Shown: piece by piece, positions 1 through 64,000 of the stretch
Numbering within the stretch: the stretch's first letter is position 1
Layout of the letters: each line of letters starts with the position of its first letter
The notes under the pieces: generated by a model
The model's database searches: none
What the model saw: only the letters and a program-made list of their open reading frames with translations
What the model was told of the DNA's origin: nothing
Translations under genes and position numbers: made by a program
NCBI GenBank assembly: GCA_944381075.1
Contig: CALWJT010000016.1
Location: 4,155 to 68,154, forward strand
Length of the DNA: 64,000 bases
Direction: 5' to 3'
From: an uncultured Clostridia bacterium
GTDB lineage: Bacteria > Bacillota > Clostridia > Oscillospirales > CAG-272

Positions 1-1
1 G

Positions 2-190
2 AAAGCCTTTGAAGATATGCTCGCCGCTATTCTTAAGCAGTATGACGATACGACGGAAAAGATGGCAAAGCTCAAAGCCGAGGGCAAGGAGAAAACCGTT
101 ACCTACCGCCAGCTTTTTGCGAGTAAGCTGCAACTTCAGGCGATGTTGTCCTATTATCGGACTTACGGGCTTTTAGAGAATGATGGATAA
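2..190 (+). CDS. 3' part of a small hypothetical protein (runs off window start)
   Basis: Open frame KAFEDMLAAILKQYDD...YRTYGLLENDG ending TAA at 188-190. Confidence 0.5.
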   Translation, partial: KAFEDMLAAILKQYDDTTEKMAKLKAEGKEKTVTYRQLFASKLQLQAMLSYYRTYGLLENDG

Positions 191-193
191 CAA

Positions 194-355
194 ATGATGA
201 TAAAACGCAGCCCAATTAAGGATATTGAAATCAAGCATCTGTTGAACAACTCCTTGACCAATGACATTAGTAGAAGTGAAGTCTACATGGAAGGCATCGA
301 CCATAGCTACGATTACAAGGGTTATACTACCTTTAAGACGGAGGAACTATCATGA
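194..355 (+). pseudogene. C-terminal fragment of a Fic (protein adenylyltransferase) gene
   Basis: Translates MMIKRSPIKDIEIKHLLNNSLTNDISRSEVYMEGIDHSYDYKGYTTFKTEELS, resembling the C-terminus of class III Fic proteins (ERSP.KD.EIK..L..ALT..I..REVYMKGID.SY); no HPFxxGNGR catalytic loop present. Confidence 0.6.
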
Positions 356-1257
356 ATTTAATGGAATTATCATCAGACGGTAAAGTTGCATATTTGATTA
401 AGCCTATCTTGAAAGTATTGCAAGAAGCCGGCGGTCAATTAGAACGTTCTGAAATCAAAGAGCGGATTGCTGATTTAGATGATCAAATAGCAGAATTTTC
501 CGAAATTGTTAAAAAGTCAAAGAAAACGGGTAATCCATATAAGGAGTTTAATTACAAGTTTAACTTTGCCATTAAAGATTTGCTGTTTAACAATTGATTG
601 ACATATACTAACTCTTCTCCAATCACTTTGACGGAAAAGGGATTATATCTTGAGTTAGATACCCTTGATGTTCAAAAAGATATAATTGAACCCTCAAAAA
701 AGCATTGGGACGAACTGAGTAATAACAATAAGAAAAATAAAATTGCTGATGTTAGCGACAACGAAGAAGAAACACAGGCAGAAGAAAAGATCAAAGATGA
801 TTTCAAAGAAACATTGCTTGCATCAATAGCTAGAATGAGTCCAAAAAAATTTGAAGCTTTTTCAAGAGCGTTGCTGAACCGTATGGGGGTTGAATTTACC
901 GAAAAAGGTGCCCAGATTAGCAACGACGGTGGAATTGACGGATATGGCTATCACATAGACGCAAATGATTTCAGGACAACACGAGTAGTTATACAATGCA
1001 AACGATATAATGTTTCACCTGTTACAGAACCTGAAATCAATCAGTTCTTAGGTGCTATGAATAAAAATCAAGCGGATTATGGTGTGTTCATTACCAACGG
1101 TAGATTTACAAATTCAGCCAGAGTGGCTGCGAGAGAAGGTTCGCCAATTACGTTGATCGACGGCAATGATTTGGTTAAATTGGTCATAAAGTATGAGCTG
1201 TATATTACACCCGTTAAAACTTATGTGTTAGACGAATTTTATTTTTCAGAGGAATAA
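352..1257 (+). pseudogene. mrr: Mrr-family (type IV) restriction endonuclease interrupted by an in-frame TGA at 595-597
   Basis: N-terminal winged-helix part (PILKVLQEAGGQLERSEI) and C-terminal Mrr_cat part (FEAFSRALL..MG, DGGIDG, IQCKRY, GVFITNGRFT, ITLIDG) are in the same frame, separated by one stop. Confidence 0.85.
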
Positions 1258-1321
1258 ACGAACATATCGCTATTCACTCTGATAATGGTAAAATTCAAAA
1301 TTAAGAGTGAGGAGGATAGCA

Positions 1322-4300
1322 ATGAAATCCAACTTTGAATTTCTAAATAGATATTGGCCTGTGCTGTCACAATTAGGCGCGAATGCAGAAAACTATCTGT
1401 ATTCTGATTCCAATGCGTGTATCTATAAACTAGGTATGTTTGCCGAGCGCCTGGTTCAGGAAATTCTGGTATTTGAACATATGGACGAACCCAAGACAGA
1501 TAATACACACGCTAATCGCATTCGTTTGCTGAAGCGTGCCGGCCTTCTTCCTCACGAGATTGATAATACACTATATGTTCTCCGTAAAACCCGCAATTCC
1601 GCAGTGCATGCAGGAACAGATTCCGTAGATGAAGCAAAAACGCTTCTTTCCATGACATACAATTTAGCGGTTTGGTTTATGGAGACATACGGCGACTGGG
1701 GATTCCTTGCCGAAGATTTTATTATGCCCGAAGAAGTACAGCAGGCAGACTTAAAATTAGTCATAGAAGATCAGGAGAAAAAGATTGCCGAACTGTCAAA
1801 AAAACTTGCAGAAGTAACAACGGCGGTTTCGGGCACAACGCAGAAAGAACGTGCAAAACGGGCTGAAACGGTTTCTTTTATGATACAGTGGAATGAAGCG
1901 CAGACCCGCCGTTTGATCGACGAGCAGCTTCGCAAAGCAGGATGGGAAGCCGATACCACAAACCTGCGTTACAGCAAAGGTACCCGCCCAGCAAAAGGCA
2001 GAAATATCGCTATCAGCGAATGGCCTACCAATTCTGCTTTTTATAAAAACGGATATGCAGACTATGCCTTCTTCATTGGGGAAAAACTCGTCGCTTTAAT
2101 GGATGCGAAAAAGGCTTCGGAAGATGTTGCTTCTACCATTGATGTGCAGGTAAAAGATTATGCAAAGCATATTAAAGAGGAACACGCAAGATATGTTATC
2201 GGTTCGTGGGGCGATTATCAGGTGCCTTTCCTGTTTGCTTCAAACGGCAGAGCATTTCTGGAGCAGCTGCGAACAAAATCCGGCATATGGTTTTTAGACG
2301 CAAGAAAAACATCCAACCAGTCCTATCCAATCCGAAATTGGTTCAGTCCCAGCGATCTGGAAGAAAAATTAAGTCAGGATATTGACAAAGCCAATGAAAA
2401 CTTATCTAACTATAACGATTCGTTTATGGAAGACCCTACCGGTCTGAATCTTCGTGACTATCAGATGAAAGCGGTCAACAAGGCGACCGAAGCAATCATG
2501 AACGGAAGCCGTACGGCACTGCTTGCAATGGCAACCGGTACCGGTAAAACACGAATCGTGCTTGGTCTGATTTATAAAATGTTGGAATCCAAACGCTTCC
2601 AGAGAATTCTGTTTCTGGTTGACCGCATAGCGCTCGGCGAACAGGCAATGGACACTTTTAAGGATGTCAAACTAAAAGATTTAATGACATTAAATGAAAT
2701 CTATGAAATTAAAGACATTGAGGATAATGAGATCAATCTGGAAACTAAAGTTAGCGTTTCTACTGTTCAGGGATTATTAAAGCGCACCATTCTGTCCGAA
2801 ACGCCGGATTTAATGCCCGGAGCATTCGATTTGATTATTGTAGACGAAGCGCATAGAGGATATATTCTGGACAAAGAAATGACCGAAGAAGAAATTCTCT
2901 ATGATAATCAAGATGACTATATGAGTAAATATAAACAGGTCATCGAATATTTTGACGCAGTAAAAATTGCTCTCACGGCTACCCCTGCTCTGCACACCAC
3001 TGAAATTTTCGGTGAGCCGATTTTTACATACAGCTACCGGGAAGCCGTGATCGACGGTTGGCTGGTCGATCACGACCCGCCTTATATCATCAATACAGAT
3101 TTTATTGAAAACAAAGCGAAATTCAAAAAGGGGGAAACGCTTGCTCAGTATGATCCCAACACACATGAGCTGATAAATGGGACAGTATTACAGGACGAAT
3201 TGGATTTTGATGTTTCGGAGTTCAATAAAAAAATCGTCCTTCCCGACCATACCCGTAAGGTTTTAGAGGAAATATCCAATTACATAAACCCCGAAAGCGG
3301 CGAAAAAACATTGATTTTTGCCGTAAACGATAACCATGCGGATTGCATTGTAGATACGCTTCGTGATATTTATAAGCCTTATGGCATTTCCAATGAGGCG
3401 ATTATGAAAATCACAGGCAAAACCGCCGGCGGCAACAAAAAGAAAATTTTGCAGGTAATCAAACAGTTTAAAAACAACCAATATCCGAATATTGCCGTTA
3501 CCGTTGATTTACTGACAACCGGCATCGACGTTCCGGCTATCTGCAACCTTGTGTTTATGCGGAAGATTAACAGCCGTATTCTGTTTGAACAGATGCTGGG
3601 GCGTGCCACCCGCCTATGCCCTGAGATCGGCAAAACGCATTTTAACATTTTTGATGCGGTACGAGTGTATGAGGATTTAGACCCCACGTCCGGAATGAAA
3701 TCTGTTTCCGTAAACAAAACAATGTCGGAGCTACTGGAAGATCTGTTCCGTGGCAGCGGAGAGAATAAGCAGCCGGTTAAAGATCGTATTCTTGCAAGAA
3801 TTCAGCGCAAAAACAACGATCTTACACCGGAGCAAAAATATGAGGTCACGGAACGCTTGGGCGGTATAAATTTAAGAGCCTACGTCCACAAGCTGAAATC
3901 CTGCACGGAAAAAGTATTTATCGAGACCTGCAAAAAGGATAAAGACTTTTTGCTGTGGGTGGATTCGCTCAAAGGCAGGAAAAAAGGTTATTTCTATTCT
4001 GAAAAAGAAGACACTTTGAAAGAAACTACCCGGGGCTACGGCAATACGGAAAAGCCGGAAGATTATTTGGAAGCTTTTACGAAATTCGTAAATGAGAACA
4101 AAGATAAAATTGAAGCGATTCGAATTGCCTGCACCAAACCAAGTAGCATGACCAGAGCACAGCTCAAAGAGCTAAAACTCGCTTTGGATAAAGAGAATTT
4201 TACGGAAACCAGCCTGAACGAAGCCACCAGCGCCGTTACCAATGCGCATATTGTGGCGGATATTATCGCTCATGTTCGCAAGGCTGTGCTGAAAACGCCG

Positions 4301-4558
4301 CTGTTTAACCATGATGAGCGTGTTATTGCCGCTTTTGCTAAACTAACTGCCGCACATCGTTTCAACAAAATGCAGCTTGACCTTTTGGAAAAAATCAAAA
4401 CCTATATGCTGCACGAAAGTATTTTGAATACGGAAACCTTTGAAGCCCCCGCATTTAAGATGGAGGGCGGTTTTGCCCGCTTCAACAAAAAATTCGGCGG
4501 CACGCTCGCCGACATTATTCGGGAGATCAACACTTACATTTATGAAGGAGCCGCATAA
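1322..4558 (+). CDS. hsdR: Type I restriction-modification endonuclease subunit R (EcoKI-like)
   Basis: GGAGGA RBS before ATG 1322; ADY...DAKK nuclease motif, MATGTGKT Walker A, DEAH, LTATP, QMLGRATR. Confidence 0.95.
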   Translation: MKSNFEFLNRYWPVLSQLGANAENYLYSDSNACIYKLGMFAERLVQEILVFEHMDEPKTDNTHANRIRLLKRAGLLPHEIDNTLYVLRKTRNSAVHAGTDSVDEAKTLLSMTYNLAVWFMETYGDWGFLAEDFIMPEEVQQADLKLVIEDQEKKIAELSKKLAEVTTAVSGTTQKERAKRAETVSFMIQWNEAQTRRLIDEQLRKAGWEADTTNLRYSKGTRPAKGRNIAISEWPTNSAFYKNGYADYAFFIGEKLVALMDAKKASEDVASTIDVQVKDYAKHIKEEHARYVIGSWGDYQVPFLFASNGRAFLEQLRTKSGIWFLDARKTSNQSYPIRNWFSPSDLEEKLSQDIDKANENLSNYNDSFMEDPTGLNLRDYQMKAVNKATEAIMNGSRTALLAMATGTGKTRIVLGLIYKMLESKRFQRILFLVDRIALGEQAMDTFKDVKLKDLMTLNEIYEIKDIEDNEINLETKVSVSTVQGLLKRTILSETPDLMPGAFDLIIVDEAHRGYILDKEMTEEEILYDNQDDYMSKYKQVIEYFDAVKIALTATPALHTTEIFGEPIFTYSYREAVIDGWLVDHDPPYIINTDFIENKAKFKKGETLAQYDPNTHELINGTVLQDELDFDVSEFNKKIVLPDHTRKVLEEISNYINPESGEKTLIFAVNDNHADCIVDTLRDIYKPYGISNEAIMKITGKTAGGNKKKILQVIKQFKNNQYPNIAVTVDLLTTGIDVPAICNLVFMRKINSRILFEQMLGRATRLCPEIGKTHFNIFDAVRVYEDLDPTSGMKSVSVNKTMSELLEDLFRGSGENKQPVKDRILARIQRKNNDLTPEQKYEVTERLGGINLRAYVHKLKSCTEKVFIETCKKDKDFLLWVDSLKGRKKGYFYSEKEDTLKETTRGYGNTEKPEDYLEAFTKFVNENKDKIEAIRIACTKPSSMTRAQLKELKLALDKENFTETSLNEATSAVTNAHIVADIIAHVRKAVLKTPLFNHDERVIAAFAKLTAAHRFNKMQLDLLEKIKTYMLHESILNTETFEAPAFKMEGGFARFNKKFGGTLADIIREINTYIYEGAA

Positions 4559-6081
4559 TGAGTACCATCGATATTGTTCAGAAACTATGGAATCTCTGCA
4601 ATGTCCTTCGTGACGACGGTATCACCTATCACCAGTATGTTACGGAGCTCACCTATATCCTGTTTCTGAAAATGCTGGATGAAACCGGTGAAGAAAACAC
4701 CCTGAAAGCCGATGTGTTAAAGGCATACCAAAAATCTTTGGAGCAGTATGCCCGCAAAAAAGGCAAAGCGGTGGAACAACTGACCGAAGAAGAAAAGGAA
4801 TCCCGAAAGCCTCTGCTTTACAACTACTCTTGGGAGTACCTTACCACCTTGGAAGGCATTGAACTGAAAAACTACTATATGAAACTACTTTCTGAGCTTG
4901 GCAGCACCGGCATTCCTAAAATCAGCGATATCTATGCCAAAGCGGTTTCCAGTATTGAAGAGCCGAAAAACTTGCAGAAAATCATTTCAGAAATCAACAA
5001 ACTGGATTGGTTTGAAGCAAAGCAGGAGGGTCTGGGCGACCTCTACGAAGGCTTGCTGCAAAAGAACGCCGACGAGAAGAAGTCCGGCGCAGGTCAGTAT
5101 TTCACGCCTCGTGTGCTCATTGATGTGATGACCGATCTGATTTCCCCGAAACTCGGCGAAAAATGCTTTGATCCCGCCTGCGGTACTTTCGGTTTTATGA
5201 TCTCCGCCTATCAGCACGCTGCCTGCGGTGTGGATCTCTACTCTCTTTCCGATCAGGAAATGGCGGCGTTTCAGGACTCTTTCTATGGCGTTGAGCTGGT
5301 GCATGATGCGCATCGTCTGGCTCTGATGAACGCTTATCTGCACAATGTTCCGGCGCACATTTTCTGCGAGGACTCCCTGTCTCCGAGCGCCAAAAGACTC
5401 AAAGGCTTTGATGTGATCCTAACCAACCCGCCCTTTGGAACCAAAAAAGGCGGCGAGCGCACTTCCCGTGACGATATCTCATTTCAAACTTCCAACAAAC
5501 AGCTGAACTTCTTGCAGGTGATTTACCGCAGCTTGAAAGCCGACGGAAATGCACGCTGTGCCGTTGTTTTGCCGGATAATGTACTGTTTGCCGACGGTGA
5601 CGGGGTAAGCGTGCGCAGAGAGTTAATGGATTTTTGCAATCTCCATACCATTCTGCGCCTGCCCACCGGTATTTTCTATGCACAGGGAGTGAAAACCAAT
5701 GTGCTTTTCTTCACCCGCGGCAAAACCGAAAAGGACAACACCAAAGAGGTTTGGTTCTATGATCTGCGAACCAATATGCCCTCTTTCGGCAAGACAACGC
5801 CGCTGAAAAAAGAGCATTTTGAGGGTTTCGTAAAAGCCTACACCGCCGAAAGCCGCCACGCTGTGGAGGACGAACGCTGGAACGTATTTACAAGAGAACA
5901 AATTGCTGAAAAGGGCGACACCCTTGACCTTGGTCTGATTCGTGACGATTCCGTTTTGGATTATAATGATCTGCCCGACCCGGCGGACAGCGCCGAGGAA
6001 GCCGCCGCCAATCTGGAAGAAGCGGTTGACCTCTTGATGAGCGTGGTGAAAGAACTGCGGGCGCTGGAGGTGCAGGACTGA
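4558..6081 (+). CDS. hsdM: Type I R-M N6-adenine methyltransferase subunit M
   Basis: VQKLWNLCNVLRDDG, GQYFTP, DPACGTFGF, NPPF motifs; start overlaps hsdR stop. Confidence 0.95.
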   Translation: MSTIDIVQKLWNLCNVLRDDGITYHQYVTELTYILFLKMLDETGEENTLKADVLKAYQKSLEQYARKKGKAVEQLTEEEKESRKPLLYNYSWEYLTTLEGIELKNYYMKLLSELGSTGIPKISDIYAKAVSSIEEPKNLQKIISEINKLDWFEAKQEGLGDLYEGLLQKNADEKKSGAGQYFTPRVLIDVMTDLISPKLGEKCFDPACGTFGFMISAYQHAACGVDLYSLSDQEMAAFQDSFYGVELVHDAHRLALMNAYLHNVPAHIFCEDSLSPSAKRLKGFDVILTNPPFGTKKGGERTSRDDISFQTSNKQLNFLQVIYRSLKADGNARCAVVLPDNVLFADGDGVSVRRELMDFCNLHTILRLPTGIFYAQGVKTNVLFFTRGKTEKDNTKEVWFYDLRTNMPSFGKTTPLKKEHFEGFVKAYTAESRHAVEDERWNVFTREQIAEKGDTLDLGLIRDDSVLDYNDLPDPADSAEEAAANLEEAVDLLMSVVKELRALEVQD

Positions 6082-7334
6082 TGGCAAAGGCGAAGAAAAA
6101 AGAAAGCCTGCTGCCCGAAGAACGCTTGCGGGCAGCATTGGTGCCGGACTGGGAACAGCCCTACAAGGTGCCGGAGAATTGGTGTTGGGTTCATTTGCTT
6201 GATTCTTTTGAAAACTGCACTGATAGTAAAAAGAAAATCCCCCAGAAAGAATATTTACAAGATGGAGAAATTGCTGTTGTTGACCAAGGACAGAATCTGA
6301 TAGGTGGTTATACAAATGATAGAGAAATGATTTTCGCTGGAAATGTGCCTGTCATCATTTTTGGTGATCATACAAGATGTATCAAATATATTGATTTTCC
6401 TTTTGCCCAGGGTGCTGACGGTGTTAAAGTGTTAAAACCAAAGCAATTTTTCAACACAAAAGCATTTTATTATGCGTTTCAAACTGTTGACATTCCTAAT
6501 ATGGGTTATCGCAGGCACTTTCCCCTATTTGACAAATACGAAATTCCAGTTCCACCCCTCTCTGAACAACAGCGCATTGTTGACCGCATTGAAAGCCTGT
6601 TTGCCAAGCTGGACGAGGCAAAGCAAAAGGCACAGGACGCACTGGACAGCTTTGAAACCCGTAAAGCCGCAATCCTCCACAAAGCCTTCACCGGAGAACT
6701 CACCGCCCAGTGGAGAAAAGAACACGGCGTGGGGATGGAGAGTTGGAAAAACAGAACACTCTCACAGCTTGCTAAACAGATAAAAGCTGGTGGAGATAAG
6801 CCAGATGATTTTACAGAAACAGCAGACAAAATACGCAACATTCCAGTTGTGGCGAATGGTATTACCAATGAAGGAATCGTTGGATACACTTCAACAGTTC
6901 GATTTTCGGGAGAAACTATTACAGTTGCAGGAAGGGGAACAATCGGATTTTCAATTTATAGAACATACCCTTTTTTCCCTATTGTTCGACTAATTGTAAT
7001 TGAACCAAAAGATATTGTGAAAGCGCCTTATATTAAGTATGCTTTTGATGCTTTTCCAGAAAACGGAACTGGATCAAGCATTCCTCAATTAACAGTTCCT
7101 ATGGTTAAAGAGAAGATTATACCTTTACCTAAACTAGATGAACAAACCGAAATTGTCCGTATCCTTGATGATTTCCTCGCCAAAGAACAGCAAGCTAAAG
7201 AAGCCGCCGAAGCAGTGCTGGAGCAAATCGATCTCATTAAAAAATCCATCCTCGCCCGTGCTTTTCGTGGCGAGCTCGGCACCAACGACCCTGCCGAGGA
7301 AAGCGCAGTGGAGTTGGTGAGGAACATGATTTAG
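6081..7334 (+). CDS. hsdS: Type I R-M specificity subunit S
   Basis: Two AT-richer TRDs separated by conserved helices PPLSEQQRIV...AILHKAFTGEL and PKLDEQTEIV...SILARAFRGEL. Confidence 0.95.
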   Translation: MAKAKKKESLLPEERLRAALVPDWEQPYKVPENWCWVHLLDSFENCTDSKKKIPQKEYLQDGEIAVVDQGQNLIGGYTNDREMIFAGNVPVIIFGDHTRCIKYIDFPFAQGADGVKVLKPKQFFNTKAFYYAFQTVDIPNMGYRRHFPLFDKYEIPVPPLSEQQRIVDRIESLFAKLDEAKQKAQDALDSFETRKAAILHKAFTGELTAQWRKEHGVGMESWKNRTLSQLAKQIKAGGDKPDDFTETADKIRNIPVVANGITNEGIVGYTSTVRFSGETITVAGRGTIGFSIYRTYPFFPIVRLIVIEPKDIVKAPYIKYAFDAFPENGTGSSIPQLTVPMVKEKIIPLPKLDEQTEIVRILDDFLAKEQQAKEAAEAVLEQIDLIKKSILARAFRGELGTNDPAEESAVELVRNMI

Positions 7335-7722
7335 CTGAAAGAAAGTAGTAAAGTGCGTCTTATCTATCTTCTACAGACACTCTCAATCCATACTTAGCTC
7401 AAATATTTGATGGCGTCATACAGTCTCAAGAGACGGAAAAAAGTTTTGGAAAGAAGAAAGAAAAGCAAAATCACTTTGCAAATAGCATCGGCGGACAAAT
7501 TGCATTCAAACTTTTTGGGAAAGGGGTATTAAGACCCATTCAGAGCGCTCCGATGATGATCGAGCAGCCGTTTCAGTTTTGGAACCATTTCTTCGTTCAA
7601 ATGGAAGAATAAATACTGCTTTTGCTTCGGAGGACAAATGGTCCAACCATGATGGAACATTTGAGTTTGTACCTGATCCGGATAATTGGCATTGAATTTT
7701 TCAACATTTTCCAAAAATCCAG

Positions 7723-7751
7723 TTGACATTTTCAAAAATTTCATATATAAT
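7723..7751 (+). promoter_or_regulatory. Perfect sigma-A promoter reading into the sRNA repeats
   Basis: TTGACA (7723-7728) - 17 bp - TATAAT (7746-7751). Confidence 0.75.
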
Positions 7752-7883
7752 AAAATCAGCGAGGCAAGCTGTCGTTCTGGCAAATGACAGCTCTGCATAA
7801 AGAAGTGTAACGAGCACTCCCTCATACAACCGGATGACCGGCGCCCCTGCGGACAGTATATCAGATTTCCGCGGAGATTGCAA
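7752..7883 (-). ncRNA. Putative structured small RNA unit 1, with promoter
   Basis: Minus-strand TTGCAA(7878-83)-17-TATACT(7855-60), then three hairpins: ccgg-tcat-ccgg, agtg-ctcgtta-cact, gctgtcatt-TGCCAG-aacgacagc, then a T-rich tail. Confidence 0.6.
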
Positions 7884-8100
7884 GAGGCTCCGGCGAAAAA
7901 GGGGCTTTTTTTAAGCCCGAAAAAAGCATCAAAACAAAATAAGGCGGGCTACCGTCCTGGCAGACGATAGCACCTGCATAAAGAAGTGTGAGAGGCACTC
8001 CCTTATACAACCGGATAACCGGCGCCCTGTGGACAGTATATCAGATTTCCGCAGAGATTGCAAGAGGTTTCGGAAAAATAGGGCTTTTTTATCATGCCCT
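7760..8100. repeat. Tandem duplication with 180-bp period
   Basis: ctgcataaagaagtg...ggacagtatatcagatttccgc(g/a)gagattgcaagagg occurs twice, offset by 180 bp (CTGGCA at 7777/7957, TTGCAA at 7878/8058). Confidence 0.9.
7932..8063 (-). ncRNA. Putative structured small RNA unit 2, with promoter
   Basis: TTGCAA(8058-63)-17-TATACT(8035-40); hairpins ccgg-ttat-ccgg, agtg-cctctca-cact, gctatcgtc-TGCCAG-gacggtagc with compensatory stem changes versus unit 1. Confidence 0.6.
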
Positions 8101-8115
8101 TTTATAAGTGGAAGA

Positions 8116-8162
8116 AAAATCCGTGCTAAGACACTTCAGTGACTGTCTTGGTGCGGATTTTT
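8116..8162 (+). terminator. Long hairpin (terminator or attenuator) upstream of a small ORF
   Basis: aaaaatccgtgctaagaca...tgtcttggtgcggattttt; pairs with G-U wobbles on the plus strand. Confidence 0.5.
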
Positions 8163-8184
8163 GAATGCGTTTAAGGAGAAAAAG

Positions 8185-8280
8185 ATGACAAGCCACACAA
8201 GCTTCGCTGCGCTGGAAATGCAGGAAAAGAAATGGCGGAAAAAAGGGACGCTGTGCGTCCGTTTTCAGATGAGAAATTAG
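8185..8280 (+). CDS. Possible 31-aa small ORF
   Basis: AAGGAG RBS before ATG; MTSHTSFAALEMQEKKWRKKGTLCVRFQMRN. Confidence 0.3.
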   Translation: MTSHTSFAALEMQEKKWRKKGTLCVRFQMRN

Positions 8281-8309
8281 GCTTTACGGAAAAAGTTCTC
8301 TGAGAGAAC

Positions 8310-8442
8310 AAAAAACCGCCGGACTTTTCGAGGGCTGGCACCCTCAAAAAGCTCCGCTTGGGGTGTTACGGGCACCTTACGCGACCGAAAGAATCGGAAC
8401 CGGCGGCAAGGCTATTATACCATGTTTTTTCCCCTTTTGCAA
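8310..8442 (-). ncRNA. Putative structured small RNA unit 3 (diverged), with promoter
   Basis: TTGCAA(8437-42)-17-TATAAT(8414-19) with TG extension; hairpins ccga-ttctt-tcgg, ggtg-cccgtaa-cacc, ctttttgaggg-TGCCAG-ccctcgaaaag, then a T6 run. Confidence 0.6.
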
Positions 8443-9271
8443 GGGGGAAAGGTGGGAAAATTGCTTTGTCGGTGGCAGCATCTGACAAAATCGGTGGATA
8501 AAGGGATTACATAAATAGATGTAATGCCGCGTAGGGTTGCAGAAAAGGTGGATTACCGTCTCCTGACTGGGCCCTGCGCGGTGTTTTGTTTTCATCGGAG
8601 GACTGATTGGCTGCCCCTCCGTGCGTGTGGAGTGCTTCTCCGTGAAGCAGCACCTGCTCCCGCGCGCGGAGGAACCGGCAATTTTCAGTTCTCCGTTTCA
8701 GTTTATATAGATAAAAAACAGCTAACATCCTCTTTATACCGCAGGCGTCCGGGTTTTTCAAACAGATCCCCATCCCACTCCTTTCTTTTGACGGACGCCT
8801 GCGGTACTGTCTCATAACGGGAAAAATAGAGGCTCCGTTCCTTTGCGGGACGGACAAGCAAGCAGCCGGACGGCCCCATGACCGACCGGCTGCTGCTATG
8901 CGGCGGGGAAACACAAGTGCAGGCCGCCGCGCCGGCTCTTTTGACTTCCTTGAGAAAACCTCCATCCGCGGGCGCGCTTACGACCCTCGACTTTCTATGC
9001 AGACGCATCTCTCCGCCGACGACAGGACGCAGCGATCCCGCGCCGCCCGCGGACGCGGAACAGATTGGCCGCCTGCGCATTCCCTTTCCCCGCGCGGCGC
9101 ACCTGCGTCCGGCCGCTCCCTATACATCCGCGCGTGCGCTCCGCCGCGGGGACCTCGCCGGTAAATTTTGCCCCAGCACCGCGCCGCCCGCCGCTTTTTC
9201 TCACCTATCCCCTGCCCGGCATCCCTTTCGGAGAGCTTGAACAAAACGCTTGTAACATCCGCCTCGGACCG

Positions 9272-9892
9272 TCACCGGATGAAATTCGTCCGGATTTTCG
9301 GTTCGTAGGCTGGATACGGGACGCCCGCCTGCCTTCCAGCCTCGATGCAGCGCAGAAGCCATGTCATGTTTTCGGCAAGGGTCCGGATCGTCTGAAGCCC
9401 CTCCAAATCCTTGCGGACCTCCTCCGGCGTATTCCCATGCACCTGATTCCAATACTGCGAGCTCACGACCGGCATATTCGTCATCATAAAATATTTATTG
9501 AGGATCTCAAAGGCCGCGGAAGCGCCGCCGCGGCGGCAGGATACCACGGCAGCCGCCGGCTTTCCCGCCATCTTTCCGCCGCCCGCATAAAACAGCCGGT
9601 CGAGAAAAGCGGTCACTTGTCCCGAAACGCCCGCGTAATACACGGGAGAGCCCACAAGGATGCCGTCGATCTCATCCAGCTTGTCGATGACTTCATTCAC
9701 CTTGTCGCCGACAAAGCAATGCCCCGTATTTCGACATGCTCCGCAGGCGATGCAGCCGGCGACCGGCTTCTTGCCGAGATAGACAAGCTCCGTTTCAATG
9801 CCGTTTTTGGAAAAGACCGCCGCCGCCTCGCAAAGCGCGGTATAGGTGCAGCCCTTCTCGTTCGGACTGCCGTTGATGAGCAATACTTTCAT
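9272..9892 (-). CDS. Flavodoxin family / iron-sulfur flavoprotein (NADPH-dependent FMN reductase)
   Basis: MKVLLINGSP, CIACGAC...C, GSPVYY, SCRRGG. Confidence 0.9.
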   Translation of the reverse strand: MKVLLINGSPNEKGCTYTALCEAAAVFSKNGIETELVYLGKKPVAGCIACGACRNTGHCFVGDKVNEVIDKLDEIDGILVGSPVYYAGVSGQVTAFLDRLFYAGGGKMAGKPAAAVVSCRRGGASAAFEILNKYFMMTNMPVVSSQYWNQVHGNTPEEVRKDLEGLQTIRTLAENMTWLLRCIEAGRQAGVPYPAYEPKIRTNFIR

Positions 9893-9951
9893 ATCGATTC
9901 CACCTCTGTTTTGTCATGATAATATCAGTATATTACAATTCGGCCAAAAAA

Positions 9952-10185
9952 TCAACGGTCGGAATCCGGACGATAGGATTTCGGCACGTCGGTAAGTCCG
10001 ATCAGATAGTCCGCCGACAAATCGTAAAACTCGCACAGAACAATAAGATCGTCGATTTTCAGCTCCGCCCTTCCTGTCTCGATATGGTTGTATCCCTGCT
10101 GGGATTTATGCAGCAGAGCCCCGATCTGCTCCTGGGTAAAATCGCGGTCCTCTCTGACGCTTCGGATCCTGGAACGATAGTCCAT
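9952..10185 (-). CDS. XRE-family HTH transcriptional regulator
   Basis: RIRSVREDRDFTQEQIG...YNHIETG...LCEFYDLSADYLIG; GGAGG RBS before ATG 10185. Confidence 0.85.
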   Translation of the reverse strand: MDYRSRIRSVREDRDFTQEQIGALLHKSQQGYNHIETGRAELKIDDLIVLCEFYDLSADYLIGLTDVPKSYRPDSDR

Positions 10186-10225
10186 ATAGCTCTCCTCCCT
10201 TGCCACTTTGGAAAAATCGTATCAC

Positions 10226-10270
10226 ACTCAATTATTGAGTATTGACAAACACTCAATAATTGAGTAGAAT
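10226..10270 (+). promoter_or_regulatory. Two palindromic operators overlapping a sigma-A promoter
   Basis: ACTCAATTATTGAGT (10226-40) and ACTCAATAATTGAGT (10251-65) flank TTGACA (10242-47); TAGAAT at 10265-70, 17-bp spacer. Confidence 0.75.
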
Positions 10271-10304
10271 AAAAAAGAAATTTGGCTAAAAAGGAGGAGC
10301 GGCG

Positions 10305-10730
10305 ATGAAATATCCGCAAACGTTCCCGCGGCGAAAGAAAAAGCCGGACAAGCCTTTCCGGAGGTTCCGAGGCCGCGCGGCCGCCGCAGGCACAAAGCTT
10401 CGCATCGACAGGATCTGCAATTCTCTGCTCGGCGGCGTCGGGACGGTCTCCTGCGCGCTGCTCGTGGCCATTTCCCTGCATACAAAAAGCCTTGGAGAGC
10501 TGTTTGCATGGACGGCCGCCATTCTCGCCGCCGCAGGACTATTCGCCTGCGGACTGCTTCTTGTCAAACGGTATGCGGCAGCTCTTCCGGAAAGCGCGCC
10601 GTCCCTGCCCGTCGGAAGAAACCGAAGATTCCGGCATCCGGGGCGCCGGCGGATGCCAAAAAAGCGGTGCCGGCGCGGAAACGTGATTTCAAAAAGAAGA
10701 AATCAAAAGAGAAATCACATCAAGCATTGA
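10305..10730 (+). CDS. Hypothetical membrane protein (two hydrophobic segments)
   Basis: AAGGAGG RBS and promoter upstream; LLGGVGTVSCALLVAISL and LFAWTAAILAAAGLFACGLLLV; C-terminus uncertain. Confidence 0.45.
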   Translation: MKYPQTFPRRKKKPDKPFRRFRGRAAAAGTKLRIDRICNSLLGGVGTVSCALLVAISLHTKSLGELFAWTAAILAAAGLFACGLLLVKRYAAALPESAPSLPVGRNRRFRHPGRRRMPKKRCRRGNVISKRRNQKRNHIKH

Positions 10731-10811
10731 CTTTTTATTGATCATAAATTATACTGATATTGATAAAATCAAAAAATACACCGGCCAATTTTGATGGAGG
10801 AGGAATCGGCA

Positions 10812-11412
10812 ATGGATTCAAATCTGCCAAGGAAAAAAATCGAAAAAGATCCGCCTTCTGCTTGGGATCTTGCTTCTCGTCCTTGTTTTTCTCTGCGCCT
10901 ATCTTGCCGCGGCGGGATATTTCAGCTTATGGATAGACGGGATGCGCTATGTTGTGTACGATCTGAACCGCTATGCTTACACTTATAAAACCATAGAAGA
11001 GACCGAGCCATTTACCATCAGCCTGCGCGACCCAGGCAGCAACAAGGGCATGGTCGTTTATGACGGCGGGACCTGCCGCATCGAGGTCTCCGGCGTCGAT
11101 GCGCAGGATGGGCACTACCGGATCCATTTCCGTTCCTACGGCAGCTATGACATAGACGGCGCTACACTCATTTCGGCAAGAAAGCATGACATCCGGCGCG
11201 GCAGGATCTCTTCGGCCGGCGACCTCGATGCTGCCCTTGTCTGCGTTGCAGACGATCATTCCTATTCCTGCAAGGTTGCCGGCACCGCCGGCGTCTATAA
11301 AAACGGCGATTCCTTCAGCTTCCACATTCCGGACGAAGCGGTGACGGAGCAAACAGAAACCCTCACCCTTGTGTTTCATCATCTGATCCGTAACCGGTGG
11401 TATGAGCCTTAA
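10812..11412 (+). pseudogene. Membrane-anchored hypothetical protein with a +1 frameshift in an A7 tract (10833-10839)
   Basis: TTGACT-17-TATACT promoter (10727-10755) and GGAGGAGG RBS before ATG 10812; deleting one A joins MDSNLPRKK to SKKIRLLLGILLLVLVFL... in the 10870..11412 frame. Confidence 0.6.
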
Positions 11413-11905
11413 CCAAAAGCAATGCCGCAAGGGGCCTTGCCTTTGGCGTTGGTTTTACCATCTCTCTTATGTCGTCCGTGTTTCAGCAGCCATGATGGAC
11501 CAATCCGGAGAAAATAAGGTTACAGCCTATCATCGTTCTGACAGAGACGGAAAAGGGGGATTCGGATTTCGTATGCGGGACAAGGGGATTACGCCCTCAT
11601 TGAGCACTGTACTCCACGCTTTATCAATGGTACGGAAGCTGTACATACGACGCCAATTTTTCGTCCTTTGAAGGTGCTGCAACCGCATATTATATTCATA
11701 CGTATTCAACATCCAATATCGACGGCATCGAATTTGGTCTGGATGGAAAAACTGCAGGAGTACAATTCGATATCTCAGAGGAAGAGCTTTCCATGACGGC
11801 GTATAGCAGCGATACGCCAATGAATCAATACGGAAATTCAAAATACGGTTTGACATTGCTTGTGTTAAGAAAAAAGAGAAGCCGCCGCTCCTCTTTTTTC
11901 TTATT

Positions 11906-13384
11906 TTACAAAATGATGCAGATCAGTCCGCCGCTGCCCTCGTTGATGATACGCTGAAGCGTCTCCGAAAGCTTTGCGCGCGCATCGTCCGGCATATGCG
12001 CAAGCTTATTGTGAAGTCCCTCGTTCATCAGCTCATATAAGGACTTACCGAACATATTCGTATCCCAGAGCTTTCTCGGGTCCGTCTCAAATTCGCGCAG
12101 CAAGAAGCCGATCAGCTCCTCCGACTGCTGTTCAGTGCCGACGATCGGAGAGACCTCCGCCGTGATGTCCGCCTTGATCATATGAATGCTCGGCGCGGAG
12201 GCGCGAAGCTTCACGCCGTAGCTGCCGGCCTGCTTGACCATCTGCGGTTCCTCCAGCTTCAGGTCATAAAGGTCCGGCATGACGATGCCATAGCCGGTCT
12301 CCTCTACCTCGTCGAGCGCCGTCTTGACCTTGTCATACTGCTTTTTGACGTCGGCAAGCTCGACGAGCTGCTTCATCAGCGCCTCGTCCCCATCGATCTC
12401 AAGACCGGTCAGCTCTCCGATAAGCCGATAGAACAGTCCGTCGGCAAGCTCGATTGTGATTTTCGCGCAGCCGCAGCCGAGATCGATCTTATCGATGCGG
12501 ACCTCTTTGATGTACTCGTTTTCATTCGCCTTCTCAAAGCATTTGGCGATGTCGCCCGTGCGCGTCACGCTGGCGGCGCACGCTGAAATCGTATCGTATA
12601 CGGACCTGTGGATCGGATGCGAGCTGTCGAGCGCGTTCATATAATCCGGCAGGTCAACTGAGATCTCCGTGACCGGGAATTCCAACAGCACAAGCTCCAG
12701 GATATGCCGAATGTCGTTTTTGTCAAGCTCAAGACAGTTCACGAGCGCAACCGGCGCGTTGTAGCGCTCCTCCAGGAACAGCGCCAAGGAAACGGCCTCC
12801 TCGCTCTCAGGATGCGCGGAATTGAGCACGATCACAAACGGCTTGTTGATAGCGTGCAGCTCGGACGCGATGCGAGCCTCGCTGTCCACATAATTCTCGC
12901 GGGAAAGCTCGCCGAAGCTGCCGTCGCAGGTCACGAGCACCCCGATCGTGGAATGATCCGTGATGACCTTCTGCGTGCCGATCTCCGCCGCCTTGTCAAA
13001 CGGCATGGCCTCATCCGACCACGGCGTCATCACCATGCGGGGCTTGTCGCCCTCGAAATTTCCGAGCGCCTCGGGAACGATGTATCCCACGCAGTCGATC
13101 ATTTTGACGGAAAGCACGGCGCCGCCGTCGAGCGTGACCTCCACCGCTTCGTCGGGGATGAACTTCGGCTCCGTCGTCATCACGGTCTTGCCCGCCGCCG
13201 ACTGCGGCATTTCATCCTTGGCGCGCTGCTTGTCGTATTCGTTCTTGATATTCGGAATCACGAGCGTTTCCATGAATTTCTTGATGAACGTCGACTTTCC
13301 CGTTCTGACCGGACCCACGACGCCGATATAGATATCCCCGCCGGTGCGCGCCGCGATGTCTTTATAAATATTGGTATTTGCCAT
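11906..13384 (-). CDS. spoIVA: Stage IV sporulation protein A
   Basis: DIAARTGGDIYIGVVGPVRTGKSTFIKKF...TTEPKFIP...RIINEGSGGLICIIL. Confidence 0.97.
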   Translation of the reverse strand: MANTNIYKDIAARTGGDIYIGVVGPVRTGKSTFIKKFMETLVIPNIKNEYDKQRAKDEMPQSAAGKTVMTTEPKFIPDEAVEVTLDGGAVLSVKMIDCVGYIVPEALGNFEGDKPRMVMTPWSDEAMPFDKAAEIGTQKVITDHSTIGVLVTCDGSFGELSRENYVDSEARIASELHAINKPFVIVLNSAHPESEEAVSLALFLEERYNAPVALVNCLELDKNDIRHILELVLLEFPVTEISVDLPDYMNALDSSHPIHRSVYDTISACAASVTRTGDIAKCFEKANENEYIKEVRIDKIDLGCGCAKITIELADGLFYRLIGELTGLEIDGDEALMKQLVELADVKKQYDKVKTALDEVEETGYGIVMPDLYDLKLEEPQMVKQAGSYGVKLRASAPSIHMIKADITAEVSPIVGTEQQSEELIGFLLREFETDPRKLWDTNMFGKSLYELMNEGLHNKLAHMPDDARAKLSETLQRIINEGSGGLICIIL

Positions 13385-13692
13385 ATTCCCCTCCGCATTT
13401 TACCATGATTTTATTTGCTATATGCTTATGCGGCTCGTTCGGGTTTTATGACAGAAGTCGGACATTCTTTCCCCCTGCAAAAACGCCGGTATTTTTCTCT
13501 TTACACGCCGGCGGCTGCCGGCAATGGGAACCGGCCTTTTCCGGCATGAAGCCGCCGTCTTTTACCGGCGCCGGCATTCTACGAATCATTGCCGATGTCG
13601 GCTGCCCGATATTTTTCCTTATGGGAATACCGCTTCTCCTTACGTTAAATCCCGGAAGGTCTAAGAGAAGACTGCCGTCTATTAGAAATTTA

Positions 13693-14067
13693 TCATTCCG
13701 GATAAACCCTCTTCCAGTTATTCAGATCCTGCCATTCCGGCGCAAAAAGATCACCATCCAGCTTTACGGGTTTAAAATATTTGAAATCCGTCGGTTCAAG
13801 CTTCAATATATTCTTTATTATGGTCTCTTTCCTGCAATCCTCGACAATAATTGTAGGAAGCCATAGTAAGCAGACTCGATCCATACTTTTGTCCCAATCA
13901 TGCTCTTGTGCCAAAGACCATGCAGTTATGAATTCAATTATGTAAAGCTCTTCCTCATATTCGACAAGAACATCTCCACGACAGTCTTTCTGAGCCATAT
14001 ATAATTCATATACAGCAGGGTCCATATTCTTATCTTCTGAAATATAGATTTTTACGTTTTCAAGCAT
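13693..14067 (-). CDS. Hypothetical acidic protein (low GC)
   Basis: 124-aa ORF with GGAGGGAG RBS. Confidence 0.7.
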   Translation of the reverse strand: MLENVKIYISEDKNMDPAVYELYMAQKDCRGDVLVEYEEELYIIEFITAWSLAQEHDWDKSMDRVCLLWLPTIIVEDCRKETIIKNILKLEPTDFKYFKPVKLDGDLFAPEWQDLNNWKRVYPE

Positions 14068-14114
14068 AGTGCTCCCTCCTATATGCTGGTATCCATGCGA
14101 TCATGTTTAATCTT

Positions 14115-14747
14115 TTAATAGCCCAGCGGCACAATCAAAATTTTCTCCAGTGAACACAGAATATCGAAAAGGTCCTCCATATGTTTATGAAAGCCGTCAA
14201 ATCTTCTTCTGCTGAGCCAGGGAAAACAAAACACTTCTTTCCTGTTGACATACCCTATCGCCGCCATGCACCGGAATTTTTCATTTCCAACACCCGATAA
14301 CGGGCGCATAAATCTATTTTTGTCAATATGAAACATTTCCCGTATTTCCTCGGGCGTCTCTTTGAAACCGTTCTTTTTGATCCCTTTCAAGACCTGATGC
14401 TCTACCGTTCTTTTGGAAGCAAACAAAGGATATATTTCATCCATATAGCATGAACAGGGCCAAAACCGCTCTAAATCGACGATATGATTATTAACCGTTA
14501 CAGTCAGAGGCGAAGCCAGGCATTTTTGATTCTTTTTATTGCGATCATATTGGTACATAGACAGCAGATAGCTTATGCCCCATATTTCCGAATCAATATC
14601 GCCCGTACGTATATTTAAGCCGCTGACAAAATGATAGGTAAGAAGTCCGCTGAATACATCGCAGGTGGTGTAATAGCAGGATCTGCAATTTATATATCCG
14701 GTATTGGTAATTTCGATGCTTTCTATTTTCATGGCTTCCTCCATCAT
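14115..14747 (-). CDS. Hypothetical protein (low GC)
   Basis: ~205-aa ORF preceded by minus-strand TTGACA(14797-802)-17-TATACT(14774-79); start may be the MKIES ATG. Confidence 0.7.
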   Translation of the reverse strand: MMEEAMKIESIEITNTGYINCRSCYYTTCDVFSGLLTYHFVSGLNIRTGDIDSEIWGISYLLSMYQYDRNKKNQKCLASPLTVTVNNHIVDLERFWPCSCYMDEIYPLFASKRTVEHQVLKGIKKNGFKETPEEIREMFHIDKNRFMRPLSGVGNEKFRCMAAIGYVNRKEVFCFPWLSRRRFDGFHKHMEDLFDILCSLEKILIVPLGY

Positions 14748-15107
14748 CTGCGGGTAAATTCAGCATATATTTCAGTATATATAACAAATTTTGGATTGTC
14801 AATCTCTTCTTTTTTGAGGATGCCGTTCTTTATCCCCTATGAACATATAGATTGCATCCGACAAGGCCCCGTCGATCCGGTAGGCCGCGGGACCGGCATC
14901 GGAAGCACAGCCCATTTTTCCTGACAGGCAAAAAGAAAAAGCCTTCAAAACTGTTCTTTTGAAAAGAACGGGAACGATTTGTTTTCGATAAAAAATTTTA
15001 AGGCGGAATCTGTGAATTTCTCGTTTTTTCTTTCGATATATCTTTACTTTTTCCGAAAACCGTGATATGATATAGGATAGACTGAAAGTATCGGAGGATA
15101 AAAAGTC

Positions 15108-18100
15108 ATGGCAAGAAAAAAGATTTCCATGGACGGCAATACCGCCGCAGCGCATGTATCGTATGCGTTCACGGAAGTAGCCGCCATCTATCCCATTACT
15201 CCGTCCAGCCCCATGGCTGAAATGACGGATTCTTGGTCCGCTACGGGCCTCAAGAATATCTTCGGGGAAAGAGTCAAGGTCATGGAGATGCAGTCCGAGG
15301 CAGGCGCTGCGGGCGCCGTACACGGCTCCCTTGCAGCCGGTGCGCTCACGACCACCTACACGGCATCTCAGGGACTCCTGCTCATGATCCCGAATATGTA
15401 CAAAATCGCAGGCGAGCTGCTTCCCTGCGTCATCCATGTTTCCGCACGCTGCGTCGCGTCCCACGCGCTGAACATCTTCGGCGACCATTCCGACGTTTAC
15501 GCATGTCGTCAGACCGGCTTTGCGATGCTCGCGGAATCCAATCCGCAGGAGATCATGGACCTCGGCGCCGTCGCGCATCTGTCCGCCATCAAGGGCAGAG
15601 TTCCCTTCCTCAATTTCTTTGACGGCTTCCGCACCTCTCATGAGATCCAGAAGATCGAGGTCTGGGATTACGATGAGCTCGCTTCCATGATCGATAAGGA
15701 CGCGCTCGCCGCTTTCCGCGCACATGCGCTCAATCCCAACCATCCCGCTCTGCGCGGCTCCGCCGAAAACGGAGACATCTTCTTCCAGCACAGAGAGGCG
15801 TGCAATCCTTACTACGACGCAGTCCCCGCGATCGTCGAGGACTACATGAACAAAGTCAACGAAAAGATCGGCACAAACTATAAGCTCTTCAACTATTACG
15901 GCGCACCGGACGCCGATCGTGTCATCATCGCGATGGGCTCCGTATGCGACACCATCGAGGAGGTCATCGATTACCTCACCGCCAAGGGCGAAAAAGTCGG
16001 CCTTGTCAAGGTCCGTCTGTACCGTCCGTTTGTTGCGGAGAAGCTCATAGAAGCCATTCCGAAAACGGCGAAGAAGATCGCGGTCCTCGACCGCACGAAG
16101 GAACCCGGCGCGCTTGGCGAGCCGCTTTACCTCGACGTGGTAACGGCGCTTGCCCAGGGCGGCGTCGGCGCGAAAGTCGTCGGCGGCAGATATGGACTCG
16201 GCTCCAAGGACACGACGCCCGCGTCCATCTTCGCGGTTTATGAAAATCTCACGAAGGATGCGCCGAAGAACGGCTTTACCATCGGCATCGTCGACGACGT
16301 GACCGGTCATTCTCTGGAGGAAAAACACGCACCCGATACCGCGCCCAAAGGGACGATCTCCTGCAAGTTCTGGGGACTCGGCGGCGACGGAACGGTCGGT
16401 GCGAACAAGAATTCCATCAAGATCATCGGCGATCATACCGACAAATACATTCAGGCATATTTCCAGTATGACTCGAAGAAAACGGGCGGTGTGACGATCT
16501 CGCATCTGCGCTTCGGCGACAGCCCGATCAAATCCACCTATTACATCACCAAGGCCGATTTTGTCGCGTGCCATAATCCGTCTTATATGCTCAAGGGCTA
16601 TAAAATCGTCAACGACGTAAAGCCGGGCGGCACCTTCCTTCTCAACTGCCAGTGGACGCCGGAAGAACTCGACCGCCATCTGCCTGCGGAAGTGAAAAGC
16701 TATATCGCGAACAACGATATCAAATTTTATACCGTAAACGCCATCGACAAGGCGCGCGAGATCGGTATGGGCAAGAGGACCAACACGATCCTGCAGTCCG
16801 CCTTCTTCGCGCTGGCGAACATCATGCCGATCGCGGAAGCCGTTGACTACATGAAATACATGGCGAAGAAGTCCTATCTCAAGAAGGGCGAGGCCGTCGT
16901 GGAAATGAACTACAAGGCCATCGACGCAGGCGTTGACGCTATCGTCAAAATCGACGTTCCGGCTTCCTGGAAGACCGCAAAATCCGACGGCGCCGAGGCG
17001 AAAGCCGAGGGCACAAGACCGGAGCTTGTCAAATTCGTCAATGAGATCGTGTTCCCCGTCGCAAAGATGCAGGGCGATTCCCTTCCCGTTTCTGCTTTCC
17101 GCGACATGCCTGACGGACAGTTCCCGCAGGGCGCTGCGGCTTATGAAAAGCGCGGTGTCGCCGTGGACGTCCCCGTTTGGCATCCGGAAAACTGCATCCA
17201 GTGCAACCAGTGCTCCTATGTCTGCCCGCACGCCACGATCCGCCCGTTTGCCATGAACGCCGAGGAAGCGGCGAAGGCGCCCACCTCCACCAAATTCACC
17301 GCAAAGATGGTCGGCAAGGGCTGCGAGGACTACAAATTCTCTATCGCGATTTCTCCGCTCGACTGTATGGGCTGCGGACTCTGCGTGAACGTCTGCCCGA
17401 CCAAGCCTGAAAAGAGAGCGCTTGAAATGGTTCCGCAGGAAAGTCAAGCAGATCAGCAGGCAGCATTCGATTACGCGGTCGCACACGTAACGAAGAAACC
17501 GACGCCGTTCGCAGATACCACGGTCAAGGGCTCACAGTTCAATCAGCCGCTGCTTGAGTTCTCCGGCTCGTGCGCAGGCTGCGCCGAGACCTCCTATGCA
17601 AGACTCATCACGCAGCTTTTCGGCGAGAGGATGTATATTTCCAATGCAACGGGATGCTCCTCCATCTGGGGCGGCTCCGCTCCCTCCACGCCGTATACCG
17701 TCAATCGCGAGAGCGGCCGCGGACCGGCCTGGGCAAACTCCCTGTTCGAGGACAACGCAGAGCATGGACTCGGCATTGCGCTCGGTCAAAAGACCATCCG
17801 CGAGAAGCTGAAAGCGAAGGTGGAGGCGCTCATCGCGTCCCATGCCACCGCCGAGATCAAAGCGGCGGGTCAGGAATGGCTCGACACCTATAACGACGGC
17901 AAAACCAACACGAACGCGGCAAAGAAGCTGATCGCGGCGCTGGAGGACGGTATCCTCACAGCCGAGGAAGGCATTGCGTTCTTCTCCTCCGACGAAGCAA
18001 AGGCAAAATTCGGCGACAAATGCCCCGAGATCCTTGCGCACATGAAGGAGCTGAAGGCGACCGGCAAGAACTGCGACTGCGAGGCCTGCACGCTCGCTTC

Positions 18101-18794
18101 GGAAATCCTTGCGGAAAAGGATTACCTCTCGAAGAAGTCCATCTGGATCTTCGGCGGCGACGGCTGGGCATATGATATCGGCTTCGGCGGACTTGACCAT
18201 GTCATCGCCTCCGGCGAGGATGTGAACATCATGGTATTCGACACTGAGGTCTATTCCAACACAGGCGGCCAGGCCTCCAAGGCTTCTCAGCTTGGACAGG
18301 TCGCACAGTTTGCGGCCGCCGGAAAGGCGACGAAGAAAAAGGACCTTGCCAACATCGCCATGTCCTATGGCTATGTCTATGTCGCGCAGATCGCAATGGG
18401 CGCCGATATGAATCAGACCATCAAGGCGCTGGCGGAGGCGGAGGCCTATCCGGGTCCCTCTATCGTCATTGGCTATGCACCCTGCGAGATGCACGGCGTC
18501 AAGGGCGGTATGGGCAACTGCCAGGCGGAAATGAAGCGTGCCGTCGAGGCAGGCTATTGGCAGATGTTCCGCTTCAATCCCGAGCGGAAGGCCGCCGGAG
18601 AAAATCCGCTGACCATCGACAGCAAGGCGCCGACGGCAAGCTATATCGACTTCATCAAGAGCGAGACCCGTTACAGCCGTCTTGTTCAGTCCTTCCCCGA
18701 CAGAGCGGAGACGCTCTTTGCGGAAGCCGAAAAGCAGGCAAAGGCAAAATACGAAAAGCTCCTGAAGCTCAGCGAGCTTTATGCAAACGATTGA
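15108..18794 (+). CDS. nifJ: Pyruvate:ferredoxin (flavodoxin) oxidoreductase
   Basis: MDGNTAAAH, YPITPSS, MQSEAGAAG, two CxxCxxCxxxCP ferredoxin motifs, GGDGWAYDIG ThDP motif. Confidence 0.97.
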   Translation: MARKKISMDGNTAAAHVSYAFTEVAAIYPITPSSPMAEMTDSWSATGLKNIFGERVKVMEMQSEAGAAGAVHGSLAAGALTTTYTASQGLLLMIPNMYKIAGELLPCVIHVSARCVASHALNIFGDHSDVYACRQTGFAMLAESNPQEIMDLGAVAHLSAIKGRVPFLNFFDGFRTSHEIQKIEVWDYDELASMIDKDALAAFRAHALNPNHPALRGSAENGDIFFQHREACNPYYDAVPAIVEDYMNKVNEKIGTNYKLFNYYGAPDADRVIIAMGSVCDTIEEVIDYLTAKGEKVGLVKVRLYRPFVAEKLIEAIPKTAKKIAVLDRTKEPGALGEPLYLDVVTALAQGGVGAKVVGGRYGLGSKDTTPASIFAVYENLTKDAPKNGFTIGIVDDVTGHSLEEKHAPDTAPKGTISCKFWGLGGDGTVGANKNSIKIIGDHTDKYIQAYFQYDSKKTGGVTISHLRFGDSPIKSTYYITKADFVACHNPSYMLKGYKIVNDVKPGGTFLLNCQWTPEELDRHLPAEVKSYIANNDIKFYTVNAIDKAREIGMGKRTNTILQSAFFALANIMPIAEAVDYMKYMAKKSYLKKGEAVVEMNYKAIDAGVDAIVKIDVPASWKTAKSDGAEAKAEGTRPELVKFVNEIVFPVAKMQGDSLPVSAFRDMPDGQFPQGAAAYEKRGVAVDVPVWHPENCIQCNQCSYVCPHATIRPFAMNAEEAAKAPTSTKFTAKMVGKGCEDYKFSIAISPLDCMGCGLCVNVCPTKPEKRALEMVPQESQADQQAAFDYAVAHVTKKPTPFADTTVKGSQFNQPLLEFSGSCAGCAETSYARLITQLFGERMYISNATGCSSIWGGSAPSTPYTVNRESGRGPAWANSLFEDNAEHGLGIALGQKTIREKLKAKVEALIASHATAEIKAAGQEWLDTYNDGKTNTNAAKKLIAALEDGILTAEEGIAFFSSDEAKAKFGDKCPEILAHMKELKATGKNCDCEACTLASEILAEKDYLSKKSIWIFGGDGWAYDIGFGGLDHVIASGEDVNIMVFDTEVYSNTGGQASKASQLGQVAQFAAAGKATKKKDLANIAMSYGYVYVAQIAMGADMNQTIKALAEAEAYPGPSIVIGYAPCEMHGVKGGMGNCQAEMKRAVEAGYWQMFRFNPERKAAGENPLTIDSKAPTASYIDFIKSETRYSRLVQSFPDRAETLFAEAEKQAKAKYEKLLKLSELYAND

Positions 18795-18823
18795 TTGGAT
18801 TTCATACAGAAAAATTTGAAATA

Positions 18824-18860
18824 AAAAGCGGTCCGCCCCAATATGGGCGGACCGCTTTTT
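18824..18860 (+). terminator. Intrinsic (bidirectional) terminator
   Basis: aaaaagcggtccgccc-caatat-gggcggaccgcttttt. Confidence 0.85.
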
Positions 18861-19005
18861 ATTTGCTCGGCAGCTTTCATCATCTATGAAAAGACGGAGC
18901 AAGTACTTTTCTTTTTATACCTCCAATTCAAGTATAAATACCGGTGCGCTTTCCCATAAAAATAGTCTCCGAAAAGATATAAAACTTTTCGGAGACTGCC
19001 AAGGA

Positions 19006-19329
19006 TCAAGATAAAGCGGCCATCATTCCCAACATTATCAACATACCGAAGATGGAGCTGGCAATCGAACAAAGCTCCCCGATGATACTGACGATCAAAC
19101 CGGAAACACTGCCCGAACACTTATATTCCTTTACGCCAAGAACAATCCCGATAATGGAAAGGATATGTCCGATCAAAGCAAAAAGCCATCCAAACAGGAT
19201 CCCAAGGATGCCAAGGATCAAAGGCACCGGGTTAAAAGACCGATTTTCTTCTTTTGCCGGGGTTCCGCAGTTTGGGCAAAACGAGGAAGAGTCCTCCATT
19301 TCATATCCGCATTGCTTACAAAATTTCAT
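19006..19329 (-). CDS. Zinc-ribbon domain membrane protein
   Basis: MKFCKQCG...FCPNCG followed by hydrophobic helices. Confidence 0.8.
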   Translation of the reverse strand: MKFCKQCGYEMEDSSSFCPNCGTPAKEENRSFNPVPLILGILGILFGWLFALIGHILSIIGIVLGVKEYKCSGSVSGLIVSIIGELCSIASSIFGMLIMLGMMAALS

Positions 19330-19479
19330 CGTATTCGCCTCCCTGTCTAAAAATGCACAATTGGTACTTTAAATTGTATCATTCTATTCTATATTTGTCA
19401 ATATAAAATGATATCCCTAAAATGAACGGACAATTTTACGGCATTCCGTATATATAAAACTTTAAATTCTTATGAATGG

Positions 19480-20400
19480 TCATGCATCTGCATTTTCAAT
19501 GATTTCCTGCCGCTCAAAATCAACAATGCCGCTCACTTCAGCGAGGAACGCCTCACGCTCCTCCGCTGTCAGGCGGCGCAGAGGCTTTGTACACTGCCCC
19601 ACCTCAAAGCCCATATGACAGAGGAGCTCCTTTGTGGACGCAATGGCATGATATTGGATCAAAACGGTAATAACCCGATTGATCGTCTGCTGAAGCGTTT
19701 TCGCCCGCTCTACACAGCCGTTCCGGTACGCATCGTACAGCTTTACGAACAGTCCCGGCATCACATTATAGGTCGTGCCGATGCCGGCATCGGCCCCAAT
19801 GGCGAGTCCGCAGACCAGCATTTCATCCGGTCCGTTGATGACGTTGATGTTTCCTCCGTTTATATTTTTCAGCAAGCCCATGGAATAATAGTCGGGATAG
19901 GTCCACTTGATCCCGATGATGTTTTCCACCTTCATGAGCTCTTCTACAAGCGAAACCGTAAGCTTTGTGTTCGCAAGCCCGACGCCGTACATGACAAGCG
20001 GGATCTCCGCCGCGGCGGCGATCTGCTTATAATACTCAATCACTTCTTTTTCCCCATATTGGAAATAGATAGGCGGAATCGATGAAACAGCCGCCGCGCC
20101 GGCCTCTCTCGCATGGACGGCCAGCTCCAGCGTTGTCGGAAGATCAATCGCGCCGACATGCGTGATGACCGGGACTTTTCCCTGCACGGCATCCAACACC
20201 ACCTCTAACAGCTTTTTTCTCGTCTCCTTTTTCAAAAGCAGCCCCTCTCCGGTCGAGCCGCAGATATAAAAGCCGTTCACTCCCTCCGACATCTGCCATT
20301 TGACCAGTCTTTCCGTTTCCCCGACAAGCACTTCCCCGTCCTCGGAAACAGGACTGACGAGTGCGGGCAGAATCCCGCGGAACAATATATTTTGCTTCAA
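19480..20400 (-). CDS. DapA/NanA-family class I aldolase (N-acetylneuraminate lyase-like)
   Basis: GFYICGSTGEG, Schiff-base Lys in IGIKWT, GADAGIGTTYN; TTG start after GGAGG. Confidence 0.88.
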   Translation of the reverse strand: MKQNILFRGILPALVSPVSEDGEVLVGETERLVKWQMSEGVNGFYICGSTGEGLLLKKETRKKLLEVVLDAVQGKVPVITHVGAIDLPTTLELAVHAREAGAAAVSSIPPIYFQYGEKEVIEYYKQIAAAAEIPLVMYGVGLANTKLTVSLVEELMKVENIIGIKWTYPDYYSMGLLKNINGGNINVINGPDEMLVCGLAIGADAGIGTTYNVMPGLFVKLYDAYRNGCVERAKTLQQTINRVITVLIQYHAIASTKELLCHMGFEVGQCTKPLRRLTAEEREAFLAEVSGIVDFERQEIIENADA

Positions 20401-20574
20401 AACAAAACGCCTCCCAATCGATTTATGATATGTTTATTTTACCTAAAATCCCTGAATTTTGCAAGAGACTGGCCGAATTTTAATATAAAATCCTGCCCCG
20501 CTGTCTTTTCTCCGATAAAATGACGTTCATCTGCACAGAATAAGGATGATCCCGTCATGATGGAGGAATATCAA

Positions 20575-21240
20575 ATGAAAAAAATTTTATCCATGCTCCT
20601 CTGCTTTTGCCTGCTTGGCGCGCAAATGTCCGTCAGAGCTGCGGAAAAAAACGAATATCTGATCTTGATCAATTCCGAAAATCCCTTGCCGGAGGATTAT
20701 GCCCTTATCTTCAAGGATGATTTTGTCGATGTCAAATCGACAAGAGACGACGGCAGGCCCCCTCAGAAGCTGCGAAAAGCAGCCGCCGAAGCGCTGGAAG
20801 AGCTGAACGCCGCGGCCGCCGAAGCAGGATTTTCCAACATCAGCGTAACAAGCGCATATCGTTCCCGCGAATATCAAAAGCAGTTGTTCGACGGCGCAGT
20901 GGAGCGCTATCTCGCACGCGGGATGACAAAGAAAGAAGCGCTGCACCTGACGAAGCGCTATTTTGCGGAGCCAGGGAAAAGCGAGCATGAAAGCGGCCTT
21001 GCTGTAGACATGCATCACCTGTCCTGCGCTTCGCTCGCCTTTGCCGAAACCGCAGAATACCGGTGGCTCTCTGAGCATGCGCATCTGTATGGCTTCATTC
21101 TCCGGTATCCGGAAGGAAAAGAAAAAATCACAGGAATCGCTTTTGAACCGTGGCATTTTCGATACGTCGGGAAGGAAGCTGCGGCAGAGATATACGCATC
21201 GGGCCTATGTCTCGAGGAATATTTAAATAAAATTTCATAA
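20575..21240 (+). CDS. Secreted D-alanyl-D-alanine carboxypeptidase (M15B, VanY-like)
   Basis: Signal peptide MKKILSMLLCFCLL; SAYRS, SEHESGLAVD, EPWHFRYVG. Confidence 0.92.
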   Translation: MKKILSMLLCFCLLGAQMSVRAAEKNEYLILINSENPLPEDYALIFKDDFVDVKSTRDDGRPPQKLRKAAAEALEELNAAAAEAGFSNISVTSAYRSREYQKQLFDGAVERYLARGMTKKEALHLTKRYFAEPGKSEHESGLAVDMHHLSCASLAFAETAEYRWLSEHAHLYGFILRYPEGKEKITGIAFEPWHFRYVGKEAAAEIYASGLCLEEYLNKIS

Positions 21241-21256
21241 AAATCTAAAAAACCTC

Positions 21257-21285
21257 TTGCAAAACGGGTAAAATTATGATATAAT
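21257..21285 (+). promoter_or_regulatory. Sigma-A promoter of tRNA-Glu
   Basis: TTGCAA-17-TATAAT with TGn extended -10. Confidence 0.75.
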
Positions 21286-21313
21286 ACAAACCGCGCCGGA
21301 TTCCGGTCGGTAT

Positions 21314-21388
21314 GGCCCGTTGGTCAAGCGGCTAAGACATCGCCCTCTCACGGCGAAAACATGGGTTCGATTCCCGTACGGGTCACCA
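21314..21388 (+). tRNA. tRNA-Glu (anticodon CTC)
   Basis: GGCCCGTTGGTCAAGCGGCTAAGACATCGCC-CTCTCAC-GGCGAAAACATGGGTTCGATTCCCGTACGGGTCACCA; cloverleaf with encoded CCA. Confidence 0.97.
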
Positions 21389-21390
21389 CA

Positions 21391-21426
21391 AAAGAAAAAC
21401 CACCAGATATGGTGGTTTTTCTTTTG
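21391..21426 (+). terminator. tRNA terminator
   Basis: aaagaaaaaccacca-gata-tggtggtttttcttt. Confidence 0.8.
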
Positions 21427-21957
21427 TTTCAAAGCAGCATACTGTTTTATCGTGATTCGGGGTACCATTCAGGCACGATTTTTCAAATGGTTTTATTCGA
21501 CCGTCCCAAAACGCCGCAAACTTTTTGTACGATCCAAAATGTCATACACAGCTCCCATAGCCATCCAATGGAACGGGGTCGAGCATCGCGTCTGTACGCG
21601 GCTGCTCGGACCCGTTTTTTGTGCGGAAGGTAGCCTTTTATGAGAAATCCGCTTCCGCCCCATGCTCCCTTCTGAAATCCCGCTTCCCGCCCGTTTGCCC
21701 TTCATGGACATTTCAAAGAGCCATTTGCGAACAGACGAAAGCCAAAGAAAAGCACTTCCCTCACGGTTGCGCGCAAAAATCTATCCGGAGAGGGCACACG
21801 GTATTTTCGCCGCAGCCTCCTGTTTCTTCTTACACCGCTGCCTGTCTGCTTCTATTATAAATCGTCGTATCTCAAACTGCAAATGCTCATTTTCTATCGT
21901 TTATCATAATTGACATGCATTCCAAAACATGTTATTCTAAGAGAAAGGAGGCCGTAT

Positions 21958-22842
21958 ATGGAACTGAGAGTTTTACGTTATTTTCTTGCGGTAGCCAGAG
22001 AACAGAGCATAACACGGGCGGCGGAGATCCTGCACATCACCCAGCCTACACTATCAAAGCAGCTGATGAATTTGGAAGACGAGCTTGGAAAAAGGCTGCT
22101 CATCCGCGGCAAAAGAAAAGTAACGCTTACAGAAGAAGGCATGTTTCTCCAAAAGCGTGCCCAGGAAATCATCGAACTGTCGGATAAAACACAGGCTGCA
22201 TTTCATACGGAAAAAGGGACCATAGCCGGCGATGTTTATATCGGATGCGGAGAAACCGAAAGCATGCGGCTTCTCATTAAAGCCATGAAACAGCTTCATC
22301 ATGCACATCCCGACATCCATTTTCATCTTTACAGCGGCAATGACCGGGAGGTCGCCGAACGCCTGGAGCAGGGGCTCGTGGATTTCGGCGTTTTCGTCGG
22401 CAATACCGATCTTAGCAAATACGATTATCAAAAGCTTCCGAAGACGGACCGATGGGGACTTCTGCTGCACAGGGACCATCCGCTCGCCGCAAAGCAGTCG
22501 GTCACGCCGGCGGATATGGCAGGCCTTACCCTTTTCTGTTCAAGGCAAATGCTGGAGCAGAACGAGCTGTCCGGCTGGCTCGGCTATTCCTTTCACAGTC
22601 TCAACATTACAGATACCTATAATTTGATCCGCAATGCCGCCATCATGGTAGAAGAAGGACTTGGCTGCACCGTCACGCTGGAGCATTTGGTCAATACAGA
22701 GGGCACCTGTCTTGTATTTCTTCCCCTGGAGCCAATGGTGAAAGCCGAGATCACAATCGCATGGAAAAAATATCAGATTTTCTCCAAAGCCGCAAAGGCA
22801 TTTTTAGATTGCCTCCGCGAAGAAATCGCCAGGGCTTCTTAG
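21958..22842 (+). CDS. LysR-family transcriptional regulator
   Basis: MELRVLRYFLAVAREQSITRAAEILHITQPTLSKQ; AAGGAGG RBS. Confidence 0.95.
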   Translation: MELRVLRYFLAVAREQSITRAAEILHITQPTLSKQLMNLEDELGKRLLIRGKRKVTLTEEGMFLQKRAQEIIELSDKTQAAFHTEKGTIAGDVYIGCGETESMRLLIKAMKQLHHAHPDIHFHLYSGNDREVAERLEQGLVDFGVFVGNTDLSKYDYQKLPKTDRWGLLLHRDHPLAAKQSVTPADMAGLTLFCSRQMLEQNELSGWLGYSFHSLNITDTYNLIRNAAIMVEEGLGCTVTLEHLVNTEGTCLVFLPLEPMVKAEITIAWKKYQIFSKAAKAFLDCLREEIARAS

Positions 22843-23022
22843 GTCCATCTGAAATGCCCCGATCCTCCGTTCGCTGCCCGGAGCTCGCAGGCCGAGGCGC
22901 AGCAGCAATACCATGGCAGCAGCGATCTCAGAGGCAAGAACGCCGGCCCGTCCCATCCGGTTTTTCCGGCAAAGAGCGAGCAAAGCCTTTTCGTCCGCGG
23001 ATTTCTCCCAGACGAAAAGGCT

Positions 23023-23715
23023 TCATCGTTTCAGCGTGCGCAGGTAGTCCTTTTTCCGGGAATCGATCCGGCGGCTTTCCACCGCTTTTTGTATGGTCTT
23101 GTTATGTACCCATTCGGGAAGGCGTCTTTCTTCAAGGTAGGCAACAGCCGTCGGATACTGCTTGGCAAGCGCCGTCGCAAAATACCACGCGATCATCATA
23201 TTGACATAATATTCGTCCGAGCGGACGCCCGCAACAAGCGCCGGATAATCGGCAGAAAACTGCTCGTCCAGATAATACCTCATCAGCATCCCGATTCCAA
23301 ACCGTACCGTATAAGCATGCTCGGACATAAGCCAACCTGGGATCCGGCGGAGAAGAGACGGCAGGTTTTCGGAAAAGCATTTCGGCGCCAGCAGATCACA
23401 GGTAGCCCAATTATCGACATAGGGCAAAAACCTCTCCAGCGCCGCTACGGCCGAATCCCAGTCCGGCATCCGTTCGATCAGCAGCGCATGCAAATTGTTC
23501 TCTTCATAATAAGAATGCGGCAGCTCCTGCAAAAAAAGCGGCGCCGCCGAAGATGCCGAAAGTTTTTTTGCATACTTTCTCAGCTCCGGCATACGGACGC
23601 CGATGACGGTTTCCGCATCCACCGTCGGCAGCAAAGCCGACTGAAAGGCTTGATAACCGGGATCCTGCATGGAAAAAAGAGCCGCTCGGATCGCCTCTGT
23701 TCCCGTTTCATTCAT
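23023..23715 (-). CDS. DNA alkylation repair protein (AlkD-like)
   Basis: GVRMPELR, YVDNWATCD, YYVNMMIAWYFATALAK. Confidence 0.9.
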   Translation of the reverse strand: MNETGTEAIRAALFSMQDPGYQAFQSALLPTVDAETVIGVRMPELRKYAKKLSASSAAPLFLQELPHSYYEENNLHALLIERMPDWDSAVAALERFLPYVDNWATCDLLAPKCFSENLPSLLRRIPGWLMSEHAYTVRFGIGMLMRYYLDEQFSADYPALVAGVRSDEYYVNMMIAWYFATALAKQYPTAVAYLEERRLPEWVHNKTIQKAVESRRIDSRKKDYLRTLKR

Positions 23716-24079
23716 GCGCGCGCATCCATCCTTTCAGTTTTTCCTCCCATTCTGCGGGATGAAATCCGACAAGGACCAAGGACTCCGCGACCACGATCGG
23801 ACGCTTGACGAGCATGCCGTCCGACGCAAGAAGCCGCAGGCATTCGTCCTCGGTCATACTGGGAAGCTTGTCCTTCAAATTCATCGATTTGTAAAGCAGT
23901 CCGCTGGTATTAAAAAATTTTCGGCACGGCAGTCCGCTTGCCCTTATCCAAGCTGTCAGCTCATCCAAAGTGGGATTCTGCTCTCTGATAGGACGGTCTA
24001 TATAATCGATGCCATACAGATCCAGCCACTTCTTCGCCTTTTGGCAGGTCGAGCATTTCGCATATTCCAAAAAAATCAT
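23708..24079 (-). CDS. ArsC/Spx-family protein
   Basis: CSTCQKAKKWL...FFNTSG...GMLVKRP. Confidence 0.9.
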   Translation of the reverse strand: MIFLEYAKCSTCQKAKKWLDLYGIDYIDRPIREQNPTLDELTAWIRASGLPCRKFFNTSGLLYKSMNLKDKLPSMTEDECLRLLASDGMLVKRPIVVAESLVLVGFHPAEWEEKLKGWMRAHE

Positions 24080-24471
24080 CCGTGTTCTCCGTATTCCTTC
24101 TGTATTTTTTCAAGGATTTCTTTATCCGCCGGACAAAATGGATACATCGGGATTTCCGACGGCAGGATCCAGCGCATATCGTGATGCTCGAGACATTGCG
24201 GATCCCCCTTTTCAACCGCCGCATGAAACAGCATCAGATGGACGGTGATATCAGGATAGGCATACGTGGTCTCGGCAAAAACGCCAAGAGGCCGCACAGC
24301 GATCCCAAGCTCCTCCCTGCACTCCCGAATCAGTGCCTGCTCCGGTGTTTCGCCTGCCTCCACTTTGCCGCCGGCAAATTCCCACAGCAGAGCACAAGCC
24401 TTCTTTTCCGGACGCTGACAAATCAAAAATCGGTTCTCTTTCCAAATAAGAGCAGCCACAACCTCCGTCAT
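24076..24471 (-). CDS. NUDIX (MutT-like) hydrolase
   Basis: WEFAGGKVEAGETPEQALIRECREELG Nudix box. Confidence 0.9.
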   Translation of the reverse strand: MTEVVAALIWKENRFLICQRPEKKACALLWEFAGGKVEAGETPEQALIRECREELGIAVRPLGVFAETTYAYPDITVHLMLFHAAVEKGDPQCLEHHDMRWILPSEIPMYPFCPADKEILEKIQKEYGEHG

Positions 24472-25229
24472 TTTTCTTCCCCTTTCCCTTCATCCCTTCG
24501 CACCTCTGTTCCGTCCTGCCGCGCCGGAAAGGTGTCCAGAAGAGCTTTTCTCTCTTTCCAATCCGGCATCCATGCCCCCAGCCTCTCATAAAACCGCACA
24601 GAATGGTCGGGATGAAGAAAATGCACAAACTCATGTATGACGACATATTCCATGCAAGAGATGGGATACGCTCCCAGCCGTTTGTTAAACGTGAGGACCC
24701 CTTCTTTCGGACGGCAGCTTCCCCACCGCGCCCGCATCTTCCGAAAACGGATCGTCGGGAACGGGATACCGTAATCCGCAAAGATCGGATAGACAGCCAT
24801 GCAAAGCCTCTTCATCGTATCCGAGCATACCGCATCCCGATATTCCTCTAACACGCGCTTTTTGAGTGCAAAGCGGGAGGGATCGGTCACGGCAAGGATC
24901 AGCCAATTTCCCTCTTCGGCAACAGAATTGTGCTTCCCTTGGCACACACGAAGCGTATATTTTCGCCCAAGCAAATAAAAGGGCTCTCCCGACACATACT
25001 GCGGCGGCGGCAAGGTATCCGCCGCAGACGCCCGAAAACGTGCCTGCGCACGCAAAATCCACTCGGATTTCTTCCGCAAAAACGACTCGATCTGCGTCTG
25101 CGTGACCCATGTATTCGCACTGACAAAGACGGTGCCGTCTGCCCGGATCCGAAGATTGATATTTTTCACCCTTTTCCGGCAAAGCTCATATGAGAGGCTC
25201 TCCCCTTCAAGGACGATTTGACACATCAT
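24468..25229 (-). CDS. YgjP/M48-like metal-dependent hydrolase (DUF45)
   Basis: KRVKNINLRI, RWGSC, YVVIHEFVH, HSVRFY. Confidence 0.88.
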   Translation of the reverse strand: MMCQIVLEGESLSYELCRKRVKNINLRIRADGTVFVSANTWVTQTQIESFLRKKSEWILRAQARFRASAADTLPPPQYVSGEPFYLLGRKYTLRVCQGKHNSVAEEGNWLILAVTDPSRFALKKRVLEEYRDAVCSDTMKRLCMAVYPIFADYGIPFPTIRFRKMRARWGSCRPKEGVLTFNKRLGAYPISCMEYVVIHEFVHFLHPDHSVRFYERLGAWMPDWKERKALLDTFPARQDGTEVRRDEGKGEEK

Positions 25230-25357
25230 GCTCTTTCCTCATTTTAAGCGAAACTGAAATTTCGCTTTCATCATATCACAGAAATGCGCTTCTGTCAATT
25301 CAAACGGGGGACCCGCGATTCGTTTCTTTTGGGATAGAAAGCAAAAGGGCCCATACA

Positions 25358-25395
25358 TAGGAAGTGACCGCTCTATCCTGCTGAGCTGCAAGGAC
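25358..25395 (-). pseudogene. Degenerate 5' half of tRNA-Arg(CCT)
   Basis: Minus strand GTCCTTGCAGCTCAGCAGGATAGAGCGGTCACTTCCTA: intact D-arm GCTC/GAGC and TT-CCT-A anticodon loop; no 3' half. Confidence 0.45.
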
Positions 25396-25467
25396 ATATT
25401 GATTCAATTTATGACGATTTTGGTCCCTACAGGGTACGAACGATCTGCCGTTTAAAAAGCGGGCGCC

Positions 25468-25725
25468 TTATTTGCCGAGGAAGGAAAAAAAGCCCTTCTT
25501 CTCATACGGCACCTTGCTGACCGAGATCAGCCGATACCCGGTTTTCTCCACGATCTCTTTTAAGCTTTGTTCATCGATTTCCCGCTCCGTCAATATGACG
25601 GTCTGTCCCCTGCTGTGAGAAGAAGAGACCTTCTTTACCGGAAACGCATTCCTTACCGCATCATTCATATGCGCTTCACACATTCCGCACCGCATCCCAT
25701 CGATCTGCATGGTAATCCTCCACAT
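25468..25725 (-). CDS. Heavy-metal-associated (HMA) domain protein
   Basis: IDGMRCGMCEAH. Confidence 0.85.
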   Translation of the reverse strand: MWRITMQIDGMRCGMCEAHMNDAVRNAFPVKKVSSSHSRGQTVILTEREIDEQSLKEIVEKTGYRLISVSKVPYEKKGFFSFLGK

Positions 25726-26034
25726 ATTTGCTTATCCCTCCGGTTCTGCACAATTTTTGTCAGCCGACAATCGTTTGGGGCGGCTAAAACGAAGCTCCGT
25801 GCTTCTCCCGAGATACGATTGCGGCTCACTTGGATGTTCTTTCGAGAACATCGCTTGCCCGAAGTTAGTATAAGCTAACCCCAGACAAAACATTTTGGAC
25901 CGCACGGAAAATTTCCGCTGCTGTCCTTATGTTTATCATAGCACAAGCACAGCGCGCCTGTCAAGGGAAAAACACGCAAACGCTTTTATTTTACAAATAC
26001 AGAGGCCGCCACAAGCGACCCTCATCGGCAGACA

Positions 26035-27117
26035 CTATCCTTCCCCCGTCTCTCCGGCGTCCTGAGCCATGATTTTCATGAACGCGCGCAGCGCCGTCGG
26101 AACCGCATAATGGTCTCGAATGATCTGCGCCCTCTCCCAGATAAAATTTTCCGCCGGACTGGTACATTCCGCAAGATAGCCCGTCATATGCCACTCCACG
26201 TGAGTAAAAACATGGACGGCCTCTGCGCAGGGCTCACAGGAAAGCACGTCGGTCCCCAGCGTCCTCACATATTCTGCCGCCTCGTCAGGCGTCAATTTGC
26301 CCAAGACATTCGGAAACTCCCAAAGGCCGGCGAGCAGTCCGCCCGCCGGCCTTTTACGGACGGCATAGCGGCCGCGGCAGGAAAGCAAAAATACCGTGCG
26401 CTCCTCTTTTCTGCGCTCCTTTTTCGGACTTTTTACCGGAAGCATTCCCGTCCAGCCTCTGCGCTTCGCCTCACACTGCTTCCGCAGGGGACAATGCTCA
26501 CACCGCGGCTCTCCGTTCGGAATGCACAGGTTCTCCCCCAGTTCCATGATCGCCTGCGTAAACAAGCCTGCCTCCTCTCCGGACGGATATATAGCCCGAA
26601 GGCCCGCAGCGACCTGCGTTTTCACCGCAGGAGACGTGATATCCGCACGGCATCCGAGATACCGCATGACGACGCGGAGCACATTCCCGTCCACGGCAGG
26701 CTCCGGCAGACCGAAAGCGATCGACGCGATCGCTCCTGCCGTATATTCCCCTATACCGGGAAGCGACAGAAGCGCCGGCAAAGTATCCGGCAGCTTCGCA
26801 TCGTAGGAATCTACCAGGATTTGAGCCGCCTTTTTTAAATTTCTCGCCCTGCTGTAATATCCAAGCCCTTCCCACAATTTCATGAGTCGTTCGTCGGAGA
26901 CCGAAGCCAGCGCAGATACCGTTGGCAACTCACAGAGGAACCGCTCATAATATGGGATCACCGCCGCCGTTCTCGTCTGCTGCAGCATGATTTCCGAGAC
27001 CCATACATGATACGGCGTTGCGTCTGCCCGCCATGGAAGCGCTTTTTTATTTTCTGCATACCAGGAAAGAAGCGGCGCCGAAAGCTCGGACAAGCGCTCA
27101 GTCCGTATCTCCTCCAT
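26035..27117 (-). CDS. mutY: A/G-specific adenine glycosylase
   Basis: LPWR, WVSEIMLQQT, WEGLGYYSRARNL, HhH LPGIGEYTA, VDGNVLRV, C-x6-C-x2-C-x5-C, LWEFP. Confidence 0.95.
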   Translation of the reverse strand: MEEIRTERLSELSAPLLSWYAENKKALPWRADATPYHVWVSEIMLQQTRTAAVIPYYERFLCELPTVSALASVSDERLMKLWEGLGYYSRARNLKKAAQILVDSYDAKLPDTLPALLSLPGIGEYTAGAIASIAFGLPEPAVDGNVLRVVMRYLGCRADITSPAVKTQVAAGLRAIYPSGEEAGLFTQAIMELGENLCIPNGEPRCEHCPLRKQCEAKRRGWTGMLPVKSPKKERRKEERTVFLLSCRGRYAVRKRPAGGLLAGLWEFPNVLGKLTPDEAAEYVRTLGTDVLSCEPCAEAVHVFTHVEWHMTGYLAECTSPAENFIWERAQIIRDHYAVPTALRAFMKIMAQDAGETGEG

Positions 27118-27459
27118 TTCCAAGATCCCTCCGTTTTTGCGTTATCGGTCAGATCCGTATTCCAATCCCCATCCGATCCGTTTTTATCGATACCGGTAGT
27201 ATAACATAAACAGCAGCAGATTTCAATTCCTTTTCCGTCTTTCCCCAAGGCCGGCTTTCTCTTTTTTTCTGCCGGAGAATACGGGTCTTTCCCTCCGTAC
27301 AGCCTCTGTTCCATTCCAGCAATCTACGCCCGCAGCCGGCCCATGCTGTCATCGTTTTTCAGTACCGCCGTGCAAATACGCTGTCAGCGTTCCGCCAATC
27401 CGCACAGCCTCACGAGAGAGCCCGCCGCGGAAAAGAACGCGTATTCTCTTTCTTCCCTC

Positions 27460-27695
27460 CTTAATATAAAATACTCGCTTGACGTAGTTTAAAAATTCTA
27501 CTAGGTCCACTTCTTTCTTTATAGCTTTCATATCCTAAACTTATTTAAGAGGGGGGTAAACAAAATATTAGCGACGATTCCAATAAGCGATACAAGTATC
27601 ATCCATGGATCCATCGAAATCATTAAAGAAACAACGGTAGCAACAGATAAAATATTTCCTATAAAATTAGTGATGTTTTCAATATTTGACACAAC
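27460..27695 (-). pseudogene. Fragment of a second ABC exporter membrane domain
   Basis: ...SLMISMDPWMILVSLIGIVANILFTPLLNK/.../LNYVKRVFYIKE resembles TLDPFILIIIAVMVVVSFF...SEYIKKVSHFKD of 31010..32830; frameshifted and truncated. Confidence 0.45.
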
Positions 27696-27719
27696 TCATG
27701 CTGTTAAATCATTTATAAC

Positions 27720-27842
27720 TTATGTATATCTATTATAAAAATCCGGGTTATCCAAATCCTTCATGTCGACATGAAAGTTTGAACAATCGTCAAAACTCTC
27801 CATAAAATTGCACAGCTCTACTGACTCTCTAAGTATCTTCAT
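27720..27842 (-). CDS. 40-aa small peptide, candidate second RiPP precursor
   Basis: AAGGAGGTG RBS before ATG; MKILRESVELCNFMESFDDCSNFHVDMKDLDNPDFYNRYT*. Confidence 0.6.
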   Translation of the reverse strand: MKILRESVELCNFMESFDDCSNFHVDMKDLDNPDFYNRYT

Positions 27843-27961
27843 TTTTTCACCTCCTTCTCAATTTTCGATTTCAAGTCATTCTTTTAGGGAAATAAACACT
27901 CTCTATTTAGCAGATAATAAAAAATTTTCTGCTATTTCTCCCGATCTATGACCGGAAATCG

Positions 27962-28883
27962 TTATACAGAGTGATGATGGAAATAATAGTTCTGCATGGC
28001 TTCGTAAATATCCTCTTCACGCCATAAACATGGCTTTGCACATCTCTCAATTCGCTCCCGCTTACAACTCCCTACACAAATAGGCAAACATTTACACCGC
28101 TTACAGTCTTCAAAGTTTTCAAATTCAAATACGCTTCTTTTCCACAGATATCTTTGAAAATCCTGATATGGTTTTCCAAGACCGGAAGAACTCAGCTTGA
28201 TATTTTCAAAACCGTCTTCCGAAAGTATTCCGCCCCACAATACATTGTCACAGTCAAGCACGATACATTTCTTTGATATTCCGTATGTAATCAGGTATTA
28301 TTTATATATTTCCAAACTGATTTTTTTCAGATAACGATTGACTGTACGGATAATTCCATCTGTACTTGTTTTTGATGCTATATTCGTTCGATATTCCGAC
28401 GGATGCAATCAGGCGTTTGGTATCGATAAACGTGATTTCGGAGTCAAACTCTTCTCGTATTTGAACGTTGATTTTGTCCACCAATCCATTCGAAGCATAC
28501 TGCGAACCGAACACAAAGGAAGAATTCCATTGCCAATCTTCATATCCGAACCATAATACAGATGCCTTGGAATTTTTTCTGATTGCCTCCCAGATGCGAT
28601 GTGCTTTTTCAAGTTCAAAGTCAACAATCGCGCTTACCTCTGTCAACGAATCCTCATCCAACACCCCCGGGTATGTGTCCTCAAAACTCAAAAGAATTAC
28701 GACAAAATCGATCTCGGCAAATCATTGTAACGACTTAGTCGAACAATATTCATCGTAATTCACAGTGTCTATTCTAATCCGAATTCCGTTTTGCTCAAAT
28801 ATCCGATTGGCAGACGGTACCAAAAACGGTTCGACAGACAGATTGGAGACAAAGGACAGCTCAAATAAAGATTTTTCCTGCAT
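27962..28883 (-). pseudogene. FkbH-like HAD-IIIC protein remnant fused to a radical SAM SPASM C-terminus
   Basis: ATG 28883 with GAGGTG RBS, in-frame TGA 28722-24, frameshift near 28325; KCIVLDCDNVLWGGILSEDG...YQDFQ (FkbH motif I) runs directly into CKRCKCLPICVGSC...C. Confidence 0.75.
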
Positions 28884-28897
28884 AGATTCACCTCATC

Positions 28898-29176
28898 TTA
28901 TGGATCCCTGGATTCAAGAACCGATTTATTGCTTTCGCTGACAGCAAGTTGGAGCACCTCCAACATCTTGTTAACCGAATTCATTTCGGTCAATAGCAAT
29001 TTTTCATCAGGTATCTCACATTCAAATGCTTCTTCAAGCGACACAACAATTTGAATGAATTTGATAGAATCCACTCCCAACTCCAGCAGATCGTTATCAC
29101 ATTGATCTACGGTCACTTCCATGTCTTGAACGGAATTAACGATTTCCAGTATTTTTTCTTTTGTTATTTCTTTCAT
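28898..29176 (-). CDS. Acyl carrier protein
   Basis: ELGVDSIKFIQIVVSLEEAF phosphopantetheine motif; start overlaps upstream stop. Confidence 0.88.
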   Translation of the reverse strand: MKEITKEKILEIVNSVQDMEVTVDQCDNDLLELGVDSIKFIQIVVSLEEAFECEIPDEKLLLTEMNSVNKMLEVLQLAVSESNKSVLESRDP

Positions 29177-30087
29177 TCGCTTATCCCCAGAAAGACTCGC
29201 TTATTGATTGCGATCTTTTCCTTATCCCGTTCTGTTAGGGTCTCTTTGATCAGTTCGTAAAGATGATCCGAATCAAGCCTTGTTTTGAAGTCACACTTCC
29301 ATTCACGCCGTTCCTTTTCGCATAAACCGTAGCTATTCAGAAGTGCCTCTCCCACCGGTGTTCTGAATGCTTCTATGTACTGCTTTAATACATCGTCATC
29401 AAATACCTGACCTGTATAGTATAAGACATAAAAAACATAGGGGATAATCTCATATTCGACACTCATGGTATACAGTTTGTCTAAAGATATCGCGTCAAGA
29501 TTATTTTTCAGCAAGTAATATACATCCTTGAACATATCGTATCTGATGCTTTTCCTGGTTGCGAGCAGAAAAAGAGAGTTTATGTCTTTATAGTGGTGAA
29601 GAATAAGATGAATCATTGCTTTTATCGGGGGCAACGTTTTCACTTTGACACCGTAAATCTCCATTTCTATTGTGTCTGACAGGAATTCCTCAATGTCTAT
29701 TCGCTTGCCTTCATATTCTCCCCAAAAGATGTCATAATTTAAGTCTATATAAATAGCATTTCCGTTTATATTTTTTATATATGGTAATAATTGGTGTGAA
29801 TTGGTAAGTACAAAAATTCTATCTTCTCTGCTATAATTAGAATATATATTCATAAAACCATTTGCTTGTAAGACCTCTTCAAGTTTTTTTAGAGTTTTTC
29901 GCGAAACTAATATATCAATATCATTGTACAAACGCATGCCGTTTTTCTGATATGCTTCAATCGATAATGGCTCTCCTTTTACTATAGCAAATAAGTATTG
30001 TTGTGTATCAATGAGTAATTGTGATAACTGTTTGTAAAGAAACTTGCCTTCAATTAGATTCTTCATCCGAATAGCTTCTTGAATCAT
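29173..30087 (-). CDS. Nucleotidyltransferase family protein (NTP_transf_5-like)
   Basis: IVKG...Y...R..NDIDILV, HLILH, FKDVY. Confidence 0.8.
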   Translation of the reverse strand: MIQEAIRMKNLIEGKFLYKQLSQLLIDTQQYLFAIVKGEPLSIEAYQKNGMRLYNDIDILVSRKTLKKLEEVLQANGFMNIYSNYSREDRIFVLTNSHQLLPYIKNINGNAIYIDLNYDIFWGEYEGKRIDIEEFLSDTIEMEIYGVKVKTLPPIKAMIHLILHHYKDINSLFLLATRKSIRYDMFKDVYYLLKNNLDAISLDKLYTMSVEYEIIPYVFYVLYYTGQVFDDDVLKQYIEAFRTPVGEALLNSYGLCEKERREWKCDFKTRLDSDHLYELIKETLTERDKEKIAINKRVFLGISE

Positions 30088-30090
30088 GAT

Positions 30091-31017
30091 TTATACTACC
30101 TCGTTTAAAATATAATAATAAAATTTTTCAGAGCATTGATGAATGCAAAATAGATCATCACAAATATCCAAATATTTAAACGGAATGTTTTGAATAATAT
30201 AAATAAATAACGAGGAATTCAGTATGTTTTTAACATGTTCAGGCAAAAGGTAGCTAATTCCAACGACATTATTCAACAGTAAACTTTTCTTTTGTAATTC
30301 ATTGTCTATATTCTTTACTTCAATCCCGATTTTATTTCTAACTCTCCGTAAAAAAAATATGCATTTTAAATTGAATATTCCAGAAATATTTCCAAACCCC
30401 AAGTTAAGGCATCGGCTTTCTATAAATTTTTTCCCTTGTAAACTTTCTTTTGCAGTAACAAATATATTATCTTCATTTGAAAGGCTTTTAAATGTACTGA
30501 AGTTCATTTTTAATGGCATACTATTAGAAAAACATGAAATAATATTATTAGTCCTTGTTAAGTATAGTGTATCGTCTGAAAAAACATTTGTAAATTTTGT
30601 CAAATGTGAAACAAAAGTGGTTTTTCCAACGCCCTTATCCGCGCAAAATGCTATAATTTTTTTATTACACTCAATACTGCTTGCATGAAGCAGGATATCT
30701 TTACAATTATGTGCCAAAATAGAAAAAGGCAAATTATAGAGTGTGGATTCAAGTTCATTTTTATTTTTATAATATGCCTTAATCCTATTGTTTTCCACAT
30801 CAATAACATATGAAGTAAGTGGCGATTCAATAATATAATCCTTATTATTTTTCGTGCAATAAATTTTTTCATTGTCGAATGTTTTTTCATTATGGCAAGA
30901 TAAATCTATGATACAATCTGACATAAAAAAGTTTTCATTGCATTTAGGAAGAAAACTAAGTGGTATATTAGATTTTAAAATAAATTTATAACAATTATAA
31001 ACATACTGTTCATTCAT
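30091..31017 (-). CDS. HPr-kinase-like P-loop protein (candidate peptide kinase)
   Basis: LLHASSI...FCADKGVGKTT...FSDD. Confidence 0.75.
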   Translation of the reverse strand: MNEQYVYNCYKFILKSNIPLSFLPKCNENFFMSDCIIDLSCHNEKTFDNEKIYCTKNNKDYIIESPLTSYVIDVENNRIKAYYKNKNELESTLYNLPFSILAHNCKDILLHASSIECNKKIIAFCADKGVGKTTFVSHLTKFTNVFSDDTLYLTRTNNIISCFSNSMPLKMNFSTFKSLSNEDNIFVTAKESLQGKKFIESRCLNLGFGNISGIFNLKCIFFLRRVRNKIGIEVKNIDNELQKKSLLLNNVVGISYLLPEHVKNILNSSLFIYIIQNIPFKYLDICDDLFCIHQCSEKFYYYILNEVV

Positions 31018-32830
31018 ATTCTTTAATCACCTTATTAATCTCATAGGCGTGCGCCTGCTTTTCAAACATATCACGGTAATAACTGTTCGGATCGGAACAT
31101 AATTGCTCATGTGTTCCAGATTCAATAATTTTTCCGTTATCAATCATTATAATTTTATCAGAGCAAACCGTCGTTGTTAGTCTGTGCGAAACAAATAAAG
31201 CAATCTGATCAGATGTCATTTGCATGATTTTTTCATTAAGCTTAAACTCTGCAAACGGGTCAAGAGAACTATTTGCCTCATCTAAAACAATAACTGACGA
31301 ATTTCGAATATAAGCCCTTGACAAAGATAGTTTTTGTAACTCGCCACCAGAGAAATTGACCCCGTTTTCATCAAATTCCCGCCCGATATTTGCATCTATT
31401 CCCCCATCAATACCTTTAATCTTATGAGATAGTCCGCTGAACTCCAATGATGCCTGGATATCTTTTTCATTATAAACTTCTCCCATTGATATATTCTCTC
31501 GAATGGAAAAAGCGAAGATATTGTAATCTTGCATGACTGTTGCAAAACATTTCCTTAAATTAACAATATTATAGTTTTTAATATCAGCGTCGTTTATCAA
31601 TATCTCCCCATCGGTTACATCGTACAGTCTTAATAATAGCTTGATAATAGTTGATTTCCCGGCACCGTTTCTTCCAACTATCGCTACCTTTTCACCAGAT
31701 GTTATACGAAATGATATATTGTCCAGAATCAGTTCATCGTGATGCGGATATTTAAAAAAAACATTTTTGAACTCTATGGAAATAATCTTTTCAATACTTT
31801 TTTTATCTTCAATATCGTTTTCAATTGATGGCTGATAATCCAAGATTCCGCGTAAATGTGACACATAATATTCGCTTTCAAAATTTAATCGGTCAAAAGA
31901 ATTGATAATACCAGCCAATTCACCTGAGATTTGATAACACGCTGAAAACAACACGGTGAAACTGCCGAGTGTAATATCTCCGGTAATCGTTTTAAATGCA
32001 ATATAACCTAATAAAACAGGTGCTATCATTAAAGTATTTATTACACTGATAATGTATTTAAACCTCCAATATTTCGCTTTTGTTTCTTTGTATATTTTAT
32101 ACTTTTCAACAAATGTTTCATTAAGTTTATTAATTAAGAACTGCCCTAAGTTATAGAGCCTTACATCTTTGGCGAAATCTTTGAAATGAGAAACCTTTTT
32201 TATGTATTCTGATTTTCTGTTAATTGTTTCCTCTGCTTCATACTGCTCCTGGGAATATCGGCTTGATCTGTTTTGATCAAAAAATGATACAACAACCATA
32301 ACCGCAATGATAATAAGTATAAACGGATCTAATGTAATTATAATTGACGATAGCAGAATTACATTGAATACATTTTTGGCAATAGAAAAAAGTATATTTA
32401 AAAAGTCCAAGGCTTTTGTATCAGCATACCTTATCGCTTTCGTATAATTATCATAAAATTTGAAATTTTCATAGCACTCCAAATCTTGTTTCATGGCTTT
32501 TTTTATAAATACATTCTGCAAATTATTTCGCAACTTATATTCTCTGCTTGATATAATAACATTGCTTATAATGGTAGAAGCGGAATACAAAATGAAAGAA
32601 ATTACCTGCAGAATAATGATATGCCTGATAACAATATTAAAAGAGTTTTTCGCCGTAATAGAATCTATGATCCACTTAATATATAAAGTTCCGACTGCAG
32701 TTTGAAGCGTTGCAATAATTAACGAAATGAATTTTAACGGTATTATAAATTTATCGCCATTCCAAATATATTTTAACATTAACTTAATATCAGCGATTGT
32801 GATTTTTAGGGGATGCTTTTTATTTGTCAT
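31010..32830 (-). CDS. ABC exporter, fused permease/ATPase (no C39 peptidase domain)
   Basis: TM helices, GRNGAGKST, FSGGELQK, VLDEA, SHRL; GGAG RBS before MTNKK at 32830. Confidence 0.93.
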   Translation of the reverse strand: MTNKKHPLKITIADIKLMLKYIWNGDKFIIPLKFISLIIATLQTAVGTLYIKWIIDSITAKNSFNIVIRHIIILQVISFILYSASTIISNVIISSREYKLRNNLQNVFIKKAMKQDLECYENFKFYDNYTKAIRYADTKALDFLNILFSIAKNVFNVILLSSIIITLDPFILIIIAVMVVVSFFDQNRSSRYSQEQYEAEETINRKSEYIKKVSHFKDFAKDVRLYNLGQFLINKLNETFVEKYKIYKETKAKYWRFKYIISVINTLMIAPVLLGYIAFKTITGDITLGSFTVLFSACYQISGELAGIINSFDRLNFESEYYVSHLRGILDYQPSIENDIEDKKSIEKIISIEFKNVFFKYPHHDELILDNISFRITSGEKVAIVGRNGAGKSTIIKLLLRLYDVTDGEILINDADIKNYNIVNLRKCFATVMQDYNIFAFSIRENISMGEVYNEKDIQASLEFSGLSHKIKGIDGGIDANIGREFDENGVNFSGGELQKLSLSRAYIRNSSVIVLDEANSSLDPFAEFKLNEKIMQMTSDQIALFVSHRLTTTVCSDKIIMIDNGKIIESGTHEQLCSDPNSYYRDMFEKQAHAYEINKVIKEYE

Positions 32831-32927
32831 TTTAATCTCCATTCTGTCGCTTTGAGTCAGCACAAATAGTGATGAAAAAGTGCCGGATAGCGGCGATTTT
32901 GTAACAAAATTGTTGTAAAATACATAT

Positions 32928-33320
32928 GCAGGAGTATATATCAAACCTGCGTTAGTGCAAGTCGCTCACGTAGCCGTAAAAGCCACAGACAATTCTTACT
33001 ACCGCTTAAAGTATGATCAAATCTCCAAACGCAGAGGGAAGAAACATGACATTATTGCCATTGCACGGAATGATCCTCACTGCTGTTTTCCCAATTATAG
33101 CAAGGACTAAGATGTGGTCAAACCTTGCTTTTGATGAACCACCGTTGCCTGCTTAATAGCTTTGGACAAAAGCTTTTCTCAAGAAGTTTACCTTAAAAAG
33201 ATCGGTGGGATTCCAGACCTAACCCGTGGCTATATTCGCTTTCGTTAACTCTGCAAAGAATTGTTTTGTGCAGGGCTTTCTTGTTGCACTTTCTCGGCGG
33301 CAAGTGATTCGTATCTTTCA
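32928..33320 (+). mobile_element. IS110-family transposase remnant, internally rearranged
   Basis: Plus strand AGVYIKPALVQVAH...KRRGKK...IIAIAR/MILTAVF; the following C-terminal piece (VWNPTDL...KAIKQA...QGL) lies on the minus strand at ~33105-33222. Confidence 0.7.
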
Positions 33321-33322
33321 CG

Positions 33323-34654
33323 CTATTTTCTTCGAATGGATTTAATCATGTAATTATACTTATTCATTAGGACTTCTGATGTAACAATAAAATCATTTGG
33401 GCAACGATTATTACCATTTATAATTCTCGATTTAGGACAATTCTGAGCAAAACAAACAGGCAAATTGATGCATTCCTTGCATTTGTTTTCAAGTTCTATT
33501 TTTCCATTTGGCAAAACAAAACGGCTCCATTTATATAAATTAAATTCTATTCTTTCATTCTCAATTGTTCCTACAACATTAAATTTATCAAGTTCTTCAT
33601 CTTCTTCGTTGCATTTTCTTAATTTTCCATCGCTCCCTAATGTAAAGTGATATGGCAACCCAGCATAGCAAACTCGTTTGAATGGATTATAATAATTATA
33701 ATTTGTTAAGGGTTCTATCCCTTTTTTAATCGCCTCTTCCATTAACATAACTGTCGTGTACGGTTCTATAGAATAATCAATAACATCAAGAGCTTCATCG
33801 TTCTCGCCTCCCCATTTACCAATAGTATGAAAAAACACGGTAAACCTACTATCAAGATTATCTTTTATTGCATCAAACAGTTCATTTATACCAGCAAATG
33901 TTTCGTTATTATAGTTCACTCTGATAGAAATATGAAAATCAAACTCTTTAAAAGAATTAAAAGTTTTTAAATTATCAAATATTATATTCCATGTAGGTCG
34001 TCCATCTGATAATGGTCTGTTGCTATTATGAGTTTCTTTATCTCCATCTATTGTAATTTGGAAAAAATCAAATTGATTGTTCAATAGATATTCAATCTGA
34101 TCTTTAGAAAATAAAGATCCATTTGTTGTTGCGCCATAATGATATCTAACATTTTTACCGTAAAAAAAACTATTCAAATTATCAGTAACTTTCTTTATTA
34201 TATCAAATGAAATGAATGGCTCTCCACCAAACCACTCTATATAAAAATCTTTTAACCCATGATCATAATAATAATTTTTTATTGCTTTTATAAATTTATC
34301 TATATTTTCATCAGAAATTACTTTTTTGCCATGTTCTTGATAACAATATTTACATCTAAAGTTGCATATATTGTTGGGCATTATTATAAAAGACAAATTT
34401 GTAGGATCAAACATTTGTTTATAATATGATGCCATCACTTCTTGCACTTCATCAATATCATCAGGAACACAAAACGCTTTTTTAAATATGTCATTTTCTA
34501 TATTATCACAGTCTTTTTTCTTTAAAGATAAAAGATCTCCTTTAAGTTTTTCTTCTTCATTATTGACAAAAATTTGTGCTCCATTTTTCATATTATATAA
34601 TAATACGCCATCTTCTACTTCATGTATTACTGTATATTTTGATATTTTTAACAT
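33323..34654 (-). CDS. Radical SAM/SPASM peptide maturase
   Basis: CNFRCKYC, WFGGEP, TTNG, ITIDG; SPASM CYAG...C...CKECINLPVCFAQNC...C; N-terminal RRE-like segment; AAGGAG RBS. Confidence 0.93.
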   Translation of the reverse strand: MLKISKYTVIHEVEDGVLLYNMKNGAQIFVNNEEEKLKGDLLSLKKKDCDNIENDIFKKAFCVPDDIDEVQEVMASYYKQMFDPTNLSFIIMPNNICNFRCKYCYQEHGKKVISDENIDKFIKAIKNYYYDHGLKDFYIEWFGGEPFISFDIIKKVTDNLNSFFYGKNVRYHYGATTNGSLFSKDQIEYLLNNQFDFFQITIDGDKETHNSNRPLSDGRPTWNIIFDNLKTFNSFKEFDFHISIRVNYNNETFAGINELFDAIKDNLDSRFTVFFHTIGKWGGENDEALDVIDYSIEPYTTVMLMEEAIKKGIEPLTNYNYYNPFKRVCYAGLPYHFTLGSDGKLRKCNEEDEELDKFNVVGTIENERIEFNLYKWSRFVLPNGKIELENKCKECINLPVCFAQNCPKSRIINGNNRCPNDFIVTSEVLMNKYNYMIKSIRRK

Positions 34655-34735
34655 ATATATTTTCTCCTTAAATTAAATAATACCATTCAGATGGTCGGGA
34701 CTAAAACTTAAACTTATTCCGACATTAGTTGTGGT

Positions 34736-34775
34736 ACAACATAGAACTTTAGTTTTGAATAAGCTCTATGTTGTA
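34736..34775 (-). terminator. Stem-loop between precursor and maturase genes
   Basis: tacaacatagaactt...aagctctatgttgta inverted repeat just 3' of the precursor stop. Confidence 0.6.
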
Positions 34776-34783
34776 CCCGCATT

Positions 34784-34906
34784 TTAACTACCGCAGGAAC
34801 CTTGACATCCATTGCATTTGCCCTTGCAACCACAATTAGTGTCACATCCTGGAGGGCAATTGCCATTCGATCCATTTAATGAATCGATATCAGATAAGAA
34901 ATACAT
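34784..34906 (-). CDS. Cys-rich RiPP precursor peptide (40 aa, not in ORF track)
   Basis: AAAGGAG RBS; MYFLSDIDSLNGSNGNCPPGCDTNCGCKGKCNGCQGSCGS*; directly upstream of the rSAM gene. Confidence 0.85.
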   Translation of the reverse strand: MYFLSDIDSLNGSNGNCPPGCDTNCGCKGKCNGCQGSCGS

Positions 34907-35589
34907 GTTTTTTCTCCTTTCACTATAAAATTATGTTACAGCACAAAACTATTATCTTTATGCCAAAACATCAAATGGTCTTTGAATAATAATTCGCTTG
35001 TCTTTATATTTTCAATTCAGGTTATTTTCAAAAAAAAAAATTTTGTAAGGTTTAATAAACAAAATGAACTTCAAAAACTGCGTGATAGCCATAATAAATT
35101 ATTCTGTCCGATTTCCAGGTGAAGAAGTTGATACTTTACTCCGAAGTATTGATTTCTGGAAAATTCAACACTTGTTTTTCGTCGCTTGTAAACTCAACTT
35201 TTAAATCTTTTTGTAATTTATTATATCTTTATTGCTAAACGTTACATAATATAGGCAAGCTAATCATAGCCTCATGGCATGATACGATATTAAAAATGCG
35301 ATAAAAGAATATCCTATCTTAGGACGCAATGCGCTTTTAAAACAGTATTATAATTATGGCAAACAAAAATTACTTGGAGAAGGAGAATATCCGTCACACA
35401 AATTATACAGAAAATCAATTAAATGATTGTGATAAGCACCATGTGAATATACTACATTTCAAAACCTCACTGATGTTACCAGAAGCCGTTTCCTCTATTT
35501 TTTGTTTATATGATAACTATTTAAGGATAGCGGAGCTCCGAGCGAGACAGACGCAGAATCGTGCATCAACGGGTCACGTAGCAAAGCTG

Positions 35590-35790
35590 CATTCAAGTTC
35601 GGTGGTGAAAAGTTCTTCCGGTATCCAAGCCACTTACATGGCGGTCCGTTGATGATGTCCGCAAAGATCATGACCTCATCGGCAGTGTAGTCGGCGATAC
35701 GCTCTCTCTTTGGGATAAAACGATGTAGCATTCGATTGTGGCATTCAACAGTGCACTTCTCTCATGACCGGTGCGGGTGCGTACGGTGTC
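35590..35790 (-). mobile_element. IS30-family transposase C-terminal remnant
   Basis: ECHNRMLHRFIPKRERIADYTADEV...INGPPCKWLGY resembles the IS30 tail E..N..IRRFIPKG...N..PRK.LGY. Confidence 0.7.
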
Positions 35791-36100
35791 CCAGATACAC
35801 TTTTTGCCCCGAGTCCGCTTTGTATCTCTGTGCCCGACCGTGATAAAAGGCTATAGTTCCGCATTAAATCTAATTCTTAATTGTGTTGTAAGATCATCCG
35901 AGGTGTCTCGCAACCCGTAGATTGACTAGCCGTTCTTTTCGATGCCCCTCAATTTCGTGTCATTCTTCCGAGGTTGCGAGTGGGCATGGCATTCGCGATA
36001 TTCTGTGATATAATAGGCGTTGTATATAACAATCATCCCTCTGGAATTTGGAACCGTTGCAACTTTATTTTTGCAATTGCGCTACATGTTGGAGATTTAA

Positions 36101-36149
36101 AAACCCGCACAAGTGCGCCATAACTCAGTGCATGCACTTGTGCGGGTTT
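36101..36149. repeat. Perfect 16-bp inverted repeat
   Basis: aaacccgcacaagtgc (36101-16) / gcacttgtgcgggttt (36134-49). Confidence 0.8.
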
Positions 36150-36416
36150 AGAAGTCTCGGGTGGGAAATGCTGATTGCACTTGCGCTTGGGAGACATTAG
36201 GTTTTTATGAGCTTTTACTAAATTAAGTGTAACATGAGCGTCATATTTTGTCAATACAAATATTTCCATTACATGCAAAATCGTGGACATACACAAAAAA
36301 TAATGAAAATCCATGCTGTTATACTTGGTTTTTTGTGCAGTATTGATATAATTTATACAAATTGCACAAAAGAAGACGATTAGGATGTTGAATGGTAACC
36401 ACTGATCCATTTTCTC

Positions 36417-37050
36417 TTATGTTGCCGTTACCACCATCGTTGTGCTTGTTTTCATCCTGAACATACACGCATCTGTTTTTCCATCTTTCCGTTCTGTAAG
36501 CGTGCCGGTCAAATGTTTCAGATACATTCTGTTCAGCGCCGAAGTACCGAGGAAAGCCTTCACATTTGTCACAGGAAGGACACACCATTCGCTGTCGGTT
36601 GGTTTGTTAGCGATATAGTATTCGAGTAGCGTCCTTGTTACATTCAGCGGAACAGACTTTGGCGTGACAGCGGCAAGCCTCTGTTCTTGTTCTTCCGTTA
36701 GGGTAATCGATTCTTGCCGCAATGCACCCAGCTCCAGCGCATCTGCAATCACATCATCAAAGCGAAGAATCAAATCCCCCTTTGTTCCTTCCGAAAAGAT
36801 CGGGATTTGGTATTGTATGACCTTCTTACGCCAAGCATCCTCCAGTTTTTCGATGTTGCCGACAATTTTTTGTGTGGTCTTGCCTACCTTGTCGCGGCTG
36901 GCGTTAATAAAATCTACGATGCCGTGCAAGTGCCGGATAGCTGTTCTCGTCTACAAGCTCCGGAAACTCATCGTGAAGTTCACGGAAATCTGTTTTGAAC
37001 TGCCACTCCGCCTTCGGGGTGGCATCCTTTTTGTCCGGAATACTGCAGTC
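36417..37050 (-). pseudogene. Frameshifted hypothetical gene downstream of the RNAP-like gene
   Basis: Coding-like frames IPDKKDATPKAEWQFKTDFRELHDEFPEL / ...YYIANKPTDSEWCVLPV; 5' end lost. Confidence 0.5.
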
Positions 37051-38700
37051 TTAATGCGTGTCGCATTCATCTCGGTGAACAGGGCATATAGACTCTCGGA
37101 GTCGTATGTGTCCTCTTGGTCACGTATCATGAGAATGCGGTCAATATCTCTTCTCTTGGAATTGCTCGGTGTCGGATGACTGTTTGAGCGAATACGACGC
37201 AGACAGCGGTCGTAGGTGTCGATCAACTCTTTTATCGGCTCAAAGAGAGCTGCATCGAGGTTGTCCTGCCAATTCGGAGATTTAGCAAAGGTGAAAAGTC
37301 CGGAGGACGGCGCGGGCTTTGGAACTTTCCTCGGCGTGTTCTTTTTGAGCATATAAGCATAGTACGGCAGCTTTTCCACATTCGCCGTTACGCTGTCCCA
37401 ATCGGTACTATCAATGTATTTTTTCATCTTTTCCGCAAAGGTATCTTCATACCACGCAGGGCGAGCTTCGGATTCTTTGGGGCGTGATCCACATAGTAAT
37501 CGAACTGAAACCATTCGTCGTTGAGAAGGCGGTAATAGATTTCTTCGGTCGTTTTGGTAAACCATGATCCGGTATCGCTGTCATTTAGCTCGTCCTCTTT
37601 GTCAATATGATCTTTCATCCAGTCAGACGGTTGATCAACTGGTCTGAATTGATCGGTACTCAGAGCAAGCGTGGATAAAAACTGATAGTTCAGATCCGTG
37701 TACTGCTCATTTTCAGTGTTGTTGACACCTGTAATATACAAAGCGTGGCGATAGTTCCGGCAACGGTCAAGATATTCCGAAAAAGTCAGCCCGTTTTCGG
37801 TCATCCAACCACATCCCTTGAATTGGCTCTTGGTCAGAATCATATGAATACGCTCGACTGGGTGTGAAATGCCCACATATCTGTAATCGTTGTGACTGTT
37901 GCTTCTCTGCAGAGTCCGTGAAAGTCCACCTCATGCACCATGCCCTTGATATATGGCATACAGATCTGGAAGGATGTATGAATGTGTTGGCCGCAGTAGA
38001 ATCTGTCAATTGTGGCGGCAAGTTCGGGAGATACAATTCCCTCACCGTCAAACAGCGTGACCTTGATATCGCTCTTTTTCTCGACTCTCTCATAGTTGCG
38101 AACACCACCGACACCTGTGGTGTCGGTGGTGACATCGATGTCGGGATATACGGCTGTCGGGTTGTCAATAATGACAATAGCATCCTTTCCCCATAACATA
38201 TCCGTCTCAATGCGTGTACCGCTTGAAAATAATAAACCGTTGTAGGCATAGAGCTTGGATAGCTGACAATCGCCAATGGTCATACCGACCATCATACGGC
38301 GGCGAAGTTCGTCATACACATCCGCACGAATAAAAGAGAGCTTTGCGTTTCGGTTCATACTGCCCGATCGCTCAAAGACAAGATAACGCATAGAGCCGTG
38401 ACCAAAGTCCAATGTGATCCCCTCGGGGCGAAACATGGACTCGGTCTTTTTCTGCATAAGTGCGGTCTTGGGGTTATCCGAATCCCGATCAAATATCCCC
38501 TTGAAGTCAGGATAGAGCATGACATCACAGAGGTCTGAAATGACGGTGTCCTCGGTCGGCTGTTTGTAGTCGTTACCTCGGATGACGCACATGGACCTGA
38601 AAGAAAATGGCGTTGTCCTCCTGCCATGTGTCGCTGTTTCCCATCAGCACGCTTTTTGTCTGTGCCTCGGTGAGGTCAAAGAAATAAATATCGTTACCCA
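37050..38700 (-). pseudogene. YonO/RdRP-like single-subunit RNA polymerase, fragmented
   Basis: Ordered motifs FERSGSMNR, SKLYAYNGL, FDGEGIVSP, SFQICMPYIKGM, ILTKSQFKG, LNYQFLSTL; frameshifts near 38595, 37870 and 37460; catalytic DxDGD region absent. Confidence 0.75.
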
Positions 38701-38985
38701 TCGGCTTTGCATAGGAGAGCATCGCCGCTAAGACCGGCATGGGAGACGGCGAATACTTGCGCGTCTCGGCGCTCGGAAAGACAATCTACTAGGTCGAGGA
38801 ACTCAAACCAATCCTTCATGAGCTGAAAGGCATCGGCAGAAATCTCAATCAGCTCACCATGCTGTGCCATCAGGGCGTGATCCACATGGTAAACCTGACC
38901 GCAACATCCGATGCCATCAGGCGATGCTATCAAGCAATAAACAAGCTCTGTGCCAGCACGGACGGCGTCATAGGAAGCGGTGATG
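38700..38985 (+). pseudogene. mobC: MobC relaxosome accessory protein remnant
   Basis: YLRVSALGKTIY*VEELKPILHELKGIGRNLNQLTMLCHQG; GxNxNQ motif; in-frame TAG and no 5' end. Confidence 0.7.
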
Positions 38986-39846
38986 GCGACCGTTATTTTT
39001 ATCAAGGAAAGCAAACAACCCCCCAGTGCTATGCGGGGTTGCATCAACTATTGCGTGCAGGAAAAGAAGACCGTAGATTCTAACGGTCGGCAGTATGTGG
39101 GCGGTGTTAACTGTTTAGGTAAGTACGCATATGAAGAATTCATGGCGACAAAAAACCTTTATGGCAAGGCATCGGATATCTATTTTTATCAATATGTGCA
39201 ATCCTTTATGCAGGGTGAGATCCAGTCTTATGACGAAGCTCACCGCATAGGTATGGAGTTTGCCGAGCAGTTCTTTCCGGGTTATGAGGTGCTGGTAGCA
39301 ACGCACCCGGATGCTTACGATGATAGCGGCGTTCAGCGCGTGCATAACCATTTTATTGTCAATTCGGTCAGCTTTGAGGATGGCAGAAAGATTCACTTCA
39401 CGCCTAACACTTTACAGGAGCTAAGAAAAATCAGTGATTCCATCTGCGCGGAACATGGATTTTCTGTCCTCTCTCCCTCCGAGCGAACTTACGGCAAAGC
39501 CATCGGCACACGGGAATACCGGACAACCATGAAGGGGAACGGCCGGAAATTCCAGCTCATCAATGACATTGACACCGCCATGACACAGGCGGGAGACAAA
39601 CGCGAGTTCTGTGATACCCTCGCCTCTGCCGGTTATACCGTCACCTGGACGGATACAAGAAAATATATCGCATTCACCTGCCCGAACGGAATGAAAGTTC
39701 GGGACAACAAATTACACGATAACAAATACAGAAAGGATATTTTAGAGTATGAATTATCAATCAGACAACAGCTTACAGAACAACACCCTGCGTCAAGCCC
39801 AATGGAGCGGCTAAAGCGGCATCCAAGACTGCGGTCAGGACGATAG
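38980..39846 (+). CDS. MOBP-type relaxase/mobilisation nuclease (probably 3'-truncated)
   Basis: N-terminal Tyr in CINYCV, QYVQSF, VLVATH...VHNHFIVNSVSFEDG 3H motif. Confidence 0.85.
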   Translation: MMATVIFIKESKQPPSAMRGCINYCVQEKKTVDSNGRQYVGGVNCLGKYAYEEFMATKNLYGKASDIYFYQYVQSFMQGEIQSYDEAHRIGMEFAEQFFPGYEVLVATHPDAYDDSGVQRVHNHFIVNSVSFEDGRKIHFTPNTLQELRKISDSICAEHGFSVLSPSERTYGKAIGTREYRTTMKGNGRKFQLINDIDTAMTQAGDKREFCDTLASAGYTVTWTDTRKYIAFTCPNGMKVRDNKLHDNKYRKDILEYELSIRQQLTEQHPASSPMERLKRHPRLRSGR

Positions 39847-39849
39847 AGG

Positions 39850-40296
39850 AAACGCTGTATCAGCCGATCGTCTATGCGATTCCGAAGGAGGACTGGAACG
39901 CCTTCAGGGAGTGGGCGAAACAAGCGGTAACATTTCAACCGACTGTATCAGCAGATAGCGGCGCTGACGACCAAGAAGGAGTCAGAGGCTTACACGGACG
40001 AGATGTGGAACAAGATACAGAACTGGTCGAGGAAGTTTACAGAACAAGTGAAACCGTCCTCGGAGAGCATCGTGCCGAGGGTGAACAAATTGCTCTACGA
40101 CAACAAGGAACTTTTGCAACAGGATGGGAAAGCGGGAGACGAGTTTATTTCGAATCTCAATGTGCGAGAGCAGACGCGGATCGACAAGTACGAAGAATTG
40201 CTTATGAAGACGAAACGGTGGATCATCACGGCGATCGCATCGACCATCGGCAGTTCGGCGATTTTGAGCACGGTGATCTGTCTCTTGATGAGATAA
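39850..40296 (+). pseudogene. Fragment of a hypothetical protein with a C-terminal membrane helix
   Basis: Frameshifted coding-like sequence ending KRWIITAIASTIGSSAILSTVICLLMR. Confidence 0.4.
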
Positions 40297-40299
40297 GAG

Positions 40300-41109
40300 C
40301 GTTCTTCCGGGATGAACAATCGGAAGATGACCGTCTTTGCAACGACCCGCCCGAAACGGACGGATGGACAAAGCAGAAATATTACGACCTACGGGAGCAG
40401 GCAGAGCTTGGCAACAAATATGCCGAGTACCGCCTCTCCCGCCTTTTGTTTGACGAGAACAGCCCTTATTACGACAGCTATGACGGAGCCTGCTACTTGG
40501 AATCGTCCGCCAAAAAGGGGTACTATGGCGCAATATCGGCTCGGCAAGATGATCTATCAGGGCGACTATTACCGCCAAATGCCCGAAAACGCGGCGTATT
40601 GGTTGATCTTATCCGCAAAACAGAACAATCCCTACGCAGAGATGCTTCTCGGTCAGCTGTATATTCTCGGGGATTTTCTGCGACTTGACAAAAAGGCGGG
40701 CTTTGGTCTTCTGTATGATGCCATCAGTGACGCCAACGCCGCTTATACCCTCGGAAAATATTATGCTGAGGGTAAGCACTTGAAGAAAAACATTCCGAAA
40801 GCGATTGCTTTACTGGAGCAAGCAGCACAGATGGGCAATCCGTTTGCAGAATACCGACTTGCCAAGATCTATCCCTTTGAATCAGACTATTTCGATTGGC
40901 ATGAACACGGCAGCACACAAGGGCAACGAAAACGCCTACCGGGCATTGCAGAATATGAACCGCAATCCTGTTTCTCTATCACGACCCGGATAGCAGACCT
41001 TATCGGCGATCTCTCTGCCACGTTCGACAAAAGACCGGCGGTGAAAGATTGCACGACCATGCCGCAACGCAAAGAAAGGAAGAAATATGAGTATGAGCAA
41101 TGTATGTAG
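40300..41109 (+). pseudogene. Sel1-repeat protein, frameshifted
   Basis: AELGNKYAEYRL, AQYRLGKMIYQG, SAKQNNPYAEMLLG, AAQMGNPFAEYRLA spread over two frames. Confidence 0.7.
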
Positions 41110-41145
41110 CCGAGCAAATTTATCACATTTTTATGAAAGGGGGCG

Positions 41146-41370
41146 ATGCTTATCAGCCGGACGAAAGAAACGATGCAAGGTATGAAAGAACGATTCAGCG
41201 GCATGCCGACAAGCAGTCATGTAGTAGTTATTGACGGTATCCGCTATACCGTTGTCAGTCATTACACAGGAAGTAAGAATGTAGACCATGTAATCCGCAA
41301 AATAGCCGAAAAACAGGCACTGGCGGATATGAGCAGTCAAAACGGAAAAGAAGAAAAGATTTCGGCATAA
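41146..41370 (+). CDS. TnpW-like small transposon protein
   Basis: VIDGIRYTVVSHYTGSKNVDHVIRKIAE; sits directly upstream of the serine recombinase. Confidence 0.5.
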   Translation: MLISRTKETMQGMKERFSGMPTSSHVVVIDGIRYTVVSHYTGSKNVDHVIRKIAEKQALADMSSQNGKEEKISA

Positions 41371-41476
41371 ATTTGCCGAGTTAACAATTAGCAGCTTGCT
41401 TTGTCATGTGCTTTGTGGTATCATAAAGGCACATACAAATCAGGCTGCTTTGACATGACAGAAAGGATTTTATTGG

Positions 41477-43141
41477 ATGTCAAAGCAAACACAAAACAAA
41501 AAAGCAGGTCTATTACAGATTGTCACAAGAGGATGAACGAGCAGGTGAATCCCCGTCCATTGAGAATCAGAAAAAGATACTTGAAAAGTACGCCCATGAA
41601 AACGGTTTTGAGATCGTTGACGAGTATATCGACGACGGCTGGAGTGGTACAAACTTCAACCGCCCTGGCGTACAGCGGCTACTGGAGGATGCCAAGAACG
41701 GCAGGATCAATGTCATCATCGTCAAGGACTTGAGCCGTTTCGGAAGAAACTATATTGAAGTCGGGCAATACACGGATTATCTGTTCCCGACCTACAATAT
41801 CCGGTTCATTGCCGCAGGCGACAATGTGGACTCGGCTACGACCGAAAATTCGGGCATGGATATGACACCGATCATGAATGTATTCAACGAATGGCACGCC
41901 GCTAACACGAGCAAGAAAATCAAAGCGGTCATTGAAGCAAACGCCAAGGAAGGGATCTACCGTAGCAGCTATGCGCCGTATGGATATATTAAGGGCGATG
42001 ATGAAAAACGGTTGCCTGTTATAGACAGTGAAGCAGCAGCAAACGTCCGAAGAATATTTGAAATGCGGGCATCCGGTGTCAGTCCGAACCATATCGCGCA
42101 GACCTTCAATGATGAGGGCATCCTTCCTCCAGGGGACTAAAAAGAACAAAAGTTCGGTATTCCGAATACACGCAAGTCGCACCATTTACGGTCGAGCGCT
42201 ACGGTAAAGCAGGTTTTGACCAACCCCATTTATCTCGGACACCTCGTTCAGCCCCGCACTACGAATATTTCTTACAAGAACAAAACGCAGATCAAACGTG
42301 ATCCCGAAGATATGATATGGGTCTACAACACGCATGAAGCCATTGTGACACAGGAGTTGTGGGATAGGTGCCGTGAGATGGAAGCGTCGGTCAGTCAGGG
42401 TAAGAAAAACAAAACGGGATATGTCAATCCGTTGTCCGGACTCGTCTACTGCGCCGATTGCGGAAACAAGATGTATATCAAGTACAACAATACCCGACAC
42501 AAGCGTGGCGGCGAGAGAACCTACTACCGTCAGAACTTCACATGCGGCGCATATTCCAAATTGGGTGAGCGTGCCTGCACAAGTCACTATATCAAAATCG
42601 ATGTTCTTTCAGATATTCGCTCCAAAATGAACCTTGTGCTTACCGATGAAAAGCGGGCAAGAGAGGAATTCATCAGCCGTAACGAAAAACTCAGCACTGC
42701 TGAAGCCACCGCCGACCGCAAGAAGCTGAAGAATCCACGCACCGACTTGCCGAGCTGGACAAGCTGATCGGCTCGGTTTATGAGGACAAGGTGCTTGGTA
42801 AAATCCCCGAAGAAGTCTGTATCAACCTGCTGGAAAAATACCAGAAAGAAAAGAAATCTCTCACTGAAACGATCACCGCACCGGAGCAGAAAGCGCAGAC
42901 CATCCGTGATGATGCGGCGAACGCCGATGAATTCATCCGCAGGTTGAAAGCCTATATGGAAATTCCCCAGCTGACCTGCGAGATGTGCATAGAGCTGATC
43001 GAATTCATCCCCGTTGACGAGTGCCCCGGCAAGTATAGCAAAGCTCCCAGAGAGATCCATATCTATTACAAACTGATCGATAAAAAATCCTCCGCTGAGC
43101 AAATCGCTTCGTGGGGAGCAAATGGGAACGAAAAAGTGTGA
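41477..43141 (+). pseudogene. Large serine recombinase (TnpX/TndX-like), multiply disrupted
   Basis: YRLSQED...SIENQK, YIDDGWSGTNFNRPG, VKDLSRFGRN, YGY, NPIYLG, HEAIV, LSGLVYCADCG zinc ribbon; frameshift near 41510, TAA at 42138 and further frameshifts. Confidence 0.88.
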
Positions 43142-43149
43142 CGGTTTTT

Positions 43150-43235
43150 GATGTCCACTACTTTAGGAATTTATACGCACTTATACCCGAGTCGGCAAAA
43201 CGAAATTGCAAATAAATTTAGAAAGTTTTGCATAG
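43150..43235 (+). pseudogene. C-terminal remnant of a tyrosine integrase
   Basis: STTLGIYTHLYPSRQNEIANK matches the TT.xYxH catalytic-Tyr tail of phage integrases. Confidence 0.65.
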
Positions 43236-43263
43236 TTTTGGTACGATTTTGTCATGTATTTCA

Positions 43264-43340
43264 TGTACCCGCCGTGTACCTTTCGTGTACCCGAGGCAAA
43301 AATGAAGCCCGAAAGTCCTTGATCTATAAGGACTTTCGGG
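43264..43340. promoter_or_regulatory. att-region features: three TGTACC repeats at 11-bp spacing and a 13-bp inverted repeat (guaA terminator)
   Basis: TGTACC at 43264, 43275, 43286; cccgaaagtcctt/aaggactttcggg at 43308-43340. Confidence 0.6.
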
Positions 43341-43350
43341 AAAGCGGCAA

Positions 43351-45222
43351 CTACTCCCACTCAACGGTGGCCGGCGGCTTGCCGGTGACATCATAATATA
43401 CCGAGGAAATATGGTCGCCAAATTTTGCAAGGATCTCCCTCGCCGCTCCTGTTAGGGCAGATATTTCAAAATCCTCTCCTGGAATCGCCGGACGCGCCGT
43501 CATAAAGTCCGTCGTGCATACCGCGCGCACGGCGATCGAATACTTCCCTTCCTCGCCGTCGGCAAACGGAAGCAGGACCGCAAAGCACTGGCTGATTTTC
43601 GGATTCATCACGCGCTCCGTTACAATGGCGTCCGCATCGCGCAGAAGATCGGTGGATTCATAACCGATATGAAGCGGGCGGAAGCGGAAATCTCCGAAAG
43701 AAGAAGGATTCCCCGCGACACGATAGGCAACGCGGTTGACAAAATCACATTCATTCGGGATCTTTTTGGCAAAATCGAAAATTTCATCCCAAGCCGCCAG
43801 ATCATCCTTTTCCTTTCCGGAAAGGACGACAAGATGCCGGTAGCTGCGGTGATCCCCCTGTACGCCCACGCTGTGTACCGGCGCTATAGCGGCCTCATAG
43901 CCGGACCCCTTCGTCAGCGTCTGCAGACGGCAGAGAGCCGTCTGCTCCGGAAGCGCGGCCGGCGCATCCGCACAAAGGATACGCACACAAAGGCCGGGAC
44001 CCGGAAACGGCTGTCTTGCGGCAATCGACTCGTCGAGTCCCAGCATTCTTGCGACCCTGCGGACCTCGTCCTTGTGCCAATCCCAGTTGGTTTCAATAAT
44101 CATGCCGCGTTCTCTTGCCTGACGCACGATATCCACGTCGTTGTGATGGGTTTTGATTTTATTCGCATAGCCGCTGACATCCGGATTGCCGCTCTCGATC
44201 AGGTCCGGACGAAGCGTTCCCTGTGCGAGGAACGTATTCTCAAAATCGATGCCCAGCGCCTCCACTGCCTCTCTTGTCACCTTGATAAACATAGAGCCGA
44301 CGATCTTTCGCTTCATCTCCGGATCGCAGGTCTCGGCAAGCGGCCCGATGAGCGTGCCCGTGCCGTCGTCCACCTTTCCGAAAAAGAATTCCTCCGCAGC
44401 GTTGATGCGCTTCATATTGACAAGTCCCAGAGAGGAAAGACTTGCGCAGATGACATCGCTTTCGTTCTTTCGCATCATCCCGTGGTCGATATGGATGGCA
44501 TATACATTCTCCGGCGGAAGGGCCCTTGTGAGCAGAGCCGCCGTCACGGCGGAATCCACGCCGCCGGAAACCAGCACCACGACCTTCCTGCCCTCGGCGC
44601 GGCGCCGGATCATCGCGACCGAGGTCTCGATGCGGTCCTCGAGCGCATACTCCTCGCGAAGTCCGCAGATCCCGCGCAGGAAATTGACAAGCATCTGCAC
44701 CCCGTTTACCGTAAGGTCCACCTCCGGATGGAACTGCACACCGGCGATCTTCCGCTTTTCATCGTAAATGGCGGCGACCACATCCCCTGTTTTTCCGACG
44801 CAGGAAAAGCCCGGCGCCAGCGTTTTTACCGCATCGCCGTGGCTCATCAGCACCGGCTGTCTGCGGTCGAGTCCCGCAAACAGCGGACAGGAGGGATCGA
44901 CGTCGATCGTGACCTGTCCGTATTCCGTTTTGACCCCCGGCATCACGCTTCCGCCGAAATGCTCGCAGATCAGCTGCATCCCATAGCAAATGCCGAGGAT
45001 CGGACATCCGAGCTCAAAGATTCCCTCATCGTATTTCAGCGCCGCATCGCTCCACACGCTGGACGGTCCTCCGCTCAAAATCAAGGCAGAATAATCCGCA
45101 AGCCTTTCCTTTTCGATCCCGATCGGAAAAATATCCGAATATACGCCGGCCTCTCTCACCCGTCTGTCGATTACCTTTGTATACTGTCCGCCGCAGTCCA
45201 AAATCGCAATTTTTTCTTTCAT
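43351..45222 (-). CDS. guaA: GMP synthase (glutamine-hydrolysing), long eukaryote-like form
   Basis: ILDCGGQY, LGICYGMQ, QFHPEV, SGGVDS, PFPGPGL, VGVQGD, KPPATVEWE. Confidence 0.95.
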   Translation of the reverse strand: MKEKIAILDCGGQYTKVIDRRVREAGVYSDIFPIGIEKERLADYSALILSGGPSSVWSDAALKYDEGIFELGCPILGICYGMQLICEHFGGSVMPGVKTEYGQVTIDVDPSCPLFAGLDRRQPVLMSHGDAVKTLAPGFSCVGKTGDVVAAIYDEKRKIAGVQFHPEVDLTVNGVQMLVNFLRGICGLREEYALEDRIETSVAMIRRRAEGRKVVVLVSGGVDSAVTAALLTRALPPENVYAIHIDHGMMRKNESDVICASLSSLGLVNMKRINAAEEFFFGKVDDGTGTLIGPLAETCDPEMKRKIVGSMFIKVTREAVEALGIDFENTFLAQGTLRPDLIESGNPDVSGYANKIKTHHNDVDIVRQARERGMIIETNWDWHKDEVRRVARMLGLDESIAARQPFPGPGLCVRILCADAPAALPEQTALCRLQTLTKGSGYEAAIAPVHSVGVQGDHRSYRHLVVLSGKEKDDLAAWDEIFDFAKKIPNECDFVNRVAYRVAGNPSSFGDFRFRPLHIGYESTDLLRDADAIVTERVMNPKISQCFAVLLPFADGEEGKYSIAVRAVCTTDFMTARPAIPGEDFEISALTGAAREILAKFGDHISSVYYDVTGKPPATVEWE

Positions 45223-45407
45223 ATGATCCTTGCCCTTCCGAAAGTTTTGATTCTCATTCTTTACTTTTTCATTATATATAAACCTGTGAAAAAAAGCAAG
45301 ATTTCAGACGCAAAAAGGCGCAAAATCCGGAAAATAAGATGCAAAAAGGAGACGGGACGGCAAGCCGTCCGGCGTACCGTCCCTATTTTTATGAAGATTG
45401 GAAGAGG

Positions 45408-46874
45408 TTACATTTCCCGTCTGGTAAAGGCATCCCACGCCGTCCATCCGAATACGATAAGATGGCACAGGATAACCGCTACCGCAAAGCCGAAGGACTG
45501 TCCGGCGTACAGCTCTGTTCCGGCATACAGCGCAGGCAAATCGAGGTTGGCAAAAAGCAGGTATCTGCCGAAATCGACCCCCAGACTGCGCAGAATCGAT
45601 TCGAGAAGCGTTCCGGAGAAATAGACAAGCAGCGATGCGCTGATGGCGAGCGCATTTCCCTTGACCAGCGCGGAAATCGCAAAGGCAAGCAGCGCCATTG
45701 CGAGGATCTCCACCGAGGAAAGCAGGTAATCCCCCAGGATCGAAAGCAAAGGAGAGCTTGGCACAACTACGCCGTTTTGAACGGAAAGAAGCGGCAGAGC
45801 AAGGTCCGCCGTGCCGAAGAACAGCAAGCAGCAAGCAAACGACAGCAGATAAAGAACCGCCATCATCGCAATGCCGAACAGCAGAACGGTCACGAACTTG
45901 GCGACCAGGATCTTCCATCTCTTGGCAGGGCTCATCAAAAGGAATTTATACGTTCCCTGTGAGAATTCGGAGGCGACGATGCTGCCTGCAATCACAATAC
46001 ACATCACGCCGACCAGCTTGATGAGGGTTTTGCAGGCGGCAAAGATGGACCAGAAATTGATTTCCTCAACCTCAAACAGGCTGCTGTTCTTTACCTCTGC
46101 GGAAATATCCCTTGTCACACCGTTTTCAAGGCGCCAGACACCGAGCGTTATATCATCCTGAAGCTCACTGCGATGCTCCTCGGAGATCTCTTCTCCTGCC
46201 GCGGCAGAGGCGTCAAGCTCCGCGAGTGCCGTTTTGGCATTTTTCACCGAGAGAAGAAGCGTATACATCTCTCCTGATTCCGGCGCGATCCCTCTGTCCA
46301 GAGAATACCGGTAGAACCAGAGCTGCGCCTCCTTGTCTGTGCCCGTATAGCCGGACTGGATCTCCGCCATCCTATCCTGATAATAGGCTCTCCAGCCGTC
46401 CTTTTCCATATAGCTCTCGATCTTGGCCGTCCTTGCCGAATATTCGCCGGCAAGCGCGCCTGCCGTCCCGTTTTCCAGCGCGAATTTCGCCGCGCAGTAT
46501 TCCGCGTACAGCCCGTTCGTATAAAGCCAATCGTCATAGCGGACCTCATGCTCCGCAAGATACGTCCAGTATTCGTACAGCTCCTTTAGCTCAAGGTCAG
46601 AAGAAAGGATACTGCCGTTTTCGTCATACACGATCGAATCGTGATACAGCGTTCCGTAATAGTCGACATTGCCGGCGACCTCACCCTGCTGGAACGACTC
46701 CTGCCGCCAGTCCGTATCGCTCTGCGCACTGGATTCGGCGACGATCTTAAAAAGTCCGGTAAGCCCGACGATTGCCGCGAGGAAAAGGGCGGCCATGACG
46801 AGCGTTCCCTTCCGCTTGGTGAGCTTGATGATCTCATTTTTGACAAGGCATGTGAATTTATGCAATCTGGACAC
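45408..46874 (-). CDS. ABC-2 type permease with a large extracellular domain
   Basis: N-terminal TM, IAGSIVASEFSQGTYKFLL..P..RWKILVAK, multiple C-terminal TMs. Confidence 0.88.
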   Translation of the reverse strand: MSRLHKFTCLVKNEIIKLTKRKGTLVMAALFLAAIVGLTGLFKIVAESSAQSDTDWRQESFQQGEVAGNVDYYGTLYHDSIVYDENGSILSSDLELKELYEYWTYLAEHEVRYDDWLYTNGLYAEYCAAKFALENGTAGALAGEYSARTAKIESYMEKDGWRAYYQDRMAEIQSGYTGTDKEAQLWFYRYSLDRGIAPESGEMYTLLLSVKNAKTALAELDASAAAGEEISEEHRSELQDDITLGVWRLENGVTRDISAEVKNSSLFEVEEINFWSIFAACKTLIKLVGVMCIVIAGSIVASEFSQGTYKFLLMSPAKRWKILVAKFVTVLLFGIAMMAVLYLLSFACCLLFFGTADLALPLLSVQNGVVVPSSPLLSILGDYLLSSVEILAMALLAFAISALVKGNALAISASLLVYFSGTLLESILRSLGVDFGRYLLFANLDLPALYAGTELYAGQSFGFAVAVILCHLIVFGWTAWDAFTRREM

Positions 46875-47829
46875 CCCCTTCGAATCCCGTCATTTGAATG
46901 AATACGTCCTCGAGCTTTTTGTTTTCCTTCGGGGAAACCGTATAGAGCTCGATCCCCGCGGAAATCACAGAGCGGTTGACGCGCGCCACGAGAGCGTCGG
47001 CCTCCTCCTTCGGGACGATGATCTCCAGGGTCCCCTCCTCCGTGATGCGGCGGCTCGTTTCATCCAGGAAATCCAGCGCGGCGTATGCCGAACGAACATC
47101 AGACACCCGCAGAATAAAGTCCGCGCTGTCCGCAGACGCGGCAGACAAAAGCTCCGCCGTCGTGCTCACGCACCTAAGCTGCCCGTTCACGATCACGCCG
47201 ACTCTGTCGCACATCATTTCCATTTCGCTCATCAAATGACTGGATACGATGACGGCGCAGCCGCTCTCATGAGCAAGCTTTTTGAAAATGTCCCGCAGCT
47301 CCTTGATGCCGGCGGGGTCCAGGCCGTTGGTCGGCTCATCGAGGATCAGCACCTTCGGCTCACCGAGGATCGCCTGCGCGACGCCGAGCCTCTGGCGCAT
47401 GCCGAGCGAATATTTGCCTACCTTATCATAGATCCGGTTTTCCAGTCCCACGAGATGCACGACCTCGCGGATCCTTTCCTCATTGATCTTTCTGCGGCGG
47501 ACCCTGGCGTACTGCAAAAGATTGTCCCAGCCGCTCATGTATTTGTAAAATTCCGGATTTTCCACGATGCCGCCGAGACACGCCATGGCAGACTCATATT
47601 CATGACGCAGATCATATCCGGCGATGCGGATATCGCCCGCGTCCAGCATCAGCATGCCGACGGCAATTTTGATGGTCGTCGTTTTTCCTGCCCCGTTGGG
47701 CCCCAGCAGCCCAAATACCTCGCCGCCGTACGCCTCAAATGAAACATCGTGCAGGATCTCGCGTCCGCCGAGGCTTTTGGTCAAATGCTCCACCGCAAAC
47801 AAAGCGTTTTTTGCAGTCGTCTCACTCAT
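46858..47829 (-). CDS. ABC transporter ATP-binding protein
   Basis: GPNGAGKTT, YSLGMRQRLG, LDEPTNGLDP, SSH. Confidence 0.95.
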   Translation of the reverse strand: MSETTAKNALFAVEHLTKSLGGREILHDVSFEAYGGEVFGLLGPNGAGKTTTIKIAVGMLMLDAGDIRIAGYDLRHEYESAMACLGGIVENPEFYKYMSGWDNLLQYARVRRRKINEERIREVVHLVGLENRIYDKVGKYSLGMRQRLGVAQAILGEPKVLILDEPTNGLDPAGIKELRDIFKKLAHESGCAVIVSSHLMSEMEMMCDRVGVIVNGQLRCVSTTAELLSAASADSADFILRVSDVRSAYAALDFLDETSRRITEEGTLEIIVPKEEADALVARVNRSVISAGIELYTVSPKENKKLEDVFIQMTGFEGGVQIA

Positions 47830-48569
47830 TTTTCAGTGCCTCCCTCCACAAGCCTTGTCTCATACACGCTGATATAAGCGCTGCCAGCATAGACGATTTT
47901 CCATTCTCCGCCGACCTTTTCAAGATAAAGCGTCATATATCCGCTGCACCGGCTCTCATACACCTTGGAAGGGTCCTCGACGACAGTTTCCGTCCCTTCC
48001 ACATAATATCCATCCTGCGATATCGCAAGGCTCCAGTCCTCCGAAGCCCCTGGAACGTAAATGCTTTGATAGGCGACGCCCCGCGTCTGCAGGAGCCCCT
48101 CCACATACAGGGAGACCGTCGCATTCTGCGGTCCGGTCTTGTTTACCGTCAGCCCATAGGATACCTCCTGCGGCGCTAAGGTGAGCGAGAGAAGCTCGCC
48201 CGCGGTCCCTTCCCTCAGGAAAGAACGGTATGAGGACTTGATCTCATCGATGTTCTGCGCCGCAACACCGGAGAGCGCCCCGCTTTTCTTGTAAGCGAAG
48301 TACGAATCGGTGAACGCGGAAAATTCCTTCATCCGCGCGTCGATCTCCCCGTCGGTCAGCTCATGGCCGCACACCTGCGCGTCGAACCCCTCATGGAACG
48401 CGGCAAGGTCGGAAAGATACTCCCTTGCCATCGCTTCGATTTCCGGTTTGTCCGCGCTTTTGAACACTTGTCCGGTAATCACCGTATACAGCACTACGGC
48501 AAGGACCAGGACGATGCCGAGCGCGAGTCCGCGGTTCAGTCTGCGGAAAAACAGCCTGCCTTTTGTCAT
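47826..48569 (-). CDS. Membrane-anchored hypothetical protein, first gene of the ABC operon
   Basis: N-terminal TM; GGAGG RBS; overlaps the ATPase start. Confidence 0.75.
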   Translation of the reverse strand: MTKGRLFFRRLNRGLALGIVLVLAVVLYTVITGQVFKSADKPEIEAMAREYLSDLAAFHEGFDAQVCGHELTDGEIDARMKEFSAFTDSYFAYKKSGALSGVAAQNIDEIKSSYRSFLREGTAGELLSLTLAPQEVSYGLTVNKTGPQNATVSLYVEGLLQTRGVAYQSIYVPGASEDWSLAISQDGYYVEGTETVVEDPSKVYESRCSGYMTLYLEKVGGEWKIVYAGSAYISVYETRLVEGGTEK

Positions 48570-48943
48570 AAAGTTGCCTCCTTATTTTCAAGCTCAAAAC
48601 GGCATCCGTGAACAGCGCTTCCCAAGAATGCCCGTTTGACATGTCACCATTATAAGGGGGAGCGCACGGCAATTCAACCGCATTAAACCAATATTAAAAA
48701 AAGTTTATCAAATGTTAAGAATCCCGTTCTCCTGCCGTCAGCGCAGAAAAGTCGCTTTCTTCCGATCAAATTGTGAATTGTACGTTAAAATCGTGTAAAA
48801 CCGCTGCCCTGCATGTTGACAGGCAACATAAAAGATGTTATAATTCACAATGGAGAAATTCGGCGGCTTTTTCTGCCAAGCAGAAAACGTGCCGCCGGTC
48901 TTCCCGAATGGCCGTAAGCGGCCTCGGGGAAAGGGGGGAATCT

Positions 48944-49711
48944 ATGCCGGAAAACAGAAGAAAACGCATTAGGGAGCTTCTCTCGGAAAAGCCGTTCGTC
49001 TCTCTTTCCGAGCTGGAAGCAATGTTTCCGGACGTCACAAGCATGACGCTGCGGCGGGACATCAATCTGCTGGAGGAAAAGGGAGAGCTCATCAAGGTGC
49101 GCGGCGGCGCCAAGTCCATGAAGTTCATCAAGACCTCCATGGAGGATGAATACGGCAAGCGTCTTTTTGAAAATCCGGAGGGAAAATCCAAGATCGCCGA
49201 CAAGGCGGCGGAAATGATCGCCGACAGCCGCTCGGTATTCGTCGATTCCGGGACCACAGCGCTCCGCCTTGCGGCCGCCATACCCGATATGCAGATCACC
49301 GTCACGACGACGAGCCCGCACGTCGCACTTGAGCTCGTCAAAAAGGGACGGATCATGGTCAATATCGTCGGCGGCATCATCAATCACGACAATCTGTCGG
49401 TCTCCGGCATGCAGGCGCTGCGCTTCATCGATGACATCAACATCGACCTTGCGTTCATCGTCCCGTCCGGCTGCTCGTCTGCGGCCGGCTTTACCTGCGG
49501 GAATTATTCCGAATGCGAGCTCAAGCGCCATATCGTCGGCAAAGCGCGCCGCGTCATCCTTCTCATGGACCGCGATAAGCTCGACCGGTGTCTGCCCTAT
49601 ACGTTCTGCACCCCCGGCGACGTGCATACCATCATCACAGACGGACCTCTCCCCGAGGAATACAGAGCCTATCTTTCGAGCGGAGGCGCGGTCATCACAG
49701 AAATCCAGTAA
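48944..49711 (+). CDS. DeoR/GlpR-family transcriptional regulator
   Basis: VTSMTLRRDI...KVRGGA HTH; FVDSGTT. Confidence 0.92.
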   Translation: MPENRRKRIRELLSEKPFVSLSELEAMFPDVTSMTLRRDINLLEEKGELIKVRGGAKSMKFIKTSMEDEYGKRLFENPEGKSKIADKAAEMIADSRSVFVDSGTTALRLAAAIPDMQITVTTTSPHVALELVKKGRIMVNIVGGIINHDNLSVSGMQALRFIDDINIDLAFIVPSGCSSAAGFTCGNYSECELKRHIVGKARRVILLMDRDKLDRCLPYTFCTPGDVHTIITDGPLPEEYRAYLSSGGAVITEIQ

Positions 49712-49788
49712 GCCCATATCCTCAGCGGACACGGCGGAGTCTGCGAAGGGATCCAAATAAAAACAAATCCGCCGGGAATGGAGTTATT

Positions 49789-51117
49789 ATGGCAACGGCT
49801 GTTATCATGCCGAGACAGGGTCAGAGCGTGGAAAGCTGCATCATCACCTCTTGGTCAAAAAAGGTCGGCGACAAGGTGGCAAAGGGAGATGTGCTCTTCT
49901 CCTATGAGACCGACAAGTCCGCCTTCGACGAGGTATCGGAGGTCGAGGGGACCGTACTCAAAATTTTAGCAGAAGAGGGAGACGACGTTCCGTGCCTCGA
50001 CGTCGTCTGCATCATCGGCGCCGAAGGTGAGGATATCTCCGCCCTTCTTGGCGGCGCCAGCGCCTCCGCCGCAACGCAGGCGGCGCCGGCAGAATCTGAA
50101 AAGCCGATCTCTCCCGCCGCCGCAGCGGAAATCGTATCCACGGCGGGCGAAAATGACGGCGAGCGAATCAAAATCTCACCGAGAGCGAAAAACCTCGCGG
50201 TCAGAACGGATGCCGACCTCTCCCGCGTGACACCGACAGGACCGGAAGGCCGGATCATCGAGCGCGACATCGTGCGCGCGCTCGACGCCGGCTATACCGC
50301 TTCTCCCGCGGAAACGGAAGCCTATTTAAAGGGAGAAAAATCCGCCGCAGGAGCAAAGGCCGCCGCAGCTCCGGCCGCACCGGCAGCGGCGGCAGATGCC
50401 GCCGTACCGGCAGCATCCGGAACGGGCTATACCGACGAGAAGCTGCCGCAGATCCGCCGCGTCATCGCCAAGTCGATGCACGCTTCCCTTTCCGAAATGG
50501 CGCAGCTCACGCTCAACGCATCCTTTGACGCGACCGCCATCCTGAAGCTGCGCGCCTCCATCAAGGCCGGCGGCGAGGCGATGGGCATCGGGAATGTCAC
50601 CATCAACGACATGATCCTCTTTGCCGCGGCGAAGGTGCTGAAGCATCACAGAGCGCTCAACGCCCATTTTCTCGGCGATACCATGCGCTATTTTGACGGC
50701 GTGCATCTCGGGGTCGCAGTCGATACGGAACGCGGACTGATGGTCCCCACGCTGTTCGACGCGGACCGTCTAACGCTCGCCGAGCTTGCCGCCGCCACAA
50801 AGGTCCTTGGCAAAGAGGCGCAGGCAGGGACCATCAGTCCCGATAAGCTGAAAGGCGCTTCCTTCACCGTCAGCAATCTCGGTCCGACGGGGATCGAGAG
50901 CTTTACGCCCGTCATCAACCCGCCGCAGACCGGGATCCTCGGCGTTTGCTCGCTGACAAAGCGCGTGAGAGAAGAAAACGGTGCGCCCGTGTTTTATCCG
51001 TGCATCCCGCTCTCCCTGACCTTCGACCACAGAGCCATCGACGGCGCACCTGCCGCAAGATTTTTGCATGAGCTCTGTACGGCGCTCGAAAGCTTTGAGC
51101 TTCTGCTCGTAAAATAA
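49789..51117 (+). CDS. 2-oxoacid dehydrogenase E2 (dihydrolipoamide acyltransferase)
   Basis: Lipoyl domain ETDKS, E3-binding ISPRAK...TGPEGRI, catalytic DHRAIDG. Confidence 0.93.
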   Translation: MATAVIMPRQGQSVESCIITSWSKKVGDKVAKGDVLFSYETDKSAFDEVSEVEGTVLKILAEEGDDVPCLDVVCIIGAEGEDISALLGGASASAATQAAPAESEKPISPAAAAEIVSTAGENDGERIKISPRAKNLAVRTDADLSRVTPTGPEGRIIERDIVRALDAGYTASPAETEAYLKGEKSAAGAKAAAAPAAPAAAADAAVPAASGTGYTDEKLPQIRRVIAKSMHASLSEMAQLTLNASFDATAILKLRASIKAGGEAMGIGNVTINDMILFAAAKVLKHHRALNAHFLGDTMRYFDGVHLGVAVDTERGLMVPTLFDADRLTLAELAAATKVLGKEAQAGTISPDKLKGASFTVSNLGPTGIESFTPVINPPQTGILGVCSLTKRVREENGAPVFYPCIPLSLTFDHRAIDGAPAARFLHELCTALESFELLLVK

Positions 51118-51520
51118 GAGGAAGCGGCATCGGACCATCGTTTTCTCTTCCCCGTGCAGGCTGTGCGGGTCTGCGCGGTGCCGGTGCGGGTCCGGCGCTG
51201 CCCCGACGGCGCCGGCAAACACAGAACCAAGCATCCGGGCAAGCGGCGGGCAGCCTTTTCCAAACAGCCGTTTTGCGGCATTCCTGCCCGCATTCTTCCC
51301 CTTCCGTGGTCCAGTCCGCAGAGGCGGCGCCATGCGCAAGGCCTTCGGACAGCGGCTCGACGTCGACGGCAAAACGGTGTCTTGGCAAAAAGAAGCAAAG
51401 CGCCGGCGCAGGCCACAGCTTTTCCGAAAACGCCGATGCAGGCGTTTGAGCCGGTAAAAACAAGCTCATGCTCCAAAACAACGATAAGCGGCTGACAACG
51501 CCGCAGAACAGAGAGGAATT

Positions 51521-52882
51521 ATGTATGATTTGATCGTGCTGGGAGGCGGTCCCGCCGGCTATAATGCGGCGGAACGCGCGGCCCATGCCGGAATGAAAAC
51601 CTTGCTTTTCGAGGGAAAAGCACTCGGCGGCGTATGCCTCAACGAGGGCTGCGTGCCGACCAAGACGCTGCTTTACAGCGCCAAAATCTATGATTACACA
51701 AAGCACGGCGAGGCCTACGGCGTCACCTGCACCGGCTCCTCCATCGACCATGCCTTCGTCGTGGGACGCAAGGACAAGGTTGTCGGGACGCTCGTCTCCG
51801 GTGTTTCCGGCCGGCTGAAAAAGGCCGGCGTCGAGGTGGTTCCCGCTTTCGGAACCATCACGGGACGCGGCAGCGACGGCTTTGCCGTCACAGCGAACGG
51901 CAGGGAATACAAAGCCTCAAAGCTGCTGATTTGCACAGGCTCTTATGCCTTTGTGCCGCCGGTTCCGGGACTTCGTGAATCCATCGAATCCGGCTTTGCC
52001 ATGACCAACCGTGAGATCCTGGATATGCGCACGCTTCCCCGCTCGCTTGTCGTCATCGGCGGCGGCGTCATCGGCCTTGAGATGGCGTCCTACTTCAACT
52101 CTGTCGGCGTAAAGGTCACAGTGGTCGAAATGCTCGACCACATCGCAGGCCCGACCGACGGCGAGATCTCCAAGATCCTGCTTCGCAGCTATCAGAAAAA
52201 GGGCGTGGAATTTATCCTCGGCGCCAATGTGACCGCGGTCGGAAACGGTACTGTCACCTTTGAAAAGGACGGAAAAACGGAATCCGTACCGGCGGACAAG
52301 GTGCTCGTCTCCATCGGACGCCGCGCGAATACCGCCGGCATCGGCCTTGAATCCATCGGCGTAGAGGTCGAACGCGGCGCTGTCGTCACGGACGAATATT
52401 GCCAGACAAGCGTCCCGGGTGTCTATGCGGCGGGAGACGTCAACGGCAAATCGATGCTTGCCCATACCGCCTACCGCGAGGGCGAGGCCGCGCTTGCCAA
52501 TATGCTCGGCGGACACGAGCGCGTGAATTACCTTTCCATTCCGTCCGTTATCTACACCAATCCCGAGGTTGCCTGCGTCGGCGAAACCTCGGAAAGCGTC
52601 AAAGCCAAGGGACTGGATGCGGTCAGCACTTCCGTCACACTCAAATACAGCGGACGGTACATTGCGGAAAACGAGGGCGGCGACGGCATTGTGAAGCTCG
52701 TCGTCGACAAAACGCATAAGACGCTGCTCGGCGTCCATATGATCGGCAGCTATGCCTCCGAAATCATTTACGGCGCCGCCATGATGGTGGAAAAGCAGAT
52801 GCGCACAGACGACGTGAAAAAGCTCGTTTTTCCGCATCCCACCGTATGCGAGGTCATCCGCGAAGCCATGTTCATGATTTGA
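51521..52882 (+). CDS. lpdA: Dihydrolipoyl dehydrogenase (E3)
   Basis: GGGPAG, GGVCLNEGCVPTK, GGGVIGLE, HPTVCE. Confidence 0.95.
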   Translation: MYDLIVLGGGPAGYNAAERAAHAGMKTLLFEGKALGGVCLNEGCVPTKTLLYSAKIYDYTKHGEAYGVTCTGSSIDHAFVVGRKDKVVGTLVSGVSGRLKKAGVEVVPAFGTITGRGSDGFAVTANGREYKASKLLICTGSYAFVPPVPGLRESIESGFAMTNREILDMRTLPRSLVVIGGGVIGLEMASYFNSVGVKVTVVEMLDHIAGPTDGEISKILLRSYQKKGVEFILGANVTAVGNGTVTFEKDGKTESVPADKVLVSIGRRANTAGIGLESIGVEVERGAVVTDEYCQTSVPGVYAAGDVNGKSMLAHTAYREGEAALANMLGGHERVNYLSIPSVIYTNPEVACVGETSESVKAKGLDAVSTSVTLKYSGRYIAENEGGDGIVKLVVDKTHKTLLGVHMIGSYASEIIYGAAMMVEKQMRTDDVKKLVFPHPTVCEVIREAMFMI

Positions 52883-52966
52883 AATCCCATATAGCGAAAT
52901 GGAAAGCAGGCGGCGGCAGCGTCCTTATCCTTATTCTATTTTTTCTGCCGAGAAAGTGAGTTTACC

Positions 52967-55435
52967 ATGCCGAAAAGTCAATTTGTCGACCCGAAAAAAG
53001 TATTTGAGCCGGGCTACATCCATTTTCACGATATCCCCGTATGCCAGTATAATCTGACGCTCGACGACGAAAAGAAAATTTATTCCAAGAGCGATTTTGT
53101 CCGCATTTACCGCGACATGGCGGTCATCCGGGAATTCGAGACGATGTTAAACGATATCAAAACGAAAAGCGTTTACAACGGCGTCGAATATTCCAATCCC
53201 GGTCCCGCACACCTTTCCATCGGACAGGAGGCCTCCGCCGTCGGCGAAGCGTACTGCCTTGACATCAACGACTATACGTTCGGTTCGCACAGAAGCCACG
53301 GGGAGATCCTTGCCAAGGGACTGTCCGCGATCCATAAGCTCTCCGACAGCGAGCTTTACAACATCATGAAGGAATTTCTTGGCGGTTCCATCCTGAAAGT
53401 GGTGGAGGGCAAGGAGGAGGTCCTTGGCAATGTCAAGGAGCTTGCCATCGACTTTCTGCTCTACGGTGCGCTCGCCGAGGTCTTCGCCAGAACGACCGGC
53501 TTCAACCGCGGGCTTGGCGGCTCCATGCACGCCTTTTTTATCCCGTTCGGTATCTTCCCGAACAACGCCATCGTCGGCGGCTCCGCCGGCATTGCGCTCG
53601 GCGCCGCGCTCTACAAAAAGAGCAACGCCAAAAAGGGCATCGTCGTTGCCAACTGCGGAGACGGCGCGATGGGGCGCGGTCCTGTCCTGGAAGCGCTCAA
53701 CATGTCGGCGATGGACCAGATCCGCGAGCTTTGGGACCGCGACGGCGGTATGCCGATCCTCTTCAATATTTTCAACAATCACTACGGTATGGGCGGACAG
53801 ACCGCCGGAGAAACGATGGGCTGGAAGATGGCGGCGCGCATCGGCGCAGGCGTCAATCCGGAGCAAATGCACGCGGAGCGCGTGAACGGCTATGATCCGC
53901 TCGCGGTCATCGATGCGTTCGCGAGAAAGAAGGAGCTGCTCGTGCGCGGAGAAGGTCCGGCGCTGCTTGAGGTCGTCACCTACCGCGTATCCGGCCACTC
54001 GCCGTCCGACTCCTCCACCTACCGCACGCCGGAGGAGATCGAAGCGTGGAAAGCGGCCGATCCCATCAAGGCGTACCGCGAAAAGCTCATTCTCGGCGGC
54101 ATCGCTTCGGAATCCGAGCTCGATGCCATCCACGATACCATTGTCCGCCGCATGACGAAAATCTGCAAAATGGCCATCGACGAGAATCTTTCCCCGCGTA
54201 TGGATCTCGACAAGAATCCCGACGCCATCGAGTCGCTTATGTTCTCGAACGAGAAAAAGCCGAAGCTCGATGACAGAACGCCTGAAATGCTCATGCCAAA
54301 GGACGAAGTGCCGCGTGTGAAAGACATCGCCGGCAAGGTCCGTTCGGCCTATGACAGCGAGGGCAAGCCTGTCTCCAAGATGAAGCGCTACAACATCTGC
54401 GACGCGCTCTTCGAGCCGATTATCGATAAATTCTACGAGGATCCCACTCTCATCGTCTACGGTGAGGATAACCGCGACTGGGGCGGCGCGTTCGGCGTCT
54501 ACAAGAAGATGACCGAAGCGGTTCCCTACTATCGGTTCTTCAATGCGCCGATCTCCGAGGCGGCCATCGTCGGCTCCGCCGTCGGCTACGCGATGTGCGG
54601 CGGACGTGCGATCGTCGAGCTGATGTACGCCGACTTCATCGGCTGCGCGGGTGACGAGATCTTCAATCAGATCGCGAAATGGCAGTCCATGAGCGCCGGC
54701 ATTCTGAAAATGCCGATCGTGCTGCGCGTTTCCGTCGGCTCCAAGTACGGCGCACAGCACAGCCAGGACTGGACGGCGCTCACCGCGCATATCCCAGGCC
54801 TCAAGGTGGTATTCCCGGCAACGCCGTATGACGCCAAGGGCCTCATGACGGCGGCGCTGAACGGCACCGACCCCGTTATTTTCTTTGAAAGCCAGAGAAT
54901 CTATGACAAGGGCGAGGAATTCCACGAGGGCGGCGTACCCGAGGGAACGTATGAGATCCGCATCGGCGAGCCGGACATCAAAAAGCCCGGCAAGGACATC
55001 ACGATCCTCACCATCGGTGCGGTCCTTTACCGGGCGCTGGAAGCCGCAAAAATTCTTGAAGAGAAGTACGGCATCTCCGCCGAAGTCATCGACGCGCGCT
55101 CGATTGTTCCGTTCGATTATGACAAGGTCATCGAATCGGTCAAAAAGACAGGCAAGATTGTTCTCGTCGGCGACGCGTGTGAACGCGGCTCCGTCATGCG
55201 CGACATGGCCTCCAACATCGCGGAGTTCGCGTTCGACTACCTCGACGCGCCGCCGGTCGTTGTCGCCTCCCGCAACTGGATCACCCCCGCTCATGAGCTG
55301 GAGAAATACTTCTTCCCGCAGGCGGACACGATCATCGACGCCATTCACGAGAAAATCATGCCGATCGCAGGCTATATCCCGACACATAACTTCACCACCA
55401 TCGAAAAGATGCGCCGCTCCAAGGAAGGCGTATAA
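52967..55435 (+). CDS. Fused E1 alpha/beta ThDP-dependent dehydrogenase
   Basis: HLSIGQEA, SHRSHG, GGSMH, GDG...NN, TYR..GHS, PISEAAI, GAQHSQ. Confidence 0.92.
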   Translation: MPKSQFVDPKKVFEPGYIHFHDIPVCQYNLTLDDEKKIYSKSDFVRIYRDMAVIREFETMLNDIKTKSVYNGVEYSNPGPAHLSIGQEASAVGEAYCLDINDYTFGSHRSHGEILAKGLSAIHKLSDSELYNIMKEFLGGSILKVVEGKEEVLGNVKELAIDFLLYGALAEVFARTTGFNRGLGGSMHAFFIPFGIFPNNAIVGGSAGIALGAALYKKSNAKKGIVVANCGDGAMGRGPVLEALNMSAMDQIRELWDRDGGMPILFNIFNNHYGMGGQTAGETMGWKMAARIGAGVNPEQMHAERVNGYDPLAVIDAFARKKELLVRGEGPALLEVVTYRVSGHSPSDSSTYRTPEEIEAWKAADPIKAYREKLILGGIASESELDAIHDTIVRRMTKICKMAIDENLSPRMDLDKNPDAIESLMFSNEKKPKLDDRTPEMLMPKDEVPRVKDIAGKVRSAYDSEGKPVSKMKRYNICDALFEPIIDKFYEDPTLIVYGEDNRDWGGAFGVYKKMTEAVPYYRFFNAPISEAAIVGSAVGYAMCGGRAIVELMYADFIGCAGDEIFNQIAKWQSMSAGILKMPIVLRVSVGSKYGAQHSQDWTALTAHIPGLKVVFPATPYDAKGLMTAALNGTDPVIFFESQRIYDKGEEFHEGGVPEGTYEIRIGEPDIKKPGKDITILTIGAVLYRALEAAKILEEKYGISAEVIDARSIVPFDYDKVIESVKKTGKIVLVGDACERGSVMRDMASNIAEFAFDYLDAPPVVVASRNWITPAHELEKYFFPQADTIIDAIHEKIMPIAGYIPTHNFTTIEKMRRSKEGV

Positions 55436-55445
55436 GCAAAGCAGA

Positions 55446-55482
55446 AATCCGGTATCCGAAATGATTCGGATACCGGATTTTT
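55446..55482 (+). terminator. Intrinsic terminator
   Basis: aaatccggtatccgaa-atga-ttcggataccggatttt. Confidence 0.85.
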
Positions 55483-56263
55483 ATCGCTTGCAGCGGGTCT
55501 CTTTCCGTTTTTATCCCGTATCAATCTTGAGATTTCCAGAGTTATGTCCCACATAGAGATTGATTAAGCCCCTCCCATGTTTTCCGGAGAAACTGCCGCA
55601 GAGCAATACAACCACGCTCTCTGGCCGCATGGGAGCAGAAGGTCAAGGAAGAGAGAGAAGACAAAGCCGCCGGAGCGGGAAAGCGAACGCAAACGCCTGT
55701 GTCAGCTTTAAACAGAGAGGAAACAGCAGAATCAGATGCATCGGGGAAATACAAGTCTCTGGCGAGGACCGCCTGACAAAAAACGCCGATGCGGTAATCC
55801 TTTGGCAGCAAATATATTGCCAAAAGATGTTTCAGAGATTCGATTCGTTTATAATTATCGTTTCTTCCGTTACCGCCGGCTGGTTATTCTCAGTACTGTG
55901 ATAGAGGTTCGGAATGCGAAAGAAGATAGCAACAAAATGTTTACAGAGCAATTACCGCGATTATAATGGCAAGGATCTTCCCGATACGGCGCGAGCGGCC
56001 GTCTTTATTGCAAGCTGCTCATCGATTCCGGATAGCTGCTCTGCGATATCCCTGACAGTATTTTCAATTTTTTCCCTAACATTTCGATGACAGATACTTC
56101 CAATATTTCAGCCCGAATTCAAACATCCGCATCAGAGGAACGGATATATTTTTCCCGTTTGGAGATCGTCTGCCCGACCACATAAAGTCTCTGCGGATTC
56201 TTCCTGCGGCAGGCCTTTTTCTTTCTCAGAGCTTTTAGAGCTTCACCGAACAACGCATAAGCC

Positions 56264-56947
56264 TTACCGCGTGAGCCCTTTCTCCAGAAGCGCGCGTCCC
56301 ACGCCGCGCGAGGCCCTTGCCTCCGCAAGCAGCGCGCGGTAAAACGCGCCGGCAGCAGATTTGCGCGAATAGGCGATCTCCTCCCCGCGGCGTGTATAGA
56401 AACGGGTATAAATGCCCTCCAGCTTGCGGTGATATTCCTCGAAAAAGGACGGCGGCGCATCCTCCAGGCCTTCCAGGACCGTTCCGTCCGGCAGAAGCGA
56501 ATACAGCGGCTCTTCCTTCTCTTCCCCTTTGTACATCAGGGTACGCGCAATGCCAAATGCTCCGGCGGTATCCACCTTGTCAGCGTCGAACAGGATCTTG
56601 GCCTCGATGCTCTCCGGCGCCGCTCCCGCGCGGAAGCGATGCGTCCGGATGCAGTCTCTCACATGGGCGGCAAAGTCCTCCCCAAACCCCTCTGCCATCA
56701 AAAAGCGGTACGCTTTTTCCGCACCGGCGGCAGCATGGCATACGGAGGGGTCCTTTTTCTGTTCCGCACGCCCGATATCATGAAGCAGGCACGCCGCAAT
56801 CAGAACGTCTATGTCGACCGCCTCCTCCGTTTCGGCGATCTCCATCGCTACAAACAGCACCCGCAGGCTATGTTCTGCATCGTGCGCGCCGCCGGACGCG
56901 CAAAGACGCAGAAAAGCTTCTATTTTTTCATAATTTTCCTTAGTCAT
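56264..56947 (-). CDS. HD-domain phosphohydrolase
   Basis: HDAEHSLRV, LLHDIGR, THRFR, LFDADK. Confidence 0.9.
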   Translation of the reverse strand: MTKENYEKIEAFLRLCASGGAHDAEHSLRVLFVAMEIAETEEAVDIDVLIAACLLHDIGRAEQKKDPSVCHAAAGAEKAYRFLMAEGFGEDFAAHVRDCIRTHRFRAGAAPESIEAKILFDADKVDTAGAFGIARTLMYKGEEKEEPLYSLLPDGTVLEGLEDAPPSFFEEYHRKLEGIYTRFYTRRGEEIAYSRKSAAGAFYRALLAEARASRGVGRALLEKGLTR

Positions 56948-57201
56948 GATTCCCCTCCCTGATTGTTTTTTCCAGTATATCACAAAGGCGGACAAAGAGC
57001 AAGCGAAACCGTTCCTGCTCCCTTTGTAAAAACGGTTTACGATACCTTTTCGTTATGGTAAATCATTGCATACAAATATTTGACATATCCCGTTTTTCTT
57101 TGTATAATAATATCGTATCAAGCAAAAAGCGGCAAAGATTCCTTTATATAAAAATTTTATCTGCCCGATATAGATACCGCAAGCAGCAGGAGGGGATAAC
57201 A

Positions 57202-58068
57202 ATGAGAGAACAAATACGAAATAAGCAGTATGGCACGGAACGCGCCCTATACCACTTGACCGGCGCCGATGTTACGGACTGTATTTTTGCAGGGCCGGAA
57301 GACGGCGAGTCTGTTCTGAAGGAGTGCAGCGACATCACGGTCACCGGATGCTCCTTTTCTCTGCGCTATCCGCTGTGGCACGCGGACGGCTTTACGCTTG
57401 CCGACAGCTTCATGGACGAGGGGACCCGCGCCCCGCTCTGGTATGCAAGGCATGGAACGATCTCCGGCTGCGGCATCGACGGCATCAAAACGCTTCGCGA
57501 ATGCGAGGACATCCGCCTTACGCGGTGCATGATCCACTCGCCGGAATTCGGCTGGCGCTGCCGCGGGCTCCAAATCGAAAAATCCGCAGTCGATTCGGAA
57601 TATTTTCTCTTGGAAAGCCGCGATATCCGGATCGACCGGCTTCGCATGACAGGCAAGTATTCCTTTCAATATACGGAGAACATGACGATCGAAAACAGTC
57701 TGCTCGACACCAAGGACGCCTTTTGGCACTGCAAGAACGTAACGGTGAAGAACTCCGTCGTTCGCGGCGAATATCTCGGCTGGTATTCGGAGGGGCTCAC
57801 GCTCATCAACTGTGAAATCATCGGGACCCAGCCGCTCTGCTACTGTAAGGGCTTAAAGCTGATTCACTGTACGATGCACGGCTGCGACCTGTCTTTTGAA
57901 TACTCAGAGGTGGAAGCGGATATCGAGGGGTCCATCGATTCTGTCAAAAACCCGAAGGCCGGGATCATCGCGGCGGACGCCATAGGCGAAATCATCCGCG
58001 AGGACGCCGTCATGGACTGCCATGCACAAATCATCATCCGAGAACCGGTCCGCGTTTCCCCCGCTTAA
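57202..58068 (+). CDS. DUF3737 family protein (beta-helix)
   Basis: GTERALY, DGESVLKEC, RYPLWH, TKDAFW, GEYLGWYS, TQPLCY, SVKNP. Confidence 0.85.
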   Translation: MREQIRNKQYGTERALYHLTGADVTDCIFAGPEDGESVLKECSDITVTGCSFSLRYPLWHADGFTLADSFMDEGTRAPLWYARHGTISGCGIDGIKTLRECEDIRLTRCMIHSPEFGWRCRGLQIEKSAVDSEYFLLESRDIRIDRLRMTGKYSFQYTENMTIENSLLDTKDAFWHCKNVTVKNSVVRGEYLGWYSEGLTLINCEIIGTQPLCYCKGLKLIHCTMHGCDLSFEYSEVEADIEGSIDSVKNPKAGIIAADAIGEIIREDAVMDCHAQIIIREPVRVSPA

Positions 58069-58110
58069 AAGAGAAACAGAGCAGCGGCGATCCTCCATTA
58101 CAGAATTATA

Positions 58111-58153
58111 AAAGCAAGGCAGTCCCGCCTTCGGGCGGGGCTGCCTTGCTTTT
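58111..58153. terminator. Bidirectional terminator between convergent genes
   Basis: aaagcaaggcagtcccgcc-ttcg-ggcggggctgccttgctttt. Confidence 0.85.
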
Positions 58154-59429
58154 AATTTTTCTTGCCAGCGTCGGCATCCTTTTTCTTTCTTAAATACTTG
58201 TCGATCTTCTCGACCATATTGTCGGGCATTTTCCTTTCTATCGGGAAAAATACGGCGTTGACAAAGCGGTCGGACAAAGCCGCGATGAATCTTGCCGTGC
58301 GCTCCATCGACTGCGCCGTCACCGTTTCGATCACATCGTAGCGGCAATGGATCTGAGCGGTGCCGGGCACCGCGTTGCGCATGAAGTTGATGCCAGGGAT
58401 CCCTTTGTCGGCAAACGGAATCGAGTCTGAGGAATAGATGTCCTGCCGAACGTTCATCGGATATCCGATCTCCTTATAAAAATAGGTGATGGCATGGCAC
58501 AGCGCCTCCTCGCCGGTCACGCGCGCCTCATCGCGGCCGAGCAGCGGACCTGTCATATCCACATTGATGCAAAGCCGGATCTTATCCAGCAGGTCTTCGT
58601 GGGCCGCCACATACGCCTTGCTGCCGAGAAGTCCGCGCTCCTCCGAGCCGCAGAAGAGAAAACGAACCGTGCGCTTCGGCGGATTTTCCTTGTAGTAGCG
58701 CAGCAGCTCCAGAATGGTCGCCGTTCCGGACGCATTGTCGAACATACCGGGGCTGAATACGACCGAATCATAGTGAGCCGTGTAAAGGATAACCTCATCC
58801 GGGAATTCCGTGCCGGGGATTTCCGCCACAATATTCTGGGAATCCGCCTCGCCCTCCTCCTGGGCAAGCGTAAGACGGACCCTTTTCGGCTTGGAGGCCA
58901 CAAGCGCCAGCGCATCCGTCATGCGCATGCACACGCCGGGGATCTGCCCTTTTTCAATGTGCATCGGACGGAGCATACGCTCGGCAAAATCCAGCGATTC
59001 CTTCGTTTCACGGAAGGTGCCGGACGACGAAATGAATCCGACAACGCCCGCATCGATCAGCTTCGCAAATCCGTCCGCGCCGACGCCTCCCGCAATGAAT
59101 ACAATCTTTCCCCTTACGCCGACAAGGTCGATAGGCTCAAGCGCCTCCAGATATGCAAACTCCGCTTCGAGCCCCTCCGCCGCAGCGTTGCCGGAGAAGC
59201 CGTAGCCAGACACCTCATACTCCTTGTATTCCGGCTCTGTCACCTCGAGCTTTGCCTTGAGGATCTTATATCTCGGCGCCTTGAAGGTCTCCACCGTCGG
59301 CACGGCGCCGGCCTCCTCGATCTCCTTTGCCAAAATATCCGCTGCCTTTTTCTCTCCTTCAAAGGTAGAGAGCCGGACGAAATTCAGTTTTTCCAGCAGT
59401 TCATACATTCTTTTTCCGCTGATTTCCAT
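58152..59429 (-). CDS. M28-family aminopeptidase with PA domain
   Basis: AHYDS, GMFDNASG, GSEERGLLGS, NVDM, H near the C-terminus. Confidence 0.9.
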   Translation of the reverse strand: MEISGKRMYELLEKLNFVRLSTFEGEKKAADILAKEIEEAGAVPTVETFKAPRYKILKAKLEVTEPEYKEYEVSGYGFSGNAAAEGLEAEFAYLEALEPIDLVGVRGKIVFIAGGVGADGFAKLIDAGVVGFISSSGTFRETKESLDFAERMLRPMHIEKGQIPGVCMRMTDALALVASKPKRVRLTLAQEEGEADSQNIVAEIPGTEFPDEVILYTAHYDSVVFSPGMFDNASGTATILELLRYYKENPPKRTVRFLFCGSEERGLLGSKAYVAAHEDLLDKIRLCINVDMTGPLLGRDEARVTGEEALCHAITYFYKEIGYPMNVRQDIYSSDSIPFADKGIPGINFMRNAVPGTAQIHCRYDVIETVTAQSMERTARFIAALSDRFVNAVFFPIERKMPDNMVEKIDKYLRKKKDADAGKKN

Positions 59430-59533
59430 CGATATATCCTCCTTATTTTATCGCCCCGTGCAGAAAAAATCCTGCATAGGAAAACGGCGTAAAAATCTCA
59501 AATCCGTTTGAGATTGAATACGCCGTATATGAC

Positions 59534-59767
59534 TTATGCCTTTTTCTCCTCGATATAAGCGGCGACATCGCCGACCGTAATCAGCTTATGGATGTCGTCC
59601 TCCTCGATATCGACGCCGAATTCCTCGTCGCAGCGAAGCGCCAGCTCCGCAAGCTCAAGAGAATTGATGCCAAGGTCTGCCTCCAGTCTTGAATCTGTCA
59701 TGATGATGTCGGGGTCAAGCCCAAAGCTTTCTGCGAGCATGCCCTTGATTTGTTCCAGCATTTCCAT
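59534..59767 (-). CDS. Acyl carrier protein
   Basis: DLGINSLELAEL; small acidic protein ending TVGDVAAYI. Confidence 0.85.
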   Translation of the reverse strand: MEMLEQIKGMLAESFGLDPDIIMTDSRLEADLGINSLELAELALRCDEEFGVDIEEDDIHKLITVGDVAAYIEEKKA

Positions 59768-59821
59768 ACACTCCTCTCACGCCGCACGGCGTTCCATGGT
59801 TTCTCCCGCCCTGCGGGATTT

Positions 59822-61519
59822 TTATTTGAGCTTATAGCGGATGATCTTGCGCGACGTGGTTTTCTCAAACTCCGTGTCCCGAATCTCCACACACTTAATA
59901 TGCTTGAACGTCGGAAGCTTTTTGTTGACCTCGTCGACCTCAGCTTCGATCGCCGCTTGGATCTCTTCCTTCGTTTTGCCTTCAAATTTGTCGTAGTTCG
60001 GATAAACCAGCGCCGTAATCACCACATCGTTCCCGTCGCCGCTCTTTCTGCCGAGGACGACGCATTCCGAAATGAGATCGCACGCGCTGAGATACTCCTC
60101 GATCTCCTCCGGAAATACGTTCTTCCCGTTGCTCGCGATGATGACGTTTTTCTTTCTTCCTGTTATAAATATGAAGTTATCCTCGTCGATATACCCGATG
60201 TCCCCCGTCTTGAACCAGCCGTCCTCTGTGAACGCCTCCGCCGTCGCCACGGGATTCTTGTAATATCCCAGCATCACCGCGTCTCCGTGCGTCACGATCT
60301 CTCCGGTCTCGTCCTGCGGATCCTCCTTTTCGATGCGGACCTCCATATGCGGGACCTTCAGTCCCACCGAATGATATTTTCTCCAGTGCATCGGATTGGC
60401 GGAGATCAGCGGCGCGCATTCCGTAATGCCGTAGCCCTCGCAGATCTTGATGCCAAACGCATCGAAGTCCGCCATCACCTCGGTGCGCAGCGGCGCGCCG
60501 CCGCATACGATATAGTCGAGCCTGCCGCCGAATGCGTCGATGATCTCATGGAACATCGCGCGGCGGACCGCCCTTGGCAGCTTCCTTGCGACTGGGAGCA
60601 GCTTTCGGATCAGTCCCGCCTTGCCCTTTTTCTCGATCTCCGCCCAAATCTTTTTGTGCATCGTCTCCACATAAAGCGGGACCAGGACAAGCGCCGTCGG
60701 CTTGTAGTGCGCAAAATTGCGAAGCGTATTTTTGATCGAATCGTTGATGAACGTCTGTGCGCCCGTATTCGGCAGCGCAAGCTGTTCACAGGTAAACTCA
60801 TAGGAATGGTGGATCGGCAGCACCGATACGAAAAAGTCCTTCTCCGTCGCCGCCATGATAGAAACGGAGTCCATCGTGGCTGTTACCAGATTGCGCTGGT
60901 TGAGCATGACGCCCTTGCTCGTGCCTGTCGTGCCGGAGGTAAAGAGGATGGTGCAGAGCTTTTCCTTGTCTACGATCTGATTTTCCGCCGTTCTGTCGCC
61001 AGCCTCATAGGCTTCTTTTCCAATCTCAAAGAACTTCTCGAACGTCATGAAGCGTTCATCCTTCGGGAAGCCTTCCCCGTCGCAGTCGATACCTACAAAA
61101 TATTTTACATCCCCAAGCCGTTCATAGACTTCAAGCATTTTTTTCTGGAGAGAGCTGGTATATACAATAAGCTCGATACCGCACATCTCCACAAATCCGA
61201 CGAACTGTTCAGCGGAAATGTCCTTATCCAGCGGAACAATGACCCCTCCGCAGGCCACCGTCGCTATGTAGGAAGCGACATAGTCCGGATGCGTATCGCC
61301 TGTCACGCCGACAAACTTTCCCGCCACACCGAGGCGCGTCATCGCGGAGCTGATAGAATTGACATGCGTGAGCATATCGCGAAAGGTAAAATGGCGTTCT
61401 TCCTTGCCGACCTTATAAATATAACGGTCACGGTCGCCATAGCGCTGCGCCTGCTTGACGACCCCGTCATAGAGATCGTCAAACTCATAGATCATATGAG
61501 TGGGCTGACCTTTTTTCAA
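59822..61519 (-). CDS. Long-chain fatty acid--CoA/ACP ligase (AMP-binding)
   Basis: FTSGTTGTSKG, GYGITE, FKTGDIG, GRKKN; exact start uncertain. Confidence 0.9.
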   Translation of the reverse strand: MKKGQPTHMIYEFDDLYDGVVKQAQRYGDRDRYIYKVGKEERHFTFRDMLTHVNSISSAMTRLGVAGKFVGVTGDTHPDYVASYIATVACGGVIVPLDKDISAEQFVGFVEMCGIELIVYTSSLQKKMLEVYERLGDVKYFVGIDCDGEGFPKDERFMTFEKFFEIGKEAYEAGDRTAENQIVDKEKLCTILFTSGTTGTSKGVMLNQRNLVTATMDSVSIMAATEKDFFVSVLPIHHSYEFTCEQLALPNTGAQTFINDSIKNTLRNFAHYKPTALVLVPLYVETMHKKIWAEIEKKGKAGLIRKLLPVARKLPRAVRRAMFHEIIDAFGGRLDYIVCGGAPLRTEVMADFDAFGIKICEGYGITECAPLISANPMHWRKYHSVGLKVPHMEVRIEKEDPQDETGEIVTHGDAVMLGYYKNPVATAEAFTEDGWFKTGDIGYIDEDNFIFITGRKKNVIIASNGKNVFPEEIEEYLSACDLISECVVLGRKSGDGNDVVITALVYPNYDKFEGKTKEEIQAAIEAEVDEVNKKLPTFKHIKCVEIRDTEFEKTTSRKIIRYKLK

Positions 61520-61783
61520 GACAAAACCTTCTTTCCTTTAGACTTGGAATCGCCAAACCAGCAAAAACGCTGTAAAAATACAACAAAATTATTATAGTAA
61601 AAAAGCATCCGTTTGTCAAGAGATTTTCAGATGTTCCCTTCTGAACGTCCGCGATTCCCGCGGCATCTTCAAAAGAAAGTAACGAACAAGGCGCGGCAAA
61701 CGGGACAGCTCCCTCCCGATTTCGGCAAGATTTTCCTCTGGAAGCCGGTTTCTCTGCTGTCACTGGGAAATTTTTCGTTTCCA

Positions 61784-61811
61784 CACCAACGAGCACCGGT
61801 CCGCATATGCT
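61784..61811 (+). promoter_or_regulatory. Possible sigma-K (late mother cell) promoter
   Basis: CACC-16 bp-CATATGCT matches mACm-16-CATAnnnT, upstream of the GT2/collagen pair. Confidence 0.4.
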
Positions 61812-61845
61812 GATACTACAAAAAGGAAACTTGGAGGTTGAAAAA

Positions 61846-62937
61846 ATGGCGACCGTCAGCTTATGTATGATCGTTAAAAATGAAGAGGCAGTCCTCGCCA
61901 GATGCCTTGACAGCATCCGGGACGGCGTCGACGAGATCATCATCGTCGATACGGGAAGCACCGACAGGACCAAAGAGATCGCCGCCCGCTACACCGACCG
62001 CATATACGATTTTGAATGGAACTTCGATTTTTCCGCCGCACGCAACTTCTCCTTTTCCAAGGCCACGATGGACTTTGCCATGTGGCTGGACGCGGACGAC
62101 GTTTTTACGGAAGAAAATTTTGCAGCCTTTCTCCAGCTGAAGCGGACGATCCCCGACACGGTGGATGCCGTTATGATGCGCTACAATACGGCGTTCGACG
62201 AAAACGGGAAGCCGGTCTTTTCCTACTACAGAGAGCGAATGGTCCGCACAAGCGCTCCCTATGAATGGAAAGGCAGGGTCCACGAGGCCATCGTCCATTC
62301 CGGACGCTCCATGTATTCCGAAGCTGCGGTGAATCATAAATCGATCAAAACCGTTTACAGTGACCGCAATTTGAAAATTTACGAGAAGCAGGCGCAGGAC
62401 GGCGAACCCTTCACCCCTCGGGACACCTTTTATTATGCAAGAGAGCTTTACTATCACAAGCAGTTTGATCGAGCCATCGAAATGCTGAAAGGATTTCTTT
62501 CCGACGGACGCGGCTGGGTGGAAAACAACATTGAAGCGTGTAAAATTTTATCCTATTGCTACAGAGAAAAAGGGAATTTTTCAGAGGCCATCACCGCGCT
62601 TTCTGCCGCTTTCCGGTATGATATGCCGCGTGCGGAGATCTGCTGCGAAATCGGAGGCCTTTGGATGCGCATGCAGAATTATCGTACTGCCGCCTTCTGG
62701 TACGAGCTTGCCCGCGCCGTTCCCCGCAACGACAAAAGCGGCGCTTTCGTCTCGGAGGACGCTCACGGCTACCTGCCATGTATCCAGCTCTGTGTCTGCT
62801 ACGATAAGCTGGGCAACCATGCAAAAGCGGAAGAATACAACCGCATGGCGGGCACCTTCCGCCCGAATTCCCCTGCTTACCGATATAACCTGGAATATTT
62901 TAAACGGCTTTCCCCTCACTCTCCTGAGCCATCATGA
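61846..62937 (+). CDS. Family 2 glycosyltransferase with TPR C-terminus
   Basis: SLCMIVKNEE, VDTGSTD, FSAARN, WLDADD, VHE. Confidence 0.93.
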   Translation: MATVSLCMIVKNEEAVLARCLDSIRDGVDEIIIVDTGSTDRTKEIAARYTDRIYDFEWNFDFSAARNFSFSKATMDFAMWLDADDVFTEENFAAFLQLKRTIPDTVDAVMMRYNTAFDENGKPVFSYYRERMVRTSAPYEWKGRVHEAIVHSGRSMYSEAAVNHKSIKTVYSDRNLKIYEKQAQDGEPFTPRDTFYYARELYYHKQFDRAIEMLKGFLSDGRGWVENNIEACKILSYCYREKGNFSEAITALSAAFRYDMPRAEICCEIGGLWMRMQNYRTAAFWYELARAVPRNDKSGAFVSEDAHGYLPCIQLCVCYDKLGNHAKAEEYNRMAGTFRPNSPAYRYNLEYFKRLSPHSPEPS

Positions 62938-62999
62938 ATATATTACAATGAGACAGTTTCCTTCGAGACTGCCTCATAATGAAAAACATTAAGGAGTGT

Positions 63000-64000
<1,001 letters not shown>

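Follow-up and report, generated by a model that had tools for sequence, protein, structure and literature searches.

A clade of single-chain two-barrel polymerases, large and strongly conserved, forms together with an obligate partner gene (cl1) the invariant core of phage-free mobilisable elements in gut Clostridia, mostly Oscillospiraceae, and a decayed copy of such an element lies in the window analysed here (64,000 nucleotides of a contig from an uncultured Clostridia bacterium). Single-chain two-barrel enzymes figure centrally in thinking about how RNA polymerases arose, and among the bacterial ones only phage YonO has a known job. Beyond the clade itself, the new elements are cl1, which belongs to no known family and has a predicted interface with the polymerase, and the recurrent presence of replicative-type helicases or partition genes next to the clade. 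A vague annotation thus becomes a testable two-protein system. Our favoured reading, with a probability of roughly 0.4, is that the pair acts as a DNA-targeted RNA polymerase that primes the replication of the element, possibly a new way for mobile DNA to do so.

A decayed mobilisable element in the window

The window contains a decayed integrative mobilisable element (IME) of ~7 kb, at ~36099-43150, with the following features:

36099..36419, minus strand: conserved non-coding tail downstream of cl1 (blastn against L003, an intact related element)
36420..37047, minus strand: cl1 remnant (tblastn of L003 cl1)
37047..38728, minus strand: YonO/RdRP-like two-barrel polymerase pseudogene (motifs, homologues, tblastn, blastn)
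38715..38981, plus strand: NikA/MobC-like relaxosome accessory remnant (tblastn, 73% identity)
38983..41106, plus strand: broken relaxase (MobA/VirD2 nuclease domain)::Sel1 fusion (Pfam, tblastn)
41146..41370, plus strand: 74-aa open reading frame (ORF) without recognised family (Pfam/NCBIfam)
41481..43141, plus strand: large serine recombinase pseudogene (Pfam, tblastn, translations)

The left limit of homology to L003 is at 36099 (blastn, 77% identity to L003 13327-14288), and the right end, at ~43141-43152, was placed from a flank conserved in three relatives. The empty-site comparison did not resolve the left side; the relatives share only the guaA-like and ABC flank right of ~43152. No att-type flanking repeats were identified in L003, where they were searched for, and the window's own genome has no second copy of the element.

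The sequence-only reading had picked out four RdRP/YonO motifs on the minus strand, and all four are present in the order claimed: FDGEGIVSP and SFQICMPYIKG in the ORF at 37840-38592, LTKSQFK and LNYQFL in the ORF at 37424-37876. Pfam and NCBIfam give no RdRP match for the window polymerase fragments themselves, and the homology is therefore shown via intact relatives. The 250-aa fragment matches 1658 proteins at E<=0.001 among 2403 candidates, and PF05183 is present in 116 of the 120 homologues listed, the best matches being 77-89% identical, which argues against a chance occurrence of the motifs. With the intact 1023-aa protein P0005 as tblastn query, residues 14-58 align to 38728-38594, 56-300 to 38601-37873, 301-436 to 37873-37466 and 735-878 to 37478-37047; these pieces lie in three different frames, which indicates two frameshifts. 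A 905-bp internal deletion (junctions compared with L003) has removed residues 437-734, which hold GGADYDGDMVKV and include DYDGD, so that the catalytic DxDGD triad is absent from the window copy. Residues 1-13 (with the start) and 879-1023 (the C-terminus) are also missing, and FQIR has become FQIC by an R-to-C change. The ORF at 36417-36929, previously counted as part of the polymerase, belongs instead to the remnant of cl1, a separate conserved downstream gene: residues 87-129 of L003 cl1 align at 37047-36919 and 127-299 at 36938-36420 (74-79% identity), so that residues 87-299 are left, with one frameshift, and residues 1-86 are deleted.

As the earlier reading had it, the 5' end of the polymerase is joined to a mobC remnant, which tblastn of the L003 homologue places at 38715-38981. 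It comprises residues 25-113 of 114, and the L003 homologue matches PF21983 (NikA-like, E 1.5e-13). The two are joined by a ~2.4-kb deletion (junction L003 7611/10042), which took away what in L003 are the gene of the DUF927 NTPase, a 68-aa gene and the region of the divergent promoters. The genes proposed as a mobC-relaxase-Sel1-tnpW-recombinase array are present, but relaxase and Sel1 are not separate genes: they form one 717-aa gene, of which the window copy carries three frameshifts, with pieces in frames 1, 2, 3 and 1 (relaxase ORFs to PF03432, E 9.6e-29; Sel1, E 7e-11). The tnpW label of the 74-aa ORF finds no support, with nothing in Pfam and one NCBIfam match at E 0.07, far below the cut-off. 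The recombinase has Resolvase, Recombinase, Zn_ribbon_recom and DUF4368 domains (Pfam) and is just 29% identical to that of L003. It contains an in-frame stop at 42138-42140, across which tblastn of its relatives runs in a single frame, and a frameshift near 42730-42790, and it lacks an ATG upstream of the YYRLS catalytic motif.

The entire window element is dead, with polymerase, NikA/MobC, relaxase::Sel1 and serine recombinase all broken. The frameshifts, deletions and loss of DYDGD, established against intact relatives (tblastn, blastn) and from the recombinase translations, agree with what had been noted from the letters. This copy is a fossil only: its polymerase is left without active site and cl1-binding domain, and promoters, relaxase and recombinase are lost as well.

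The polymerase family and its partner cl1

Intact polymerases of the family are ~1015-1023 aa long. The L003 protein matches PF05183 (RdRP) with E 2.9e-15 and 56.4 bits (cut-off 23.8), and tblastn with SPbeta yonO aligns the first barrel region (aa 121-379, 24% identity, E 4e-7); the relationship to YonO is distant. DYDGD (D588, D590, D592) is invariant in 33 of 33 aligned relatives. A search of PDB sequences with a single polymerase protein gave no match, and a profile search placed DYDGD on that of QDE-1 in a match below threshold (E 0.6). The L003 polymerase model (pLDDT 85.9, pTM 0.79) retrieves RDR2 (7eu1_M, E 3.4e-14) and QDE-1 (2j7n, E 3.4e-13) in Foldseek; TM is 0.37-0.46 for the best structural matches (E 1e-14 to 1e-11), at an identity of just 11-14%. 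Phage P74 gp62 and P32 gp64 come next (1e-5 to 7e-5), and then bacterial beta'. The predicted fold, with two double-psi beta-barrels, thus resembles solved RdRPs. The Foldseek comparison with the YonO/QDE-1 type that had been proposed as a check, run on the intact L003 model, therefore returns two-barrel polymerases, and with PF05183 and the yonO alignment it bears out the suggested homology.

cl1 (~285 aa) follows the polymerase on the same strand in all 57 testable loci among 80 related loci. The polymerase stop and the cl1 start overlap in 32 of 41 loci, and in 7 more cl1 begins 6-11 nt downstream of the stop; the two genes are usually translationally coupled. The dN/dS values are 0.08-0.21 both for the polymerase (10 pairs; 2 further pairs are saturated at synonymous sites) and for cl1 (9 pairs). 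Pfam, PHROG, NCBIfam and PADLOC assign cl1 to no family, its relatives in the Atlas fall in unnamed clusters only, and Foldseek against PDB and BFVD finds nothing at E<=0.001. A profile search of 1.84 billion representatives yields 766 relatives, with no fused form among the best 150 (longest <=334 aa). With VIA-align, residues 205-297 give only a generic winged helix (Z 5-6), the tied and equally generic top matches being an N4 RNA polymerase II chain and TFE/TFIIE-alpha (Z ~6), and the N-terminal 200 residues are barely covered as a separate domain. The model thus depicts cl1 as a fold without match in the PDB/BFVD searches, followed by a C-terminal winged helix.

The predicted polymerase-cl1 complex scores 0.77, against 0.01 for the best control; the mark used is reached by 58 of 80 solved complexes and by 2 of 110 mismatched pairs. 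Model runs share at least 78% of contacts, with a partner pLDDT of at least 82. The predicted interface involves polymerase residues 841-939 and cl1 residues 73-76, 172-195, 239-246 and 277-285, and takes in part of the cl1 winged helix. Invariant or near-invariant residues in it are W888, F919, R920, Y924, R925 and D929 of the polymerase, and P172, F174, W182, D187, A191, D192, L194, E195, W244 and V246 of cl1. The model supports binding of cl1 to the polymerase C-terminal helical domain.

Like YonO of the Bacillus prophage SPbeta, the family members consist of one chain, have a DxDGD site and come from mobile elements, and the first barrel is homologous in sequence. They are, however, ~160-180 aa longer, and their C-terminal helical domain lies beyond the stretch that can be aligned to phage enzymes (aa 1-721 at most). 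In addition, the family always has cl1, whereas no cl1 homologue is found in 50,697 phage records, so that the phage enzymes work without it. To QDE-1 and RDR2 the family is linked by the PF05183 match, DYDGD and the best structural matches, but it differs in its low structural-alignment identity (given above), its bacterial context and the lack of silencing partners.

Mobilisation and replication-type neighbours

Divergent from the polymerase-cl1 operon lies a block encoding a relaxosome accessory protein, a relaxase and a serine or tyrosine integrase. Where 7 kb or more of upstream sequence is available (36 loci), 30 loci have a relaxase gene there on the other strand, 33 have an integrase gene and 29 have the two together, and the linkage to relaxase and recombinase genes proposed for the window copy therefore recurs with intact polymerases. 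The integrase type switches within lineages while the polymerase-cl1 operon stays constant. Several relatives adjoin tRNA genes, with tRNA-Ala beside the recombinase in L032, L037, L042 and L058, and tRNA-Pro in L013 and L022. No type IV secretion genes were noticed among the neighbours in Pfam and PHROG scans, which were not aimed at excluding them. Reads of two RNA-library and two DNA runs, which cover L032:2500-15500 thinly, contain no end-to-end joint and no clean empty site; RNA-library contigs match polymerase, cl1 and ParM with 0-2 differences, for which DNA carry-over is possible.

YonO is phage-borne, whereas the present family sits beside relaxase and integrase genes in phage-free elements. 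Could the window instead hold a leftover YonO-bearing prophage beside an unrelated mobilisable transposon? The polymerase does match 35 phage records, including SPbeta-like, Thomasclavelia and Enterocloster phages, but all these matches are <27% identical and none covers 80% of the protein. The divergent polymerase/relaxase/integrase layout moreover recurs in most loci, and window and L003 are collinear over polymerase, cl1 and relaxase (blastn), so that a prophage remnant is already contradicted and hardly credible. The absence of phage structural genes noted before extends to the relatives, with no capsid, portal, terminase or tail gene in 134 ORFs of 7 loci. The sole 'tail/endolysin' match in the neighbours is an SLH 5'-nucleotidase.

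Tn4451-type mobilisable transposons of Firmicutes combine a large serine recombinase with a Mob relaxase. The elements described here share with these and other Firmicutes IMEs the DUF4368 serine recombinase, the MobA/VirD2-type relaxase with its accessory protein, the small size and the adjacency to tRNA genes. Tn4451-type elements bring along cargo, resistance genes for example, and are not known to encode a polymerase; in the present elements the 'cargo' that stays constant is the polymerase-cl1 operon, accompanied by helicase or partition modules.

The claim that the elements lack Rep holds in that no classical Rep family matched among the representative element proteins scanned, but some lineages carry SF3-type helicases beside the polymerase. 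A DUF927 protein with Walker A/B motifs occupies this position in 11 of 52 loci and a DUF5906/Pox_D5 (D5-like) protein in 4 loci, which makes them two unrelated SF3-type NTPases in one slot. A primase domain was detected in neither, and the DUF927 protein has no PDB sequence relative. In total a helicase is present in just 14 of the 52 loci with at least 2.5 kb upstream; in the cl11 lineage (14/52 loci) the slot holds only a possible ribbon-helix-helix accessory gene, which is a lead only. A third lineage has ParM-like and ParB_N partition genes, which imply an extrachromosomal stage. ParM-like partition is also known from SXT-family elements. The likeness to ICEBs1/SXT-type elements comprises the relaxase, the actin-like partition ATPase and ParB-like genes (in this one lineage) and the lack of a Rep protein. 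Relaxase-driven rolling-circle replication of ICEBs1 is reported to need a single-strand origin, at which elements of this type are described as priming via host enzymes (PMC4595007).

Possible roles of the polymerase-cl1 pair

In the priming reading favoured above, polymerase and cl1 would form a heterodimer through the polymerase C-terminal helical domain, and cl1 would guide the polymerase to a target site in the DNA of the element itself. Once the element has excised, or has arrived as single-stranded DNA, rolling-circle copying would be started by the relaxase, and the pair would make the RNA that primes complementary-strand or lagging-strand DNA synthesis, replacing the missing primase/Rep as the replicon-defining module. 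We know of no description of an element-encoded two-barrel polymerase in such a role at a single-strand origin. The lack of a classical Rep match, the SF3 NTPases and partition genes nearby, and the constancy of the operon while the integrase switches all favour this reading. Against it count the scarcity of helicases and the absence of convincing iterons or origin-like repeats in L003. Known integrative elements need no priming enzyme beyond the primase of the host or its RNA polymerase acting at a single-strand origin.

Related activity has been reported for QDE-1, which accepts single-stranded DNA as template and acts together with RPA and a helicase (PMC2950127, PMC9508822). In a wider version, which we hold tentatively, the pair would be a replication module in which an RdRP-type polymerase, recruited by a DNA-binding subunit, primes or itself performs copying, with SF3 helicases where present. 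If true, this would define a bacterial replicon type without Rep or conventional primase, and a functional bridge from RNA polymerases to the two-barrel DNA polymerase PolD.

Priming is only slightly more likely than element-specific transcription. Here the polymerase, with cl1 as the subunit that confers promoter specificity, would transcribe genes of the element, such as the mobilisation/integration block or a small RNA. No host sigma factor would be needed, and switching the enzyme on would commit the element to excision and transfer. YonO, the only characterised bacterial relative, is described as a DNA-dependent RNA polymerase responsible for late gene transcription of the phage (PMC5467207), which counts for transcription and against priming. 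The cl1 winged helix is like that of many transcription factors and suits a promoter-specificity factor equally well; the complex model supports the pair, and the divergent layout suits a regulatory cascade. On the other hand, transcribing 4-7 genes would be a costly use of 3 kb plus 0.9 kb in an element of 8-12 kb, phage enzymes manage without cl1, and the recurrent SF3 NTPases and partition genes point to DNA replication or maintenance. Both divergent operons of L003 also have sigma-70-like promoter matches (by consensus only), so that host RNA polymerase could transcribe them, which favours priming over transcription.

A role in conflict or defence, in which RNA or foreign DNA would be the enzyme's target (antisense or double-stranded RNA being one possible product) and phages or rival elements would be excluded, or host defence countered after transfer, is improbable. 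The fold is that of eukaryotic silencing RdRPs, mobile elements commonly bear defence or anti-defence cargo, and the occurrence is patchy, in 14 of the 301 genomes of the order. The pair is, however, the invariant core of the element and not variable cargo; PADLOC matches none of polymerase, cl1, the DUF927 protein, cl11 and cl24, and no nuclease, Argonaute or other effector is conserved beside the pair.

YonO-like genes outside phages, including 'transposon relatives', are already on record (PMC2919709, PMC5467207, PMC7824862), and the many chromosomal homologues, noted since 2003-2010, are still termed 'enigmatic' (PMC2919709). The protein lists accompanying PMC2919709 may already include members of the present clade. 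The literature on YonO and transposons and on IMEs and RNA-dependent RNA polymerase gave no prior description of the element type, and none of the PF05183 papers listed deals, by title, with a bacterial mobile element.

The tail at 36099..36419 contains a sigma-70-like promoter match followed by a strong hairpin and a T-run; promoter-like site and hairpin are both conserved when it is aligned with L003 (L003 copy: TTGACA-17-TATGCT, 10/12 matches; DNA fold z-score -3.1). It may be either an operon terminator or a candidate ~110-nt RNA. The hairpin has no Rfam match and its exact motif occurs only in L003 and the window's own genome, so that it is probably an ordinary lineage-specific terminator.

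In ruminant gut samples one member of the family is near-identical, at least 96% of its sampled words being present in 17 runs that come from at least 8 studies, and intact material for experiments therefore exists.

The decayed copy in the window

To define what remains of the polymerase in the window, we mapped an intact 1023-aa homologue (P0005) onto it. The four polymerase pieces obtained are listed below, together with a remnant of cl1, the ~285-aa partner protein encoded directly downstream of the polymerase.

Remains of the polymerase and cl1 genes in the window
38728-38594, minus strand: polymerase, aa 14-58
38601-37873, minus strand: polymerase, aa 56-300
37873-37466, minus strand: polymerase, aa 301-436
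37478-37047, minus strand: polymerase, aa 735-878
36417-36929, minus strand: ORF, cl1 remnant, aa 87-299 kept, one frameshift

The polymerase pieces are shared out among three reading frames, which, with the missing parts, indicates two frameshifts, a deletion of aa 437-734 that takes out the DYDGD motif, and loss of the C-terminus and the start. In addition, FQIR has become FQIC. The four polymerase motifs listed by the sequence-only reading do lie in the window ORFs on the minus strand, in the order claimed, and GGADYDGDMVKV is present in intact relatives. The window fragments alone gave no match in Pfam or NCBIfam; a 250-aa fragment (37840-38592) matched 1658 of 2403 candidate proteins at E ≤ 0.001, and 116 of the 120 matches listed carry PF05183 (RdRP), with lengths of ~1015-1023 aa and 77-89% identity to the fragment. 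The window's own 2.0-Mb genome holds a single polymerase copy.

The window was compared with the proteins of L003, the closest intact locus (Eubacterium sp. CAG:841), and by blastn. A first deletion, of 696 bp, fused polymerase aa 878 to cl1 aa 87, and the ORF at 36417-36929, earlier taken as part of the polymerase, is instead the remnant of this separate gene. A second, of 905 bp, removed the active site, and a third, of ~2.4 kb, put codon 14 of the polymerase next to codon 25 of a NikA/MobC-like gene; in L003, this last stretch carries genes for a DUF927 NTPase and a 68-aa protein as well as the divergent promoter region. At least the first two junctions are bordered by short repeats. The verdict that this copy is dead stands on all its grounds: frameshifts, loss of the DYDGD region, and a 5′ end joined to the NikA/MobC-like gene. 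The relaxase and Sel1 neighbours are both present, not as separate genes but as one 717-aa gene with three frameshifts. The serine recombinase (Resolvase, Recombinase, Zn_ribbon_recom and DUF4368 domains) lacks a usable start and is interrupted by an in-frame stop and a frameshift; it is only 29% identical to that of L003, which argues that the recombinase module was exchanged.

Homology to L003 stops at 36099 (blastn), and on the right the flank from ~43152 onward, with an ABC-2 permease and an intact 623-aa gene read as a putative GMP synthase (guaA-like), is common to three relatives. The element occupies ~36099-43150, and all its genes are dead. Some 6-7 kb past the element's cl1 end, genes at 28402-30087 share 70-82% protein identity with L003 21346-23031, and the recombinase-end flanks are unlike (L003 has spoIIR there, the window the guaA-like gene); this pattern would fit either an old shared insertion followed by rearrangement or a swap of the recombinase module. 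Beside the element, a low-GC cluster (29173-34906, minus strand, GC 0.27-0.35) looks like a candidate peptide-maturation (RiPP-like) cluster, and the matching place in L003 holds another radical-SAM and ABC set.

Genes of the low-GC cluster
34784-34906, minus strand: Cys-rich 40-aa ORF
33323-34654, minus strand: radical-SAM enzyme
31010-32944, minus strand: ABC transporter
within 29173-34906, minus strand: 308-aa ORF of no assigned family
29173-30087, minus strand: NTP_transf_5 protein

Integrase/relaxase elements with a two-protein polymerase module as constant core

Species-representative genomes were scanned and yielded 80 loci, for which we made our own crude ORF calls; these were clustered, and gene families were mapped by tblastn to offset gene-calling errors. 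The loci are nearly all from Clostridia, with Oscillospiraceae in the majority; many are metagenome bins, and the 'Sphaerochaetaceae' label of one (L005) may be a binning error. In the counts that follow, kin are included, hence the loci are not independent. The cl1 gene lies directly 3′ of the polymerase on the same strand in 57/57 loci where the polymerase match is full-length and 1 kb or more of downstream sequence is available. Where at least 7 kb upstream was available (36 loci), a relaxase was found in 30 (of the PF03432 or MobL type, frequently bearing Sel1 repeats), an integrase in 33 (serine recombinase in 22, tyrosine integrase in 11) and both in 29, so that the proposed linkage holds for intact homologues. 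The relaxase and integrase genes are on the strand opposite to the polymerase in all mapped layouts.

Element layouts among representatives annotated with Pfam, PHROG and NCBIfam
Layout A: serine recombinase, relaxase::Sel1, NikA, optional DUF927, then divergent polymerase-cl1
Layout B: recombinase, ParB_N protein, relaxase, MbpA-like accessory, ribbon-helix-helix protein, ParM-like actin (ALP_N), Cys_rich_VLP, then polymerase-cl1; polymerase-cl1 is preceded by a DUF5906/Pox_D5 SF3 helicase in four of the loci
Layout C: tyrosine integrase, DUF6809, unassigned protein, MobL::Sel1, 211-aa protein (possibly ribbon-helix-helix, an Atlas lead only), then polymerase-cl1

A FastTree phylogeny of 55 polymerases tracks these layouts, and the integrase type switches inside polymerase lineages. 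As had been claimed for the window, phage structural genes did not turn up: among 134 ORFs taken from 7 loci, PHROG matched none to a capsid, portal, terminase or tail module. It is very improbable that the polymerase is a prophage remnant. The sole 'tail/endolysin' match was to an SLH-domain 5′-nucleotidase.

Of the genomes sampled from the order that includes the window's organism, 14/301 (12/152 genera) carry the polymerase gene. It is intact, with an ORF of 980 aa or longer, in 59/80 loci and cut by contig ends in 10; the remaining 11 have broken or partial copies or no long ORF, therefore carcasses like that of the window, an ordinary fossil of the family, are not rare. In several genomes there are two or three distinct elements (pairs L001/L011, L052/L053, L067/L078 and L030/L072; trio L033/L064/L080), and L007 has two polymerase genes on opposite strands, ~2.4 kb apart.

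Integration next to tRNA genes was observed in several loci: tRNA-Ala(cgc) adjoins serine-recombinase ParM-type elements (L032, 3480-3555; L037, L042, L058) and tRNA-Pro(ggg) adjoins tyrosine-integrase elements (L013, 3631-3707; L022). Reads from other organisms diverge right after L032 position 3555, the end of the tRNA gene. The polymerase-cl1 operon of this ParM-type element (L032, 9956-13821) is near-identical in ruminant gut samples, 17 runs (at least 8 studies, 2017-2025) containing 96% or more of the words sampled from it, which suggests a recent wide spread; in two metatranscriptome libraries from sheep gut the shares are 47% and 23%.

The polymerase and its partner

The L003 polymerase matches PF05183 (E 2.9e-15) and PHROG 8308, and its AlphaFold model (pLDDT 85.9, pTM 0.79) has RDR2 and QDE-1 as best matches (E 3.4e-14 to 1e-11, TM 0.37-0.46), followed by phage P74 gp62 and P32 gp64 and then bacterial β′, all of which upholds the two-barrel assignment. 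In tblastn searches, phage 'RdRP' genes were reached with up to 27% identity and SPbeta yonO with 24% (aa 121-379, E 4e-7); coverage of the polymerase stayed below 80% in all phage and plasmid records. The DYDGD aspartates, D242 (FDGEG), R271, K276, K319, R539 and P541 are invariant in 33 aligned members; we take these to be the set expected from the eight invariant two-barrel residues given in PMC2919709, and infer a one-to-one mapping. Phage homologues stop aligning short of the C-terminal helical domain (841-939). In the Thomasclavelia phage TR-TP1 (PQ571309.1, L085, region 1200-4869), a distant 864-aa homologue annotated as RNA-dependent RNA polymerase precedes genes for a hypothetical protein of 209 aa and a DNA-binding protein of IHF/HU-like type; phage polymerases may use another small partner.

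The start codon of cl1 overlaps the polymerase stop in 32/41 loci and lies 6-11 nt after it in 7 more, usually preceded by a GGAGG-like Shine-Dalgarno sequence. With dN/dS of 0.08-0.21 for the polymerase (10 pairs, 2 further pairs being saturated at synonymous sites) and cl1 (9 pairs), both genes are under purifying selection. A profile search found 766 cl1 relatives in 1.84 billion representatives, with no fused forms among the best 150, and there is no homologue among phage records. No family was assigned to cl1 by Pfam, PHROG, NCBIfam or PADLOC. Foldseek with the cl1 model (pLDDT 90.6, pTM 0.89) gave no match, the sole part resembling anything being ~205-297, with a generic winged-helix likeness (Z 5-6).

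Polymerase 323-1023 modelled with cl1 scored 0.77 in three runs (best control 0.01), a mark met by 58/80 solved complexes and 2/110 mismatched pairs; contact agreement between runs was at least 78%, and the partner pLDDT at least 82. The predicted interface, between the C-terminal helical domain (841-939) and cl1 172-195, 239-246 and 277-285, holds invariant or near-invariant residues in both alignments, and the model supports binding of cl1 to the polymerase. We know of no like complex, so that memorised structures are unlikely to account for the score. In the window, most of this interface is gone (polymerase 879-1023, cl1 1-86).

YonO-like proteins that Firmicutes encode in their 'main genomes' are noted in earlier papers (PMC2919709, PMC5467207), and a 2021 survey mentions RdRP 'transposon relatives' in passing (PMC7824862). 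Outside subscription journals and supplements, we found no published description of the polymerase-cl1 operon, its fixed relaxase/integrase linkage, its helicase or partition neighbours, or the predicted heterodimer.

Predicted role of the pair

All statements on the function of the pair are predictions. The role we favour, with a probability of about 0.4, is that it would prime the element's own DNA synthesis, because a relaxase is present and, as had been claimed, no classical Rep family was matched among the elements scanned, nor was a primase domain detected. SF3-type NTPases are normally replicative helicases of mobile DNA, and two unrelated ones (DUF927; DUF5906/Pox_D5), neither with a detected primase domain, occupy the slot beside the polymerase in different lineages. 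The ParM/ParB partition genes of a third lineage imply a plasmid-like stage, and the module acts like a replicon core while others are exchanged. Priming is also favoured by what the literature describes: the structural relative QDE-1 copies single-stranded DNA with RPA and helicase (PMC2950127, PMC9508822), and when integrative elements replicate as relaxase-driven rolling circles, the complementary strand has to be primed (PMC4595007).

Against priming, a helicase next to the polymerase is lacking in most loci, enzymes of the host could provide primers, and the winged helix of cl1 suits a promoter factor just as well. For these reasons, and because YonO is described as a transcriptase (PMC5467207), element-specific transcription by the pair is nearly as likely. 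A role of the pair in conflict or defence is improbable.

Downstream of cl1, the window (36100-36300, minus strand) and L003 (14127-14290) both keep a sigma-70-like promoter match that is close to consensus (TTGACA-17-TATGCT with TG) and, ~90 nt beyond it, a long GC-rich hairpin with a T-run. This region could be a ~110-nt small RNA or merely the operon terminator, and the GCACAAGTGC motif upstream could pair with the 3′ arm of the hairpin. The hairpin has no match in Rfam, and its exact form was found only in this lineage.
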